Source: Bacteroidota bacterium (GTDB lineage Bacteria > Bacteroidota > Ignavibacteria > UBA10030 > UBA6906). From it: a stretch of 64,000 nucleotides of DNA. The translations under genes were made by a program, and so were the position numbers. Positions 1 to 64,000 of this stretch are shown in pieces. The notes under the pieces are model-generated. The model did no database searches. It was not told where the DNA came from and saw only the letters and a list, made by a program, of their open reading frames with translations. The first letter of the stretch is position 1. Every line of letters begins with the position of its first letter. The stretch lies in NCBI GenBank assembly GCA_035516035.1, contig DATJAS010000044.1, positions 9,026 through 73,025 of the forward strand. The letters are read 5' to 3'.

Positions 1-228
1 GGAACTCCCATTTCAGGGGGTAGACGGCGTCCCGCTTGCGCTGGCACGCGAGTATGCGCCCGTCCTCCCTGAGTATGCCGACGGCGACTTCCTTCATTAA
101 TCGAAGATACGAAAAAACGGGAAATTTAGGAAACAGGGCGGGCCGGCGGCGACGGTTCGGCGGAGGATCAGGAATGCATGTATTAATGGATAACGCTCAA
201 AACGGTTCTCAGACGGAGGAACTACCAG

Positions 229-648
229 ATGGATCTGAGGAAAGAGCTGGTCGGTGAGTACACGGGATCGTTCGCCCCATCGGCGGGGGGAAGCCGGATC
301 GTCGTGAGGAATAGGACGCGGATCTATGAGAGCGACAAGGGGCACCTCTCCTACGTGATTACCGAGCACGTCACGGATCAGCAGAAGCGGGTTTCCAGGA
401 GAGAAACGTACGTCGGCCTCGTGACCGGCAACATCCCGGGGCCCGATGAGGGCGTCTTTCATCTCCACCTGAGCCCCCTGGAGAAGGCCTACAGGGGGGG
501 AAACGACCTCAGGTGCGATTTTCTCTTCAGCGAGGACTTCAACTCCTACTTCCTCGTCTTCACATGGTCGGAAGGGGACCGACAGGTCCAGTTCCGGCTT
601 AAAAAGACCTCATCCAACGGCACAGGAAGGCGGAGGAGGCGGAAGTAG
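229..648 (+). CDS. hypothetical protein (139 aa)
   Basis: ORF in the six-frame track with no recognisable motif. It ends in an Arg/Lys-rich tail. The coding call is weak. Confidence 0.3.
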   Translation: MDLRKELVGEYTGSFAPSAGGSRIVVRNRTRIYESDKGHLSYVITEHVTDQQKRVSRRETYVGLVTGNIPGPDEGVFHLHLSPLEKAYRGGNDLRCDFLFSEDFNSYFLVFTWSEGDRQVQFRLKKTSSNGTGRRRRRK

Positions 649-697
649 CGCACTCCGGCGCGCGATTCACGCAACACCCGGCACAGCCCCCCTTGGC

Positions 698-1171
698 TCA
701 CGAAGTGAACGGCCTCTCCCCCCGGGGAAACGATTCTATCGGGTGGAAATCCCCGTAGACGAAGTTGTGCGTCATCCCGTCGAGGTGCACGTCGTCGATT
801 TCCATTTCAAACAGCTCCTCGACGATGAACCTGTACGCCTCCCGCGCGGGGACGGTCCGGTCGAAGTGAACGGCGATGGCGTGGGCGCTCAGGTGCTCGA
901 GGAGCCGCCGAAGCTCCGCAACCATGAACGCGGGGGGAACCGCTGAGGGGAGTGGCGCCTCTGGATTACCGGCGTAGGCGCGGACGGTGGTCTTCCCCGC
1001 TGCCTGGAACCGGCGCTCGAACTCTTCAACCGTCTGCAGCCACTCGCCGATGACCTCCGGGGGCGCGTCGGCGTCGTTGAACGAAAACCGGGCGCCGTAC
1101 TTCTCCTCCAGTTCCCTCCGTTTCTGCTCGTTCAGCGCCCGCTGAATACGGTCCTGCTGTGTGTCCGCCAT
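698..1171 (-). CDS. hypothetical protein (157 aa)
   Basis: Clean ORF co-directional with the downstream thyA-folA genes. Acidic and coiled-coil-like; I recognise no family. Confidence 0.45.
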   Translation of the reverse strand: MADTQQDRIQRALNEQKRRELEEKYGARFSFNDADAPPEVIGEWLQTVEEFERRFQAAGKTTVRAYAGNPEAPLPSAVPPAFMVAELRRLLEHLSAHAIAVHFDRTVPAREAYRFIVEELFEMEIDDVHLDGMTHNFVYGDFHPIESFPRGERPFTS

Positions 1172-1225
1172 CTGGTCGCTCCGCTCGCTGTTGGTGAGAC
1201 GAGAGCCGGCGCGACCGCGCCCGCG

Positions 1226-1690
1226 CTACCTCCGGACGTAGTCGACGAACTCAAACTCCCCGTGGGATTCACGGGCGACCTCCCTGAAGACCGTGCCCAG
1301 CAGGTGTTCGTACGGGGGGAAGTAGGTGTCTGCCTCCACCTCCCGGTCGACGAGCGTCAGGAAAATCTCGTCCGCCCGCTCCAGGAGCTGCGCATAGACG
1401 CTTCCGCCACCGATTACGAAGACCCGTTCCAGCGCTGCGAGCGCCCGGAGCGCGTCATCCGCCGAGGCGTACGTCTCGACGCCCGGCACGGGAGAGGAGC
1501 TGAGCACAACGTTCCTCCTCCCCGGCAGCGGGCGCCCGATCGACTCCCACGTCTTCCGCCCCATCAGGACGGCGCTTCCCGTGGTCAGCCGCTTGAATCG
1601 CTTCAGGTCCTCACTCAGGTGCCAGGGGAGCTTTCCCCGGGCGCCGATCGCCCGATTGCGTCCCACCGCGGCGATGATGGCAAGCTTCAC
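1226..1690 (-). CDS. folA: dihydrofolate reductase
   Basis: Start MKLAIIAAVGRNRAIGARGKLPWHLSEDLKRFKRLTTG...VLMGRKTWESIG is the classic DHFR N-terminal signature. Size is ~154 aa. Start overlaps the thyA stop by 4 nt (ATGA). Confidence 0.88.
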   Translation of the reverse strand: MKLAIIAAVGRNRAIGARGKLPWHLSEDLKRFKRLTTGSAVLMGRKTWESIGRPLPGRRNVVLSSSPVPGVETYASADDALRALAALERVFVIGGGSVYAQLLERADEIFLTLVDREVEADTYFPPYEHLLGTVFREVARESHGEFEFVDYVRR

Positions 1691-2499
1691 ACCGCCACCT
1701 GGAACTTGATCGGCTCATACGATTCATACCCGACGAGCGTGAAATTTTCGAACTGCAATTCGTCGATCGGTACCCTGTCGATCTTCAGGCGGGGGAGGGG
1801 CTTTGGCGCGCGTGTGAGCTGGAGGCGGAGGCCGTCAATATGGTTGACGTAAATGTGGGCGTCGACGATCGTGTGGCTGAAAATGCCCGGCTCGAGACCC
1901 GTTTCCTGGGCAAGCACCTGTGTCAGGAGTGCGTAGGCCGCCAGGTTGAACGGTATCCCGAGCGCGATATCGCCCGACCGTTGTGTCAGGTGGCAGCAGA
2001 GTCGCCCCTGCTGGACGCTGAACGCGAATGTGTAGTGGCAGGGGGGAAGCTTGCTTTCGGCCGCGTTCCCGGGCTCCCAGGCGGTGACGACCATCCGCCG
2101 AGAGTTCGGGTCCGTCCTCAGAAGCTCCAGCACGCGGCCGATCTGGTCTACCTCCACCACGCGGTATTCCCCTGACGCGGGGTCGATCTGTGCGCTCGGG
2201 AACCGTCGCCAGTACCTCCCGTACGCCGTATCCAGGTTCCCGTTCTCATCGGCCCACGCGTTCCAGATCTTTGTATGTTTCTGGAGGTTCCGGATGTGAT
2301 CTTCGCCGGAGAGGTACCAGAGCACTTCGTAGGCCATCGCCTCGAAGTTCACCTTCTTCGTCGTAAGGAGGGGATATCCCTGCGAGAGGTCCACGCTGTA
2401 GTGTTCAGCGAAGGCGGAGATCGTGTCCACGCCCGTCCTGTTTTTCTTCAGCGTGCCGTGCGTGAGAACCCGTTCGACCAGATCGAGATATTCCCTCAT
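1687..2499 (-). CDS. thyA: thymidylate synthase
   Basis: MREYLDLVERVLTHGTLKKNRTGVDTISAFAEHY... aligns with the ThyA N-terminus [26 protein letters not shown]. I moved the start to the internal Met at 2499; the track ORF runs to 2574. Confidence 0.9.
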   Translation of the reverse strand: MREYLDLVERVLTHGTLKKNRTGVDTISAFAEHYSVDLSQGYPLLTTKKVNFEAMAYEVLWYLSGEDHIRNLQKHTKIWNAWADENGNLDTAYGRYWRRFPSAQIDPASGEYRVVEVDQIGRVLELLRTDPNSRRMVVTAWEPGNAAESKLPPCHYTFAFSVQQGRLCCHLTQRSGDIALGIPFNLAAYALLTQVLAQETGLEPGIFSHTIVDAHIYVNHIDGLRLQLTRAPKPLPRLKIDRVPIDELQFENFTLVGYESYEPIKFQVAV

Positions 2500-2631
2500 T
2501 GCGCTCCCCGCATGTGTGCGTTGCTGGCGTGCGCCCCTGTCACAAATGGTACCAATGCCCCTCCCGAAAATCAATTATTTCAGATTCCCCGCTATGAATC
2601 ATTCCAGCTTCAGCCCTCGCCGTCATGCTCG

Positions 2632-3399
2632 TCATTTCAGTATCCCCCGCTGCAGCGTCCTGACAGCGGCGGCAAATGAGACCAGCGTGAAGATCGCGAA
2701 CGCGGCCGCTTCAGTCGCTACGCGGGCGGTATCCCCCACGCCGATCGTCGCGTAGCGAAGCACGTCCGTGTGCCATGTGAGCGGGTTCACCGTGGCGAAT
2801 ACACGCAGAACGATGGGAAGCCCCGCAACAGGATAAAACAGGCTCGACCCGAACATGAGGAAAAAGTAGACCAGGTTGATGAACGTGTTGAACATGTCGT
2901 TCCGCCTGATGCGGAGGGCGAACGTCGAGAGGAAGAAGAACCACCCGGCGGTCCCCAGCACCACGCCGGGGAGTATCAGCGACGCGGTCTCCCAGCGGAT
3001 TTGTATGCCGAGCAGGAGAGAGGCGAGCCCCACAGTGATCAGCGCCTGCACGATCGCCAGGACGGAATTGAACAGGATCTTCCCGAAGAGAAATTCACCC
3101 CGCGTCATCGGGTACGTGAGGAACTCGTAGAGGATGCCGTTGTCCCTGTCAACGAAGAAGCCATACGACGTGTTGATCGCGAACCCGAATCCCGACATGG
3201 AAAGAACGCCGGCCAGGAAGAACGCGTTATAGCCCACAGTCGCCCCGTCGGCCGTGATCCCTGATCCGAGCGCCCTGTTGAGACCCACCCCGAAGAGGAG
3301 GAGGTAGGAGAGAGGGATGATGAGGTCGGCGAACGCCCATGTCAGGCTCGTTGTCCGGATCAGGAACTCGCGGTACATGACGGCCAGTATCATTCTCAT
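2632..3399 (-). CDS. ABC-2 type transporter permease
   Basis: 255-aa polytopic membrane protein with about 6 hydrophobic helices. It sits immediately downstream of an ABC ATPase with a 4-nt overlap. Confidence 0.7.
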   Translation of the reverse strand: MRMILAVMYREFLIRTTSLTWAFADLIIPLSYLLLFGVGLNRALGSGITADGATVGYNAFFLAGVLSMSGFGFAINTSYGFFVDRDNGILYEFLTYPMTRGEFLFGKILFNSVLAIVQALITVGLASLLLGIQIRWETASLILPGVVLGTAGWFFFLSTFALRIRRNDMFNTFINLVYFFLMFGSSLFYPVAGLPIVLRVFATVNPLTWHTDVLRYATIGVGDTARVATEAAAFAIFTLVSFAAAVRTLQRGILK

Positions 3400-4367
3400 G
3401 GCCGGCCTCCCGTCACCGGCCGGTTCCTGCCGAGGAGACCGATAAAGGCGTCCTCGAGCGAGCCGCTTGAGACCTCGAGTGAGATCAGCGCGCCGATCGT
3501 CCCGGCGACGCGCAACACTTCAAACGGGGAAATGAGCTTCCCGTTCACGGTCATTTCTACGGTCGTGTGGCGGCGCTCGAGGCTCGTCAGGGGGAGGCGG
3601 GCGAGGACGGCATACGCCTCATCGGCAATCGACTCGTACGTGGCGCGGATGGCGATCACCGTGCTGCCCAGCGTCTTGATCCGGTCGGGCGTACCGACTG
3701 CCGCGACTCTCCCCCGGTCGATGATCGCGATCGTGTCGCAAAGCTCCTCCGCCTCCTCGAGCAGGTGCGTCGTCAGGAGAATCGTGCGTCCGCGGCGCGA
3801 TTCCTCCCGGATGGCGTCCAGCGTGGCCCGCCGGTTGATCGGGTCCATCCCCGTGGTCGCCTCGTCGAGGAAGACCACCGGCTTCTCGATCATGAAGACT
3901 TTCGCAACCTGCACGCGGCGCTTGAGGCCGCCGCTAAGGTCGATGACCTTCTTCTTCCTGTACTCCCCGAGGCCAAACTGGGCGATGACGCGCTCTGCCG
4001 CCTGCGGCATGTCTCGCCGGGGAAGTGAATGGAACCGCGCGTATGTGGCCAGGTTGTCCTCGACCGAGAGGAACACCTCGACGGCATTCTCCTGCAGCAC
4101 CGCACAGATATTCTTCCTGACCTCGTACGGTTTTCTCGCAACGTCCAGCCCCAGGAGCGTAGCCCGGCCGGATGTCGGGCGGATGAGCGTCGTGAATATC
4201 CTCAGGAGCGTTGTCTTCCCTGCCCCGTTCTCCCCCAGGAGCCCGAATATCTCCCCCTTCCTCACCGTAATTGAAAGCCCGTCGAGCGCCCGCACAGGCG
4301 AAGCGGACTTCTCGTCATAGACTTTCACGATGTCCACGGCCTCTATGGCCGGGACTTCCTGGTTCAT
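3396..4367 (-). CDS. ABC transporter ATP-binding protein
   Basis: Walker A GENGAGKTTLLRI, ABC signature LSGGLKRRVQVA, and Walker B VVFLDEATTGMD. Confidence 0.88.
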   Translation of the reverse strand: MNQEVPAIEAVDIVKVYDEKSASPVRALDGLSITVRKGEIFGLLGENGAGKTTLLRIFTTLIRPTSGRATLLGLDVARKPYEVRKNICAVLQENAVEVFLSVEDNLATYARFHSLPRRDMPQAAERVIAQFGLGEYRKKKVIDLSGGLKRRVQVAKVFMIEKPVVFLDEATTGMDPINRRATLDAIREESRRGRTILLTTHLLEEAEELCDTIAIIDRGRVAAVGTPDRIKTLGSTVIAIRATYESIADEAYAVLARLPLTSLERRHTTVEMTVNGKLISPFEVLRVAGTIGALISLEVSSGSLEDAFIGLLGRNRPVTGGRP

Positions 4368-4562
4368 GGCGCAAATCTCGGGCGGAATGAGGAAAATTGG
4401 AGAGAATTCACTTGAAATGTATCACGAAACCTCCCAATTATCAAGGAGGAGAGCCCAGACCCTGCGAACAGAGGGATACAGGGCGTAACAATTTCGTAAC
4501 AAACCTGTCAACCTGCCGTAGCAGTATGAAGAAGTACTGTGTAACGCAGAATTGACAACGTC

Positions 4563-6449
4563 ATGAGCCTGATCAATATCCCCCGGCCCGTAAGGGTGGG
4601 GTGTCTCATTGCGGCCCTCTCGGCCGCGGCAACCGCCGGCGAGAAGCAGATTGTCACGCTCAAAGACCTGAGCGACGTGCAGGTCAAGTGCGCCGGCTTC
4701 CAGGTTCCGCAGGAGACGATCGTCCACATCCGCTCGACCGGCGCCGGCTCTGATAACAGGTGGTCGTTCCACGGCAACGACCACGGCGGCGACATGAACA
4801 CCTACTCCTGGATCATCGATGCTGCCACGCGCAACGTCGTCTGGGAGATGACGATGGACAACAGCTCCCGGTCAAAGGACGACAGGACATTCGACGGCAC
4901 CGTGACGCTCCCCGCCGGGGCATACGAGGCCTATATTGCCGCCGCGGTCTTCTCGTACAACTCCGCGTTCACGCACATCACAATGACCGTCGACCACAGG
5001 AAAAATCCTCTCTTTGGCGACGTGAAGACGGAGAAAAGAAACTTCTTCAACTGGATCACGGGTTGGTGGTCCGACGACATCGCCAAGGCATGGAACAAGA
5101 GGTCGAAGAACTGGGAGCTTGACCTCCTCGTGGACGAATCGGTGCCCGTCGCCATGTTTACTCCCCCGAAGGAACGCGACAACGCAGTCATCAAGGCGAC
5201 CGGCCTCGGCGACAACGAGGTCGTCAGGAAGTCGTTTGAGCTCGGCGAGCCCTCTACGCTCTTCATCTACGCCCTGGGCGAGGGGGATCGTGAAAACCAG
5301 CTCTCAGACCACGGGTGGATCGTCAACCAGGCCGACCGTCGCCGGGTCTGGGAGATGCAGCTGCGCAACAGCACCTACGCGGGGGGAGCCGACAAGAACA
5401 TTCGCTACGTCAACACGGTCACGCTGCCGAAAGGGGAATATACGCTCTACTACGTCACGGACGGGACCCACTCCTGCGCCTGCTGGAACGCCAATCCCCC
5501 GTACGACCCGCTGGACTACGGAATCACGGTCGCCATCGACGCGGAGAAGGAGCGGAAGGCGTTCCGGCTGATTCCGAACCAGGAAGACAAGAATGTTATC
5601 GTCAGCCTCATCCACCCGAAGAACAGCGACTACCTCTCTGAAGGGTTCACGCTGAAGAAAGAAGCGCGCGTGCGGGTCTACGCGATCGGCGAGCGCGACA
5701 ACTCGCGCCGGTCAATGGCGGACTTCGGGACGATCATGGACGCCAAGACCCGTGAGAAGGTCTGGACGATGGACGTCGACCGGACCTCGCACGCCGGTGG
5801 CGCCTCGAAGAACCAGTATATCGACGAGATCATCACGCTTCCCCGCGGGAGCTACGTCGTCACGTACACCACCGACGACTCGCACACCTACAACGACTGG
5901 AACGACGACCCGCCGTACGACAAGGAACACTACGGCATCACCGTCATGGGGGTCGGGGAGAACTGGGATCCCTCGGTCGTGGGGAAATACACGGATGAAC
6001 GGGACCGGAACGTGATCGCGCAGATCATCCGCCCCGGAAACGATGTGGACGCGACAAAGCCGTTCTCGCTCGACAGGACGACGCGCATCCGCGTGTACGC
6101 CATCGGAGAGGGGATGGACCGCGAGATGGACGATTACGGGTGGATCGAGGACGCGAGGACAGGCACGGTCATCTGGGAGATGACGTACCGCATGACGTTC
6201 TACGCGGGAGGCGACAGGAAGAACAGGATGGTGAACACGACGCTCATCCTGGACAAGGGGGACTACCGCCTCCGCTTCAAGAGCGACGACTCGCATTCCT
6301 ACGGCGACTGGAACGCCGATCCCCCCGACGACCAGCAGTTCTGGGGAATCACGCTCTACAGGGACGAGTCCACTCCTGGACATCCCGGGCCGGGCGTTCC
6401 CGCACCGCCCAATCCACCGGAGCCTCCTGACGATCAGGACGATAATTGA
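4563..6449 (+). CDS. secreted protein with four ~125-aa tandem internal repeats (unrecognised domain)
   Basis: N-terminal signal-like segment (CLIAALSAAATAGE). There are four repeats, each carrying VWEMT..., AGG(A/D)KN..., TLPxGxY and DDSHxYxDWNxDPPYDxxxYGITV. The C-terminal tail is Pro-rich and acidic. Confidence 0.6.
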   Translation: MSLINIPRPVRVGCLIAALSAAATAGEKQIVTLKDLSDVQVKCAGFQVPQETIVHIRSTGAGSDNRWSFHGNDHGGDMNTYSWIIDAATRNVVWEMTMDNSSRSKDDRTFDGTVTLPAGAYEAYIAAAVFSYNSAFTHITMTVDHRKNPLFGDVKTEKRNFFNWITGWWSDDIAKAWNKRSKNWELDLLVDESVPVAMFTPPKERDNAVIKATGLGDNEVVRKSFELGEPSTLFIYALGEGDRENQLSDHGWIVNQADRRRVWEMQLRNSTYAGGADKNIRYVNTVTLPKGEYTLYYVTDGTHSCACWNANPPYDPLDYGITVAIDAEKERKAFRLIPNQEDKNVIVSLIHPKNSDYLSEGFTLKKEARVRVYAIGERDNSRRSMADFGTIMDAKTREKVWTMDVDRTSHAGGASKNQYIDEIITLPRGSYVVTYTTDDSHTYNDWNDDPPYDKEHYGITVMGVGENWDPSVVGKYTDERDRNVIAQIIRPGNDVDATKPFSLDRTTRIRVYAIGEGMDREMDDYGWIEDARTGTVIWEMTYRMTFYAGGDRKNRMVNTTLILDKGDYRLRFKSDDSHSYGDWNADPPDDQQFWGITLYRDESTPGHPGPGVPAPPNPPEPPDDQDDN

Positions 6450-6457
6450 GACTGCCA

Positions 6458-6487
6458 AAGCCCCGACAATGATGCCGGGGCTTTTTC
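6458..6487 (+). terminator. rho-independent terminator
   Basis: 8-bp stem aagccccg/cggggctt with a 10-nt loop, followed by TTT. It lies 9 nt after the stop of the repeat-protein gene. Confidence 0.6.
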
Positions 6488-6609
6488 ATATCCCTCCGTT
6501 TGACAGATATTCGAAAAGCTTCAATCGCGTACGCAGCGCGATTTGCAGAGTACCTTGAAAGTCGTAAGTCCGGGGACTACATTGCATCGTCGTATCCCTG
6601 GAGGCCATC

Positions 6610-9027
6610 ATGCCGAAGGCCTTGGTTTCTCTCACACTTCTCACCCTCCTCCTTCCCCCATCCGGTTCATCAGCATTACAGCAAGCCGGAGCGACTCTCG
6701 ACACTCAACGTCTCCTCGCCGAAGCCGACTCTCTCCTGAAAATCGGCAATGCGGATAGCGCGGGATCACTCTATTCATCTGTCGCATCAGTGGAGCCCGC
6801 CAATCTGCGCGCGCTCATCGGGCTGGGCAAATCGGCTCTCGGGGTGCGCGACTGGGACCGCGCGGTGGATGCGGCAGATAAGATCTCCGGAATCGATCCG
6901 GCGAGCCTCGCCGGTCACTATATCGAAGCTGTCGCACGCAGGGAGAAGGGTTCAATTGCATTCCGTGAACCGGGCTACTTCGGGCCTTCCATCGTCGGCG
7001 ACTGGGGGCGTGCCCGGCGGCTCTTTACATGGGTGGTGACCCGCGATTCGGGATTTGAGGACATCCTTTGCCAGTTTGCGCTTCTGAACAGGTACGAGGG
7101 GAATAAGCAGGGTGCGCTTGACCTTATTTCCCGGGAGGCGGCTCTCCGCCCCGAACTTATAGAGCCACAGGTGGGAAGATACAGGCTGTATCAGTACTTC
7201 ATCGCGACGGAAGACTCCGCACATGTCGTCGACTGGCTTCGAACGCTCCCGGGGGACCTGCCGCGCTACTTTGTCGGTGAACTCTGGAGGCGCCACGGGA
7301 ACGTTGCGGGGGCCGATTCGGTCTTTAACATGTTGCTTGCCAGGGCCGGTGAAGTCTCTCCCCAGGCTCTCCGTCTCTCCCTGGCGCGTCTCATGATGAA
7401 ACAGGGAAGGGGCGAAGAGGCCGAGAAGGAATACTGGAAGGGCATACATTCGGCCAACACCAGGCTCGGACTCGCGTTGCTGCTCGAAGACGTGAAATAT
7501 ATCATCTCAGACCAGGAGCTCTATCTCTTCAGGAGCATCGATTCGGTGAGCGGGCAGAGGCAGTTTTTCAGGAGTTTCTGGAACTTCAGGAATCCTTCGC
7601 TGGCCCTGAAGACGAATCAGCGGCTCCAGGACCACGTTCGCCGTTTCGTGTATGCCGAGGAGCATTTCGAATACTATGGCGCACGCACTCGGTTTAACAA
7701 TCCTGACAGGCAAAAGGAGCTGCGATTCCCCGCCGCATTCGCGCTGAACGAGAGATTTAACGACAAGGGTCTCATCTATATTCGCCAGGGTGATCCCGAT
7801 GATGTAATACGTCACAGCTATGCACCGTTTGACGACGAGAATTCTAAAGGCGAGGGCTTTGTTGCTCCACTGCCGAGGCATATCGTCACAAACTACGGCG
7901 CGCCGACCCCGGACGAGCAAATGCATGCAATCGAGAAGGCACAGAGGGACTATGACGCCCACTGGCTCTTGTCGTACGCCCATGACGAATTCGAATCATG
8001 GCTCTACGATGCCACGCCCGAATCGCCAAGGATGGTGTTCCATTTCCAGATGCACAACGCGGTCAGGAACAACTGGAGGCTGGTCCCCATACCCGCTCTG
8101 GACGCGATGCTGGACGAACTGGGCGTCTGGGATTCGAAATACACGCGAATGTACGATGGCATGGAAGTGGAGAGATCCGTGCTGCAGGCGCAGATCAGCA
8201 ATGATTCGCGGGACATCGTGCGGTATGCGCTTTCGACGGAACGCCAGACCTGGGCTAAAGCGACTGAGGTATTTCACTTTCCCCACGCCATCGACGTGTT
8301 CCGGGCGCCACGGGGGCAGTGTCTTGTCGATGTAAGCTATGCGATTCCGCTCGCGGCACTGTCGCGCTCCGTCCCCGATACCGTGAAATCAATCCCCGTG
8401 GAAGTGGGTTTTTCGCTCGTCGACGCCAAATCGCTGCACGCCGCAAGCCAGCTTGATACGATTCAAGTGAGTCTTTCACGGTCTCGCACCGGGATGCTCC
8501 TCGATCTTGTGAGGTACACCGTCCCGCCGGACTCCTATGCCGTCTCCATGCATTTACGACCCCTCGTGGGAGACAAAATCGCGACATGGAGAGAGAAACT
8601 GCGTGCCAGTGACTTCTCACGCCCGGGCCTCAGGGTTAGTTCAATACAACTCTTGAGACCATCTCCTGAAAAAGGCGCACTTGACATTGACGGCGTGAAA
8701 GTTGTCCAGAGTCCCCTTTCAACACATGTCAGGACCGAGAAGCTCCTGGTTTATTTCCAGATGTACCATCTTGTGGCTGACGTAGACGGTGTCACTTCCT
8801 ATCGGACAGAATGCACACTTCAGCCGTTCGACGACCCCGACCCGGCGAAAGGGATTCTCGTTTATTCGAAGGACAAGACAGGGTCCGAGGAGATGGCCGC
8901 GCAGTTCTGCCAGATCGATGTGCACTACGTTCCCGCCGGTCACTACCGGCTCATCGTCAAAGCCACAGATCGAAAACGCGTGGAATCGTGTGTCGCTGAA
9001 CGTGAGCTGCATCTTGTCAAGCCGTAA
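6610..9027 (+). CDS. secreted TPR-like protein with divergent GWxTD-like domain
   Basis: Signal peptide MPKALVSLTLLTLLLPPSGSSA and TPR-like N-terminus. The middle segment FWNFRNPSLALKTNQRLQDHVRRFVYAEEHF...NERFNDKGLIYIRQGDPDD matches the GWxTD-domain pattern as I recall it, with GW replaced by RF. Confidence 0.4.
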   Translation: MPKALVSLTLLTLLLPPSGSSALQQAGATLDTQRLLAEADSLLKIGNADSAGSLYSSVASVEPANLRALIGLGKSALGVRDWDRAVDAADKISGIDPASLAGHYIEAVARREKGSIAFREPGYFGPSIVGDWGRARRLFTWVVTRDSGFEDILCQFALLNRYEGNKQGALDLISREAALRPELIEPQVGRYRLYQYFIATEDSAHVVDWLRTLPGDLPRYFVGELWRRHGNVAGADSVFNMLLARAGEVSPQALRLSLARLMMKQGRGEEAEKEYWKGIHSANTRLGLALLLEDVKYIISDQELYLFRSIDSVSGQRQFFRSFWNFRNPSLALKTNQRLQDHVRRFVYAEEHFEYYGARTRFNNPDRQKELRFPAAFALNERFNDKGLIYIRQGDPDDVIRHSYAPFDDENSKGEGFVAPLPRHIVTNYGAPTPDEQMHAIEKAQRDYDAHWLLSYAHDEFESWLYDATPESPRMVFHFQMHNAVRNNWRLVPIPALDAMLDELGVWDSKYTRMYDGMEVERSVLQAQISNDSRDIVRYALSTERQTWAKATEVFHFPHAIDVFRAPRGQCLVDVSYAIPLAALSRSVPDTVKSIPVEVGFSLVDAKSLHAASQLDTIQVSLSRSRTGMLLDLVRYTVPPDSYAVSMHLRPLVGDKIATWREKLRASDFSRPGLRVSSIQLLRPSPEKGALDIDGVKVVQSPLSTHVRTEKLLVYFQMYHLVADVDGVTSYRTECTLQPFDDPDPAKGILVYSKDKTGSEEMAAQFCQIDVHYVPAGHYRLIVKATDRKRVESCVAERELHLVKP

Positions 9028-9095
9028 CCGAATCATTTCAAAATATGTCAATTGAGAGGACGCACGCTACCGATGTCGATTTCTTCCTGCTTTGC

Positions 9096-9124
9096 TTGAC
9101 ATTTGCAGAGAGCCGTGCTACAAT
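9096..9124 (+). promoter_or_regulatory. consensus sigma-70 type promoter (TTGACA-17 nt-TACAAT)
   Basis: Perfect -35 TTGACA at 9096-9101, a 17-nt spacer, and a perfect -10 TACAAT at 9119-9124. It is ~220 nt upstream of the HlyD-family gene start, with a GGAGG/AAGGA RBS before the ATG at 9347. Confidence 0.5.
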
Positions 9125-9346
9125 GGGCTCAGCTTACCGCATCTATCTCCCACCTCACGGAGAACACGAGCCCTGAATTGATATCGAGTTCTTAGAATCT
9201 CGAAGATCAACATGGACTCTGTTCCACCTCGCTACTCCCGAGAAACTCACTCGATCATCTGGCCTGGCCCAGCCCCGCCTGGTGATGGAGCCAGCGTGCT
9301 ATAGTACGCGCCCCCGCTTCGCTGCCACGACACACGAGGTGTAAGG

Positions 9347-10666
9347 ATGCCCCGATTTTCATTTGTGAACGATCTATTCAATCGCATCGACCCGCGCATC
9401 AAGGCAATCCTGACGCGGCGTCCGGTTGTCACGTACGCGGTGGCCGGTGCGCTTGCGCTCCTGCTCATCCTCTACGTCGCGCTCCCGGCCGGCGCCGCAA
9501 AATCGGATATCACCGTCGTCCCTGCGCGGGGCGTCTTTCTCGTCACCGTGACTGTCAGCGGCGAGCTCCAGGCGAAGAACTCGATCAACGTGATGGGCCC
9601 GCAGGATGCCCAGCGGGCAAACATCTGGCAGATGAAGCTGAGCAACCTCATCCCCGAAGGGACCGTGGTGAAGAAAGGGGAGATCGTCGCCGAACTGGAT
9701 AAGTCTGAGATCACGGGCAAGTTCAAGGAATCGCAGCTTAACGTCCAGAAGCTGGATGCCCAGTTCCTCCAGACGGTGCTCGATAGCGCGCTGACCCTCT
9801 CGCAAGCGAGGGACGATTTGGTAAACCTCGCGTACACCGAGGAAGAAAAGCGCCTTGCCCAGGAGGAATCCGCGTACGAGGCACCCGCGATGAAACGGCA
9901 GGCGGAGATAGAGTTCGAACGTGCGAAGCGCGGACTCGAGCAGGCGAAGCAGAACTACGTCACGAAGCGGAAACAATCGGTGGCCAAGACACAGGCGGCG
10001 GGCGCTGACCTGATGAAGGAGAAACAGCACCTGGAGATGTACCAGAAAGCGATGGAGGAGTTTACGATCCGGGCCCCCGCGGACGGGATGGTGATCTACG
10101 CGCGGGAATGGAACGGGAAAAAGAAAGTGGTGGGAAGCACGATCAACGCCTGGGATCCCACGGTCGCGACGCTCCCCGACCTGCGCGAGATGGAGTCGAT
10201 TACGTACGTGAGCGAGCTTGATATCCAGAAGCTCGCCGTCGGCCAGAAAGTGACGCTCGGCCTCGACGCGGACCCTGCGAAGAAGCTGACGGGTGTCGTG
10301 GTTGCCGTGGCGAACATCGGGGAGCAGAGGCCGAACTCCGATTCCAAGGTCTTTGAAGTGCGGATCAAGGTCAACGAATCTGATACAACGCTGCGGCCGG
10401 CCATGACCACCGCAAACGAGATCCTCGTGGCAAAACAGGACAGCGTCCTGTCGGTCCCCCTGGAGTGCGTCCATACCGAGGGGGGCGTGACGTTCGTGTA
10501 CAGGAGGAGCGGCGGTTCAGTCGTGAAACAGGAAGTGAAAACCGGGTTGATTAACGAGAACGCGACGGTGATCCTCGCGGGTGTGACGGATCGCGACGTC
10601 CTCCTGTTAACAACGCCCCCAGATGCGGGGAAATTCAAGACCGTCCTCCTTGCGTCCCCCCTGTGA
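9347..10666 (+). CDS. HlyD-family efflux periplasmic adaptor (membrane fusion protein)
   Basis: N-terminal TM anchor, a long coiled-coil region and a C-terminal beta-barrel-like region. It overlaps the FtsX permease gene by 4 nt. Confidence 0.75.
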   Translation: MPRFSFVNDLFNRIDPRIKAILTRRPVVTYAVAGALALLLILYVALPAGAAKSDITVVPARGVFLVTVTVSGELQAKNSINVMGPQDAQRANIWQMKLSNLIPEGTVVKKGEIVAELDKSEITGKFKESQLNVQKLDAQFLQTVLDSALTLSQARDDLVNLAYTEEEKRLAQEESAYEAPAMKRQAEIEFERAKRGLEQAKQNYVTKRKQSVAKTQAAGADLMKEKQHLEMYQKAMEEFTIRAPADGMVIYAREWNGKKKVVGSTINAWDPTVATLPDLREMESITYVSELDIQKLAVGQKVTLGLDADPAKKLTGVVVAVANIGEQRPNSDSKVFEVRIKVNESDTTLRPAMTTANEILVAKQDSVLSVPLECVHTEGGVTFVYRRSGGSVVKQEVKTGLINENATVILAGVTDRDVLLLTTPPDAGKFKTVLLASPL

Positions 10667-12057
10667 ACCTGCCGGGAAACAGATTCGTTGCGCGCTGGCT
10701 CTCGACGGGCACGGCCCTCCAGCTTGCGCAGAGCGCTCGCATCGCGGTCGAGGCGATCACGCACAACCGGCTTCGCGCCGTCCTGACCTCTCTCGGGATC
10801 GTCTTCGGCGTGGGGTCGGTGATCTCCATGCTGGCCGTCGGGACCGGGGCCAAGCAGGAGATCCTCGAACAGATGAAGCTCCTCGGGGCTAACAACATCA
10901 TCATCACCCCGGTCGTCGAGCAGGAGGAGGGGAAGGTCGAGGAGGAGCCAGCGACGGGCAAGAAAGAGAAAAAACGGTTCAGCCCCGGCCTGACGCTTGA
11001 CGACGGCGAAGGGATATTGAGCACGCTCCCCGGGATTGAATTCGTGAGCCCGGAAGTGGTCATGGAGACCATGATCGTGCGCGAGGGGCTCAAGCGCACT
11101 GGGAAGCTCGTTGGCGTCGATTCGATATACTTTGTCACAACGGATTTTGCCCTCGAGCGGGGGCAGCTCTTCTCGCGGGCCCAGATGAGCCAGGCGCTCC
11201 CGGTTGCGGTAATCGGCCACGGGATCAAGACGAGGTTCTTCTCCACTCAGGATCCCATCGGCGGCAGGATCAAATGCGGGAGCCTCTGGCTCACGGTGGT
11301 CGGTGTGTTGCAGGAACGGCGGCTGAGCAAGGACAACATACAGCATCTCGGCCTGCGCGATTTCAACTTCGACGTGTACACGCCCGTGAAGACGCTTCTT
11401 CTCCGCTACAAGAACCGGACGCTGGTCACGCGGCTCGACGTGCAGAAGGCCGCGCGGGAAACCGGCGGGGACGACAATAACGGCGAGCAGAAGAAGGCGG
11501 TCAATTACCACCAGCTCGACCGGCTGGTCGTCCGCGTGGCGAATACGGACCAGATGGCGGGCCTGGCGGAGGTCATCAGCAGGATGCTCGAGCGCCGGCA
11601 CAATAACGTGGTCGATTTCCAGGTCATGGTCCCCGAGCAGCTCCTCCGGCAGGCGCAGCGGACGCGTGAGATATTCAATATTGTCCTCGGCGCGATCGCC
11701 TCGATCTCGCTGATCGTGGGGGGTATCGGCATCATGAATATCATGCTCGCCTCGGTGATGGAGCGGACAAAGGAGATCGGCATTCGCCGGGCTGCGGGAG
11801 CGACGAAGCGCGCAATCGTGCTCCAGTTCCTGAGCGAGGCCATGATCATCAGCTTCACGGGGGGAATCATGGGCATTATTCTCGGCTTCGCTATCAGCTC
11901 CGCGATTGAGACGTTCGCAGGCGTCCAGACGATCGTGACGTTCCTCTCCGTGCTTGTCGCGTTTGTGATATCTATATCGGTGGGGATCCTCTTCGGCATC
12001 CTCCCCGCGCGGCGCGCGGCCGAACAGGATCCGGTTGCGTGCCTGCGGTACGAATAA
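10663..12057 (+). CDS. ABC transporter permease, FtsX/MacB-like (no ATPase domain)
   Basis: N-terminal TM, a large periplasmic MacB-like domain, and C-terminal FtsX helices carrying the GIGIMNIMLASVMERTKEIGIRRAAGATK motif. Confidence 0.8.
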   Translation: MNLPGNRFVARWLSTGTALQLAQSARIAVEAITHNRLRAVLTSLGIVFGVGSVISMLAVGTGAKQEILEQMKLLGANNIIITPVVEQEEGKVEEEPATGKKEKKRFSPGLTLDDGEGILSTLPGIEFVSPEVVMETMIVREGLKRTGKLVGVDSIYFVTTDFALERGQLFSRAQMSQALPVAVIGHGIKTRFFSTQDPIGGRIKCGSLWLTVVGVLQERRLSKDNIQHLGLRDFNFDVYTPVKTLLLRYKNRTLVTRLDVQKAARETGGDDNNGEQKKAVNYHQLDRLVVRVANTDQMAGLAEVISRMLERRHNNVVDFQVMVPEQLLRQAQRTREIFNIVLGAIASISLIVGGIGIMNIMLASVMERTKEIGIRRAAGATKRAIVLQFLSEAMIISFTGGIMGIILGFAISSAIETFAGVQTIVTFLSVLVAFVISISVGILFGILPARRAAEQDPVACLRYE

Positions 12058-12074
12058 ACTACCGGACAGAACGA

Positions 12075-13544
12075 ATGAAGAACTCGGCCCTCCTGCTTAT
12101 GCTCCTGGCGACCGGCACGGCGCGCCTCCCCGCCCAGGTCGACACGACGTGGTTGACGCTCCACGACTGCGTGCGCATGGCGCGCGAGCAGGGCCCCCTC
12201 GGCGCCATGGCCCGGAGCTCTCTGGAGGAGAAAGAGTCAACCTACCGCTCGTTCATGCGCGGGCTTCTCCCACAGCTTTCACTCCAGGGGGATGCTCCCG
12301 GCTACACCCATTCCATCAACCCCGTCGTCCTCCCCGACGGGACGACGATGTTCATCCCCCAGAGCGAAGCATCTTCCGCGGCCAGCCTCGCGCTCACGCA
12401 GAAGATCCCGTTCACCGGGGGCCTCCTCTCCGTCCTCTCCGGGCTGAACAGGATCGACATAATGGAGTCGCGGACGCACTACTATAACGCGAAGCCCCTC
12501 TCCCTGTCGCTCACGCAGCCAATTTTCCAGCTCAACACGATGCGCTGGGACGAGGAGGCGCAGGATCTCCACTACCGTATGGCCCCGCGCGAGCTGGCCG
12601 AAGCGCTCGAAGACTGCGCGGCTGATGTGACGAACAAGTTTTTCGACCTTCTCGTGTCGTCGATGAACGCCTCAAACGCCTCGCTCAACGTGGCAATCAA
12701 CGATACCCTCTACAGGATCTCGCGCGGCAGGTTTAACGTCGGCAAGATCGCGGAGAATGACCTGCTCCAGAGCGAACTTGCCTACCTTAGCGCGAAGACC
12801 GACTTCGAGAACGCTGAGGTAGGGCTCTCCCGGTCGCGAGAAACGCTCAGGGCGGCGCTCGGCATGTCGCCGGTGGTCACGTTTGCACTCGTGCCTCCCC
12901 GGGAGATCACCGGCGGGCGCGTCGAACCTGACTCGGCGCTCGCGGCGGCGAGGCGCTACCGGAGCGACATGCTCAATTACGAACTTCAGCGCCTGACGGC
13001 AGAGCGGGGGGTGATCCAGGCGAAATCGGACAACGCGTTTGTCGCGACACTGAACGCCAGCATAGGGTACAACCAGACTGCCCCGGTGCTCCCCGATGCC
13101 TACCGGCAGCTCCTTGACCAGCAGGCGGTGAGCTTGGGGTTCACGTTCCCGATATTCCGGTGGGGAGCGGGGAGCGCTGCGGTGGATGCGGCGCTTGCCG
13201 AGCAGAAGCGCACGGAAGTCTCGGTGGCGCAGCAACGGTTCGACGCGGAGCAGGAGGTCCTCTACGAAGCGGCCAGGCTGAACCTCCTGCGAGAGCAGGT
13301 GGCTGTCGCGGCTAAGTCCGACACGATTGCACAGCGGCGGTTCGACGTGGCGAAGGATCGCTACGTCATCGGCAAGATCGATATACCGATCCTCTTTATC
13401 GCGCAGAGCGAGAAAGACGCGGCGCGGCGGGCGAATATCCAGACGCTCTGGAATTACTGGGCGAGTTACTTCCGGCTCCGGCGGCTCACGCTCTTCGATT
13501 TCGAGACCGGGGAGCCGCTTGTGTCGCTCGAAGGGGGGCGGTAG
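12075..13544 (+). CDS. TolC-family outer membrane efflux protein
   Basis: Signal peptide MKNSALLLMLLATGTARLPAQ. It has the two-repeat OEP architecture. Start moved to the Met at 12075, which removes the overlap with the upstream gene. Confidence 0.75.
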   Translation: MKNSALLLMLLATGTARLPAQVDTTWLTLHDCVRMAREQGPLGAMARSSLEEKESTYRSFMRGLLPQLSLQGDAPGYTHSINPVVLPDGTTMFIPQSEASSAASLALTQKIPFTGGLLSVLSGLNRIDIMESRTHYYNAKPLSLSLTQPIFQLNTMRWDEEAQDLHYRMAPRELAEALEDCAADVTNKFFDLLVSSMNASNASLNVAINDTLYRISRGRFNVGKIAENDLLQSELAYLSAKTDFENAEVGLSRSRETLRAALGMSPVVTFALVPPREITGGRVEPDSALAAARRYRSDMLNYELQRLTAERGVIQAKSDNAFVATLNASIGYNQTAPVLPDAYRQLLDQQAVSLGFTFPIFRWGAGSAAVDAALAEQKRTEVSVAQQRFDAEQEVLYEAARLNLLREQVAVAAKSDTIAQRRFDVAKDRYVIGKIDIPILFIAQSEKDAARRANIQTLWNYWASYFRLRRLTLFDFETGEPLVSLEGGR

Positions 13545-14134
13545 GCTCGCTGCGTGGAGGCGGCGGAGAGGAGTTCCTCCCTCTCCCGCTGAGTTGCATT
13601 TCGCCACTGGCCGGGAGCCAGGCCTTGCAGCGTCAGGCTTCCGATCGAAGTCCGCACAAGCCTGAGCGTCGGATGGCCGACCGCCGCCGTCATCTTCCTC
13701 ACCTGCCTGTTCTTCCCCTCCGTGAGGCTGATCTCAAGGCAGGCCGTGGGTACGCTCTTCCTGAACCTGATAGGAACCGGCCGCGGGGGAAGGTCGGGCT
13801 CGGCTGGAAGCAGACGCACGCTCGCCGGGAGCGTTTTTCGCCCCTCAATTTTGACCCCCTCCCGCAGCCTTCCCAGGGCCCCCTCGTTGGGGATCCGTTC
13901 CACCTGTGCAACGTACGTCCTCCGGTGGCCGAACCGCGGGTCCGTCACCATGTGTGTGATGCGGTTATCGTCCGTCAGGAGGAGTAGCCCCTCGCTCTCC
14001 GCGTCCAGGCGCCCGGCAGGGTACACGGACTTCGGGAATGGGCCGAAGTCAGCGAGCGTCTGCCACTTTCCCTCCCGCGTGAACTGGGAGAGCACGCCGA
14101 AAGGCTTGTAGAAGAGTATCAGGTGCGCTGCCAT
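13466..14134 (-). CDS. rluE: 23S rRNA pseudouridine synthase, RluE/RsuA family
   Basis: Catalytic motif YPAGRLDAESEGLLLLT. Length is ~220 aa. The basic C-terminal tail overlaps the convergent TolC 3' end. Confidence 0.75.
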   Translation of the reverse strand: MAAHLILFYKPFGVLSQFTREGKWQTLADFGPFPKSVYPAGRLDAESEGLLLLTDDNRITHMVTDPRFGHRRTYVAQVERIPNEGALGRLREGVKIEGRKTLPASVRLLPAEPDLPPRPVPIRFRKSVPTACLEISLTEGKNRQVRKMTAAVGHPTLRLVRTSIGSLTLQGLAPGQWRNATQREREELLSAASTQRAYRPPSSDTSGSPVSKSKSVSRRSRK

Positions 14135-14247
14135 GCCGCCAATGTATGCAGAAGGAGCGCGAAATGCGATTGCGGGAGCGGGCGCTTTCTTGATTCTCGG
14201 CTCGCTTCTCTCTACTTTAGTATGTCACTGATAACACGCGCAACAAC

Positions 14248-15312
14248 ATGCCGACGACCCGGAGGACATTCCTGCAACGAGCCGGGGCGGCTGCCGCGGC
14301 GGCCGTCGCGGGTGCACCGCTGATCCCGTCCCTTCTCAAGTCCGCGCCGGCGCCATCGCCCGGCCCGATCGTCATCGCCAGCGGGAACGGCCTCGAGGCG
14401 GTGAAAAAGGCGATGCAGGTGATCCAGCAGGGGAACGACGCGCTGGATGCCGTCATCGCCGGCGTGAACATCAACGAGAACGATCCGAACGACACCAGCG
14501 TAGGGTACGGCGGCCTGCCCAACGAGGACGGCGTGGTCGAGCTGGATTCCGCCGTGATGCACGGCCCGAACCACATGGCCGGTGCGGTGGCGTCGCTCCG
14601 CAATATCAAGAACCCCTCGAAGGTCGCCCGCCTGGTCATGGAGCGCACGGACCACGTGCTGCTCGTGGGAGAGGGGGCGCTCCGGTTCGCGAAGGCGCAC
14701 GGCTTCGTGGAGGAGAACCTCCTCACCGAGAAGGCTCGGGAAGAGTGGCTGAAGTGGAAGGAGAACATGTCGAAGGAGGACGCCTGGCTGCCCGTGCATG
14801 CCGACACGACCCGCGCCGACCTTATCGGCGAGGCGTTCGCCCCGTACATGAAATACACGGGGACGATCCACTGCAGCGCCATCGACAGGAACGGCAACAT
14901 CTCCTGCGTCACCACCACGAGCGGGCTCGCGTGGAAGATCGCGGGGAGGGTCGGCGATTCGCCGATCGTGGGGGCGGGTCTTTACTGCGACAACGAAGTG
15001 GGTGCCGCGGGCTCGACCGGGCGCGGCGAGGCGAACCTGATCAGCTGCAACAGCGTGATGATCGTTGAATGGATGCGGGCGGGGAAGTCGCCCGAGGAAG
15101 CGTGCCTGTTGGCGTGCAAGCGCGTGGTGGAGAACAACAAGCAGCGGCGGCTGCAGGACGATCAGGGCCGGCCGACGTTTAATGTCTCGTTCTACGCGCT
15201 CAGCAGGAAGGGGGAGCGCGCCTGCGCGTCCGTTTGGGAGCCGAAGGAGTACGCGGTCCACGACGGCAGGGAGGCACGGCTTATCCCGGGTGCGTACCTG
15301 TACAGGAAATGA
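14248..15312 (+). CDS. N4-(beta-N-acetylglucosaminyl)-L-asparaginase / isoaspartyl peptidase (Ntn hydrolase, asparaginase-2 family)
   Basis: Tat-like signal RRTFLQRAGAAAAAAVAGAP. Autoprocessing and active-site region GTIHCSAIDRNGNISCVTTTSGLAWKIAGRVGDSPIVGAGLYCDNEVGAAGSTGRGE. Confidence 0.8.
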   Translation: MPTTRRTFLQRAGAAAAAAVAGAPLIPSLLKSAPAPSPGPIVIASGNGLEAVKKAMQVIQQGNDALDAVIAGVNINENDPNDTSVGYGGLPNEDGVVELDSAVMHGPNHMAGAVASLRNIKNPSKVARLVMERTDHVLLVGEGALRFAKAHGFVEENLLTEKAREEWLKWKENMSKEDAWLPVHADTTRADLIGEAFAPYMKYTGTIHCSAIDRNGNISCVTTTSGLAWKIAGRVGDSPIVGAGLYCDNEVGAAGSTGRGEANLISCNSVMIVEWMRAGKSPEEACLLACKRVVENNKQRRLQDDQGRPTFNVSFYALSRKGERACASVWEPKEYAVHDGREARLIPGAYLYRK

Positions 15313-15334
15313 CTGTCCCACAACCCGGCACTGA

Positions 15335-17287
15335 ATGAACGTTTCGCTACGACGATTTCAGATATTCCTTCTCGTCTTGATCCCCCTGGCGGCTCGTGCG
15401 CAGCTTTTCCGGATAGATACGCTCGCGCGCGGCCCCGCCATACAGCTCCCGTCCGCCTTCGCGTTCGTCCCTGGCGCAGACGATAAGTTCTTCTTCGCTG
15501 AGCGAAGCACCGGACGCGTGCGCCTTTTTGACGGCGCCCTCCATCCCGGCGCTTTTGTCACCGTCCCGGTGGAAGACGAGGGGGAGCAGGGACTCCTCGG
15601 CCTTGCTGTCCATCCCGATTACCCCGATTCCCCCTTTGTCTACGTCTACTACGTCCGCGCGATCGACAGGGCGGGGATCCTCGAGCGCTACCGCGACCAG
15701 AACGGCGAAGGGGTGTCGCCCGACCTCCTCCTCTTTATCGCGCGCAGGGACGAGGCGACGCAGAACAACGGCGGCGTTCTCCGCTTCGGCCCGGACGGCA
15801 AGCTCTACCTCGCCGTGGGGGACCACGGCGCGCGGCCTTCCAATGCGCAGGACACGCTCGGGGGGAGAAACCTCCGGGGAAAAATCCTCAGGCTGAACCC
15901 GGACGGCACTGTGCCTGACGATAACCCCTACCCGCGGAAATATTTCTGGTCGCTCGGACACCGTGATCCAACGGGACTCGGGTTCGATCCCCTGAACGGC
16001 AGGATGTACGTCACCGAGGGAGGTGTGCTTGCCAACGAGGTGCTTGCGGTCCCGCGGGGGGCGAATTTCGGCTGGCCCGGACGTCGCCCGACTTCGCCCG
16101 ATTCGGGACGCTCCCCGGCGGTTCTCTACAGCACCGTCAGGTTGGACCAGCCCGACCTGAGAGGTGTCGCGGTGTACCGGGGAGACCTTTTTCCCCGGCT
16201 CAACGGGAAGATCCTTTTTGTCGGGAACGCCGACCCCACGCTCTGGGTCGGGACGTTCCTCCCCGGGAGGGATTCGCTTGCGGTCGAGCCGATATACAAA
16301 TCAAATACCGGGTTCTCCGACGTGCAGGTCGGCCCCGACGGCTGCATCTATCTGGCGAACGGTCCTTACCGGGGAAGCCGGATCGTGCGGCTCTTCCCGG
16401 TCGCCCCGTCGTTCGTCTCGGCCCCCCCTTCCGCCGCGGTGCTCGGCGAGCCGTACCTCTACACGCCAATATTCAACGGCACGCCCCCCGTGCTCGAGGT
16501 CGTGAGCGGACCGGAAGGGATGACCGTCGACACGACGGACTGGAGCGTACACTGGGTTCCGTCGAAGCCGGAGGCGCTCGCAAGGAAGGCCCAAGTGACG
16601 CTCCGGGCACGCAACGGTGCGGGAACTGTCGATCAGCAGTTCACCGTGTCCATCCAGAATGTGAACGAGCCTCCCTCGGCGTTCGCGCTCACCTCCCCCC
16701 CGGACAGAAGCGAAGAGCGGTTCCTCGGGGAGGACCCGTACGTCATGTTCAGCTGGTCCGCGGCGCACGACCCCGACCTGGACACCGTGCGCTACGCCAT
16801 CCAGATCGATACCGTCGCGACGTTTGCCAGCCCGTTCCTCCTGACAATCGACGCCGGGACGTCCGATTCAGCCCGCGTGGCGCTTCCCCAGGCGAGCGCC
16901 GAGTACTACTGGCGTGTGGCCGCGACCGACGGGAAGTTGACGACGCTTGCCGCGCCCCGCGTGTCGCGCATCAGCGTAATCTTTTCGAAATTCCTCGGCC
17001 GGGAGCGTGCCCGGCACGTCGAATCGGTGATCGAGCCGGTATTCCCGCCGCCGGCCCCGCTGAACCAGCAGCCGGACATCAGGTACACTGTCCCCCGCAC
17101 CGGGTACGTGCGTCTCTCCGTGTTCAATCTCCTCGGGCAGGAAGTGGCGCGTCTCTACGACGGCACGCAGCAAGCGGGGACGTACGACGTGGCGATCAGC
17201 GGAGCCAACCTCCCGAACGGCATCTACTTCTACCGCCTCATCGCCCCCGGCTTCGCCGAGACAAAGAAGATCGTGGTGTCCCGGTGA
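15335..17287 (+). CDS. PQQ-dependent sugar (glucose/sorbosone) dehydrogenase with type IX secretion C-terminal sorting domain
   Basis: Signal peptide. SGDH beta-propeller motifs LAVHPDY, GGVLRFGPDGKLYLAVGDHG and LGHRDPTGLGFDP. The C-terminus NGIYFYRLIAPGFAETKKIVVSR looks like a T9SS sorting domain. Confidence 0.8.
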   Translation: MNVSLRRFQIFLLVLIPLAARAQLFRIDTLARGPAIQLPSAFAFVPGADDKFFFAERSTGRVRLFDGALHPGAFVTVPVEDEGEQGLLGLAVHPDYPDSPFVYVYYVRAIDRAGILERYRDQNGEGVSPDLLLFIARRDEATQNNGGVLRFGPDGKLYLAVGDHGARPSNAQDTLGGRNLRGKILRLNPDGTVPDDNPYPRKYFWSLGHRDPTGLGFDPLNGRMYVTEGGVLANEVLAVPRGANFGWPGRRPTSPDSGRSPAVLYSTVRLDQPDLRGVAVYRGDLFPRLNGKILFVGNADPTLWVGTFLPGRDSLAVEPIYKSNTGFSDVQVGPDGCIYLANGPYRGSRIVRLFPVAPSFVSAPPSAAVLGEPYLYTPIFNGTPPVLEVVSGPEGMTVDTTDWSVHWVPSKPEALARKAQVTLRARNGAGTVDQQFTVSIQNVNEPPSAFALTSPPDRSEERFLGEDPYVMFSWSAAHDPDLDTVRYAIQIDTVATFASPFLLTIDAGTSDSARVALPQASAEYYWRVAATDGKLTTLAAPRVSRISVIFSKFLGRERARHVESVIEPVFPPPAPLNQQPDIRYTVPRTGYVRLSVFNLLGQEVARLYDGTQQAGTYDVAISGANLPNGIYFYRLIAPGFAETKKIVVSR

Positions 17288-17290
17288 GCC

Positions 17291-18523
17291 TCACTTGCTC
17301 CGCCGGATCACCACGATGGTCTTGTCGTCCGAGTACTCGAGCAGCTTGTTGTGCTTCTGGACGTCTTCCACGATGAGCTGACAGATCTCCTTCGGCGTGT
17401 GCGAGCGGAGGTCCTTCACCTTGGCCACCAGCCGGTCCTCGCCGTACATTTCCCCCTTCTCGTTTGAGGCCTCGACGATCCCGTCTGTGTAGAGGATCAT
17501 GATGTCGCCGCGGCGCATGATCGTGAACTCGGTCCTGTATTTCTCGGCGGGGAATGGCCCGATGATCTGGCCGGTTGCCCCCAGCAGCTCCGTCTGCCCC
17601 GTAGCGGCATGGAGGAGTATCGGGAAGCAGTGCCCGGCGTTCACGTACGAGACGAGCCCGTTGTCCGAATCGGTGAACTCGGCATACACCATCGAGATGA
17701 AGTGTTCGGGCGTGAACGTCTTGTTGACGAGGCGGTTCAGCCGGCCGATCAGCGTGCTCATCTTCGTCTGGAACTCGACCCCCATGCGGAGCGCGCCGGA
17801 GACGTACAGGGCCTGCGCGGCGGCGGAGAGCCCCTTGCTTGCCGCGTCGCCGATCACCACGCCGAGGCGGTCCCTGTCGTCGGAGGCCTGGAGGTAGTCG
17901 AAGAAATCCCCCCCGACGATCCGCTCGGAGAGCGAGATGCCGTAGATGTCGTAGAATGCGAACTTCAGCTCGTGCTCGGGAAGGATGCTCCGCTGGATCT
18001 CGCGTGCCTGGTCCAGGTCGCGCTCGAGCTGTTTGGCCTTGCTCTCGCTGCGCCTGTTGCGCAGGGCGGATGTGAGCGCGCTCCCCAGGATGTTCAGCGT
18101 GTAGAGCATGTCCTCTTTCAGGTAGTCGGCGTTGATCGCCAGGACGTACTGGTAGAGGTTGTATGACCGCCAGGGGATCTTCTCGCCGACCCCGGTGGCC
18201 GAGTAGTGCGAAATCCCCTTCTGCCGGAGATAGCGGTTGGTCTCGTTGGCGACGATCGTCCCCTTCTTGTCGAGCTGGCCGAACATCGGATAATCGACCA
18301 CGCGGATCCGGAAGTTCTTCTGGATCTCCTCGATCTCGCCGTACTGGCGGAGGAGCCGGTAGTTCCCCGAATTCGATTCGAGCTTCCAGATGCGGCCACC
18401 CCTGATGCGCGTAGCCTCGTTGACGATGACGCTCTCGAGGATGTGACCGAGGAGCTGTTCTTCCGTGCGGAACTTCTCGTCGCTCAGTATCCTGATCGTC
18501 CTGTACAGCTTGTGCTGGTCCAT
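17291..18523 (-). CDS. PP2C-family (SpoIIE/RsbU-like) serine phosphatase with N-terminal GAF-like sensor
   Basis: PP2C motifs GGDFFDY, GDAASKG and ILYTDGIVEA. The N-terminal ~170 aa are a GAF-like sensor. Confidence 0.75.
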   Translation of the reverse strand: MDQHKLYRTIRILSDEKFRTEEQLLGHILESVIVNEATRIRGGRIWKLESNSGNYRLLRQYGEIEEIQKNFRIRVVDYPMFGQLDKKGTIVANETNRYLRQKGISHYSATGVGEKIPWRSYNLYQYVLAINADYLKEDMLYTLNILGSALTSALRNRRSESKAKQLERDLDQAREIQRSILPEHELKFAFYDIYGISLSERIVGGDFFDYLQASDDRDRLGVVIGDAASKGLSAAAQALYVSGALRMGVEFQTKMSTLIGRLNRLVNKTFTPEHFISMVYAEFTDSDNGLVSYVNAGHCFPILLHAATGQTELLGATGQIIGPFPAEKYRTEFTIMRRGDIMILYTDGIVEASNEKGEMYGEDRLVAKVKDLRSHTPKEICQLIVEDVQKHNKLLEYSDDKTIVVIRRSK

Positions 18524-18547
18524 GATGCTCCGGGTGTGGTGCCGGGT

Positions 18548-19228
18548 TTACTGGTGATATTTCATTTCGCCCACGCGCAGGGCGATTGCCAGGTGGTCCT
18601 CCTCGCGCGGGATCGCGCAGCTGTACCTGGGGCTGTACGCGCAGAAGGGATTGTACGCCTGGTTGAGGTCGATCGTGTACAGGTGGTGCGGGTCATGCGT
18701 GTCGTTGCCGATCTCGAGGTAGCGCCCCACCTCGTACGTCTCGTGCCCCGTCGTGCTGTCGGTGAACCAGATGCTCAGGTTGTCGCGGTAGAGGTCGAAC
18801 CGCTGCCGGTCATAGGGAGTGAACTTGTAGACATTGAGCCGGAGCATGACGGGCCTGCTGCCGGGACCGGGGACGGGGATTTCCACGTACCCGTAGCGCA
18901 ACTCGCGGCGGGTCTCTCCCCTGGTTCCCATGACCGCGACCGTGTCCGGGTCGGAATAGGTGTGAAGGAGTGATGTCCCGCGATACGCCGGGTCGATCGG
19001 GAACCAGTTGATCCCGTGGTAGTGCACGCTCGTGTCCCGCATGAACGGGGAGTTCGGGTCGTGCGCAAACGAAGAGTCCCGATCGGCGCGGAACTCGATG
19101 TTCTCTTCCACGATCCGGAGTGTGTCCGCGCGTGTGAGCGGCTCGAGTGCAGGCTTCCGCGAGCAGGAGGGAGCCGCGAGTAGTATCCCCGCGCACGCGG
19201 TGCAGAAAGCGACATGAACAGGCTTCAT
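18548..19228 (-). CDS. DUF1684 family lipoprotein
   Basis: Start MKPVHVAFCTACAGILLAAPSCS with a lipobox. DUF1684-like motifs run from FxxDPNSPF to YEVGRYLEI. The track ORF extends to 19822, but that extension is Arg/Gly-rich GC noise overlapping the GT4 gene. Confidence 0.7.
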   Translation of the reverse strand: MKPVHVAFCTACAGILLAAPSCSRKPALEPLTRADTLRIVEENIEFRADRDSSFAHDPNSPFMRDTSVHYHGINWFPIDPAYRGTSLLHTYSDPDTVAVMGTRGETRRELRYGYVEIPVPGPGSRPVMLRLNVYKFTPYDRQRFDLYRDNLSIWFTDSTTGHETYEVGRYLEIGNDTHDPHHLYTIDLNQAYNPFCAYSPRYSCAIPREEDHLAIALRVGEMKYHQ

Positions 19229-20337
19229 CGGTGTTCCCCGACAACGTTCATATAAATGCGTTCCACGTCGGCCGCCATCCGCTCGGCCCGGTATCGGCGA
19301 TCGAAAAGGGCAAATGAGGACCGGCCGAACTCCCGCAGCGTTCCCCGGTCGCCGATCGTGGCGATGAGCGCCCGGGCGAGCGCGCTCGGGTCCTCGGCCG
19401 GTGTCAGGTGGCCCGAGATCCCCTCCTCCACCATCGCGGCGATGCCCCCCACGTTGGACGCCACCACGGGGAGGCCCGTGGCCAGCGCACGGAGGATTGC
19501 GATCGGGAACATCTCCGAGGCAAGGTCGATCGATGAGTGACAGTAGAGATCGAACGCCGGATAGAGCTGCCGGAGGTCGTCCCTGAAGCCAAGAAACCGG
19601 ACGCATCCGGTAATGCCGAGCGCGGCCGTTCGGTCCTTCAGCTCCTTCTCCAGCTCGCCGTCCCCCACGATCAGAAAGAGCACGTTCCTGGCCTCGCGCG
19701 CGATAATGGCGGCCGCCTCGAGGAGAAACCTGTGCCCCTTGAAGGGGACAAGCCGCGCCACGTTCCCGACGACGACCGTGTTCTCGTCGATCTTGAGCGA
19801 GCGGCGCGTTGCGGCCCGCCATGTCGCCCGTGCCTCGGGCGGATCAGTCTCGATCCCGATTGGCACCGTTGTCACGCGGCCGGGACCAATATGGTCCCGT
19901 CGCAGGAGCACGTCGCGCCCGGCCTCCGCGTCCGTGATGAAGTGTGCGGTGGCGAAGTGGTTCCGCAGCGCGTGCGTGATGTTCCGCCGTATGGAATGCG
20001 TGCTGTGCACCCCCGCGACGTGCCGCGCCGGCGTGAACGATGAGGCAAAGCCGGCGCAGGTCCTGTCGTAGTTGGCGTTGCTGTGGACGACCGCGATCGA
20101 CCGCTCCAGGAGCGCATGTCGCAGGAGGCGCGAGACGCCGAACACCCTCATCATGTCGCCGTAGGGGAGTGGCACGACCGGGAGTGAGCACTCCTCGCAC
20201 TTGCGGAGGAGCAGGTGACCGGGACGGGCGGAGACCCAGACGGCATGCCCCCGGCGCACGAGGTGGCGGGCAAGGACCAGCACGTAGTCCTCCCCCCCCG
20301 CAAAAATGTCGGTGGCGTCCGTCAGCAGGACGTTCAT
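19225..20337 (-). CDS. glycosyltransferase family 4
   Basis: GT-B fold. The C-terminal domain carries GLPVVASNVGGIAAMVEEGISGHL. Confidence 0.8.
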   Translation of the reverse strand: MNVLLTDATDIFAGGEDYVLVLARHLVRRGHAVWVSARPGHLLLRKCEECSLPVVPLPYGDMMRVFGVSRLLRHALLERSIAVVHSNANYDRTCAGFASSFTPARHVAGVHSTHSIRRNITHALRNHFATAHFITDAEAGRDVLLRRDHIGPGRVTTVPIGIETDPPEARATWRAATRRSLKIDENTVVVGNVARLVPFKGHRFLLEAAAIIAREARNVLFLIVGDGELEKELKDRTAALGITGCVRFLGFRDDLRQLYPAFDLYCHSSIDLASEMFPIAILRALATGLPVVASNVGGIAAMVEEGISGHLTPAEDPSALARALIATIGDRGTLREFGRSSFALFDRRYRAERMAADVERIYMNVVGEHR

Positions 20338-20341
20338 CGCA

Positions 20342-21205
20342 CTAGCCGTTGCCGTAGACTTCGCCGACGCCGAACCTGCTGGCTGCCCAGAGCGCGAGGT
20401 TTGCGGTGATCGCGGTGACCGCGCGGTGCTCGTCCTCCTCGCGGACGACGAGGTCGTAAGTCTCGGCCACGAACTTCATGTTCCTGAGTATCTTTCCCAC
20501 CTGCTCACGCGTGACGGTCCCGTGCCAGAACGCGATCTGTGAGAGTATCATCGTCCCGTGGCGCCGCAGCAGCTCTCCGAACGCGATGACCTTTTCGGCG
20601 CGGGGCGTCCGGGGAACGCACACGTGAGAGAGATCGGTGAAGTACTCGTCCCAGTACGTGGCAAACGTCTTGTTCTCCGGCCTCCTCAGGTAGCGGGCCC
20701 TCTGGAGCGAGAGCCGCGCTTTCGTCCGCACACGGTAGCGTGGGACGACCGGGTGGAGGTCGTAGAGCGTCCGGGGGGGCTGCGTCGGGTCTTCCGTGTC
20801 GGGTTCCAGGTAGGCCCAGCGCTTCCGGAGCCCCCGCCATGTGTCCACGCACACCACCGGTGCCTTGCGGCTGTCCATGGAAATGAACTTCCCCCTTTCC
20901 ATCCCCACGACTGTGATCCAGTGGTTCCAGCCATCCACGCACAGGAGTGCCGGGTACCCTTTCCTGAGCAACTGGAGAAGTTCTTTCCTGGCCCCGAGGG
21001 AGTCCTTCCGGCGAATGACGTTCATATCGCAGTCGTAGGCCCTGGCCGCCCGGGCGAGCTTGATCTCGTCCGTGCCGTTCCACCAGTGTGTGCCGGCGAT
21101 ATGCGATATCCTGTTCTCGTCGACGATTCTGCCCAGCATGATCAGCGCATACTTCAGGGCGAACGGGCCGCACTGCCACTTGTTCGGCTGAGGATACAGT
21201 CCCAT
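20342..21205 (-). CDS. hypothetical protein with N-terminal papain-like (peptidase C39-like) domain
   Basis: NKWQCGPFALKYALIML (Gln-Cys-Gly), then NHWITVVG (His) and FISMDS (Asp). The spacing is consistent with a C39-like Cys-His-Asp triad. The C-terminal ~150 aa are unassigned. Confidence 0.45.
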   Translation of the reverse strand: MGLYPQPNKWQCGPFALKYALIMLGRIVDENRISHIAGTHWWNGTDEIKLARAARAYDCDMNVIRRKDSLGARKELLQLLRKGYPALLCVDGWNHWITVVGMERGKFISMDSRKAPVVCVDTWRGLRKRWAYLEPDTEDPTQPPRTLYDLHPVVPRYRVRTKARLSLQRARYLRRPENKTFATYWDEYFTDLSHVCVPRTPRAEKVIAFGELLRRHGTMILSQIAFWHGTVTREQVGKILRNMKFVAETYDLVVREEDEHRAVTAITANLALWAASRFGVGEVYGNG

Positions 21206-21365
21206 CGGGGGTTGGTCTTCGGATCGGGTACGAGGGTTCGAAAAAACGCCGGTGGCCCCCCTGAGGGGACCACCTTTTAACTTAAAATACGCAAAGGGGG
21301 GAGGATTTCCAAGGCGGGTTTTTTGGCTGTTTTGAGCTGAATTGCGGGTTTCCCGCCCGCCAGGG

Positions 21366-21868
21366 CTACTTCTGGGCTTTGGCGGTCTCCCGGAAGAACC
21401 CCATCATCCCCGCGGAGGGGGGTGTGTGACCCATCTGCCTCATGAGCGTTACCACCTGCGCCCTGTGGTACGTCGAGTGATCGACCACGTGCTGCAGTGC
21501 GTCGCCGTATGCCTGTATGAACTGCTGCCCCGTGGACGTGGTCATGGGAAACGTCTCCTGGAGCTTCCTGTCCGTCAGCGTCCCGAGAAACTTCGCCATG
21601 TTGAACCCCGTCTCCTCCCACGTCTTTTTCACTTCGGCGAGCGTGGGGACGTCGGCAGGCTTGATCATTGCCTTATCGGGCGTGCCAACCATGCGGGAGA
21701 GCCACATCTTCTCCGCCCCCACCATGTGCGTGAGCGTCCCGTGGATGCTCCCGTGGCTCGCCTTCATGTCGCGCGTGAACTCTTCCGCCGGCAGGGCGGC
21801 GAGGGCGTCGAATATCCGGTTCGATGCCCAGGCATTGAACGCGGTCAGCCGTTTGATGTCCTGCAGCG

Positions 21869-21872
<4 letters not shown>
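21366..21872 (-). CDS. DinB/YfiT-like (DinB_2) metal-dependent hydrolase family protein
   Basis: HGSIHGTLTHMVGAEKMW and YHRAQVVTLMRQMG His-containing helices. Length is 168 aa. Confidence 0.65.
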
Positions 21873-24604
<2,732 letters not shown>

Positions 24605-24740
24605 GCAGGAATTAACCCAAATCCGGCAGGAAAATCAACGAACCGGAACTCGGGGAAAGAACACCCGGGGGGCGGGGGGGGTCCGCACACCCCGGGGTCC
24701 AGCGCCGGGGATCCGAGGGACCTCCGGCATTTCCTATGGG

Positions 24741-26081
24741 TCAGTGGAAATTCATGATGTGGTAACTTTCCCACCACTGTGAGATCGAGTAGGTCTTCTT
24801 GATGAAGCCAGGATAGAACGGAGGTCTGACAGAGGGATCGGCAAGTCGAACGTCGTACTTGTAACGCTTGAGGAAACCGCTCTGGAGCGTGGCGCTCCCG
24901 TTGAACGTGCCGACGGGTCCGCGTGAGTTCTGCACGATCGACCCGAGGATGTTGAGGTCTCCGTTGATGGGGCGCGTTGAATAGTTCTGCGCGGTGAACG
25001 AGCCTGTGCGTGCAAAAACGCTCCCCTGGATTGTCCTGCCGGTCGCGCCCGGGATGTCATCGGCCACGATGACGTTGTTGTTGGCGACCAGTCCCAGCAT
25101 GTCCGAGCTCGCGCCGTTGCGCGGATCGTGCTGGTAGAAAATGTCCTGCTGGATCACGATGTTGTTCGTCGATGCCGTGGGCGTGCTGTAGGAGGCGATC
25201 GTGAGCCTGCCGTCGAGCGTCCCCTGCACGTTCACGACGCCCGTTCCCATGATCACGCCGTTAAAATTCGGATCGCCGAGCCCGACCGTGTCGATGATCG
25301 GGCCGAGCTGCGTCTGGCGCACGTAGGCAACGCCGTCTCCCTCGGCGGGCCCCCCGGGGTCGAGCGTGACCCAGATATCCGTGGTGTATTTCTTCCCGTT
25401 CGGTGAGGCGGCGGCGGCGGCCAGTCCGCTCATGTCGCTCGGGAACTGGATCTGGGCGACCCCGGTTTCCGGTGCCGGGGGATTCTGGAAAATCGCCTTG
25501 TTGGTATACGTTGTGCCGCCGATCACCTGGGACTTGCCCAGCGGCGGGATGAGCCCCTTCGACGTGGTCACCTTCTGGAGGAACACCGGGCTTCCGCTCA
25601 TCGTCAGGTTATCGTTGGAATGGACCCTCCCCCAGATAGAATCTCCGGTAATCCAGAACACGCCGTTCTCCAGGTTGGTCATCCAGGCGAAAAGCGAGAA
25701 GCTGTTGTCGGAGCTGGAAGCCACCGTCACGTCGACCGTGTCGCCGTACGCGTTGCCGTCGACAAACGACGAGGAAACGCTCCTGAGGAGCTTCCCTCCG
25801 GGGACCGGGGAAACCGTCGCGGTAAACGAGCCGTCGAACGGGCTTCCCGAAAACGACTGCGTCATAGTGACGGGAGCTGAGGATCCCCAGCTTGTGTCGC
25901 GGTAGAGCCGGGAGAGTGCGGCGTTTGCCCCGGCGAGCGCCAGGTTGTGCGAGGCCGTCATCGCCGCGTATGCCGACATGTTGGTCACGGAACGCGTCGC
26001 CGCGCCGCCGAGGTTGAGAATCGCGTACCCCATCAACGAGCTGAATCCCAGGATCAGGATTAACGCCGCCCTTCCCCCCAT
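24741..26081 (-). CDS. membrane-anchored secreted protein, PilX_N-like N-terminus (putative minor pilin-associated protein)
   Basis: N-terminus GRAALILILGFSSLMGYAILNLGGAATRS...ALAGANAALSRL resembles the pilus-assembly PilX N-terminal domain pattern. The large C-terminal domain is beta-rich and Gly/Thr/Asn-rich. Confidence 0.4.
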   Translation of the reverse strand: MGGRAALILILGFSSLMGYAILNLGGAATRSVTNMSAYAAMTASHNLALAGANAALSRLYRDTSWGSSAPVTMTQSFSGSPFDGSFTATVSPVPGGKLLRSVSSSFVDGNAYGDTVDVTVASSSDNSFSLFAWMTNLENGVFWITGDSIWGRVHSNDNLTMSGSPVFLQKVTTSKGLIPPLGKSQVIGGTTYTNKAIFQNPPAPETGVAQIQFPSDMSGLAAAAASPNGKKYTTDIWVTLDPGGPAEGDGVAYVRQTQLGPIIDTVGLGDPNFNGVIMGTGVVNVQGTLDGRLTIASYSTPTASTNNIVIQQDIFYQHDPRNGASSDMLGLVANNNVIVADDIPGATGRTIQGSVFARTGSFTAQNYSTRPINGDLNILGSIVQNSRGPVGTFNGSATLQSGFLKRYKYDVRLADPSVRPPFYPGFIKKTYSISQWWESYHIMNFH

Positions 26082-26108
26082 GGTCTCCCCTTCCGAGTAT
26101 GCTTCCGA

Positions 26109-26723
26109 TCAGCGACGGAAATTTTGCGACGCCAGGCGCGTCTGTTGCCAGTACGAGGTGGAATAGAGGGCGTTCCGCTGCCCGGCGGCCACCATCCCCT
26201 GCGGGCGATAGAGCGCGTACGGGTTCTGGACTTCGAGCGAGATCTCCACTTCCTTGATGCGCCCGAGGTCCCCGGCGGAGACCGGAGTGACGAGCGTGTC
26301 GTCCGTGGCGGTGATGTAGGTGAGATGGAAATAGGTGACGACCGCGGGACTGGTCGGCGCCTCGCTGTTGAGTTGACGGTGGATATACCGGTCCATTTCG
26401 TTCTGCGTGGCCGCAAGCTCCGAGGTCGGGCCGAGCGTGTACGAGATCGTGTCCATCGTACCGTCGCGGTTCACGTCGCACAGGAATGCAATTGAGCTGT
26501 CGCCGGCGGCGAGAATCGTCTGCTTGCCGGGAGAGAGCCCGTAGCCCATGTTCTGGAATTCTCCTTCGATGTATTGCACCTGCGTGATCAGCAGCTCCTG
26601 CACGAACGCATCCCCCTGGTAGGTCGACGAGTCCTCGGCGACCAGGTTCTGCGCGTCGATAACGTTCATGAGGAGCATCCCCCCCATCAAGATCGAGCAG
26701 AGCACGTCGAGTATTGCCGACAC
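26109..26723 (-). CDS. membrane-anchored hypothetical protein (pilin-like N-terminal helix)
   Basis: The N-terminal hydrophobic helix ILDVLCSILMGGMLLMNVI is followed by a soluble domain. It is co-operonic with two similar genes. Confidence 0.4.
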   Translation of the reverse strand: MSAILDVLCSILMGGMLLMNVIDAQNLVAEDSSTYQGDAFVQELLITQVQYIEGEFQNMGYGLSPGKQTILAAGDSSIAFLCDVNRDGTMDTISYTLGPTSELAATQNEMDRYIHRQLNSEAPTSPAVVTYFHLTYITATDDTLVTPVSAGDLGRIKEVEISLEVQNPYALYRPQGMVAAGQRNALYSTSYWQQTRLASQNFRR

Positions 26724-26735
26724 CTGTCCCCCCTC

Positions 26736-27257
26736 CTAGAAGAAGTGGAAATAGCCCATGACGATCGATGTCTTCAGCGTGTCGATGATCTCGTCCGATC
26801 CGGGTGGCGGGAATGTCCTCCAGGTTCTCATGTCCAGGCGCTTGAGATACGTCCTGTACGAGACGCTCTTGCTGAGGTCGTTGGTGTCGACGTACGAGAC
26901 CGCGAACGTGGTCATGTAGCGGCGATCCGATCCCCCCGCCGTCTTCTCATCGGAGTAGCCGTTCAGGTCGTCGAAGTCGTTGAATGTATCCATCGTTGTT
27001 TCACCGGGTTCGGGGCCGGGTGGATACGTCAGTGCGAGGGGACTTGTGAGCGCGACGTCGGAAGTGTCAGTGACCTGGTCGAACGCCAGACCGTTGGCAA
27101 ACTCGATGTAAGAAGTGGCGATCGTCGTTGCCAGTATGCCATCCTGCCCGCCGGAGATGTCCTGCCCCGTGCGGTCGAGCGAAGAATATACGCCCTTGAG
27201 TATTGTCGTCAGGAGTATGAACGCGGCTATCGAGAGTAGCGTCTGCCCGGTCGTCAT
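26736..27257 (-). CDS. membrane-anchored hypothetical protein, prepilin-like N-terminus (MTTG/QTLLSIAAFILL)
   Basis: GGAGGGGGG RBS. Start MTTGQTLLSIAAFILLTTIL resembles a class III signal (G|xTLL), though +5 is Ser not Glu. It is the first gene of a three-gene operon. Confidence 0.4.
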   Translation of the reverse strand: MTTGQTLLSIAAFILLTTILKGVYSSLDRTGQDISGGQDGILATTIATSYIEFANGLAFDQVTDTSDVALTSPLALTYPPGPEPGETTMDTFNDFDDLNGYSDEKTAGGSDRRYMTTFAVSYVDTNDLSKSVSYRTYLKRLDMRTWRTFPPPGSDEIIDTLKTSIVMGYFHFF

Positions 27258-27384
27258 CAGCGGGTCCCCCCTCCGGAAATCTCCTCAACGACACGAATTA
27301 GCAAAATAATACGAAATTAATTTGTCATATTTCGGTGATGTACCTCACAAAAAATCTGATAATTTGGCATATGTGTTCTTCGGT

Positions 27385-29217
27385 TCATTCCAAAATCCTC
27401 ATAATTCCCTCAATTCGGCCCATTGGGGCTGAAAGCTGGACTCCAGCCACATTTCCCTTAATATGGTGGTACGTTTCCCGCGCGATTTTGACCCCTTCTG
27501 CAAACCCCTCTTCTTTCGTCGTCGTTTTCCTCATTCTCTCCATAATCTCCGGGGGCACAGATGCGCCCGGAACCTCGTTGTTCATGAACTCCGCGTTTCT
27601 GTATGAGACCAGCGGCCATATGCCGCAGATCAGCGGCACATTCACCCCTTCGATCCTCTTCATGAACTCCTCGAGTATGCGAATGTCGAACACGGGCTGC
27701 GTGATTACGTACTCGGCCCCCGCTTCGATCTTCCATTGGAGCCGCCTCAGCTCTTCGTCGAGATTGATCGCCCCCGGGTTCACGCCGACGCCGATCGAGA
27801 ATCCGGTCGGATCGCCGATAGGGTTCCCGGCCAGGTCGAGCCCGTGGTTGAGGCGGTTGATGACGTTTGTCAAACCGATCGCGTCCACGTCGAACACGGC
27901 GGTGGCGCTCGGGTAATTCCCCAGCTTCGGCGGGTCACCCGTGATGGCCAGGATATTCCTCAGGCCCAGCGCCCACGCCCCAAGGAGATCGGATTGCATC
28001 CCGATCACGTTCCGGTCCCGGCAGGCAATGTGGAGCACGGTTTCGATGCCCACGTCCCTCTGGATGATCGACGCCATCGCCAGCGCGGACATCCGCGCGG
28101 AGGCCCGCGGTCCGTCGGGAATATTGATGGCATCGATGCCGAACTGGTGGAGCCGCCGCGCCTTTTCCACCTCGCGCGCGGGTGAGACCCCCTTCGGGGA
28201 GACCAGCTCTGTCAGGACAACAAACTCTCCCCTGACGAGCTTCGTTGCGAAGCGGGACTTCTCCGTCTTCTGGAAGACGCGTACCGCCTCAGGCGCCTTG
28301 ACCTCGAAACTGACCCCTTTCATGTCCATCCGCTTCACGGGCTGGAGAGCCCGAACGGCCCGCCGGATCGCGCGGATATGGTCGGGATTCGTTCCGCAGC
28401 ACCCCCCGACGATCGTCGCGCCCGTCTGGATGAACCTCTTGGCATACTCCGCCATGTACTCCGGGGACGTCATGTAGATGTTCCGCCCGCCGATGTTCTG
28501 GGGGAGCCCCGCGTTCGGCTGCACCGACATCGGGAGCGCGGTCAGCGTCTTCAGCGTCTCGAGCGCGTCAAGCATGGCGCGGGGGCCGACCGAGCAATTG
28601 AGACCGATCGTGTCGATCCCGGAGCTCCCCACCCCCTTGACGAAACTCTCCAGCGTGGCGCCGCTGAGGAGGTTTCCGTCATCGTTAATCGTGACCTGGG
28701 CCATGAGCGGGATATCGGGGTTCAGTTCCCGCACGGCCTGAATCGCCTGCGCCAGCTCCGCCACGAGCGAGAACGTCTCCAGTATCACAATGTCCACACC
28801 TCCCTCCAGGAGGCCTGCGGCCTGCTCCCGGAATGCCTCGCGCGCCTCGCCGTAGGAGAGCTTGCCGAGGGGCTCGATCTGGACACCGAGGGGACCCATC
28901 GACCCGGCCACGAGCACCTGGTCTCCGGCTGCAGCACGGGCGAGCTGCGCCCCTTTCACGTTGATATCCCTGACGCGTGGCTCCAGCCCGTGGGGGGCGA
29001 GCTTGAACCGGTTTGCGCCGAACGTGTTCGTCTCGATGACGTCCGCCCCCGCCCCGATGTAATCGCGGTGCACCTCCGAGACGATGTCAGGGTTCGTGAG
29101 GTTTAGCTCGTCGAAACAGGTGTTGATGTAGATCCCCTTCTGGTAGAGGTACGTGCCTACCCCTCCGTCGAAGACGAGGACTTCGTTACTCTGGAGCCGT
29201 TCCCTGAAGCCTTTCAT
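27385..29217 (-). CDS. bifunctional homocysteine S-methyltransferase / 5,10-methylenetetrahydrofolate reductase
   Basis: N-terminal Hcy-binding domain with Zn-site motifs GLNCSVGP and GGCCGTNPDHI. The C-terminal MTHFR domain carries FVVLTELVSPKG and AITGDPP. Confidence 0.85.
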   Translation of the reverse strand: MKGFRERLQSNEVLVFDGGVGTYLYQKGIYINTCFDELNLTNPDIVSEVHRDYIGAGADVIETNTFGANRFKLAPHGLEPRVRDINVKGAQLARAAAGDQVLVAGSMGPLGVQIEPLGKLSYGEAREAFREQAAGLLEGGVDIVILETFSLVAELAQAIQAVRELNPDIPLMAQVTINDDGNLLSGATLESFVKGVGSSGIDTIGLNCSVGPRAMLDALETLKTLTALPMSVQPNAGLPQNIGGRNIYMTSPEYMAEYAKRFIQTGATIVGGCCGTNPDHIRAIRRAVRALQPVKRMDMKGVSFEVKAPEAVRVFQKTEKSRFATKLVRGEFVVLTELVSPKGVSPAREVEKARRLHQFGIDAINIPDGPRASARMSALAMASIIQRDVGIETVLHIACRDRNVIGMQSDLLGAWALGLRNILAITGDPPKLGNYPSATAVFDVDAIGLTNVINRLNHGLDLAGNPIGDPTGFSIGVGVNPGAINLDEELRRLQWKIEAGAEYVITQPVFDIRILEEFMKRIEGVNVPLICGIWPLVSYRNAEFMNNEVPGASVPPEIMERMRKTTTKEEGFAEGVKIARETYHHIKGNVAGVQLSAPMGRIEGIMRILE

Positions 29218-29357
29218 TGATCAGTCGTGTTGTCTGTTGGCATGAGGTGGAGACATGATACGCATTTTCCGGTTCCTCCCAAAATGGCAGATTTCTTGAT
29301 TCTCCAGGCCGAAATCTCTATATATAGGCCCATGCTTCGTTCGCCTGTCCGGTCGTC

Positions 29358-30074
29358 ATGAACCGGGAATATCACACCTGGACGAGTCCCTCGCTGGGGC
29401 ACCAGATGGAGATCCTCGTCTTCGGCCACGCGGGGGTGCCCCTCCTCGTGTTCCCGACTTCGAAGGGAAGGTTCTTCGACTACGAGGAGAGGGGGATGGT
29501 AGGCGCGCTCGCCGGTCCGCTTGCTGGGGGGAGAGTCCAGCTTTTCTGCGTCGACAGCGTGGACGGTGAGAGCTGGTACAACTACGGAGCGCCCCCACGC
29601 GAGCGCGTGGTGCGCCACATGGCCTACGAGCGCTACCTGCTGGATGAGGTCTTCCCGTTTGCCTCCGGGAAGAACGGGAGGAATCGCCTGGCCGTCACCG
29701 GCTGCTCGTTCGGCGGCTACCACGCCGTCAACATCACGCTCCGCCATCCCGACCGGATCGGATCGTGCATCAGCCTGGGGGGCGCGTTCGACATCCGCCA
29801 GTTCATCGCCGGCTACTATGACGACGACTGCTATTTCAACAACCCGGTGGACTACCTCCCGGGCCTGACCGACGCCTGGTATCTTGACAGGCTCGCCCAT
29901 GACGTGACGATAATACTCGCCACCGGCGAGCACGACATCTGCCTCCAGGACAACATCCGCCTGGCGGGAATGCTGGACGCAAAGGGTTTGCCGCGCGTGC
30001 TCGACGTCTGGGGGGACGGAGCCGGGCACGACTGGCCCTGGTGGAGGAGCATGATCGCAAAATTCATCCCCTGA
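29358..30074 (+). CDS. putative esterase (alpha/beta hydrolase, esterase D/enterochelin-esterase-like)
   Basis: Nucleophile elbow GCSFGG (GxSxG) in a 238-aa protein with the putative-esterase family layout. Confidence 0.65.
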   Translation: MNREYHTWTSPSLGHQMEILVFGHAGVPLLVFPTSKGRFFDYEERGMVGALAGPLAGGRVQLFCVDSVDGESWYNYGAPPRERVVRHMAYERYLLDEVFPFASGKNGRNRLAVTGCSFGGYHAVNITLRHPDRIGSCISLGGAFDIRQFIAGYYDDDCYFNNPVDYLPGLTDAWYLDRLAHDVTIILATGEHDICLQDNIRLAGMLDAKGLPRVLDVWGDGAGHDWPWWRSMIAKFIP

Positions 30075-30109
30075 ATCATGCGCCGGCAAACACACATCAC
30101 GGAGCTCCC

Positions 30110-31240
30110 ATGAAGCGCATCGGCATACTCTTCGGCATGGAAAACACGTTCCCGGACGCCGTCGTCGCGCGCATCAACGAAACGTCGGGCGCCGTGAAAG
30201 CCGGGGCCGTGAAGCTCGGCGCCACGGACATGGAAGTGCCCTCCGGGTACGACCTGATTATCGACAGGATCTCGCATGACATCCCCTACTACAGGTCGTA
30301 CCTGAAAAACGCCGTGCTCCACGGCGCGATCGTCATCAACAACCCGTTCTGGTGGAGCGCCGACGACAAGTTCTTCAATTACTCGCTCGCGGCGCAGCTC
30401 GGCGTGGCCGTGCCGAAAACGGTGCTTCTCCCTTCGCACCAGCACCCGCCCGAGACGACGTCGCAATCGATGCGCAACCTCATCTACCCGCTCGACTGGA
30501 ACGCCGTCTTCCAGACGGTCGGCTTCCCGGCGTTTCTCAAGCCGCACAGTGGTGGGGGATGGAAGCACGTGTACAAAGTCGCGAACGAGCCGGAGTTCTT
30601 CGAAGCATACGATCGCACCGGCGACCTCGTCATGACGCTCCAGGAAGCGATCGAATTCGACGAATACTTCCGCTGTTACTGCATCGGACGGGAGAAGGTG
30701 CACATCATGCGGTACGACCCCCGCCGCCCGCACGAGGAGCGCTACGTGCGGGACGGGCCGCCCGTCGATGCGGCGCTCGAGCGGCGGATCACGGAGGACT
30801 GCCTCACGCTCAACCGCGCGCTCGGGTACGACCTGAACACGGTCGAATTTGCCGTGCGCGGCGGCATCCCCTACGCGATCGATTTCCTGAACCCTGCACC
30901 GGACGCGGACTATCATTCCGTGGGGCCCGACAACTTCGCCTGGATCGTGGACGCCGTCGCGTCCATGGCGATAGCCCGCGTCACGGGGGGTGGAGGCACT
31001 CCGAGGGAGTACCGATGGGCGGAGTTCCTGAAAGGGACCGCCTCCGAGGCGCCCGCGCAGAAGGAACCCGCTCCCCACAAAAGCTCTGCGGAGAACCCGC
31101 CACGGGAAGGATCCGCTGCCCGCAAAAGCTCCGCGGAGAATCCGCTCCGGGAAGAATCCTCCGTGCGCAAAAGCTCAGCGGCTAAACCGACCCACCGTAA
31201 ACCCGCCCCGCGCAAGTCGCCGGGGAAGAAGAAGCCATGA
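30110..31240 (+). CDS. ATP-grasp family ligase (RimK/glutathione-synthetase-like) with repetitive basic C-terminal tail
   Basis: MKRIGILFG... pre-ATP-grasp and ATP-grasp layout (FPAFLKPHSGGGWKHVYKV). The tail is (RKSSAENPxRE)n. It overlaps the next gene by 4 nt. Confidence 0.65.
   Translation: MKRIGILFGMENTFPDAVVARINETSGAVKAGAVKLGATDMEVPSGYDLIIDRISHDIPYYRSYLKNAVLHGAIVINNPFWWSADDKFFNYSLAAQLGVAVPKTVLLPSHQHPPETTSQSMRNLIYPLDWNAVFQTVGFPAFLKPHSGGGWKHVYKVANEPEFFEAYDRTGDLVMTLQEAIEFDEYFRCYCIGREKVHIMRYDPRRPHEERYVRDGPPVDAALERRITEDCLTLNRALGYDLNTVEFAVRGGIPYAIDFLNPAPDADYHSVGPDNFAWIVDAVASMAIARVTGGGGTPREYRWAEFLKGTASEAPAQKEPAPHKSSAENPPREGSAARKSSAENPLREESSVRKSSAAKPTHRKPAPRKSPGKKKP
31078..31200 (+). repeat. 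45-nt tandem repeat (about 2.7 copies) inside the ATP-grasp gene 3' end
   Basis: Copies at 31078-31122 and 31123-31167 are near-identical (caaaagctc.gcggagaa.ccgc...gggaag.atcc...). A third degenerate copy follows. Confidence 0.7.
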
Positions 31241-32346
31241 GCGGCCGGCCGACGTTCACGCTCGGGATCGAGGAGGAGTTCCAGACAGTCGACCCCGTCA
31301 CGCGGGATCTGCGCTCCCACATCCAGTCCCAGATCATCGCGCAGGGCAAGATGCGCCTCCAGGAGCGTGTCAAGCCCGAGATGCACGGCTCCGTGGTCGA
31401 GGTCGGCACAGGCATCTGCCACACGATCGCGGAGGCGCGCCAGGAAGTGTGCGAGCTGCGACGGAACATGGTGCGGCTCGCCGAGGAGAACGGCATCCGA
31501 CTTGCCGCCGCCGGCACACACCCGTTCGCCGACTGGAAAACGCAGGAGATATTCCCCGACGACCGCTACAGGGTGATCGTCGAGGATATGCAGCAGGTGG
31601 CGCGCGCAAACCTGATCTTCGGCCTCCACGTCCACGTCGGGATCGAAGACCGCGAGACGACCATACAGCTCATGAACGCCGCCCGGTATTTCCTGCCGCA
31701 CATCCTGGCGCTCTCCGTCAACTCCCCCTTCTGGAAAGGCTACAACACAGGGCTCAAGTCGTACCGGTGCAAGGTGTTCGACAAGTTCCCACGGACGAAC
31801 ATCCCCGACTATTTCCAGAGCTACGGCGAGTACGAGAACTTCGTCAACCTGCTCATCAAAACGCACTGCATCGACAACGCCAAGAAGATCTGGTGGGATC
31901 TCCGGCCCCACCCGTTTTTCGGGACGCTCGAGTTCCGGATCTGCGACATTCCCATGCGGGCCGACGAAACGATCGCGCTCGCCGCGCTCATGCAGGCGGT
32001 CGTCGTGAAGCTCTACAACCTCTACTCCGTGAACATGGGGTTCCGGCTCTACCGCCGCGCGCTTCTCATGGAGAACAAGTGGCGGGCGAGCAGGTACGGC
32101 ACAGAGGGGAAGTTAATTGACTTCGGGCGCCAGGAGGAGCTTCCGGCGCGAGAGCTGATCGGCGAGCTGCTGGAGTTCGTTGACGACGTCGTCGACGGCC
32201 TCGGGAGCCGGAAGGAGGTGGAGTACGTCCGGCAGATCCTCCAGGCGGGGACCGGCGCCGAGCGCCAGCTCCGCGTCTTCGAGAAAACTGGTGACCTCAA
32301 GGCGGTCGTCGACTACATTATTGAAGAGACTAAGTATGGATTGTAG
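31237..32346 (+). CDS. carboxylate-amine ligase, YbdK / glutamate-cysteine ligase family 2 (GCS2)
   Basis: Start MSGRPTFTLGIEEEFQTVDPVTRDL, plus GTHPFADW and LHVHVGIED. This is typical of YbdK-type gamma-glutamyl-cysteine-ligase-like enzymes. Confidence 0.8.
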   Translation: MSGRPTFTLGIEEEFQTVDPVTRDLRSHIQSQIIAQGKMRLQERVKPEMHGSVVEVGTGICHTIAEARQEVCELRRNMVRLAEENGIRLAAAGTHPFADWKTQEIFPDDRYRVIVEDMQQVARANLIFGLHVHVGIEDRETTIQLMNAARYFLPHILALSVNSPFWKGYNTGLKSYRCKVFDKFPRTNIPDYFQSYGEYENFVNLLIKTHCIDNAKKIWWDLRPHPFFGTLEFRICDIPMRADETIALAALMQAVVVKLYNLYSVNMGFRLYRRALLMENKWRASRYGTEGKLIDFGRQEELPARELIGELLEFVDDVVDGLGSRKEVEYVRQILQAGTGAERQLRVFEKTGDLKAVVDYIIEETKYGL

Positions 32347-32358
32347 CACCCGATCCCG

Positions 32359-32493
32359 GTCATTGCGAGGCCGCCGCAGGCGGCCGAAGCAATCCATGCC
32401 ATGCCACCGCTGTCATTGTGAGGAGCGCTTTTTGCGACGAAGCAATCTATGACAAGCCCCCGTCATTGCGAGCGAAGCGAAGCAATCCATGCC
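32359..32493. repeat. three tandem copies of the 'gtcattgcgag...gaagcaatcc(a/t)atg' intergenic repeat
   Basis: Units start at 32359, 32412 and 32462. The last unit's ...aatccATGcc supplies the ATG of the M29 peptidase gene at 32489. Spurious ORFs translate to DCFASLAMT / VIASEAKQS. Confidence 0.75.
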
Positions 32494-33511
32494 GACTGAT
32501 CTCCTGAACATCCCCCTCGACCCCGATCTCCTCCCCGGCGCGCACAACGCGATCGCGGTCTGCCTTGCGGTGCGTCCCGGAGAGCGGGTCACGCTGATCA
32601 CGGACGCGGCGTCTGAAGCAATCGGGGCCAGCATCTACCGGGAGATCCTGGGGGCGGGAGCGTCGTGCAGCGTCTTCCTCCTCGAGGACTTCGGGACGCG
32701 CCCCCACAAAACGATGCCAAGGGAAATCCTCGACGAGCTTGGCCGAAGCCAGGTGAGCGTGTACGCCGCCGTCGGCCAGCCGGGCGAGCTCGGGACGCGG
32801 ATGGAAATGACCCGCGTGGTGAGCGAGCGGAAGATCCGCCACGCCCACATGATCAACATCAACCGGCGCATCATGACCGAGGGGATGCGCGCCGACTTCC
32901 GTGCTGTCGATTCGCTCAGCGCGCGCGTGCTTGACGCCGTGCAGGGCGCCTCGCGCATCAGGGCGACGACGCCGCTGGGAACTGATATCACCGTGGATCT
33001 CAGTCCCTCTCTCCGCTGGGTGAAGACGAGCGGTCTCATCAGTCCCGATCACTGGGGAAACCTCCCCGGGGGAGAGATCTTCACGTGCCCGGGCGCGGTC
33101 GAGGGGACGTTCGTCGTGGACGGCGTGGTGGGGGACTATCTCTGCGCGAAGTACGGCGACCTTGCTGCCGCGCCCCTCACCGTGGAAATCCGTGGGAGCC
33201 GGCTCAAAAGCGCTCGCTCGGAGAACCGCGGCCTGGAGCGAGAGTTCTGGGAATACTGCCACGCGGACGGTGAGAGCGACCGGGTGGGGGAGTTCGCGAT
33301 CGGCACGAACCTCGCCGTGGATCACGTGATCGGACACATCCTGCAGGACGAGAAGATCCCCGGGGTGCACATCGCATTCGGCAACCCGGCGGGAGAGCAA
33401 ACGGGTGCAAATTGGACGTCGGGCGCACACATTGACGTCGTGGGAACGCGCTTCAGCATATGGGCGGACGAGAGGCAAATCATGTCGGACGGGAAGTTCG
33501 TGCTCTCATGA
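32489..33511 (+). CDS. aminopeptidase, M29 (AmpS/PepS thermophilic metalloprotease) family
   Basis: 340 aa. The N-terminal half fits M29 aminopeptidase topology. GNLPGGEIFTCP and EFAIGTN near the C-terminus are M29 hallmarks. Confidence 0.65.
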   Translation: MPTDLLNIPLDPDLLPGAHNAIAVCLAVRPGERVTLITDAASEAIGASIYREILGAGASCSVFLLEDFGTRPHKTMPREILDELGRSQVSVYAAVGQPGELGTRMEMTRVVSERKIRHAHMININRRIMTEGMRADFRAVDSLSARVLDAVQGASRIRATTPLGTDITVDLSPSLRWVKTSGLISPDHWGNLPGGEIFTCPGAVEGTFVVDGVVGDYLCAKYGDLAAAPLTVEIRGSRLKSARSENRGLEREFWEYCHADGESDRVGEFAIGTNLAVDHVIGHILQDEKIPGVHIAFGNPAGEQTGANWTSGAHIDVVGTRFSIWADERQIMSDGKFVLS

Positions 33512-33548
33512 GCTTCTCCGGGCGCTCACGCCACCAGGGGCACATTAG

Positions 33549-34736
33549 ATGATCAGCGAACTGCGAAGCGAATTCAACAGGCAGTGGACGCCGGAGCGGT
33601 ACCAGCGGCTCCTTGAGCGGCTCGACGCCCGCTGCGGCACGCATGTCGGATTCCGCGTGTGCGAGACCCCGATATTCATCCCCGGCCCGTTAATGCGCGC
33701 CATGGAGGAGGGTGGGCGGGAGATCATGGAGCAGCTCGCGGATAGCGCGGAATACCGCTCGGCCTCAGAAGCGGCGATACCGGAGCGCTACCGCGCCATG
33801 CGCGAGGACCCCCACCCGCTCTTTGCTGCCGTCGATTTCGGCATCGAGAGGACCCCCGATGGGAGGCTTCACCCCAGGCTGATCGAGCTTCAGGGGTTCC
33901 CCACGCTCTTCGCGTACCAGCCAGTGCTTTGCCAGGAGTACGGCGCGGTTTACGATATTTCTCCCGATCTCGCCCAGTACGCGCACGGAATAGACGGCGA
34001 GGCGTACGGCCGCCTGTTCCGGTCGGCTGTCCTGGGAAACCGCGCTCCCGAGAACGTCATCCTGATGGAGATCGACCCGCTGAAGCAGAAAACATTACCC
34101 GATTTCCTGTTGACAACGCGGCTCTGCGGCGTTGCAACCGTCAATATCAGGGAGATCGTGAGGAAAAAAAGGAGGCTCTACTACAAAAAGGGAGCAACAC
34201 TGGTTCCGATCGACCGTATCTACAACCGGGTGATTCCTGAGGACCTGGAGAGATCCGGAGCGCGCGCGCCGTTTGCGTTCTCCGAGGATATCGAGGTCGA
34301 GTGGGCCGGCCATCCCAACTGGTTTTTCCGCATGAGCAAGTTCTCGCTTCCCTTCATCGTCCACCCCGCGGTCCCCGAGACGCTCTTTCTCGATGCGGGG
34401 GCGTCGCGCATGGGGGACCCGCGTGAGTGGGTGCTCAAGCCCCTCTATTCCTTTGCCGGGAGCGGCGTGAAAGTCTCTCCTTCGCGTGCGGACATCGACG
34501 CGATCCCGCGCTCGAAACGGCGCGAGTACATACTCCAGAAGCGCGTGGAGTATGCTCCCGTGGTCGAGACTCCCGCGGGGGGGACGAAAGCGGAGGTGCG
34601 GATTCTCTATATCTGGACGGACCGGCCCGTGCCCGTCCTCAACCTTGTCCGGCTCGGACGCGGCGCCCAGATGGGGGTCGACCACAACAGGACGATGGAC
34701 TGGGTGGGCGGATCGGCCGGCTTCTGGACCGCATGA
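33549..34736 (+). CDS. glutathionylspermidine-synthase-like / ATP-grasp-like amidoligase family protein
   Basis: RLHPRLIELQGFPTLFAYQP resembles the LLEYNADTPT core of the GSP-synthase preATP-grasp family. The C-terminus has a GSGVKV...ILQKRVEY ATP-grasp-like strand. Family call is by recall only. Confidence 0.4.
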   Translation: MISELRSEFNRQWTPERYQRLLERLDARCGTHVGFRVCETPIFIPGPLMRAMEEGGREIMEQLADSAEYRSASEAAIPERYRAMREDPHPLFAAVDFGIERTPDGRLHPRLIELQGFPTLFAYQPVLCQEYGAVYDISPDLAQYAHGIDGEAYGRLFRSAVLGNRAPENVILMEIDPLKQKTLPDFLLTTRLCGVATVNIREIVRKKRRLYYKKGATLVPIDRIYNRVIPEDLERSGARAPFAFSEDIEVEWAGHPNWFFRMSKFSLPFIVHPAVPETLFLDAGASRMGDPREWVLKPLYSFAGSGVKVSPSRADIDAIPRSKRREYILQKRVEYAPVVETPAGGTKAEVRILYIWTDRPVPVLNLVRLGRGAQMGVDHNRTMDWVGGSAGFWTA

Positions 34737-34761
34737 TCACCATGACGAGGATAACTCACAC

Positions 34762-36687
34762 ATGACCGGAGACCCCATGAACCCGTTGCGCGATTTCACG
34801 CTCTGCCTTCTCGGACTCTCCCTGGCGGCGTCCACTGGCGCCGTCAGCCAGCAGGAACGGGACCGCTCGAAGATTCCCGAGAAGTACCGCTGGAATCTCG
34901 CCGACATCTATCCGGACGACGAGGCATGGGCGAAGGCTAAGGACGCATTCGTCGCGAAGATCGGCCCCGCGGACAAACCCGAAGGGGTGATGGAACAGTT
35001 CCGGGGAAAACTCGGCGAATCGCCGGCGACGCTTCTCGCCTGCCTCAACGGATCAAGCGACCTGGCAAAAGAATACGCGCGGCTTTCCGTGTACGCGAGC
35101 CTGCTCTCGGACCAGGATATCAGCATCGCGGCGAACGTCGAAAAGGTACAGACGATCGGCCAGGCGGGCTCGACGTTTGGGGCGAAGCTGTCGTTTATCG
35201 AGCCCGAGCTGCTTCAGGTAGGAAAGGAAAAGATTGAAGGCTTCATCGCGGCGGAGCCGAAGCTCGGGATCTACAAGCACTATCTCGAAGACGTCCTTCG
35301 CCGGAAGGCTCACACCGGGACGGCGAACGAGGAGAAGATCATTGCCGATGCCTCGCTTATGGCGGATGCGCCGAGCAACATGTACGGCGTCTTCTCCAAC
35401 GCGGACTTTCCGTTTCCGTCCGTGACGCTGAGCGACGGGAAGACCGTGAAGCTGGACAAGGCCGCGTTCGCGCTCTACCGGGCCGTGCCCAACCGCGACG
35501 ACAGGATGAAGGTGTTTGACGCATTCTTCGGGGCGATCGACAGGTACCGCGGGACATTCGGGACGCAGCTCTACGCCGAAGTCAAGAAGGATATGTTCTA
35601 CAAGTCCGCCCGCAAGTACGGTAGCTCGCTTGAGGTGGCCCTCGACGCCGACAATATCCCCGTGGCGGTGTACAAAGGACTGGTGAAGAGCGTCAATGAC
35701 AACCTGGCGACGTTCCACCGCTACCTGAAGCTCCGGGCCCGTATGCTGGGGGTCGATCAACTCCATTATTACGACCTCTATTCCCCCGTGGTGAAAAATA
35801 CTGATATCAACTACACCTACGAGGAGGCAGAGAAGCTGGTGCTTGCGTCGCTCGCGCCGCTCGGGGCGGACTACATCGCGGTGGCCAAAAAGGGGTTCGC
35901 CGACCGGTGGCTCGACGTCTACCCGAACACTGGGAAACGCTCCGGGGCGTATTCGCAGGGGGCTGCCTACGACGTCCATCCCTACATGCTCCTCAACTAC
36001 AACGGGAAGTACGACGACGTGAGCACGCTTGCCCACGAGTTCGGCCACACGATGCACAGCTACCTGGCGAACACGTCACAGCCGTGGCCCACGTCCCAGT
36101 ACTCGACGTTCGTCGCGGAGGTCGCCTCCACGTTCAACGAGGCGCTCCTGATGGATTACATGCTCAAGACGGTAAAGGACGACGACGTGCGCCTCTCGAT
36201 GCTGGGGAGTTATCTCGACGGGATGAAGGGGACGCTCTTCCGGCAGACGCAGTTCGCCGAGTTCGAGCTCGCGATCCACGATTCCGCCGAGAACGGCGTC
36301 TCACTTACCGGGGACATGCTCGACGCGCTCTACGAGAAGATCACGCGCCGCTACTACGGGCACGACCAGGGGATCTGCATCGTCGACAGTAGCGTCCGCG
36401 CCGAGTGGGCCTACATCCCCCACTTCTACTACAACTTCTACGTCTTCCAGTATGCGACGTCGGTGACGGCGAGCTCCGCGCTCTCGGAGCAGGTGCTCGG
36501 CGGCGACAAGGGGGTCACGAAAAAGTACCTGGAGATGCTCCACTCCGGCGGCTCTGACTACCCCATTGAGCTGCTGAAGAGAGCGGGGATCGACATGACC
36601 ACCCCGGTGCCGTTCCAGCTTGCGATGAAGAAGATGAACAGAGTGATGGACGAGATGGAGAAGATACTGGAAAAGAAGAAGCACTAA
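34762..36687 (+). CDS. pepF: oligoendopeptidase F (M3B family), secreted
   Basis: Signal peptide after MTGDPMNPLRDFTLCLLGLSLAAS. Zinc site HEFGHTMHSY. Start moved to 34762; the upstream track extension overlaps the preceding gene. Confidence 0.8.
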   Translation: MTGDPMNPLRDFTLCLLGLSLAASTGAVSQQERDRSKIPEKYRWNLADIYPDDEAWAKAKDAFVAKIGPADKPEGVMEQFRGKLGESPATLLACLNGSSDLAKEYARLSVYASLLSDQDISIAANVEKVQTIGQAGSTFGAKLSFIEPELLQVGKEKIEGFIAAEPKLGIYKHYLEDVLRRKAHTGTANEEKIIADASLMADAPSNMYGVFSNADFPFPSVTLSDGKTVKLDKAAFALYRAVPNRDDRMKVFDAFFGAIDRYRGTFGTQLYAEVKKDMFYKSARKYGSSLEVALDADNIPVAVYKGLVKSVNDNLATFHRYLKLRARMLGVDQLHYYDLYSPVVKNTDINYTYEEAEKLVLASLAPLGADYIAVAKKGFADRWLDVYPNTGKRSGAYSQGAAYDVHPYMLLNYNGKYDDVSTLAHEFGHTMHSYLANTSQPWPTSQYSTFVAEVASTFNEALLMDYMLKTVKDDDVRLSMLGSYLDGMKGTLFRQTQFAEFELAIHDSAENGVSLTGDMLDALYEKITRRYYGHDQGICIVDSSVRAEWAYIPHFYYNFYVFQYATSVTASSALSEQVLGGDKGVTKKYLEMLHSGGSDYPIELLKRAGIDMTTPVPFQLAMKKMNRVMDEMEKILEKKKH

Positions 36688-36734
36688 AAAAAAAATTAAT
36701 TCAATAACGCGTTGAATGCAGAGCCGACTATTGA

Positions 36735-37955
36735 CTACCTGACTTTGAACAAATACCGGCCAGAGGGCTGATCGCATCCGACATACACCTTGCCGTCAGC
36801 ACTGATTGCGGGATCGGAATCGATGTCGGGGACAGTTCCGTCCAGGTTTCTGAGACTCAACCGGAACTTTGGCGTCCCGTTTGGATAAAGCGCCATGAAG
36901 TTGACGCTATCTGCCGCTGTAAGGCCCGTCGACCATCCGAAATACAGGGTGCCATCACGGTCGATTGCCGGAACCGACTCGAGATTCGCCACGCTCGGCA
37001 GTTGATAATTCCACTTGGGGTTACCTGCATAATCAAATGCAAAGACTCCCTGATTACCAGCAATGTAGATCGATCCGTCCCATCCAATTATAGGATTGAG
37101 TTCGTAAAGATAACCCCAGTTAATCCCCCGCGCTACCCACCGGACAGCACCCGACGGAGTGAGCGAATAAAGGGCGTGCTGGCTGTCTCCGATGTAGATA
37201 TTCCCATCATTATCAACGGCCGGATCTGAGCCGCCAATCACAAATCTCCACCTGAGCGTCCCGCTCGTATCCAACGCATAGAGCGCCTTTAGCCCGGTTG
37301 CATAAATGGTGGCCCCGTCGGGTGACATGGTAGGAGAAGTCCCGAGTGGATCGGTGCTGTCGGGTTTCACTTTCCACCGCAGTGACCCATCCTTACGAAT
37401 TGCATAAAGCGAATCTGATGCAAAGAACACCGTCCCTCCGTCCCTGGAAATTGTTGGCGTGAATGGCGTGATCCCGTTGGGTGCGAATGGATACTCCCAA
37501 TTGAGATTGCCACTGCGATCGTGGGACACAAGGAACAGTCCTGCCCATCCGTAGATTGAGCCGTCACTCGAGATCACCAATGAACCGCTGGACGAGCCTT
37601 CGGCGGCTTGCCACTCCACGCTTCCCGTTTGAGAGACGGCAGTCAGTGAACCAGAAAATGTGCTGAAATATACCGAGCCGTCTACATCGATAGCCGGCGA
37701 GCAATACACAGCACTTCCTGCATCTACACGCCATTCCATAGCCCCCGATTGTGGCCCGGCATAGGAGCTTCTGCCCGTGTGTTGCGGGTCGTGTAGCCGC
37801 ATCGGCCACGCTGAACTTGCGAGGCCTGGCCACGGGATGTTTACTTGCTGCTTCGTGACCCAATTGTTGCTGGGGCCCGGTTCAACAATCGTTCTTTTCT
37901 TGGTGCAAGAGAAGGAAGAGAGGAGCAAAAACAGAAGAAGCAAAGTCCGTTTCAT
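36735..37955 (-). CDS. PQQ-like beta-propeller repeat lipoprotein
   Basis: Lipoprotein signal MKRTLLLLFLLLSSFSC. Repeated GS(V/I)Y...G(S/T)L.A. propeller blades. GC is lower (~53-55%) than the surrounding genome. Confidence 0.6.
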   Translation of the reverse strand: MKRTLLLLFLLLSSFSCTKKRTIVEPGPSNNWVTKQQVNIPWPGLASSAWPMRLHDPQHTGRSSYAGPQSGAMEWRVDAGSAVYCSPAIDVDGSVYFSTFSGSLTAVSQTGSVEWQAAEGSSSGSLVISSDGSIYGWAGLFLVSHDRSGNLNWEYPFAPNGITPFTPTISRDGGTVFFASDSLYAIRKDGSLRWKVKPDSTDPLGTSPTMSPDGATIYATGLKALYALDTSGTLRWRFVIGGSDPAVDNDGNIYIGDSQHALYSLTPSGAVRWVARGINWGYLYELNPIIGWDGSIYIAGNQGVFAFDYAGNPKWNYQLPSVANLESVPAIDRDGTLYFGWSTGLTAADSVNFMALYPNGTPKFRLSLRNLDGTVPDIDSDPAISADGKVYVGCDQPSGRYLFKVR

Positions 37956-38204
37956 GTAGCCGCCTCACTCGTCTCGCGTGAGAGTTTCGATCTGCGAACG
38001 ACAATCCTGCCCGCCACGGCGACAGAGAAACGCTCCCCACGAGTGACTTGAATCTAGCCTCCCCCCCAGCCACAGTCAATTGCGCGTGTTGGGTGTCATG
38101 CTGAGCGGAGAAAAACCTGTCATTCTCAATACCATCAGCGGAGCCGATTGACATTCGGCGGAGAGGGGGATATCTTCAGGAAAATCATCTGGGATGGAAG
38201 AGAA

Positions 38205-38774
38205 ATGAAGATCATTGGGATGATTCTCGCTGTAGCGCTCTGCACAGCCAACGCACGCAATCAGGATCTCCCGGCAGCCGCGAGAAATGCTCTTGATACC
38301 AGATTCTCGCACTGGCATTTCCGACCCGCTCACATCCCGAGTCCGTGCGACACTCAGAGCGCCAACCCAGTTCTTCTCACCGCGGTTCAGAAATGCAATC
38401 TCAACGACGATCAGACACCAGATTATGCGGTGGTGGTGACCACAGGTGATGATTTGCAGATGATGGAGTACTTCCTTGCCCTCGTCTCGAACAGTGACAG
38501 CTTCGATGTGTTTGTCATCGATTCAGCCCGAAACCATTTTGGCGCAGGGGAGCGGTTACTGCAAATTGTGCACGCCGGTGATTCCACCGCCTTTTTTGAC
38601 GACGAAGAGGAAGTCGCCAGGTATGGCAAACTCGTCGACGACAACATGATGATTGTCTTTCCGACTGACGCGCTTGAGACCTCGCCAGGATGTGAGGCAC
38701 ACTACGGAAGGTTGGAGTACGATGTGTACGTCTTCATTCGTGGGAGATTCTTGTCATTTGGTGCGGCTGACTAG
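38205..38774 (+). CDS. hypothetical secreted protein (190 aa)
   Basis: Signal peptide MKIIGMILAVALCTANA. No family recognised. Lies in the low-GC region. Confidence 0.45.
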   Translation: MKIIGMILAVALCTANARNQDLPAAARNALDTRFSHWHFRPAHIPSPCDTQSANPVLLTAVQKCNLNDDQTPDYAVVVTTGDDLQMMEYFLALVSNSDSFDVFVIDSARNHFGAGERLLQIVHAGDSTAFFDDEEEVARYGKLVDDNMMIVFPTDALETSPGCEAHYGRLEYDVYVFIRGRFLSFGAAD

Positions 38775-38828
38775 TGAGGGGCTGGGTCTGGTTGGAAAGA
38801 GGATTGAGTCAATTAGGAGGAGTCACAT

Positions 38829-39101
38829 ATGGTACCGAAGCGCCGCCAGCCGACGCACCCGGGTGAAATCCTCAAGGAAGAGTTCCTCCGTCCGATGGGC
38901 ATGAGCCAGGTTGAGTTGGCCCGGCGTATGGGTGTTCCAATCCAGCGGGTAAACACGCTGATCAACGGGAAACGCGATATGACCGCTGAGACAGCCATCC
39001 TGCTGTCTCGTGTACTAAAGACCACGTCCGAATTCTGGATGAATCTCCAGGTCGCGGTTGATCTTTTGAGAGCTTCCCGGAGCATCGGGCATACAGCATA
39101 G
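38829..39101 (+). CDS. higA: HigA-family antitoxin (XRE-type HTH)
   Basis: HPGEILKEEFLRPMGMSQVELARRMGVPIQRVNTLINGKRDMTAETAILLSRVL is the canonical HigA antidote HTH. No higB-like ORF lies adjacent. Confidence 0.8.
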   Translation: MVPKRRQPTHPGEILKEEFLRPMGMSQVELARRMGVPIQRVNTLINGKRDMTAETAILLSRVLKTTSEFWMNLQVAVDLLRASRSIGHTA

Positions 39102-39244
39102 CACTCAGCGGCCGGAGGTTAGCAGCAAGCCAATTTCTCCAAGTCAATCCCTGCGCGATATTGAACGGCGAACAAGAAAACTGCGGAACTACGAATGGCG
39201 ACGGGTCGGGCCGGAGGGGCAGAACTCTGAATGCTGAATTCTGA

Positions 39245-40780
39245 ATGACGAATACAAAAAGCGGGGCGGTTCCTGGTTCTCAGACGAATCTGCTCATGCG
39301 CAAAGGTAGGATGATAGTTGCTCTGTCCGTGACACTTTCCGTGTGCCTCATTTGCTTGCTTCTGAAGTATTTGCACCCTCTCGAAGAGATTTCTGCCACT
39401 GCCAACAAAGCCGGCAAGGCGACGAGCATCGATTCGACAAAGAAACTCCTTATCTCCACAACAGGATTTCCGGTTGACTCAATTCGGCACGATAGCCTCA
39501 ATGGCCACGCCGTCACGCATTTGACGATACGCCAACCTGAACGAGTACCTGTTGCACATCTCCTCTTCGCAGACACGTCAAACGCTTTGAAGGTGGGGAT
39601 ATACGATCTCAGTTGGCGAACCGGAGAGATAACCCACCTCTTTGATTTGCCGGACGGGGCTCAATTCCCACCTGCAGGTCTTCAAGTGAACTTCAGAGGT
39701 GTGGCAACTTATTTTGCGATGGACTCCTGACGGACCACCGTATTGACATTACGGAGTTCTGGAGGTACAAAAACATTCCCACCACCTGGCCGTGATCAAG
39801 AGATCTGGTCATTTGACTATGATTCCCGCGAAATAACTCTCAAGGAATCGGACCAATACCCCGCTGCCTTGCTTTCACCGCATGGATCTGATGTTGTAAC
39901 TTGGTGGAATCGAACTGTTGCTCTTGTAGATACCGAGCACGGCACACTTGAAAAAGAATTTCATATCTCACGGCTGATCAGCGGCGAAGCCGGGCTCCGC
40001 GAGACGTACGTTGACTCCTTCAAAGTAAGTGGAGCACTAAGCGACCACAACGAGGTATTTAATGTTGTGGCCTGGGACCCGGTTCGGCCATCCACCATTT
40101 TCGTGTCGAACTTCTTTTCAGATCAACTCACCAATGGATCAAGAGGACTCTGGACATATGATCTAGACACGCACACTTTCACGCTGGTCGATGCGTTGGT
40201 TGAACAGTTTCTATCCATCTCAACTGATGGAGAATATCTGCTGTACACCAACAATGATGAAACGTGTTGCGCCGGAGTGAACTACACCGACAATCAGCTG
40301 ATCTTACTGGATCTCCTTCAGCATTCCAGGGTCATTTTGTATGACGAATTCGTCCGATACGGCAACGAGAACAAGGCAGAAGACCATGTACCCGTTTCAG
40401 CTTTCTTCTCGCCAAACAACATGTTGTTTGCTACAACAATCGAGGACTTTCAAGATCGGAATATGCTATCGTCAGCGGGTCCGCGTCGGGAGGGAGTCCC
40501 AGACAGCATGGTTGGAGGCAAGCACATTCTGTACTCTCGTCTGGGTGGGTCCACCAGTAACGAAGTTCCTGATTGTGAATTAGTCGGTTGGGCGGATTCT
40601 GTGCACATGCTGATGAGGACCTTCAAAGAGGAGTGGTTGCCCAGAGGCCGGGCTGCCGGTGATTTTGGATGGAAGCAGCAAGAAGGGCCCTTGCAGTCTC
40701 TGGATATCCGCGATGGAAAGGTAATTCGGGTCTTTGAAAAACCGGTCCGCTTTCTACAGGTCGATTGGGAGTGGGATTAA
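39245..40780 (+). pseudogene. membrane-anchored beta-propeller-like protein interrupted by a single in-frame TGA (39728-39730)
   Basis: ORFs 39245-39730 and 39743-40780 are in the same frame, separated only by one TGA plus 12 nt. The second ORF has no ATG (track used TTG). The first has an N-terminal TM segment (IVALSVTLSVCLICLLL). GC ~47-50%. Confidence 0.5.
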
Positions 40781-40994
40781 GTCCCAGATCGGACATCTGA
40801 GAGAGAACCCTTTGCACTCCTCACGCTAGCAGTGTCAAATGAAAGAGGCGAAAGTGAGACACAGGGCCCCCACGTCACAGGATACAAGGACCATGACAAG
40901 GTGGTAACCCTATTGAACGTACAGGATTCCTCGTAACAGCTGTCGAAGGTAGGGTAAGTCCATAAGCTATTGAACGTGCTGCGGCATAAAATAA

Positions 40995-41027
40995 GAAGAG
41001 TCATCGGATACTGCCCGATGACTCTTC
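40995..41027 (-). terminator. rho-independent terminator for the PFOR/DHOD-like operon
   Basis: Perfect 13-bp stem gaagagtcatcgg/ccgatgactcttc with a 7-nt loop. On the minus strand it is followed by cttattttat, ~58 nt after the DHOD-like gene stop. Confidence 0.65.
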
Positions 41028-41085
41028 TCGTAATATCGGGAAGGCAAGTGGAGACTAATCCGCCTGTTCCCCTTCATCATCAAGA

Positions 41086-42075
41086 CTACTTGTAGCTGTT
41101 CAGCGCCTTCATGTAATTCGCCCGCTCGAACGAGGAGGGGTCGGCGGCCGATTTCTGGCTCATGCTTCCCTTCATCTGGGCCACCGATTCGTACTCGTGT
41201 TCCTCCATCCACTTCGCCAGGTCGGCAAGCACGTCCTTGATCCTCCCCGGCCCGTGTTTCAGGAGCGCCGAGCACATCATCGTCACGTCCGCCCCCGCCA
41301 TGAGCATCTTCAGCACGTCCTGCGCGCCGTGGATACCGCTCGTGGCGGCGAGGCTCGCCTTGATCTTCCCGTGCAGGATCGCCACCCAGCGGAGCGGCAA
41401 CCTCATCGCCTGCGGCGTGCTCAGGATGACGTTCGGCGTCACTTCCAGCGTCTCGAGATCGATGTCCGGCTGGTAGAACCGGTTGAACAGGACCAGTCCG
41501 TTTGCCCCCGCCTTGTCAAGCCGCAGGGCCATGTTGGCCATCGAGCTGAAGAACGGGCTGAGCTTCATCGCGACCGGGATCTTCACCGTGCTCTTGACCG
41601 CGCGGAGGACTTCCAGGTAGCGTTCCTCGACCGCCTTGCCGTCCTGCGCGGGATCGGCCGCGACGTGGTAGACGTTCAGCTCCAGCGCGTCCGCCCCCGC
41701 CTCTTCGATCTTCTTCGCGTATTTCGTCCAGCCGCCAGTCGAGACGCCGTTGATGCTCCCGATCACGGGGATCGAGAGCGCCCGCTTCGCGTTGTGGATG
41801 TGCTCGACGTACTCTTCGGGGCCGAGGTTGTAGTCCTCCGCCTCCGGGAAATACGTCAGCGCCTCCGCAAAGCTTTCGGTTCCCTGCGCCAGGTAGTGGT
41901 TCAGCTCGGCGGTCTCGTGCTCTATCTGCTCCTCGAAGAGGGAATAGACCACGATTGCCGCGGCGCCGAACTCCTCCAGCCGCCTCATGCTGTCCACGGT
42001 GTGCGAGAGGGGCCCGGCCGAGGGGACGATCGGGTTCTTGAGCTTGAGGCCCAGGTATGATGTTGTCAGGTCCAT
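41086..42075 (-). CDS. dihydroorotate dehydrogenase-like protein (DHOD/DHPD class 1 family)
   Basis: [43 protein letters not shown]... TIM-barrel flavoprotein pattern of class 1 DHODs. Directly downstream of PFOR. Confidence 0.6.
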
Positions 42076-42123
42076 GGTTCCCTTCAGGGTCGAATGTTCG
42101 TTTTTCCGTTCGTCGTGAGCGGG

Positions 42124-45696
<3,573 letters not shown>

Positions 45697-45922
45697 CGTG
45701 CGACTACCTTTAAGTAATGAGGCGTAACGTGTGATTAGCAGATTTTTTGAAGGGCAAATGCCCCCTTAGTGGCGAATATCATGCCACCCCGATGTGTCCA
45801 AAACGGGGCAAATAGCGGTCTTCCCGGGTGTGAATTCCAAGAATTGGGAATTCCGCAACATGAAGTGGGAATCTATGCGACGGACGATTCCCATTCATCG
45901 TACGGCGAGGGTGACGGCGGGA

Positions 45923-46981
45923 TCAGCCTGGCTCTTGCTGCGTCAGGCAGTGGAGTGTTCCGAAACCCCAGACAAGATCGACTGCATGTATGCCGACGAC
46001 CGGCCTGTCCTTGAAAAGCTCTGCAAGTATTCCGAGCGCGGTGCGGTCATTCACGTCGTTGAACGTCGGGACGATCACCGCGGCGTTCGTGATGTAGAAG
46101 TTCGCGTAGCTGGCGGGAATGCGCATCCCGTTGAAGAAGAGGGGTGCCGGCATCGGGAGCGGGACGACCTCAGGCCGGGAACCGTCTTCGAGTTGCATGC
46201 CGGAGAGCCTCTCCATGTTCTCGCTGAGTGGCGCGTGGTTTACGTCCGTCCGATTCGTCTCACGGCATGCGACGATCGTCCCGGCGTTGACGAACCGCGC
46301 GATGTCATCCACGTGCCCGTGCGTGTCGTCCCCCGCGATCCCATTGCCGAGCCAGAGTATGTTCTTCACGCCGAGTGAGTCGCGAAGCGCCTGCTCGATC
46401 TCCTGCCGGCTGTGTCCCGGGTTACGCGCCTGCGTCTTCTGGTCGAGAAGGCATTCTTCCGTGGTCAGGACTGTGCCGCGCCCGTTCACGTCGATCGATC
46501 CCCCTTCGAGGACGAACTGCGTCTCCCCGATTGCCGGCTTGAAGATCCTCAGTCCGAGGGCGGCGGCCGCGCGCGCATGGACTTTCGTGTCCTTCTGCCA
46601 GTCTGGGTATTTCGCCCAGGCGCTGAACCGGAAGTTCACGATCGCCTTCTCTCCCGCCGGGTTCCTGACGAACATCGGTCCCATGTCGCGCGTCCATCCC
46701 CGGTTTGTCGGGAACCGGAAGAACCTCACGCGCGAGACGTCCGCACCCGCCTTGTTCAGAACATTGCGCGCGGAGGATTCGTGCCTCGCGGATTCCACGA
46801 TGATCCGGAGCGATTCGCCGGCGGTGATCTTCTTTGCCATCTCGCCGAAGACCCAGGGGATGGCGGCGAACTTCCCCGGCCAGTCCGTCGTGTTGTGGGG
46901 CCAGCCGATCCATGTGGCCTCGTGGTGTTCCCACTCGGCGGGCATCATGAACCCGGTTGCGGAAGGGGTCTCCGCCGTCAC
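45923..46981 (-). CDS. aguA: agmatine deiminase
   Basis: MPAEWEHHEATWIGWPHN start region. Overall length and conserved blocks match the peptidyl-arginine-deiminase-like agmatine deiminase family. Confidence 0.8.
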   Translation of the reverse strand: MTAETPSATGFMMPAEWEHHEATWIGWPHNTTDWPGKFAAIPWVFGEMAKKITAGESLRIIVESARHESSARNVLNKAGADVSRVRFFRFPTNRGWTRDMGPMFVRNPAGEKAIVNFRFSAWAKYPDWQKDTKVHARAAAALGLRIFKPAIGETQFVLEGGSIDVNGRGTVLTTEECLLDQKTQARNPGHSRQEIEQALRDSLGVKNILWLGNGIAGDDTHGHVDDIARFVNAGTIVACRETNRTDVNHAPLSENMERLSGMQLEDGSRPEVVPLPMPAPLFFNGMRIPASYANFYITNAAVIVPTFNDVNDRTALGILAELFKDRPVVGIHAVDLVWGFGTLHCLTQQEPG

Positions 46982-47922
46982 GGCGATTTCTTCCAGGGCT
47001 CGTCCCCCAGGAACCTCTCTGTAATACCGCCGTATGCGTCGATCCGCCTGTCCCGCAGGAATGGCCAGTTCCGCCTGATATCTTCAAGCGTCCCTGTATC
47101 CACTTCGGCCACGAGCACGGCCTCCCTGTCAGTCGGTGCCTCGGCAAGCACCGCTCCCTGGGGATCGGCGATGAACGATGAGCCCCAGAACTCGATGCCG
47201 GCCCCCCCTCCGGGAGGGATTTCGTGACCCGTGCGGTTGACCGCCGCCACATAGACGCCGTTGGCCACGGCGTGTCCCCGCTGGACAGTCCGCCACGCAT
47301 CCCTCTGCCGCTCCCCCTGTTCCGCCTTCTCCGCGGGATGCCAGCCGATCGCCGTGGGGTAGAAGAGGACCTCAGCTCCCTGGAGCGCTGTGAGACGGGC
47401 TCCCTCGGGGTACCACTGATCCCAACAGATGAGCGTCCCCACGCGTCCGTGTGCCGTGTCGAATGCCTGGAACCCCAGGTCCCCGGGGGTGAAATAAAAC
47501 TTCTCGTAGTAGGCCGGGTCATCCGGGATGTGCATCTTCCTGTAGAGTCCGGCGATGCGGCCGTCGGCATCGACGACGACGGCGCTGTTGTGATAGACTC
47601 CCGCTGCCCGGCGCTCGAAGACGGGGGCGATAATAGCGGCATGGTGCGAGCGGGCGGCCTTTGCGATAGCTTCCGTGGTCGGCCCCGGCACGGCCTCCGC
47701 GAGGTCAAACGCGGCGGTCTCCTCCCTCTGGCAAAAGTACAGTGACCGGAAGAGTTCGGGAAGACAGATGATCCGTGCGCCGCGACGGGCGGCATCCGCA
47801 ATGCCGTCGAGCGCTCGCGCGAGGTTATCGGCCGGATCCTGGCCGACGGACATCTGGACGAGTCCGATTGTGTAACGGCGGGGCGGGGTTGGAGTGTTCA
47901 CCCGGCGAATATACCCGCCCAT
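46978..47922 (-). CDS. aguB: N-carbamoylputrescine amidase (carbon-nitrogen hydrolase family)
   Basis: Nitrilase-superfamily E-K-C layout with ICLPELF near the N-terminus. Overlaps aguA by 4 nt. Confidence 0.8.
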   Translation of the reverse strand: MGGYIRRVNTPTPPRRYTIGLVQMSVGQDPADNLARALDGIADAARRGARIICLPELFRSLYFCQREETAAFDLAEAVPGPTTEAIAKAARSHHAAIIAPVFERRAAGVYHNSAVVVDADGRIAGLYRKMHIPDDPAYYEKFYFTPGDLGFQAFDTAHGRVGTLICWDQWYPEGARLTALQGAEVLFYPTAIGWHPAEKAEQGERQRDAWRTVQRGHAVANGVYVAAVNRTGHEIPPGGGAGIEFWGSSFIADPQGAVLAEAPTDREAVLVAEVDTGTLEDIRRNWPFLRDRRIDAYGGITERFLGDEPWKKSP

Positions 47923-47981
47923 TGCCTGAAAATCAAGCCAGGTTCCCTTGACTCTAGGGTGTTTTTCGGGTATGTTTTGCC

Positions 47982-48494
47982 ATGCGAAGCGAGCGTCTCA
48001 CCCACGCAGTGATACTCGCCGGCGCGGCCCTCTGGTGCATGCTCATTCTCGCCGCTCCCCTTGCCACCGCGACGTCCGCCATGCCTTTCGGTGCGCTCGT
48101 GTACGCATTCTTCCAGCCTGTCTGCCACCAGATCGACGCCCGTTCGTTCCATCTATTTGGCGCTCCGCTGGCGGTCTGCGCCAGGTGCTCATCCATCTAT
48201 TTCGGCTTTCTCGCCGGTACGATCGTCTACCCGGCGTTCCGCGCCCGCATCCGGCGGCGAACGCCCGGCCGGCTCTTCCTGGCCGTTGCCGTGGCGCCGA
48301 TGGCTGTGGAGGTCATTGCCGAAATGGCCGGGCTCTCTGAATTCTCCAACGCCGTCCGCGCATTTACCGGGGCGTGGTTCGGACTCCTGATCACCGCCGT
48401 GATACTCCATGGCGCCGAGGAGGGCGCGGCGGAACTCTTCGTCCGGCGCCCTGTTCACTCGGTCCAACCAGAGAAAGGACTCGCCGATGCCTGA
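47982..48494 (+). CDS. DUF2085 family membrane protein
   Basis: Polytopic membrane protein carrying the CHQ...CARC cysteine pattern typical of DUF2085. Confidence 0.55.
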   Translation: MRSERLTHAVILAGAALWCMLILAAPLATATSAMPFGALVYAFFQPVCHQIDARSFHLFGAPLAVCARCSSIYFGFLAGTIVYPAFRARIRRRTPGRLFLAVAVAPMAVEVIAEMAGLSEFSNAVRAFTGAWFGLLITAVILHGAEEGAAELFVRRPVHSVQPEKGLADA

Positions 48495-49005
48495 AAAACC
48501 CGCAAAATTCCTCCCCGCTCTTTACGGCGGAATCATCATGGGCGTGCTCTCAGGTGTGCCCGGCCTGAGCCTTGTCAACTGCCTCTGCTGCGCGGGCATC
48601 ATGTTCGGCGGGTTCATGGCGGTATTCTTCTACAAGAAAGAGCTGCAGCCGTCGCATCCCCCTCTCACGAACGGCGATGCGCTCGGGCTCGGAGCGATTT
48701 CTGGCCTCATCGGCGCCGTGGTTACGACGCTGCTTAGCGCTCTCTTCACCCACCTCCTCGGATTCGCCATGGGGGGCGGGATGGAACGGCTTCGGAACAT
48801 GGGAGCGCTCAGCGACCAGATCCCCCCTGAAACGCTGAAGATGATCCAGAGCCTCACCAGCGGCGGCGCGCTTCTCGGCATCGGGTTTGTCTTCCACCTG
48901 GTGATCATGCCGCTCTTCGGCCTGCTCGGCGGCCTGATCGGGTACTCGGTCTTCAAGCCGAAAGCCCCGGCCGTCATGCCCCCGCCGCCGCCCCCGGCGC
49001 ACTGA
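48487..49005 (+). CDS. hypothetical membrane protein (172 aa)
   Basis: Start MPEKPAKFLPALYGGIIMGVLSGVPG. Several TM helices. Overlaps the upstream gene by 8 nt. Confidence 0.5.
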   Translation: MPEKPAKFLPALYGGIIMGVLSGVPGLSLVNCLCCAGIMFGGFMAVFFYKKELQPSHPPLTNGDALGLGAISGLIGAVVTTLLSALFTHLLGFAMGGGMERLRNMGALSDQIPPETLKMIQSLTSGGALLGIGFVFHLVIMPLFGLLGGLIGYSVFKPKAPAVMPPPPPPAH

Positions 49006-49036
49006 GGCATACACACACTCTTTTTCATCCGCCCGT

Positions 49037-50335
49037 ATGGCTGCCCAGGACGCACCAGGCGCTGGTGGACTTTCCCCGCAGGAGGAAAACCGCCGTCTCA
49101 AGAGGGCCGTCGAGGAGCTGTCGATCCTGAACGACCTCGCCCGCGCCATCGGGGCATCGGTGAACCTGCAGGATATCATGCGGACGATCATCCACCGGTC
49201 GATCCGCGCCATCCGGGCGGAACAGGGGGTGATCACGCTGGTCGACCACCGCGCGCAGGACGTGATGAAGACGCTCGTGCGCACGATGGCCAGCTCCTCC
49301 CAGTCGCCGCAGTACCACTTCAGCCAGAGCCTCCTCGGCTGGATGCACCTGAACAAGAAGCCGCTGATGCTCAACGACCCCCGCACGGACGAGCGGTTCC
49401 GCGGCGTCCAGTGGGACGAGTCGATCCGCTCGCTCCTGTGCGTGCCGATGATGGTCAAATCGACGCTCATCGGCGTCCTGACGGTGTACAACAAGCGTGA
49501 GGAGGGCGCGTTCACGGACGAGGACCAGCGACTCCTGGCGATCATCGCCGGCCAGTCTGCGCAGATCGTCGAGAACGCGCGCCTCTACGAGGAAGAGCAG
49601 GCGCTTCAGCGGATGAAGGAGGAGGTCCGGCTCGCCGCGACCATACAGATGGATCTCCTCCCGAAGGCCCCTCCCGACGTCCCCGGGTACGATATCGCGG
49701 GGGTGAGCATCCCTGCCCAGCTCGTCGGCGGCGATGCGTTCGATTTCATTCCGATCGACGCCACGCACATCGCCGTCACGCTTGCGGACGTGTCGGGGAA
49801 AGGACTTCCAGCGTCGCTCCTGATGGCCAACGTCCAGGCGACGCTCCGCGGGCAGACTCTCGGCGGGCCCGGTGCTTCAGTCTGCGTGCAGCGCGCGAAC
49901 AAGCTCCTCTTCCAGAGCACGAGCCCCGACAAGTTTGTTACGCTCTTCTACAGCGTGCTTGACGCCGGGGCCCACACGCTGACCTACTGTAATGCGGGGC
50001 ACGACCACCCGTTCCACTTTTCCGGCCCCGGGTCGCCGAAGAGGCTGGAGACAGGGGGCCTCGTGGTCAGCATCGTGGAGGATTTTCCCTACCAGGAGGA
50101 CACCGTGTCGCTCGCCCCGGGCGACGTGGTCGTTGTCTACTCCGACGGGATCACGGAGGCGGTGGATCCCCTGGCCGCGCAGTTCGGGGACGTGAACATC
50201 GAGTCCGTCGTCGTCGCCAGCCGCACGCTCGGCGCCGCCGGCATCATCGACGCCATCGTGGGTGCGGTGCGGCACCACGCCGACACCGCCGCGCAGGCGG
50301 ACGACATGACCATCGTGGTTATCAAGCGGCTGTAA
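49037..50335 (+). CDS. GAF-domain PP2C (RsbU/SpoIIE-like) phosphatase
   Basis: N-terminal GAF domain and C-terminal PP2C with GGDAFDF and VYSDGITEA. Confidence 0.8.
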   Translation: MAAQDAPGAGGLSPQEENRRLKRAVEELSILNDLARAIGASVNLQDIMRTIIHRSIRAIRAEQGVITLVDHRAQDVMKTLVRTMASSSQSPQYHFSQSLLGWMHLNKKPLMLNDPRTDERFRGVQWDESIRSLLCVPMMVKSTLIGVLTVYNKREEGAFTDEDQRLLAIIAGQSAQIVENARLYEEEQALQRMKEEVRLAATIQMDLLPKAPPDVPGYDIAGVSIPAQLVGGDAFDFIPIDATHIAVTLADVSGKGLPASLLMANVQATLRGQTLGGPGASVCVQRANKLLFQSTSPDKFVTLFYSVLDAGAHTLTYCNAGHDHPFHFSGPGSPKRLETGGLVVSIVEDFPYQEDTVSLAPGDVVVVYSDGITEAVDPLAAQFGDVNIESVVVASRTLGAAGIIDAIVGAVRHHADTAAQADDMTIVVIKRL

Positions 50336-50375
50336 CGGAGGGAGGACCGGCAATCGGGATGACACTCACGGGTCG

Positions 50376-50789
50376 GTGCCGTTGATGCGCCGGGAGTTTG
50401 CCAGGGAGATGGCGTCGCTGGATGCGGTGTTCGACTTTCTGCACCGCTTCGCAGGAGAGGAACGTCTCGACCCGCAGGCGTCCTACGCGCTGGATTTGGC
50501 CGTGGAGGAGTTCTTCACGAACATCGTGAAGTACGGCAAGGGAAACGGGGGGAGCATCGTCGTCGAAGCCGTTCGCTCGGGGGGCACGGTGACCGTCCGC
50601 CTGGAAGAGGAGACTCCCGTTCCGTTCGACGTCACGCGGCAGACCGCGACCCAGTTCGACACCCCGTTTGCCGAGCGACGGCCCGGCGGCCTGGGCATCC
50701 ACATTGCCCGGGAGATGCTCGACGGCCTGGCGTACGACTACGTCGACGGCACGAGCCGGATCACACTGACCAAACACCTGGAGCCGTAG
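50376..50789 (+). CDS. anti-sigma regulatory factor, RsbW/SpoIIAB-like Ser/Thr kinase (HATPase_c)
   Basis: LAVEEFFTNIVKYG N-box and GGLGIHIAREMLD G-box. Length is 137 aa. Confidence 0.75.
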   Translation: MPLMRREFAREMASLDAVFDFLHRFAGEERLDPQASYALDLAVEEFFTNIVKYGKGNGGSIVVEAVRSGGTVTVRLEEETPVPFDVTRQTATQFDTPFAERRPGGLGIHIAREMLDGLAYDYVDGTSRITLTKHLEP

Positions 50790-50790
50790 C

Positions 50791-51075
50791 ATGTTCAGCA
50801 TTGCAGTCAACGACGAGGGGATCGTCGTCCTGACAGGGAGGTTCGACGCGTCGCAGTCGGACAGGGCGCGGGAGGTGTTCGCGGTACTGAAGGAATCGGC
50901 AGTCGTGGATTTCCGGGATCTGGACTACATTTCAAGCGCGGGATTGGGTGTGCTCCTCGCCACACAGCAGCGGCTGAAAAAGGAGGGGAAGGCGATCAAG
51001 CTCGTGCACATGAACCGGATGGTGCGGGATGTCTTCAAAATCGCTCGTTTTGACTTGATTTTTGAAATAGAATAG
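50791..51075 (+). CDS. STAS-domain anti-sigma-factor antagonist (RsbV/SpoIIAA-like)
   Basis: 94 aa, with LDYISSAGLGVLL containing the phosphorylatable Ser context. Confidence 0.75.
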   Translation: MFSIAVNDEGIVVLTGRFDASQSDRAREVFAVLKESAVVDFRDLDYISSAGLGVLLATQQRLKKEGKAIKLVHMNRMVRDVFKIARFDLIFEIE

Positions 51076-51090
51076 AGCCAACATTTGTGA

Positions 51091-51669
51091 TTGCGGACGG
51101 TATTTATGACAGAGCCGAGTGACGAAGATCTCGTCCGGCAGTGCCGGGCGGGGGAACTGAAGGCGTTTGACATGCTCGTGGCAAGGCACCAGAGGACGGT
51201 ATACAATCTGGCCCTCCGGATGGTGCGAAGCGGAGACGACGCCGCGGATATCGCTCAGACGGTGTTCGTTAAGGCGTATGAGAACCTCGAGCGATTCGAT
51301 CCCCAGTACAAGTTCTTCAGCTGGCTCTACCGCATCGCCGTGAACGAATCGCTGAACGCGGTGGAGCAGAAGAAGCGGTTCGAGGGGCTGGACGGCGTGG
51401 ATGTCGCGGTCGAAGCCGCCGAGGAGAAGGACGATGAGACACTCAGGCAGGAGGAGAGGATACAGTCGGGATTGATGCTCCTCAGCGTCGACCAGCGGGC
51501 GGTGATCGTGCTCAAACACATGCAGGGGCTTTCATACAGGGAAATCGCACAGGTGCTCGATCTCCCTGAAAAGACGGTGAAGTCGCGCCTCTTCAGCGCG
51601 CGGCAGGCGTTCAAGGATATACTGAAGCGGAAAGGACGGCGACGGAATGACCGCAGAAGAGCTTCGTGA
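51091..51669 (+). CDS. RNA polymerase sigma factor, ECF subfamily
   Basis: Region 2 (DIAQTVFVKAYENLERFD, FFSWLYRIAVN) and region 4 (LKHMQGLSYREIAQVLDLPEKTVKSRL). Confidence 0.85.
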   Translation: MRTVFMTEPSDEDLVRQCRAGELKAFDMLVARHQRTVYNLALRMVRSGDDAADIAQTVFVKAYENLERFDPQYKFFSWLYRIAVNESLNAVEQKKRFEGLDGVDVAVEAAEEKDDETLRQEERIQSGLMLLSVDQRAVIVLKHMQGLSYREIAQVLDLPEKTVKSRLFSARQAFKDILKRKGRRRNDRRRAS

Positions 51670-52426
51670 ACTGATCAACCGGGAGATCGACGGCGATCTC
51701 TCCCCGTCGGAAAAGCGCAGGCTCGCGCAGGCGACGCGCCGCAACCCACAGGCGCGCCGGCTCCAGGCGGAGCTGAAGCAAGTCCACACCGCGCTTGCCT
51801 CCGTCCGCGCCGTCGAACCCCCTTCGCACCTCGCCGGGAGGATCAGCGCTGAGGTGCGCGCCCGCGCTGCCGCTTCGGCGTCAGCGTCCGCCCATGCCCG
51901 GGAAGCCGTTGAGCGCCGCGCGTCCTGGCTGGGATCCCTCGGCGGCGTGGTGTTCGGGAAGTCGATGGTCCGCTACGGCACAGTGTTCGCCGGCGGGCTG
52001 GTGGTGGGAGCTCTTGCATTCATGCTTCTTGCGCACCCCGAACCCGCCCCGTCAGTCCCGGGCAACTCTGCCATGGGGACGCTCCTTGCCCAGTCGGAGT
52101 CGTTCCCGGTCAACGTGCCGGGGGCGCAGGGAACTGTGACGGCCGTCCCCACGGAGACGGGGAAGGAACTGACGCTCCGTTTGATCTGCTCATCCGCCAC
52201 GACGACGCGGCTTGTATACGACCCGTCGAGGGTGAAGCTCGAGAACCTGAGCGAGCTCCAGTCCGCAGGGGGCCCGGTCGCCGTCAACAACGGTGTCGTG
52301 GAAATCTCCGGGACAGGGGCGCAGAAATGCACGCTCCTCTTCTCGGGCGTCAAGGATTCGAAGCTCTCCGTCCAGATTGCATCCACCGCTGGAGGTTCAT
52401 TCCATGCGGAGGTCCAGGTTCACTGA
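51647..52426 (+). CDS. putative anti-sigma factor (single-pass membrane, Cys-less N-terminal domain)
   Basis: Overlaps the sigma gene by 23 nt. Cytoplasmic N-domain ELINREIDGDLSPSEKRRL, one TM (VFAGGLVVGALAFMLLA), then a periplasmic C-domain. Confidence 0.55.
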   Translation: MTAEELRELINREIDGDLSPSEKRRLAQATRRNPQARRLQAELKQVHTALASVRAVEPPSHLAGRISAEVRARAAASASASAHAREAVERRASWLGSLGGVVFGKSMVRYGTVFAGGLVVGALAFMLLAHPEPAPSVPGNSAMGTLLAQSESFPVNVPGAQGTVTAVPTETGKELTLRLICSSATTTRLVYDPSRVKLENLSELQSAGGPVAVNNGVVEISGTGAQKCTLLFSGVKDSKLSVQIASTAGGSFHAEVQVH

Positions 52427-52468
52427 AGTGAGGTCCAGGTTCCCCGAATTGTGGTCCAGGTTCACTGA
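52411..52468 (+). repeat. three direct repeats of ggtccaggttc(a/c)c(t/c)ga with 21-nt phasing
   Basis: Copies at 52411-52426, 52432-52447 and 52453-52468. The first contains the anti-sigma stop codon. They lie 50-110 nt upstream of the nonapeptide-repeat gene. Confidence 0.6.
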
Positions 52469-52517
52469 GGTCCCGTAGTTTTCGGCACGTCACCCACCAT
52501 CCCCCCAGGAGGTTGCG

Positions 52518-53654
52518 ATGGAAACCGCTCCGGTAACACAACCCAGGAAGAGCCGCCGCCCGCTCTGGATTGGTCTCGGCGTCGTTGCAGCATGTTTCGT
52601 GGTGTACATCCTCGTCCACGGGTGGCCCCCTGTGGACAACGCCGGCGGAACGATCGGGGCAGCGAAGAAATACCGTTCAGGTCAGATGACCGAGAACGAC
52701 GTCCGGCTGCAGAACCCCGAGATCCAGAAGATTCTGCAGAACGACAAGATCCAGGCAATTATCAACAACGACGGCTTCAAGTCCGCGCTCGCCAGTCCGG
52801 CGTTCACGGCGGCAATGACGAGCCCGGCGTTCACGGCGGCGCTTGCGACCCCCCGGCTCGCGTCCGCTCTTGCACAGCCGGGTCTCGCTGCCGCCCTCGC
52901 AACGCCCGGGATGGCTGCAGCGATGTCTTCGCCTGCGTTCACAGCCGCGATGGCCGTGCCGCAGCTGACGTCTGCGATGGCCTACCCGGCGTTCACCGCC
53001 GCGATGGCCTCGCCGGCGTTCACGGCGGCGCTTGCGCAACCGGCCTTTACCGCCGCGCTGGCGCAGGGGAACATGACCGCCGCGCTGAAGGCGGCGGGTA
53101 TGACTTCACCGGCCATGACGGCCGCGATGACGTCCGCCAGTTTAGCGCCTGCGGCAATGACCGCACAGCTTACGGCGGCGCTCCAGTCGCCCGCCCTCGC
53201 TGCGGCCCTGAAGTCACCGGGACTCGCAGCGGCGCTGAAGTCTCCTGAGCTGTCGGCCGCGATGCAGAGTCCGGCGCTCCAGTCGGCGCTCACGGCCCCC
53301 GCGATGGAGGCTGCTCTCGCGAGCCCGGCGCTCCAGTCCGCGCTCAGCGCTCCGGCGCTCCAGGCGTCGCTTCAGAGCCCGGCGCTTCAGTCAGCCCTAA
53401 AGTCTCCGGAGCTCCAGTCTGCGCTGAAGTCGCCTGAGCTCACTGCGGCACTCCAGACTCCCGCGCTTCAGGCGGCGCTGCAGTCGCCCGGGCTCACCGC
53501 GGCTCTCCAGAGCCCCGCGCTCCAGGCCGCGCTCCAGACTCCCGCACTGCAGGCTGCTCTCACGAGCCCCGAGCTGAAGGCTGCCCTTGCCAGCCCGGCG
53601 TTCACGTCAGCCCTCACCAGCGGGGCGTTCGGAGCCGCCGCCCAGCAGCAGTAA
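52518..53654 (+). CDS. membrane-anchored protein with ~38 tandem nonapeptide repeats (x-[ST]-P-[AEG]-[LF]-[QTK]-[AS]-A-[LM])
   Basis: N-terminal TM LWIGLGVVAACFVVYILV. The rest is almost entirely SPAFTAALA / SPALQSALK repeats, with a 27-nt degenerate DNA periodicity. Confidence 0.55.
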   Translation: METAPVTQPRKSRRPLWIGLGVVAACFVVYILVHGWPPVDNAGGTIGAAKKYRSGQMTENDVRLQNPEIQKILQNDKIQAIINNDGFKSALASPAFTAAMTSPAFTAALATPRLASALAQPGLAAALATPGMAAAMSSPAFTAAMAVPQLTSAMAYPAFTAAMASPAFTAALAQPAFTAALAQGNMTAALKAAGMTSPAMTAAMTSASLAPAAMTAQLTAALQSPALAAALKSPGLAAALKSPELSAAMQSPALQSALTAPAMEAALASPALQSALSAPALQASLQSPALQSALKSPELQSALKSPELTAALQTPALQAALQSPGLTAALQSPALQAALQTPALQAALTSPELKAALASPAFTSALTSGAFGAAAQQQ

Positions 53655-53708
53655 ACCAGCAAGAGACCCACTTTCCGGCCGGGCGGATGAGTACCTCCGC
53701 CCGGTCCT

Positions 53709-53837
53709 GTCATTGCGAGCGGCGCCGCAGGCGCCGCGAAGCAATCCACCCCCCCCGTCATTGCGAGCGTTTTCCGCGAAGCGCGTTCTTTGCGTCACGC
53801 CGCCTGTGGCGCCGCAGGCGCCAATTTTTGGCGTGAC
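53709..53837. repeat. two copies of the 'gtcattgcgag...gaagcaatcc' intergenic repeat plus a GC palindrome
   Basis: Units begin at 53709 and 53757. They are followed by an inverted repeat gtcacgcc...ggcgtgac around a ggcgcc-gca-ggcgcc palindrome. Confidence 0.7.
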
Positions 53838-53892
53838 AATCTCTCCCAAAATGTCATATATTCCCACTTGACTCTCACCCACCACCTGTAAA

Positions 53893-56823
53893 TTGCGCAA
53901 GTTCCTCATAGCCTGTGCGATCGCCGGGCTCGCGCCGTCGTTTTCCCGGGCGCAGCTCTTTGACCGGGAAACCGCGCATTTGCGCCTCGTCTACTACTCG
54001 AAGGCCCACGAGTATCTCGTCCCCCACATCGTGAGCTGCTTCGAGAACGCCTATCGGTTTGAGCATAAGCTTTTCGACTACACCCCGTCGGAACGGGTCA
54101 GCGTCCTGATGCAGGATTTCGGGGACTACGCCTCGGGTGCCGCAAACACCGTCCCGTTCAACGTCATGAACATCGGCATCGCCCCGTTCAGCTACGTCTA
54201 TGAGACGATGCCCGCCGAAGAGCGGTTCAACCTGATGATGATGCACGAGATGGTCCACATCGTCACAATGGACAAGGCATCGTCACAGGACGCGTTCTTC
54301 CGGTCGTTGTTCTGCGGGAAGGTCGCGCCGATCCCGGAGCAACCCCTCTCGATGATCTACGGCTACCTCACGGGCCCCCGCTGGTATGCGCCGCGCTGGT
54401 ACGTCGAGTCCATTGCCGTCTTCATGGAGACGTGGATGGCGGGGGGGCTCGGGCGCGCGCTGGGGGCCTACGACGAGATGGTCTTCCGGACGATGGTGCG
54501 CGACTCGAGCTACATGTACGACATGGTGGGCCTGGAGGCGGAGGGGACGAAGGTGGATTTCCAGGTCGGCGCGGCGTCGTACCTCTACGGGACGCGATTT
54601 GTGAGCTACCTGGCACTGCGCTACGGTCCTGACGCGCTGCTCCGGTGGTTCATCCAGACGCGGGGAAGCGACGCAGGGTTCGCTGCGCAATTCGAGGATG
54701 TCTACCACACATCGCTGGACGACGAGTGGGGGGCCTGGATCGCGTGGGAGCATCGATGGCAGCAGGCCAACCTCGACTCGGTCCGCCGATACCCCGTGAC
54801 CGTCTGCCGGCCCGTGACGCCCGGCGCGGTCGGGTCCGTCTCCCGCTCATTTTATGACCCCATCGCACGGAGAGTCTATGTCGCGGTGAACTACCCCGGC
54901 CAGACGCCGCACATCGCGTCGCTCGACACACGCACGGGTGCCGTGGAGAACCTTCGCGAGGTGAGGGGGGGAGCCCTCTTCTACGTGACGTCCCTGGCGT
55001 TCGATCCGGCGGGCCGCACGCTGTTTTATACGGCGGACAACAATCACTGGCGCGATCTCTACGCGTACGACATCCCCTCGGGCTCGACGCGCCTCCTGAT
55101 CAAGGACGTGCGCACTGGCGATTTCGCGTTCAACAGGAAGGACCGCTCGCTCTGGGGCGTCCGCCATTTCAACGGGATATCGACGCTCGTGCGCATCCCC
55201 GCTCCCTACACGGAGTGGAACCAGGTCTTCTCGTTCGACTACGGGAAGGACATCTTCGACATCGACATCTCCCCCGACGGCGAGTCGCTTGTCGGCGCGC
55301 TCACGCACGTGGACGGGCGTCAGTTCCTGGTCAGGATGAAGACCGCCGCGCTGCTCTCGGGTAACCCGGCGTGCGACACGCTCTACGATTTCGTCAACAG
55401 CACGCCCGCCAATTTCGTCTTCTCGGAAGATGGCGCACGCCTCTATGGCAGCTCGTTCTACAGCGGCGTCTCGAATGTGGTCCGGTACGATATCGCCGCG
55501 AAAAGAATGGACTGGGTGACAAACACCGAGACGGGCCTCTTCCGGCCCCTCCCGATGGCCGGGGACTCCCTCCTGGCGTTTCATTTCACCGGGAGGGGCT
55601 TTCAGCCGGTGATGATCGCCGACAGGACCGTCACGGACGTGAGCCCGATCAGCTACCTCGGCCAGGCAGTCGTCGACAGCTTCCCCGTGCTCAGGACATG
55701 GGCGCTCCCCCCGCCGTCGGTGGTCAATCCCGATTCGGTGACGATCGCTTCCGGAGAATACCGCCCCGCAGATCACATCCGGCCCGCGTCGCTCTACCCG
55801 GTGGTTGAAGGATACAAGGTCTATCCGGCGTACGGCTTACGGTTTAACCTCTCCGACCCCCTCTCCCTTCACCGCATCGATGCGACCGCTTCGTATACGC
55901 CGAACCGGACTGTGCCGGGCGGCGAGCGGCTCCACGCGGCGTTTCACTACGACTTCTGGGAGTGGGGAGTGAACGGGAGCTACAACGGGGGGGACTTCTA
56001 CGACCTCTTCGGTCCGACGCGCCTGAGCCGGAAAGGGTCCTCCCTCGGAACGACGTACAGGGACTACTGGACGTTCGAAGACCCTGAGAAGCTTGAATTC
56101 TCTGCCGCGCTGCAGGGATACTGGGGGCTGCAGAACCTGCCCGAATACCAGAACGTGCTCGCCCCGTTTGCCACGCTCTATTCGCTCAACGCCTCTGTGA
56201 ACTACTCGCTGATGACGCGATCGCTCGGAGCGGTTGAGGAGGAGAGCGGGTACGCCTGGGAGATCGCCTCGATGAACGGGTACGTGAACGGCACGGCGTA
56301 CCCCCGCGTCTACGGGACGCTCGCCCTGGGCACGCTCCTCCCCCTGGATCATTCATCCGTCTGGCTCCGTGCCGCCACCGGCTGGTCGCCGGGCAAGAGG
56401 GAGGACCCGTTCGCGAATTTCTATTTCGGCGCATTCGGGAATAACTGGGTCGACCACGGAGATTTCCGGCGCTACCGCGAGTACTATGCCTTCCCGGGCG
56501 CCTCGCTCAACTCGATCGGCGGGACGAATTTCGGCAAGGCTCTGGTGGAATGGGTGATCTCTCCCGTGAGGTTCAGGCGGTTCGGCGGCGAGTCCTTCTA
56601 CTGCACATGGGTGCAGCTCGTGCTCTTCGGGGGAGGGGTTACGACCAACATGGACGCGCCGTCGCTTGGACAGACGGTGGTCGACGCCGGTGCGCAGGCC
56701 GACTTCCGCCTTGTGCTCTTCTCCGCGCTCGAGTCGACGTTCTCCCTGGGCTGGGCGGCGGCCGCCGAGAAGGATGAGCGGCTGACGCGTGAGTTCATGG
56801 CCTCCCTGAAGATCCTGCGCTGA
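53893..56823 (+). CDS. large secreted protein with N-terminal HExxH (putative zinc peptidase, MA-clan-like) region and TolB-like beta-propeller
   Basis: Signal peptide MRKFLIACAIAGLAPSFSRAQ. HEMVH at about residue 115. The middle region has propeller-like repeats (DxSPDG..., FSEDGARLYG). Length is 976 aa. Confidence 0.45.
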   Translation: MRKFLIACAIAGLAPSFSRAQLFDRETAHLRLVYYSKAHEYLVPHIVSCFENAYRFEHKLFDYTPSERVSVLMQDFGDYASGAANTVPFNVMNIGIAPFSYVYETMPAEERFNLMMMHEMVHIVTMDKASSQDAFFRSLFCGKVAPIPEQPLSMIYGYLTGPRWYAPRWYVESIAVFMETWMAGGLGRALGAYDEMVFRTMVRDSSYMYDMVGLEAEGTKVDFQVGAASYLYGTRFVSYLALRYGPDALLRWFIQTRGSDAGFAAQFEDVYHTSLDDEWGAWIAWEHRWQQANLDSVRRYPVTVCRPVTPGAVGSVSRSFYDPIARRVYVAVNYPGQTPHIASLDTRTGAVENLREVRGGALFYVTSLAFDPAGRTLFYTADNNHWRDLYAYDIPSGSTRLLIKDVRTGDFAFNRKDRSLWGVRHFNGISTLVRIPAPYTEWNQVFSFDYGKDIFDIDISPDGESLVGALTHVDGRQFLVRMKTAALLSGNPACDTLYDFVNSTPANFVFSEDGARLYGSSFYSGVSNVVRYDIAAKRMDWVTNTETGLFRPLPMAGDSLLAFHFTGRGFQPVMIADRTVTDVSPISYLGQAVVDSFPVLRTWALPPPSVVNPDSVTIASGEYRPADHIRPASLYPVVEGYKVYPAYGLRFNLSDPLSLHRIDATASYTPNRTVPGGERLHAAFHYDFWEWGVNGSYNGGDFYDLFGPTRLSRKGSSLGTTYRDYWTFEDPEKLEFSAALQGYWGLQNLPEYQNVLAPFATLYSLNASVNYSLMTRSLGAVEEESGYAWEIASMNGYVNGTAYPRVYGTLALGTLLPLDHSSVWLRAATGWSPGKREDPFANFYFGAFGNNWVDHGDFRRYREYYAFPGASLNSIGGTNFGKALVEWVISPVRFRRFGGESFYCTWVQLVLFGGGVTTNMDAPSLGQTVVDAGAQADFRLVLFSALESTFSLGWAAAAEKDERLTREFMASLKILR

Positions 56824-56842
56824 GGGAAGGGAGCCCCGCATC

Positions 56843-57832
56843 ATGGAGTTTCTCCTCGGCCTCGTTCCCGTCTGCGTGTTCCTGGGAGCCCTCTTCCTCT
56901 TCGACAGCTACAAGCTCGCGCCGCCCCGGGCGGTCTTTGTCGCGATGGCCGCCGGCGGCGTTGCCGCGGGCATCGCCTATCCCCTCAACGCGCTCCTGAT
57001 GAGCTCCACCGGCATCGGGATCGCTTCGTTCACACGCTACGTTGCGCCGTTCGTCGAGGAATCTCTTAAGGCTGCGTTCCTTGTCTACATACTCGCCACG
57101 CGCCGGACCGGGTTCCTCGTTGATACAGCCATCGAAGGGTTTGCAATCGGCGCCGGGTTTTCCCTCGTGGAGAACATCTCCTATGTCGCCTCGCTCGGTT
57201 CGCACAGCGCGCTCCTCTGGCTTGTGAGGGGCTTCGGCACTGCGATGATGCACGGCGCCGCCACGAGCATTGCCGGGATCGTGGGGAAGGTCATGTCCGA
57301 CCGCGCCGGCGGGGCGGGTGTGGCCACGCTCCTCCCGGGGGTGTTCCTTGCGATCGTCATTCACTCGGCATTCAATCACTTCTTTATCCCGGCGGTGGCG
57401 ACGACGATGCTGATCGTGCTGCTGCTGCCGATCCTGATGTCAATTGTCTTCGCCCGGAGCGAGGACGCCACGCGCCGGTGGCTCGGCGTCGGCTTCGATA
57501 CCGACCGGGACCTGCTGGAAATGATCTCCAGCGGGGGCGTCGCCGGGACGCGTATCGGGCAATACCTCCACGCGCTCCAGACGCGCTTCCCTGGCGAGAT
57601 ACTTGCCGATATGCTCTGCGTGCTCCGCCTGCGGCTGGAGCTTTCCGTGCAGGCCAAGGGTCTGCTCCTGATGCGCGAAGCGGGCTTCGAAATCCCTCCG
57701 GATACTGAGGTCAAGGCGAAGTTCGACGAATTGCACTACCTGCGCAAGTCCATTGGTCCCACCGGCATGCTTGTCCTGCAGCCGTTTCTCCACACCTCGG
57801 AAGAGCAACTCGCGCGGATTTTACGCGTATAA
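56843..57832 (+). CDS. prsW: PrsW-family intramembrane glutamic protease
   Basis: Conserved PrsW motifs EESLKAAF (EExxK), FSLVENISY (FxxxE) and HGAATSIAG (HxxxxA) in a polytopic membrane protein. Confidence 0.65.
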   Translation: MEFLLGLVPVCVFLGALFLFDSYKLAPPRAVFVAMAAGGVAAGIAYPLNALLMSSTGIGIASFTRYVAPFVEESLKAAFLVYILATRRTGFLVDTAIEGFAIGAGFSLVENISYVASLGSHSALLWLVRGFGTAMMHGAATSIAGIVGKVMSDRAGGAGVATLLPGVFLAIVIHSAFNHFFIPAVATTMLIVLLLPILMSIVFARSEDATRRWLGVGFDTDRDLLEMISSGGVAGTRIGQYLHALQTRFPGEILADMLCVLRLRLELSVQAKGLLLMREAGFEIPPDTEVKAKFDELHYLRKSIGPTGMLVLQPFLHTSEEQLARILRV

Positions 57833-57904
57833 TCCGTTGACATTCGGCGGCAACTTTCGTACATGTGATGGGAATACTGTTCTCTCACACACCTCCCCCG
57901 CGCC

Positions 57905-58666
57905 ATGTTCATGCGCACCGTACATCTGCGGCTCGATCCCAACCGCATCCTGGAAATGCGCCAGATGTACACCGGTGTAATTATCGGCGAGCTTGCGCGG
58001 ACGCGTGGCTGCCTCTACGCCGGTCTCCTGCAGAGCGTTGACGATCCCGAAGTTGGCATTTCGCTCACGCTCTGGAGCGGACCCGCCGATGCCGATGCCT
58101 ACGAACGGAGCGGCGCGTATGCGCGCCTCTGGGATCAGTCCCGTCCGTATCTTGCCGCAACGCCCGATTGGACAGTGCATCTCACGGATGACCTGCAGCT
58201 CCAGTACTCCCCGGTCGATGAGGCGCCCCTCGTCTCCCGTTATGAATCCCCCGGACCCGCAGACACGTCAGGGTTTTCCGCGGAAGGGAAGGGACGGTTC
58301 TACCTTCGCCTCCTCTCGCTCCACGTGAGGAGCGGCATGCTCGAAGAGTTCAGCGAGCTGTACAGGAATGAGATCATTCCCGGCCTCCGCAAGATCGCCG
58401 GGTGCCGCTCCGCGTTCCTCTCCGGTGAGAAGGGGGATCCCCGGCGACTGATTTCCGTGACGATCTGGAACTCGAGGGCCGAGGCGGAGGAGTACGAACG
58501 CAATGGCGCATTCAGTGCGCTGAGCGAACGGGTCGCGTTCACGCTCGAGAATTCCGACCGTTGGAAAGCCGGAACGCAAAAGGTCGACCGCGCCGTCGCA
58601 AGCGACGACATGGCTGCAACGGGATACACGCTCATTGTCGGCCGGGCGCTCGCCCCGCAGGGATGA
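57905..58666 (+). CDS. tandem ABM (antibiotic biosynthesis monooxygenase / Dabb-like) domain protein
   Basis: Two internal repeats: ISLTLWSGPADADAYERSGAYARLW and VTIWNSRAEAEEYERNGAFSAL. Confidence 0.55.
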   Translation: MFMRTVHLRLDPNRILEMRQMYTGVIIGELARTRGCLYAGLLQSVDDPEVGISLTLWSGPADADAYERSGAYARLWDQSRPYLAATPDWTVHLTDDLQLQYSPVDEAPLVSRYESPGPADTSGFSAEGKGRFYLRLLSLHVRSGMLEEFSELYRNEIIPGLRKIAGCRSAFLSGEKGDPRRLISVTIWNSRAEAEEYERNGAFSALSERVAFTLENSDRWKAGTQKVDRAVASDDMAATGYTLIVGRALAPQG

Positions 58667-58692
58667 CTGCTCTTGTATTCCAAGGAGGTTGC

Positions 58693-60045
58693 ATGAAGAA
58701 GATCCTGGTGCTCCTTATCATTTCGTCGTCGCTCGCTCTGGCCGGCGGGACGAGAATCACCGTCCCCTACACACGGTTCACGCTCCCCGACGGTCTCGAC
58801 GTTATACTGCATGAGGACCACAGCGTTCCCACGATCAGCGTCAATCTCTGGTACCACGTCGGCTCGGCGCGCGAGAAGCCGGGACGTACCGGGTTCGCGC
58901 ACCTCTTCGAGCATATCATGTTCATGGGCTCGAAGGATGCGCCCGAAGGGAAGTTCGACGAGTGGCTGGAGGCGGCCGGCGGCGACAACAATGCAACCAC
59001 GTCGACGGACAGGACGGACTACTACGAGAACGTCCCGAGCAACGCGCTCGATCTTCCGCTCTTCCTGGAGTCGGACAGAATGGGACATCTCCTGGAGACG
59101 ATGACGCCCGCGAAGGTAGACGCCCAGCGGGCCGTGGTAAAGAACGAGAGGCGGCAGAGCTACGAGAACAGGCCCTACGGCATGGCGTCGATGCTGCTTG
59201 TCGACAGCCTCTATCCTCCCGATCATCCGTATCACTGGCTGCCGATCGGCTCGATGGCGGATCTCTCCGCTGCCACGTTTGCCGATGTGCAGCAGTTCTT
59301 CAAGACGTATTATTTGCCGAACAACGCCAGCCTGGTGATCGCAGGAGATATCGACCCGGCGAAAACGAAGGCCCGCGTGGAATACTGGTTCAGCGACGTG
59401 AAGGCCGGTCCCCGTGTTCCCCCCCAGCCGGTACCCGTGGCATCCCTGTCGTCGGAACGGCGGATCGTCTATGAAGACAAGGTCCAGCTTCCCCGACTAT
59501 ACATGGCCTGGTTGACGCCTCGGTGGTTTGACCCCGGGGATGCGGAGCTGGACCTTCTGGCGAGCGTCCTTGCGGGAGGAAAGAACTCACGTCTCTACAA
59601 GCGGCTCGTGTATGACATGCAGATCGCGCAGGACGTCACTGCGTATGAAGCCTCGCTCCCCCTTGGCTCGACGTTCAGGATCGTGGTGACCGCTCGAAGC
59701 GGCCACACGCTCACGGAGATCGAACGCGTGGTCCAGGAGGAGATCGACAGGGTCAAGCGTGAGCCCCCGACGCAGCACGAGCTCGAGCGTGCGGTGAACC
59801 AGTACGAGGCGTCGTTTCTCGATCGGCTTGAAAGCATCCCCGGGAAGGCTGACCAGCTCAACGAGTACGTGACATCCACCGGGAATCCCGACTACTTCAA
59901 CGAGGACCTTGCGCGCTATAAGGCGATCGATGCCCGGGGGCTGCAGGCCATGGCGCAGACATGGCTCCCGGACGATGGAAGGGTCATCCTGAGCATCGTG
60001 CCGACCGGTCGGAAGGACCTTGCCGCACAAAAGGAGGGCCGGTGA
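58693..60045 (+). CDS. M16-family zinc peptidase (insulinase/pitrilysin-like), catalytic subunit
   Basis: AAGGAGG RBS. Signal peptide MKKILVLLIISSSLALAG. Inverted zinc motif HLFEHIMFMGS (HxxEH) with a downstream E. Confidence 0.8.
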   Translation: MKKILVLLIISSSLALAGGTRITVPYTRFTLPDGLDVILHEDHSVPTISVNLWYHVGSAREKPGRTGFAHLFEHIMFMGSKDAPEGKFDEWLEAAGGDNNATTSTDRTDYYENVPSNALDLPLFLESDRMGHLLETMTPAKVDAQRAVVKNERRQSYENRPYGMASMLLVDSLYPPDHPYHWLPIGSMADLSAATFADVQQFFKTYYLPNNASLVIAGDIDPAKTKARVEYWFSDVKAGPRVPPQPVPVASLSSERRIVYEDKVQLPRLYMAWLTPRWFDPGDAELDLLASVLAGGKNSRLYKRLVYDMQIAQDVTAYEASLPLGSTFRIVVTARSGHTLTEIERVVQEEIDRVKREPPTQHELERAVNQYEASFLDRLESIPGKADQLNEYVTSTGNPDYFNEDLARYKAIDARGLQAMAQTWLPDDGRVILSIVPTGRKDLAAQKEGR

Positions 60046-61496
60046 TGAAACGCATTCTCTGTGCGGTTGCACTCGTCGCGACGATCCTCCCGTTCTCACT
60101 TAATGCACAGCCTGACAGAAGCGGCCCACCGCCCCTCGGACCGCCGCCGTCACTCAGGCTTCCGCCGATTCAGCACCTCTCCCTCGCGAACGGCATCCGC
60201 GTGCTCCTGATGGAAAAGCACGAGGTTCCACTGGTCCAGGTGAATATGGTCATCCGCGGCGGGGCCATTATGGATCCTCCCGGAAAGACCGGGCTCGCAA
60301 GCATGACCGCGGCAATGCTGACCGAAGGGGCGGGCAGGAGAAACTCGCTCCAGTTCGCGGACGCGGTGGACTTCCTGGGGGCGGATATCTCGGCCTCTTC
60401 CGGGACCAGCTTCATGTGGATCGCGCTCCACACGCCGCTGGAGAGACTGGACTCCGCTCTCGCGCTCTTTGCCGATGTTATCCGGCGGCCTCTCTTCCCG
60501 CCCGAAGAGCTTGAGAGGAATCGAAAGGAGAGGCTCACGTCCCTGATCGAAGCTCGCGAACAACCGCAGACGCTTGCCTCCGTGCTCTTCAACCGGACGT
60601 TGTACGGCGACCACCCCTATGGCCGCATGAATGGCGGAAACGCCACGTCGCTCGCCTCAATGACCGCGGACGACCTGAGGAAATTCCACGACGGCGTCAT
60701 CGTCCCCGCCAGCGCCACGATTATCGTCGTGGGAGACGTGACCCCTGCGGAAATGATGCCGAAACTCGAGGGCGCTTTTGGAGACTGGAAGGGGGAGGCG
60801 GCCGCGCCCCCTTCCTTGCCCCCCATCAACCAGCTTCCTGAGAAGACGCTTCTCTTCGTCGACAAGCCGGGGGCTGCGCAGTCGGTCATCGACATCGGCC
60901 GCGTGGGCGTGCCCCGCCTCACGGACGACTATTATGCGATCGTCGTGATGAATACGATTCTTGGCGGTTCATTCACATCGCGGCTGAACATGAATCTCCG
61001 GGAGAAACACGGCTATACATACGGGGCGGGATCCCAGTTTGATTTCCTGCCGATGGCCGGGCCGTTTGTCGCGAGAGCGTCTGTCCAGACCGCGGTCACC
61101 GACAGCGCGCTCGTGGAATTCATGAAGGAACTCAAGGGGATCCGGGATCCCATCCCCGCATCCGACGTTGAGCGGGCGAGGAACTATGTCGCTCTCGGGT
61201 TTCCTGCAAGTTTTCAGTCGGTCGCCGAGGTTGCCGCGCAGCTCGGGGAGCTGGTGATCTACAATCTTCCCGACGACTACTTCAACAGGTACATCGACAG
61301 GATCCTCGCCGTGACAAAGGCCGACGTCGAGCGAGTCGCCCGCAAGTATATCGACGCGAACGACATGGCGATCATCATCGTGGGAGACAGGAAGGAAGTG
61401 GGGGAGAGCGTGAGAAAGCTGAACCTGGCGCCCGCGAAATTCCTCACTGTGGAAGACGTCCTGGGTCCCGCTCCAGTGGTGGAGGGAGGGAAATGA
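60045..61496 (+). CDS. M16-family peptidase, non-catalytic partner subunit
   Basis: Signal peptide MKRILCAVALVATILPF. M16 fold but no HxxEH motif. Start ATG overlaps the upstream TGA (gTGATGa). Confidence 0.7.
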   Translation: MKRILCAVALVATILPFSLNAQPDRSGPPPLGPPPSLRLPPIQHLSLANGIRVLLMEKHEVPLVQVNMVIRGGAIMDPPGKTGLASMTAAMLTEGAGRRNSLQFADAVDFLGADISASSGTSFMWIALHTPLERLDSALALFADVIRRPLFPPEELERNRKERLTSLIEAREQPQTLASVLFNRTLYGDHPYGRMNGGNATSLASMTADDLRKFHDGVIVPASATIIVVGDVTPAEMMPKLEGAFGDWKGEAAAPPSLPPINQLPEKTLLFVDKPGAAQSVIDIGRVGVPRLTDDYYAIVVMNTILGGSFTSRLNMNLREKHGYTYGAGSQFDFLPMAGPFVARASVQTAVTDSALVEFMKELKGIRDPIPASDVERARNYVALGFPASFQSVAEVAAQLGELVIYNLPDDYFNRYIDRILAVTKADVERVARKYIDANDMAIIIVGDRKEVGESVRKLNLAPAKFLTVEDVLGPAPVVEGGK

Positions 61497-61499
61497 GGA

Positions 61500-62204
61500 A
61501 TGGCGGCTGACAGTCTCGCCAGGCTCCGGCGGGACGTCGTCGCCTGCCGCAAGTGCCCCCGGCTTGTTCGCTGGAGAGAGGATATCGCGCGCCGGAAAGT
61601 CCGGCGATTTGCCGGCGAGACCTACTGGGGGAAACCGAATCCCGGGTTTGGCGATCCTGAGGCGAAGCTCCTTCTCGTCGGACTAGCGCCGGCGGCACAC
61701 GGCGGGAACCGCACGGGTCGAATGTTCACGGGAGACGAAAGCGGCAACTGGCTATTCCGTGCCCTCTATGAAGCCGGGTTCGCGAGCCAGGCGGAATCTA
61801 CATCACGCAACGACGGGCTCACGCTGAAGGGGTGCTACATCACGGCGACATGCCGCTGCGCCCCGCCCCAGAACAAGCTTCTCCCCGCCGAGATCAGGAA
61901 CTGCAGGCCGTTTCTCCACCGCGAAATCCTGCTGTTGAAGAACGTCCGTGTGGTCGTCGGGCTCGGCCGGATCGGGTTTGACACCGCACTGACTTCATTC
62001 AGCGAGCTCGGCCTGATCGAATACAAAAAGAGGCCCGCCTTCGGCCACGGCGCGCGCTATCGGATCGGCCCCTACACGTTCATCGCCTCGTTCCATCCCA
62101 GCCAGCAGAACACGTTCACCGGCAGGCTCACACGCTCGATGCTGAACCGCGTATTTCGATCCGCCCGGGAGTCGCTGGAACATTTTCGGACCCCGGGAGT
62201 ATAA
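61500..62204 (+). CDS. uracil-DNA glycosylase, family 4/5 (4Fe-4S UDG)
   Basis: CRKCPRL Cys cluster start, GEAPG-equivalent GLAPAAHGG, and FTGDESG motif. Confidence 0.75.
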   Translation: MAADSLARLRRDVVACRKCPRLVRWREDIARRKVRRFAGETYWGKPNPGFGDPEAKLLLVGLAPAAHGGNRTGRMFTGDESGNWLFRALYEAGFASQAESTSRNDGLTLKGCYITATCRCAPPQNKLLPAEIRNCRPFLHREILLLKNVRVVVGLGRIGFDTALTSFSELGLIEYKKRPAFGHGARYRIGPYTFIASFHPSQQNTFTGRLTRSMLNRVFRSARESLEHFRTPGV

Positions 62205-62530
62205 TGGGCATGATACTCCTCTTCGTGTTCCTCCTGATCGCCGGTCCTTATAACCAGCCCGCGCAGGAGAAAATCGTCATCCAGGATGTGATCGTGCCAG
62301 ACTCAGCCAGGGCGGACATTTCGCCTAAGGTCGACACACAGCGCATCGCGAGGAACTGGCGGAAACTCAGGAAAGGAATGTCTTACCGCGAGGTGAAGTC
62401 GCTTATGGGGTCTCCAAACGGCATTGCCTGCTCTGTGTATGACTTTAGCACCACGTTGCACTATGGGGGTTACTACATCGTCTTTGACAATATCAAGAAT
62501 TCGGTGAGATGGTGGTCGCCGAAGGAATAA
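62204..62530 (+). CDS. small exported protein, BamE/SmpA_OmlA-like
   Basis: N-terminal hydrophobic segment. KLRKGMSYREVKSLMGSPNG resembles the SmpA_OmlA GMTxxQVxxLLGxP motif. Confidence 0.35.
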   Translation: MGMILLFVFLLIAGPYNQPAQEKIVIQDVIVPDSARADISPKVDTQRIARNWRKLRKGMSYREVKSLMGSPNGIACSVYDFSTTLHYGGYYIVFDNIKNSVRWWSPKE

Positions 62531-62662
62531 ATAGCTTTCCGCTAATAAGTTTGTCGGACCAGCTTCAGAAGTGTTGAGCCCGACTCAGATTTGAATAGCG
62601 CGCCGCAGTTTCGTATCTTCTGCACTTGGTAGTCCCGTCCCACTCAGCATCCCTGCCACCTC

Positions 62663-63754
62663 GTGGGTAAACTTGCGCTTGTACTTTCAGGGGGGGGCGC
62701 CCGCGGCGCATTTCAGGCCGGGGCACTCGTCGAACTGTTAGGATTTTTTGAAAGGACCGGGAGGAGGATCAACATCCTCTCCGGCACATCAGTCGGCGCG
62801 CTGAACGGGATGAGCATCGCCCAGGCGGCGGACCTTACGGATGCACGCCGCGAGATCGAGCGCCAGTGGAAGCAGCTCACCAACCCTGACGTCTACAAAA
62901 TCCGCGGCTGGGGGATATTCGGGCTTATGCTGAAATTCGCCACAACGCGGATGGACCGGTGGCCCTTCGTCCACGGCGTCGATTCCATTTTCGACAACAC
63001 CCCCCTCTACAACCGGTACGTCAAGAACTACTTCCGCCACGACATGGTGAAAGCGAAGCGGACGGTTGATGAGTTCTACGTCTCACTCAGCTCTCTCAAC
63101 ACCGGGGCGGCGTACGTCAGGTCGATCACCGACGAGCCCGACACACACAAGGCCATGGAATACATCATGGCCTCCACAATTACCACGGTGGCGTACCCAC
63201 CGGTCGAAACCATCGTGGAGGATCCGCGGGTCCCCCCGGCGCTGCGGAACCTGAAGCAGTTGTACGCCGACGGCGGCATCTCGAACAAGACACCCATCAA
63301 GAGCGTCCTCCAGCTCGGGGGTGTAAGCGAGCTGTACGTAGTCAACACGTATCCTTCATACCCCAATATCACTGAGCACAGCATACGGGCGGTATTTCCG
63401 AACGTATTCTCGATGCTCATGCGCACGGCGCTCGAGCTTCTGCCGAATCTCTATTTCCTTCGCGACATGGACACCGTCAAAGATGTGAACAACGATCTCG
63501 AAGCATTCGGGAAGCTCCGTGCCGTGGTGCTGGACTCCGTTCCGGTGGAACAGAGGAAGGGAATCGAGGAGGTATTCGACGCCGCGTCAGAACATTTCTC
63601 GTTCAAAGAAGGGGGGAAGCAGGTGATCAACCCCGTGATCATTGCCCCCGATGAAGAGCTTCCCGTCCAGGACACCGAGTTCGTTCAGCCCAAGCTCGGC
63701 GAAACCTTCGAGATGGGCCGCGCCAAGGCGCGACTGATCCTCGGGCTGAACTAA
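62663..63754 (+). CDS. patatin-like phospholipase
   Basis: Oxyanion hole LVLSGGGARGAFQAG and nucleophile elbow GTSVGALNG (GxSxG), with a downstream DGG. Confidence 0.8.
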   Translation: MGKLALVLSGGGARGAFQAGALVELLGFFERTGRRINILSGTSVGALNGMSIAQAADLTDARREIERQWKQLTNPDVYKIRGWGIFGLMLKFATTRMDRWPFVHGVDSIFDNTPLYNRYVKNYFRHDMVKAKRTVDEFYVSLSSLNTGAAYVRSITDEPDTHKAMEYIMASTITTVAYPPVETIVEDPRVPPALRNLKQLYADGGISNKTPIKSVLQLGGVSELYVVNTYPSYPNITEHSIRAVFPNVFSMLMRTALELLPNLYFLRDMDTVKDVNNDLEAFGKLRAVVLDSVPVEQRKGIEEVFDAASEHFSFKEGGKQVINPVIIAPDEELPVQDTEFVQPKLGETFEMGRAKARLILGLN

Positions 63755-63768
63755 GTCTGTCATTGCGA

Positions 63769-63840
63769 GCGAAGCGAAGCAATCTGACGCCATGGTCATT
63801 GCGAGTCTAGGACCACGCCGCTCTTAGGCGTGGCAGTCTC
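63769..63840. repeat. two copies of the 'gtcattgcgag...' repeat plus a hairpin (ccacgcc...ggcgtgg)
   Basis: Units at 63769 (gtcattgcgagcgaagcgaagcaatc) and 63795 (gtcattgcgag). They sit downstream of the patatin gene. Confidence 0.7.
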
Positions 63841-64000
63841 CGCAATTTGCTCCGCAGAATTCGCCCCCAATGACAGATAATATTCCGCGGCAATTCCCCT
63901 CACTTGCCCTTCCTTTTTCTGTTCTGTAGGTTTGCTACACGGCATCAGCGTAGCCGGGAAAGTTGCCGGGACAATCCTGCATTTACCATGGCTATCTCAC

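Follow-up and report, generated by a model that had tools for sequence, protein, structure and literature searches.

A run of co-directional protease genes lies downstream of an ECF sigma/anti-sigma gene pair in a Bacteroidota bacterium (GCA_035516035.1, contig DATJAS010000044.1), which raises the question of whether these genes form a system with the sigma factor or are simply its neighbors. We addressed this question in a 64,000-nucleotide stretch of the contig (the window; positions below are those of this stretch) by combining domain searches, structure models, and comparison of the gene neighborhood among genomes. A preliminary description had grouped the block 53893-61496 with the sigma/anti-sigma genes into a possible undescribed envelope-stress or cell-surface signaling system (49037-61496). 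In that description, a PrsW-type protease was suggested to act as the site-1 protease on the anti-sigma, and an HExxH-propeller protein and an M16 pair were suggested to process an envelope substrate such as the adjacent repeat protein. The genes it reported are real, and all of them were found at the positions given. Its interpretation was only partly supported, because the conserved unit is not the protease block but a module running from an RsbW-like gene to the PrsW gene (about 50376-57832).

Genes of the locus

All five open reading frames of the block are on the + strand, in the same direction as the sigma and anti-sigma genes, and the PrsW gene starts 4.4 kb after the anti-sigma stop. 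The features and the searches that identified them are listed in the table. One start was corrected, as the sigma open reading frame called from TTG 51091 would begin inside the conserved promoter.

Features of the locus, all on the + strand, with supporting evidence; locus counts refer to loci of the 976-aa protein family, and labels beginning with L denote individual loci
Coordinates	Feature	Evidence
49037..50335	GAF + PP2C (SpoIIE-type) phosphatase, RsbU-like; variable accessory of the module	Pfam SpoIIE 1e-41, GAF_2 1.5e-18; homologue within +/-10 kb in 13 of 24 fully flanked loci, at varying positions and strands
50376..50789	RsbW-like anti-sigma kinase (HATPase_c_2)	Pfam HATPase_c_2 5.4e-16; upstream on the same strand in 31 of 46 loci
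50791..51075	STAS anti-anti-sigma (RsbV-like)	Pfam STAS_2 6.4e-12; NCBIfam ant_ant_sig 53.7 bits (cut-off 53.45); upstream in 37 of 46 loci
51075..51106	ECF-type promoter, window variant GAGCCAACATTT-N12-CGGTATTTA; family consensus ACCAACTTTT-N12-tTGTATTTA, with AAC-N16-TGTA spacing	17.3 bits; only site of 12 bits or more on either strand of the window
51106..51669	RpoE/SigW-like ECF sigma factor; start placed at the conserved ATG, true start may be slightly further downstream	Pfam Sigma70_r2 and Sigma70_r4_2; closest solved structures E. coli sigma-E 1or7 (3.6e-27) and SigW 5wuq (8.6e-23); upstream of the 976-aa gene in 43 of 51 loci
51647..52426	Single-pass anti-sigma factor: N-terminal anti-sigma domain without the zinc motif, TM helix near residue 110, juxtamembrane G-T-L motif, periplasmic domain of about 125 aa with no known family	NCBIfam anti-sigmaE PRK13920 2.8e-9, N-terminus only; zf-HC2 sub-threshold (0.041)
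52518..53654	Membrane-anchored repeat protein: N-terminal TM helix, conserved juxtamembrane motif (WPP...GTIGAAKKYRSGQM..DVRLQNPEIQ), about 30 nonapeptide repeats (SPAFTAAMx / SPALQSALx)	Tandem Repeats Finder: period 27/54 arrays across 52920-53584; N-terminal region conserved upstream of the 976-aa gene in 39 of 51 loci; repeated weak STI1/ubiquilin-type hits
53655..53892	Structured intergenic region: two copies of a dispersed repeat (GTCATTGCGAGCG), terminator-like hairpin (53801-53823), sigma-70-like promoter match (53833-53862)	RNA fold z-score -5.2; 4 copies of the repeat in the window against 0.09 expected; consensus scans
53893..56823	976-aa predicted outer-membrane protein: signal peptide, gluzincin-like HExxH...E domain, TolB-like six-bladed propeller, Omp85-type barrel	Structure model and Foldseek; weak Peptidase_MA_2 (7/15) and Omp85_2 (7/13) hits among homologues
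56843..57832	PrsW-family intramembrane protease with a subfamily-specific cytoplasmic C-terminal domain of about 130 aa	Pfam PrsW-protease 2.4e-18, 66.8 bits (cut-off 23.5)
57905..58666	Tandem ABM-domain protein; lineage-specific neighbor	Pfam ABM, two stretches; downstream of the module in 1 of 51 loci
58693..60045	M16 peptidase with HLFEH (the active subunit); lineage-specific neighbor	Pfam Peptidase_M16 and M16_C; after the module in 3 of 51 loci, and also in L019 and L081/L082
60045..61496	M16 partner without the zinc motif; lineage-specific neighbor	Pfam Peptidase_M16 and M16_C; no HxxEH in the sequence; TGATG stop/start overlap at 60043-60047

The 976-aa protein has more domains than the HExxH and propeller parts first described. 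Its N-terminus resembles a signal peptide, HEMVH lies at residues 118-122, and searches of Pfam, NCBIfam, and PDB sequences gave no match. The AlphaFold model (mean pLDDT 75.7) shows a helical HExxH domain (about 22-300), a six-bladed TolB-like propeller (about 310-580; Foldseek to TolB, E 1e-9), and a C-terminal beta-barrel (about 630-976) that had gone unnoticed. The barrel matched only Omp85-family barrels (BamA, TamA, CdiB, Sam50, and Toc75, with E down to 4e-6). Both of our structure models are of only moderate confidence (mean pLDDT 75.7 and 70.6). More than 5540 homologues were found, all of about 980 aa and none with a functional name. The HExxH motif is followed exactly 50 residues later by W[YF]xE[GS] in 65 of 67 orthologues, so that the HExxH-N49-E arrangement is intact.

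The PrsW-type protein has intact motif residues as well, with E72, E73, K76, E110, N111, H137, H174, and N178 invariant in 71 of 71 orthologues. It is, however, far below the NCBIfam PrsW equivalog cut-off (20 against 225 bits), and Bacillus PrsW lacks its cytoplasmic domain of about 130 residues. This domain had no Pfam or PDB match and was seen almost only in proteins of about 335 aa or fragments of them.

Conservation of the module

Conservation of the block as a unit had been named beforehand as a test of the proposed system, and we evaluated it among loci carrying the 976-aa family. The family was found in at least 597 species-level genomes from about ten phyla. The 80 loci that were kept span Ignavibacteriota, Bacteroidota/Balneolales, KSB1, Calditrichota, Zixibacteria, Acidobacteriota, Gemmatimonadota, Fibrobacterota, and others, at 47-58% identity. 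A PrsW-type gene follows within 1 kb in 66 of 71 loci, with a median gap of 14 nt between the 976-aa gene's stop and the PrsW start and overlap in 14 of 70 pairs. The sigma, STAS, RsbW-like, and repeat-protein genes lie upstream at the frequencies given in the table. All three PrsW-subfamily homologues that we looked up independently sit in the same context. The linkage of the PrsW and HExxH/propeller genes to the sigma/anti-sigma genes thus held in many phyla, although the RsbW-like, STAS, sigma, anti-sigma, and repeat-protein genes of the conserved unit all lie outside the block first outlined.

The block 53893-61496 was not conserved as a unit. Among the 51 loci with enough downstream DNA, the M16 pair and the ABM gene were rarely found, and all-vs-all clustering of every open reading frame in the loci identified neither of these families, nor any other beyond those of the module, as conserved. 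No site-2 (M50) protease was conserved in the loci either.

Between the sigma gene and the 976-aa gene lie the anti-sigma and the repeat protein, the latter made of 8-9-residue repeats. In about 16 loci (about a third), the anti-sigma N-domain and TM helix are fused directly to the juxtamembrane motif and repeat array to give a single protein. The two proteins share a juxtamembrane G-T-(I/M)-G motif. In an alignment of 26 orthologues of the split-type anti-sigma, the G is invariant and is followed by T/S plus a hydrophobic residue, 15-25 residues after the TM helix, and the repeat proteins carry the same G-T/S-hydrophobic motif.

An ECF-type promoter (ACCAACTT-N16-TGTA) was found before the sigma gene and, in most lineages, before the repeat-protein gene. 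The motif was first found by unbiased enumeration of bipartite k-mers, in 31 of 49 sigma-upstream regions. Scanning 1.24 Mb on both strands gave 65 sites of 20 bits or more, all on the module's strand, with 36 before sigma and about 27 before the repeat or fused gene, and the motif occurs essentially nowhere else. The weight matrix was built largely from the sites it rediscovers, although the motif itself was found without prior assumptions. In the window, no second site precedes the repeat gene, and the structured 239-nt spacer with its terminator-like and sigma-70-like matches separates that gene from the 976-aa gene. Here the proteases may therefore be transcribed independently of the sigma factor. 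No conserved promoter motif was found directly upstream of the 976-aa gene in any lineage.

A proposed regulated-proteolysis mechanism

Our best reading, to which we give a probability of roughly 0.45, is a widely conserved ECF sigma-factor signaling module that spans the cell envelope. In this view, the RpoE-like sigma factor is held at the inner membrane by the single-pass anti-sigma, whose periplasmic partner is the repeat array, either as part of the anti-sigma itself or, as in the window, as a separate protein anchored alongside it. The 976-aa protein would place its propeller and zinc metalloprotease domain in the periplasm, while the PrsW-type protease would sit in the inner membrane with its active site near the periplasmic face. 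On envelope or outer-membrane perturbation, the outer-membrane protease/propeller would bind and trim the repeat array or the anti-sigma ectodomain, PrsW would then cut at or near the shared G-T-(I/M)-G segment, and general proteases encoded elsewhere would remove the stub and release sigma. Sigma would then transcribe its own gene from ACCAACTT-N16-TGTA promoters and, in most lineages, also the repeat-protein, outer-membrane-protease, and PrsW genes. The RsbW/STAS/PP2C partner-switching genes would add a second, cytoplasmic input.

The gene content and order, the fusions, the promoter, the domain architecture, and the intact catalytic motifs are what our analysis shows, whereas the direction of proteolysis (who cleaves whom), the signal, and the topology of the 976-aa protein are inferred. 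There is no direct evidence that either protease acts on the anti-sigma or the repeat protein, and genes in a sigma factor's regulon are often outputs rather than activators. The role of PrsW as site-1 protease on this anti-sigma is likewise inferred, by analogy with Bacillus subtilis RsiW, and the periplasmic orientation of the protease and propeller rests on analogy with the POTRA domains of Omp85 proteins. The reading is favored by the sigma factor being closest to E. coli sigma-E and B. subtilis SigW, both of which are released by regulated proteolysis (PMC5358783). An envelope signaling or stress system remains the most reasonable interpretation, and we found no description of it in the literature that could be searched.

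Alternative readings

The main alternative, possible but less favored, is that the module is an RpoE-like envelope-stress regulon encoded next to its sigma factor, with the proteases as effectors rather than activators. The Omp85-anchored metalloprotease/propeller would degrade or edit misassembled outer-membrane proteins or lipoproteins, like BepA or DegP working beside BAM, the repeat protein would be a periplasmic holdase that binds hydrophobic segments, and PrsW would clear membrane-protein fragments. Sigma activation would then use other proteases or the partner-switching module. The promoter before the repeat-protein gene places these genes downstream of the sigma factor, the E. coli sigma-E regulon likewise contains outer-membrane biogenesis and protease genes, and identity of about 50% across phyla over 976 aa suggests a housekeeping role. 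Heinz and Lithgow suggested periplasmic quality control for their separate Omp85-metalloprotease ('Metallo') subfamily (PMC4104836). The repeat arrays also gave repeated weak matches to STI1/ubiquilin-type motifs, which bind hydrophobic clients (44.7 bits against STI1-HOP_DP in L049), but this similarity could reflect amino-acid composition alone. This alternative does not explain the repeated fusion of the array to the anti-sigma domain, the juxtamembrane motif shared by the two proteins, or the tight coupling to the outer-membrane protein gene of a PrsW-type protease, whose only characterised substrates are anti-sigma factors.

Two further readings are improbable. In the first, the barrel would translocate or display the repeat protein at the cell surface, in the manner of two-partner secretion or PlpD, with the metalloprotease maturing it and PrsW acting as a sheddase that releases the repeat domain from its anchor. 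The barrel does resemble TpsB-type transporters (CdiB 6wim, E 6e-5), the repeat protein has an uncleaved-looking N-terminal anchor followed by a conserved segment, and the genes are adjacent and co-directional. However, the model shows no POTRA domain and no TPS-type secretion domain, BamA and TamA barrels match at least as well as the transporters, and in the fused forms the array stays attached to a cytoplasmic anti-sigma domain, which fits signaling rather than export. In the second, the 976-aa protein would be a BamA-BamB-like fusion acting as a specialised outer-membrane protein insertase, as Heinz and Lithgow suggested for WD40-Omp85 proteins (PMC4104836), with a non-catalytic HExxH domain and only a regulatory link to the sigma factor. 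The barrel matches BamA best and the propeller recalls BamB and TolB, but the conserved HExxH and third-ligand glutamate at fixed spacing argue for catalysis, POTRA domains are absent from the model, and the tight coupling to PrsW is left unexplained.

The least likely reading is that the whole of 49037-61496, including the ABM and M16 genes, is one functional system in which M16 and the HExxH protein process the repeat protein: the window genes are co-directional and closely spaced (gaps of 73, 27, -1, and 3 nt) and the M16 pair recurs after PrsW in L001, L018, L022, and L081/L082 and directly after the 976-aa gene in L019, but as a general system this is already largely refuted by the rarity of both neighbors, active/inactive M16 pairs are common in many unrelated contexts, the ABM gene sits in different positions in L003 and L004, where it is upstream of the module, and the M16 copies that are present are 72-73% identical to the window's (45% in L019), so that their recurrence is synteny within one lineage.

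Gene content and the 976-aa protein

The + strand from 49037 to 62530 is one run of co-directional ORFs, whose family assignments from Pfam and NCBIfam are collected in the table together with the other features of the region. The observation made in the preliminary description held: every gene that it listed downstream of the ECF locus, namely the HExxH-propeller protein, the PrsW-type protease, the tandem ABM protein, and the active/inactive M16 pair, is present. The two adjacent M16 genes, with HxxEH in one only, fit an M16B heterodimeric peptidase pair.

Features of the window, with assignments from profile searches, motif scans, and inspection of the sequence
Coordinates	Strand	Feature	Remark
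32462, 53709, 53757, 63759	+	Dispersed 13-mer GTCATTGCGAGCG	Four exact copies
36000-42000		Region of low G+C	0.53-0.56 against about 0.63 elsewhere
47982-49005		DUF2085 membrane protein and a second, overlapping membrane-protein ORF	Just upstream of the GAF-PP2C gene
49037-50335	+	GAF + SpoIIE/PP2C phosphatase
50376-50789	+	RsbW-like HATPase_c_2
50791-51075	+	STAS
51075		Putative ECF-type promoter	17.3 bits
51091/51106-51669	+	ECF sigma	TTG at 51091, conserved ATG at 51106
51647-52426	+	Single-pass anti-sigma	N-terminal match only; overlaps the sigma gene by 23 nt
52409-52468		21-nt unit GAGGTCCAGGTTCACTGAAGT	Repeated 2.9 times
52518-53654	+	Nonapeptide-repeat protein
53655-53892		Highly structured spacer	Fold z-score -5.2
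53893-56823	+	976-aa protein	No family match
56843-57832	+	PrsW family
57905-58666	+	Two ABM (antibiotic biosynthesis monooxygenase-like) domains	52.4 bits, two stretches
58693-60045	+	M16 with HLFEH	Peptidase_M16 and M16_C
60045-61496	+	M16 without the zinc motif	Peptidase_M16 and M16_C; TGATG overlap
61500-62204	+	Family 4/5 uracil-DNA glycosylase
62663-63754		Patatin-like phospholipase	Pfam 2.3e-21

Searches of the full 976-aa protein against Pfam, NCBIfam, and PDB found nothing, and only domain-wise profiles and structure comparison were informative. A database search returned more than 5540 homologues (sequence clusters), all of about 980 aa and none carrying a functional name or a Pfam domain. 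In an alignment of 18 diverse members, H118, E119, H122, and E172 are invariant. Across 67 full-length orthologues HExxH is always present, and W[YF]xE[GS] follows exactly 50 residues later in 65, as expected for a gluzincin (clan MA(E)) with a downstream glutamate as third zinc ligand. A profile of the N-terminal domain aligned the WxxEGxA segment with the third-ligand motif WLNEGFA of M1 aminopeptidases, although the PDB hit was weak (E 0.085). Neither Peptidase_MA_2 nor M1 gave a curated family hit for the window protein, and Peptidase_MA_2 gave weak hits for 7 of 15 homologues (best 9.8e-5). The M1 exopeptidase motif GxMEN is replaced by GAANT (consensus GGANT), and the H...E spacing is 50 residues instead of the 19 of HExxH-X18-E. 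We therefore read the domain as a gluzincin but not as an M1 aminopeptidase.

The AlphaFold model (mean pLDDT 75.7) has three parts: a helical domain (residues 22-300), a propeller (residues 310-580), and a barrel (residues 630-976). The best Foldseek matches of the predicted six-bladed propeller are TolB structures (1e-9, TM-score 0.5 normalised to the target), although Pfam does not detect a PD40 repeat. The barrel was modelled separately with moderate confidence (pLDDT 70.6), and all listed Foldseek hits are BamA, TamA, CdiB, Sam50, or Toc75 barrels, or substrate barrels in BAM complexes, with E from 4e-6. Neither Bac_surface_Ag nor Omp85_2 matched the window protein in Pfam, and Omp85_2 was only sub-threshold in 7 of 13 homologues (best 4.3e-4). 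The model shows no POTRA domain, a helical peptidase-like domain and a propeller standing in its place, but non-POTRA Omp85 subfamilies are recognised (PMC4104836).

Conserved neighbourhood, membrane proteins, and putative promoter

A scan of one genome per species found at least 597 loci for the 976-aa family. The 80 that we kept come from Ignavibacteriota, Bacteroidota (including Balneolales), KSB1, Calditrichota, Zixibacteria, several classes of Acidobacteriota, Gemmatimonadota, Fibrobacterota, Eisenbacteria, and Marinimicrobia, with 47-58% identity to the window protein and 77% in the closest relative. We searched these loci by tblastn with the window's proteins and counted only loci with enough flanking DNA. 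A PrsW gene lies within 1 kb downstream of the 976-aa gene on the same strand in 66 of 71 loci. Upstream, we found the ECF sigma gene in 43 of 51, the repeat-protein N-terminus in 39 of 51, STAS in 37 of 46, and the RsbW-like gene in 31 of 46, while GAF-PP2C occurs anywhere within 10 kb in 13 of 24. Downstream, M16 is present in 3 of 51 loci and ABM in 1 of 51. We considered the M16 pair and the ABM gene as parts of the system and rejected them on neighbourhood frequency. Chance synteny was likewise considered and rejected, because order, strand, promoter, and fusions recur across phyla.

The gap from the 976-aa gene's stop to the PrsW start has a median of 14 nt, and 14 of 70 pairs overlap. 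An all-vs-all clustering of every ORF in the loci found no other conserved family within +/-10 kb of the module and no M50 (RseP/RasP-type) site-2 protease, although one could be encoded elsewhere in the genome. A large Ser/Thr kinase + TolB_N + TPR protein, about 3 kb upstream of the 976-aa gene, recurs in 15 loci (at 47-2338 in locus L002, and in 14 others) and may be another optional input. In L019, a locus from a Bacteroidota genome, the M16 pair follows the 976-aa gene directly (10001-15849) and no PrsW gene lies within the 3 kb available downstream. It is one of two loci with at least 1.2 kb of downstream DNA and no detectable PrsW, the other being locus L050.

As a reciprocal check, we looked up three PrsW-subfamily homologues independently, and all three sit after a gene of about 980 aa with ECF, STAS, and RsbW genes upstream. 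In two of the loci involved, L081 and L083, this gene is broken into several called genes through either frameshifts or assembly errors. In L081 to L083 a second STAS gene precedes the RsbW-like gene (order STAS-RsbW-STAS-sigma). L081 and L082 both carry the same protein (labelled P0229 here) and also have an M16 pair that is 73% identical to the window's. M16 synteny is therefore confined to one lineage.

The anti-sigma and the repeat protein occur in two arrangements. In most loci, including the window, there are two genes, the first encoding an anti-sigma of about 255 aa with a TM helix near residue 100, and the second a protein with an N-terminal TM helix, a conserved juxtamembrane motif (YPP...GTIGGxxKAxKYRxEQ...DVxL), and 25-45 tandem repeats of 8-9 residues. 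In about 16 loci, including Gracilimonas and other Balneolales, some Ignavibacteriales, and a Gemmatimonadales genome, a single gene encodes the anti-sigma N-domain, the TM helix, the same motif, and the repeats. The repeat unit differs by lineage (SPAFTAAMx here; KDAAFQELL, NSDAFRAAM, ASPDFSRLM, and KDARFAELA elsewhere) but keeps a hydrophobic pattern, and its recurrent weak matches to STI1/HOP DP and ubiquilin motifs are treated only as a lead. Split-type anti-sigmas (n=26) have an invariant glycine followed by T/S and a hydrophobic residue, 15-25 residues after the TM helix, which is the same G-T-(I/M)-G seen in the repeat proteins. The two membrane proteins thus share a juxtamembrane element and are repeatedly fused, which ties the repeat array to the anti-sigma. 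The anti-sigma match in NCBIfam is N-terminal (2.8e-9), and the periplasmic domain has no Pfam relative. In the window, the first copy of the 21-nt unit contains the anti-sigma stop codon and the other two lie in the 92-nt spacer before the repeat-protein gene. In other lineages that spacer holds the second ECF-type promoter. The repeat looks like a duplication of the gene's 3' end.

Unbiased enumeration of bipartite k-mers gave CCAAC...TGTA in 31 of 49 sigma-upstream regions and 16 of 50 repeat-gene-upstream regions, with nothing above background directly upstream of the 976-aa or RsbW genes. The consensus of this putative autoregulatory promoter is ACCAACTTTT-N12-tTGTATTTA, with a 16-nt spacer in 49 of 53 sites. 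A matrix scan of all loci (1.24 Mb, both strands) found 65 sites of 20 bits or more, none on the opposite strand. Of these, 36 (ACCAACTT-N16-TGTA) lie immediately before the sigma gene and about 27 before the repeat or fused gene, and one weak site is unexplained. The window has exactly one site of 12 bits or more, which abuts the conserved ATG of the sigma gene. The mechanical ORF start of that gene (TTG) lies inside the conserved promoter. In most loci the -10-like TGTA sits only 3 nt before the conserved ATG, which is too close for a start at that ATG, while other loci have a start codon 7 nt after TGTA. The transcript is therefore either leaderless with unusual spacing, or translation starts further downstream. 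The sigma factor has Sigma70_r2 and Sigma70_r4_2 domains only, and its closest solved relatives are sigma-E (1or7, 3.6e-27) and SigW (8.6e-23).

The PrsW protein matches the Pfam family (PF13367; MEROPS M82) at 66.8 bits against a cut-off of 23.5 over residues 27-199. The residues of the EExxK, FxxxE(N), H, and HxxxN motifs (E72, E73, K76, E110, N111, H137, H174, and N178) are invariant in 71 of 71 orthologues. It does not reach the NCBIfam equivalog for the Bacillus subtilis orthologue (NF033739; 20.1 bits against 225). The positive-inside pattern of the loops suggests seven TM helices with the N-terminus outside and the C-terminus inside, which would place the motif residues towards the periplasmic leaflet; this topology is our inference from the sequence. 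The extra 130-residue cytoplasmic C-terminal domain (residues 200-329) has no Pfam or PDB relative. In a scan of 1.84 billion representative proteins it occurs in 462 clusters, almost always at positions 200-330 of proteins of about 335 aa or in fragments of them. It has conserved residues of its own (W213, D256, E266, K272, G281, and E296) and could be a docking site for the sigma/anti-sigma or partner-switching proteins.

Interpretation and comparison with known systems

The conserved unit is RsbW-STAS-sigma-anti-sigma-repeat protein-Omp85 protease-PrsW. The interpretation offered in the preliminary description, a signalling system built on the protease-rich block that includes the ABM and M16 genes, was thus supported only in part, since that block is not the conserved unit. 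We favour a trans-envelope regulated-proteolysis module, with a probability of roughly 0.45. The only characterised PrsW substrates are anti-sigma factors (PMC5358783), PrsW is tightly coupled to the predicted outer-membrane protease, the repeat array is often the anti-sigma's own ectodomain, and both membrane proteins carry one shared juxtamembrane motif. Three features of this window call for caution: it has no second promoter site before the repeat gene, the structured 239-nt spacer separates the repeat gene from the 976-aa gene, and that spacer carries a dispersed repeat, a terminator-like hairpin, and a sigma-70-like match. Gene order, fusions, and motif conservation come directly from the sequence comparisons, while site-1 cleavage of the anti-sigma by PrsW and activity of the promoter are inferred, and inhibition of the adjacent sigma factor by the RsbW-like kinase is no more than a possibility. 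The main rival, less likely in our view, is that these genes are outputs of the sigma factor that maintain the envelope.

A bolder version of the favoured reading is possible, though less likely than not. In this view an Omp85-family outer-membrane protein would use its own periplasmic propeller and zinc protease to read the state of the outer membrane and directly cleave a repeat-array anti-sigma ectodomain, and would then hand the stub to a coupled PrsW-type protease. If so, this is a self-contained trans-envelope proteolytic relay and the RpoE-type envelope-stress sensor of Ignavibacteriota, Balneolales, Calditrichota, Acidobacteriota, Gemmatimonadota, and related phyla.

The Bacillus subtilis sigma-W/RsiW/PrsW/RasP pathway likewise has an ECF sigma factor of the RpoE/SigW type, a single-pass anti-sigma, and a PrsW-family protease, which is the first to cut RsiW (PMC5358783). 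Here, however, PrsW is genetically coupled to the sigma module and to a predicted outer-membrane protein and carries the extra cytoplasmic domain, the anti-sigma lacks the zinc motif and has a repeat array as its ectodomain or partner, the host has two membranes, a partner-switching module of the RsbU/RsbW/RsbV type is attached, and no RasP-type gene is linked. The Escherichia coli sigma-E/RseA/DegS/RseP response contains the closest solved sigma factor, has a similar -35 element (AACTT), and follows the logic of linking outer-membrane state to a sigma factor by proteolysis of a single-pass anti-sigma. The candidate proteases here are of different families (a gluzincin on an Omp85 barrel and PrsW, instead of DegS and RseP) and are encoded with the sigma factor, and there is no RseB or RseC. 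FecI/FecR/FecA cell-surface signalling also encodes together an ECF sigma factor, an inner-membrane anti-sigma that spans the periplasm, and a dedicated outer-membrane protein. In our module the outer-membrane component is an Omp85-type barrel with its own protease and propeller rather than a TonB-dependent transducer, there is no FecR domain, and no transport function is evident. In Bordetella, the ECF sigma gene btrS lies beside PP2C, RsbW-like kinase, and STAS genes (BtrU/BtrW/BtrV), as here, but that module controls type III secretion and is not known to have linked membrane proteases or a linked outer-membrane protein. Known RsbW targets are group 3 sigma factors.

The three-part architecture has been catalogued before. 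Heinz and Lithgow (2014, PMC4104836) list a 'WD40-like' Omp85 cluster (accessions such as H1XQ58 and D0MEQ5), and their supplementary table records Phyre assignments to a BamA-type barrel, a TolB-like propeller, and an M1-aminopeptidase-like domain in one protein, with members from Caldithrix, Rhodothermus, Salinibacter, and others. On architecture alone the window protein fits this cluster, and a Caldithrix locus (L030) carries an orthologue. Their paper discusses only the propeller, as a BamA-BamB-like fusion, and gives no function, genomic context, sigma-factor link, or PrsW link.

We found no paper linking PrsW, an Omp85 protein, and an ECF sigma factor in this way, and the ECF classification paper (PMC7826278), its supplements aside, mentions no PrsW, STAS, or RsbW context. 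The parts belong to known superfamilies and the logic resembles the sigma-W and sigma-E pathways. How bacteria outside the Proteobacteria and Firmicutes sense damage to their outer membrane is largely unknown. The module, whose 976-aa family spans at least 597 species-level genomes across about ten phyla, many of them abundant in soil and sediment, gives a concrete, testable candidate for the envelope-stress pathway of these phyla. It joins an RpoE-like sigma factor, a large protein family with no functional name in the sources searched, a distinct PrsW subfamily, and a new kind of repeat ectodomain. It assigns a first functional context to the 'WD40-like' Omp85 proteins, and would extend PrsW-type anti-sigma proteolysis from Gram-positive bacteria to bacteria with two membranes. 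The promoter motif can be used to predict the regulon genome-wide.

Flanking genes and dispersed repeats

The four exact copies of the dispersed 13-mer compare with 0.09 expected and are all on one strand. Two of them lie inside the structured spacer, and the element is probably REP-like and palindromic. The region of low G+C may be foreign or otherwise atypical DNA. The two membrane-protein ORFs upstream of the GAF-PP2C gene are conserved in the same position in the relatives L001 and L018 only. The patatin-like gene is also syntenic in L018, and its match to the CBASS lipase model is far below threshold (23.8 against 200 bits).
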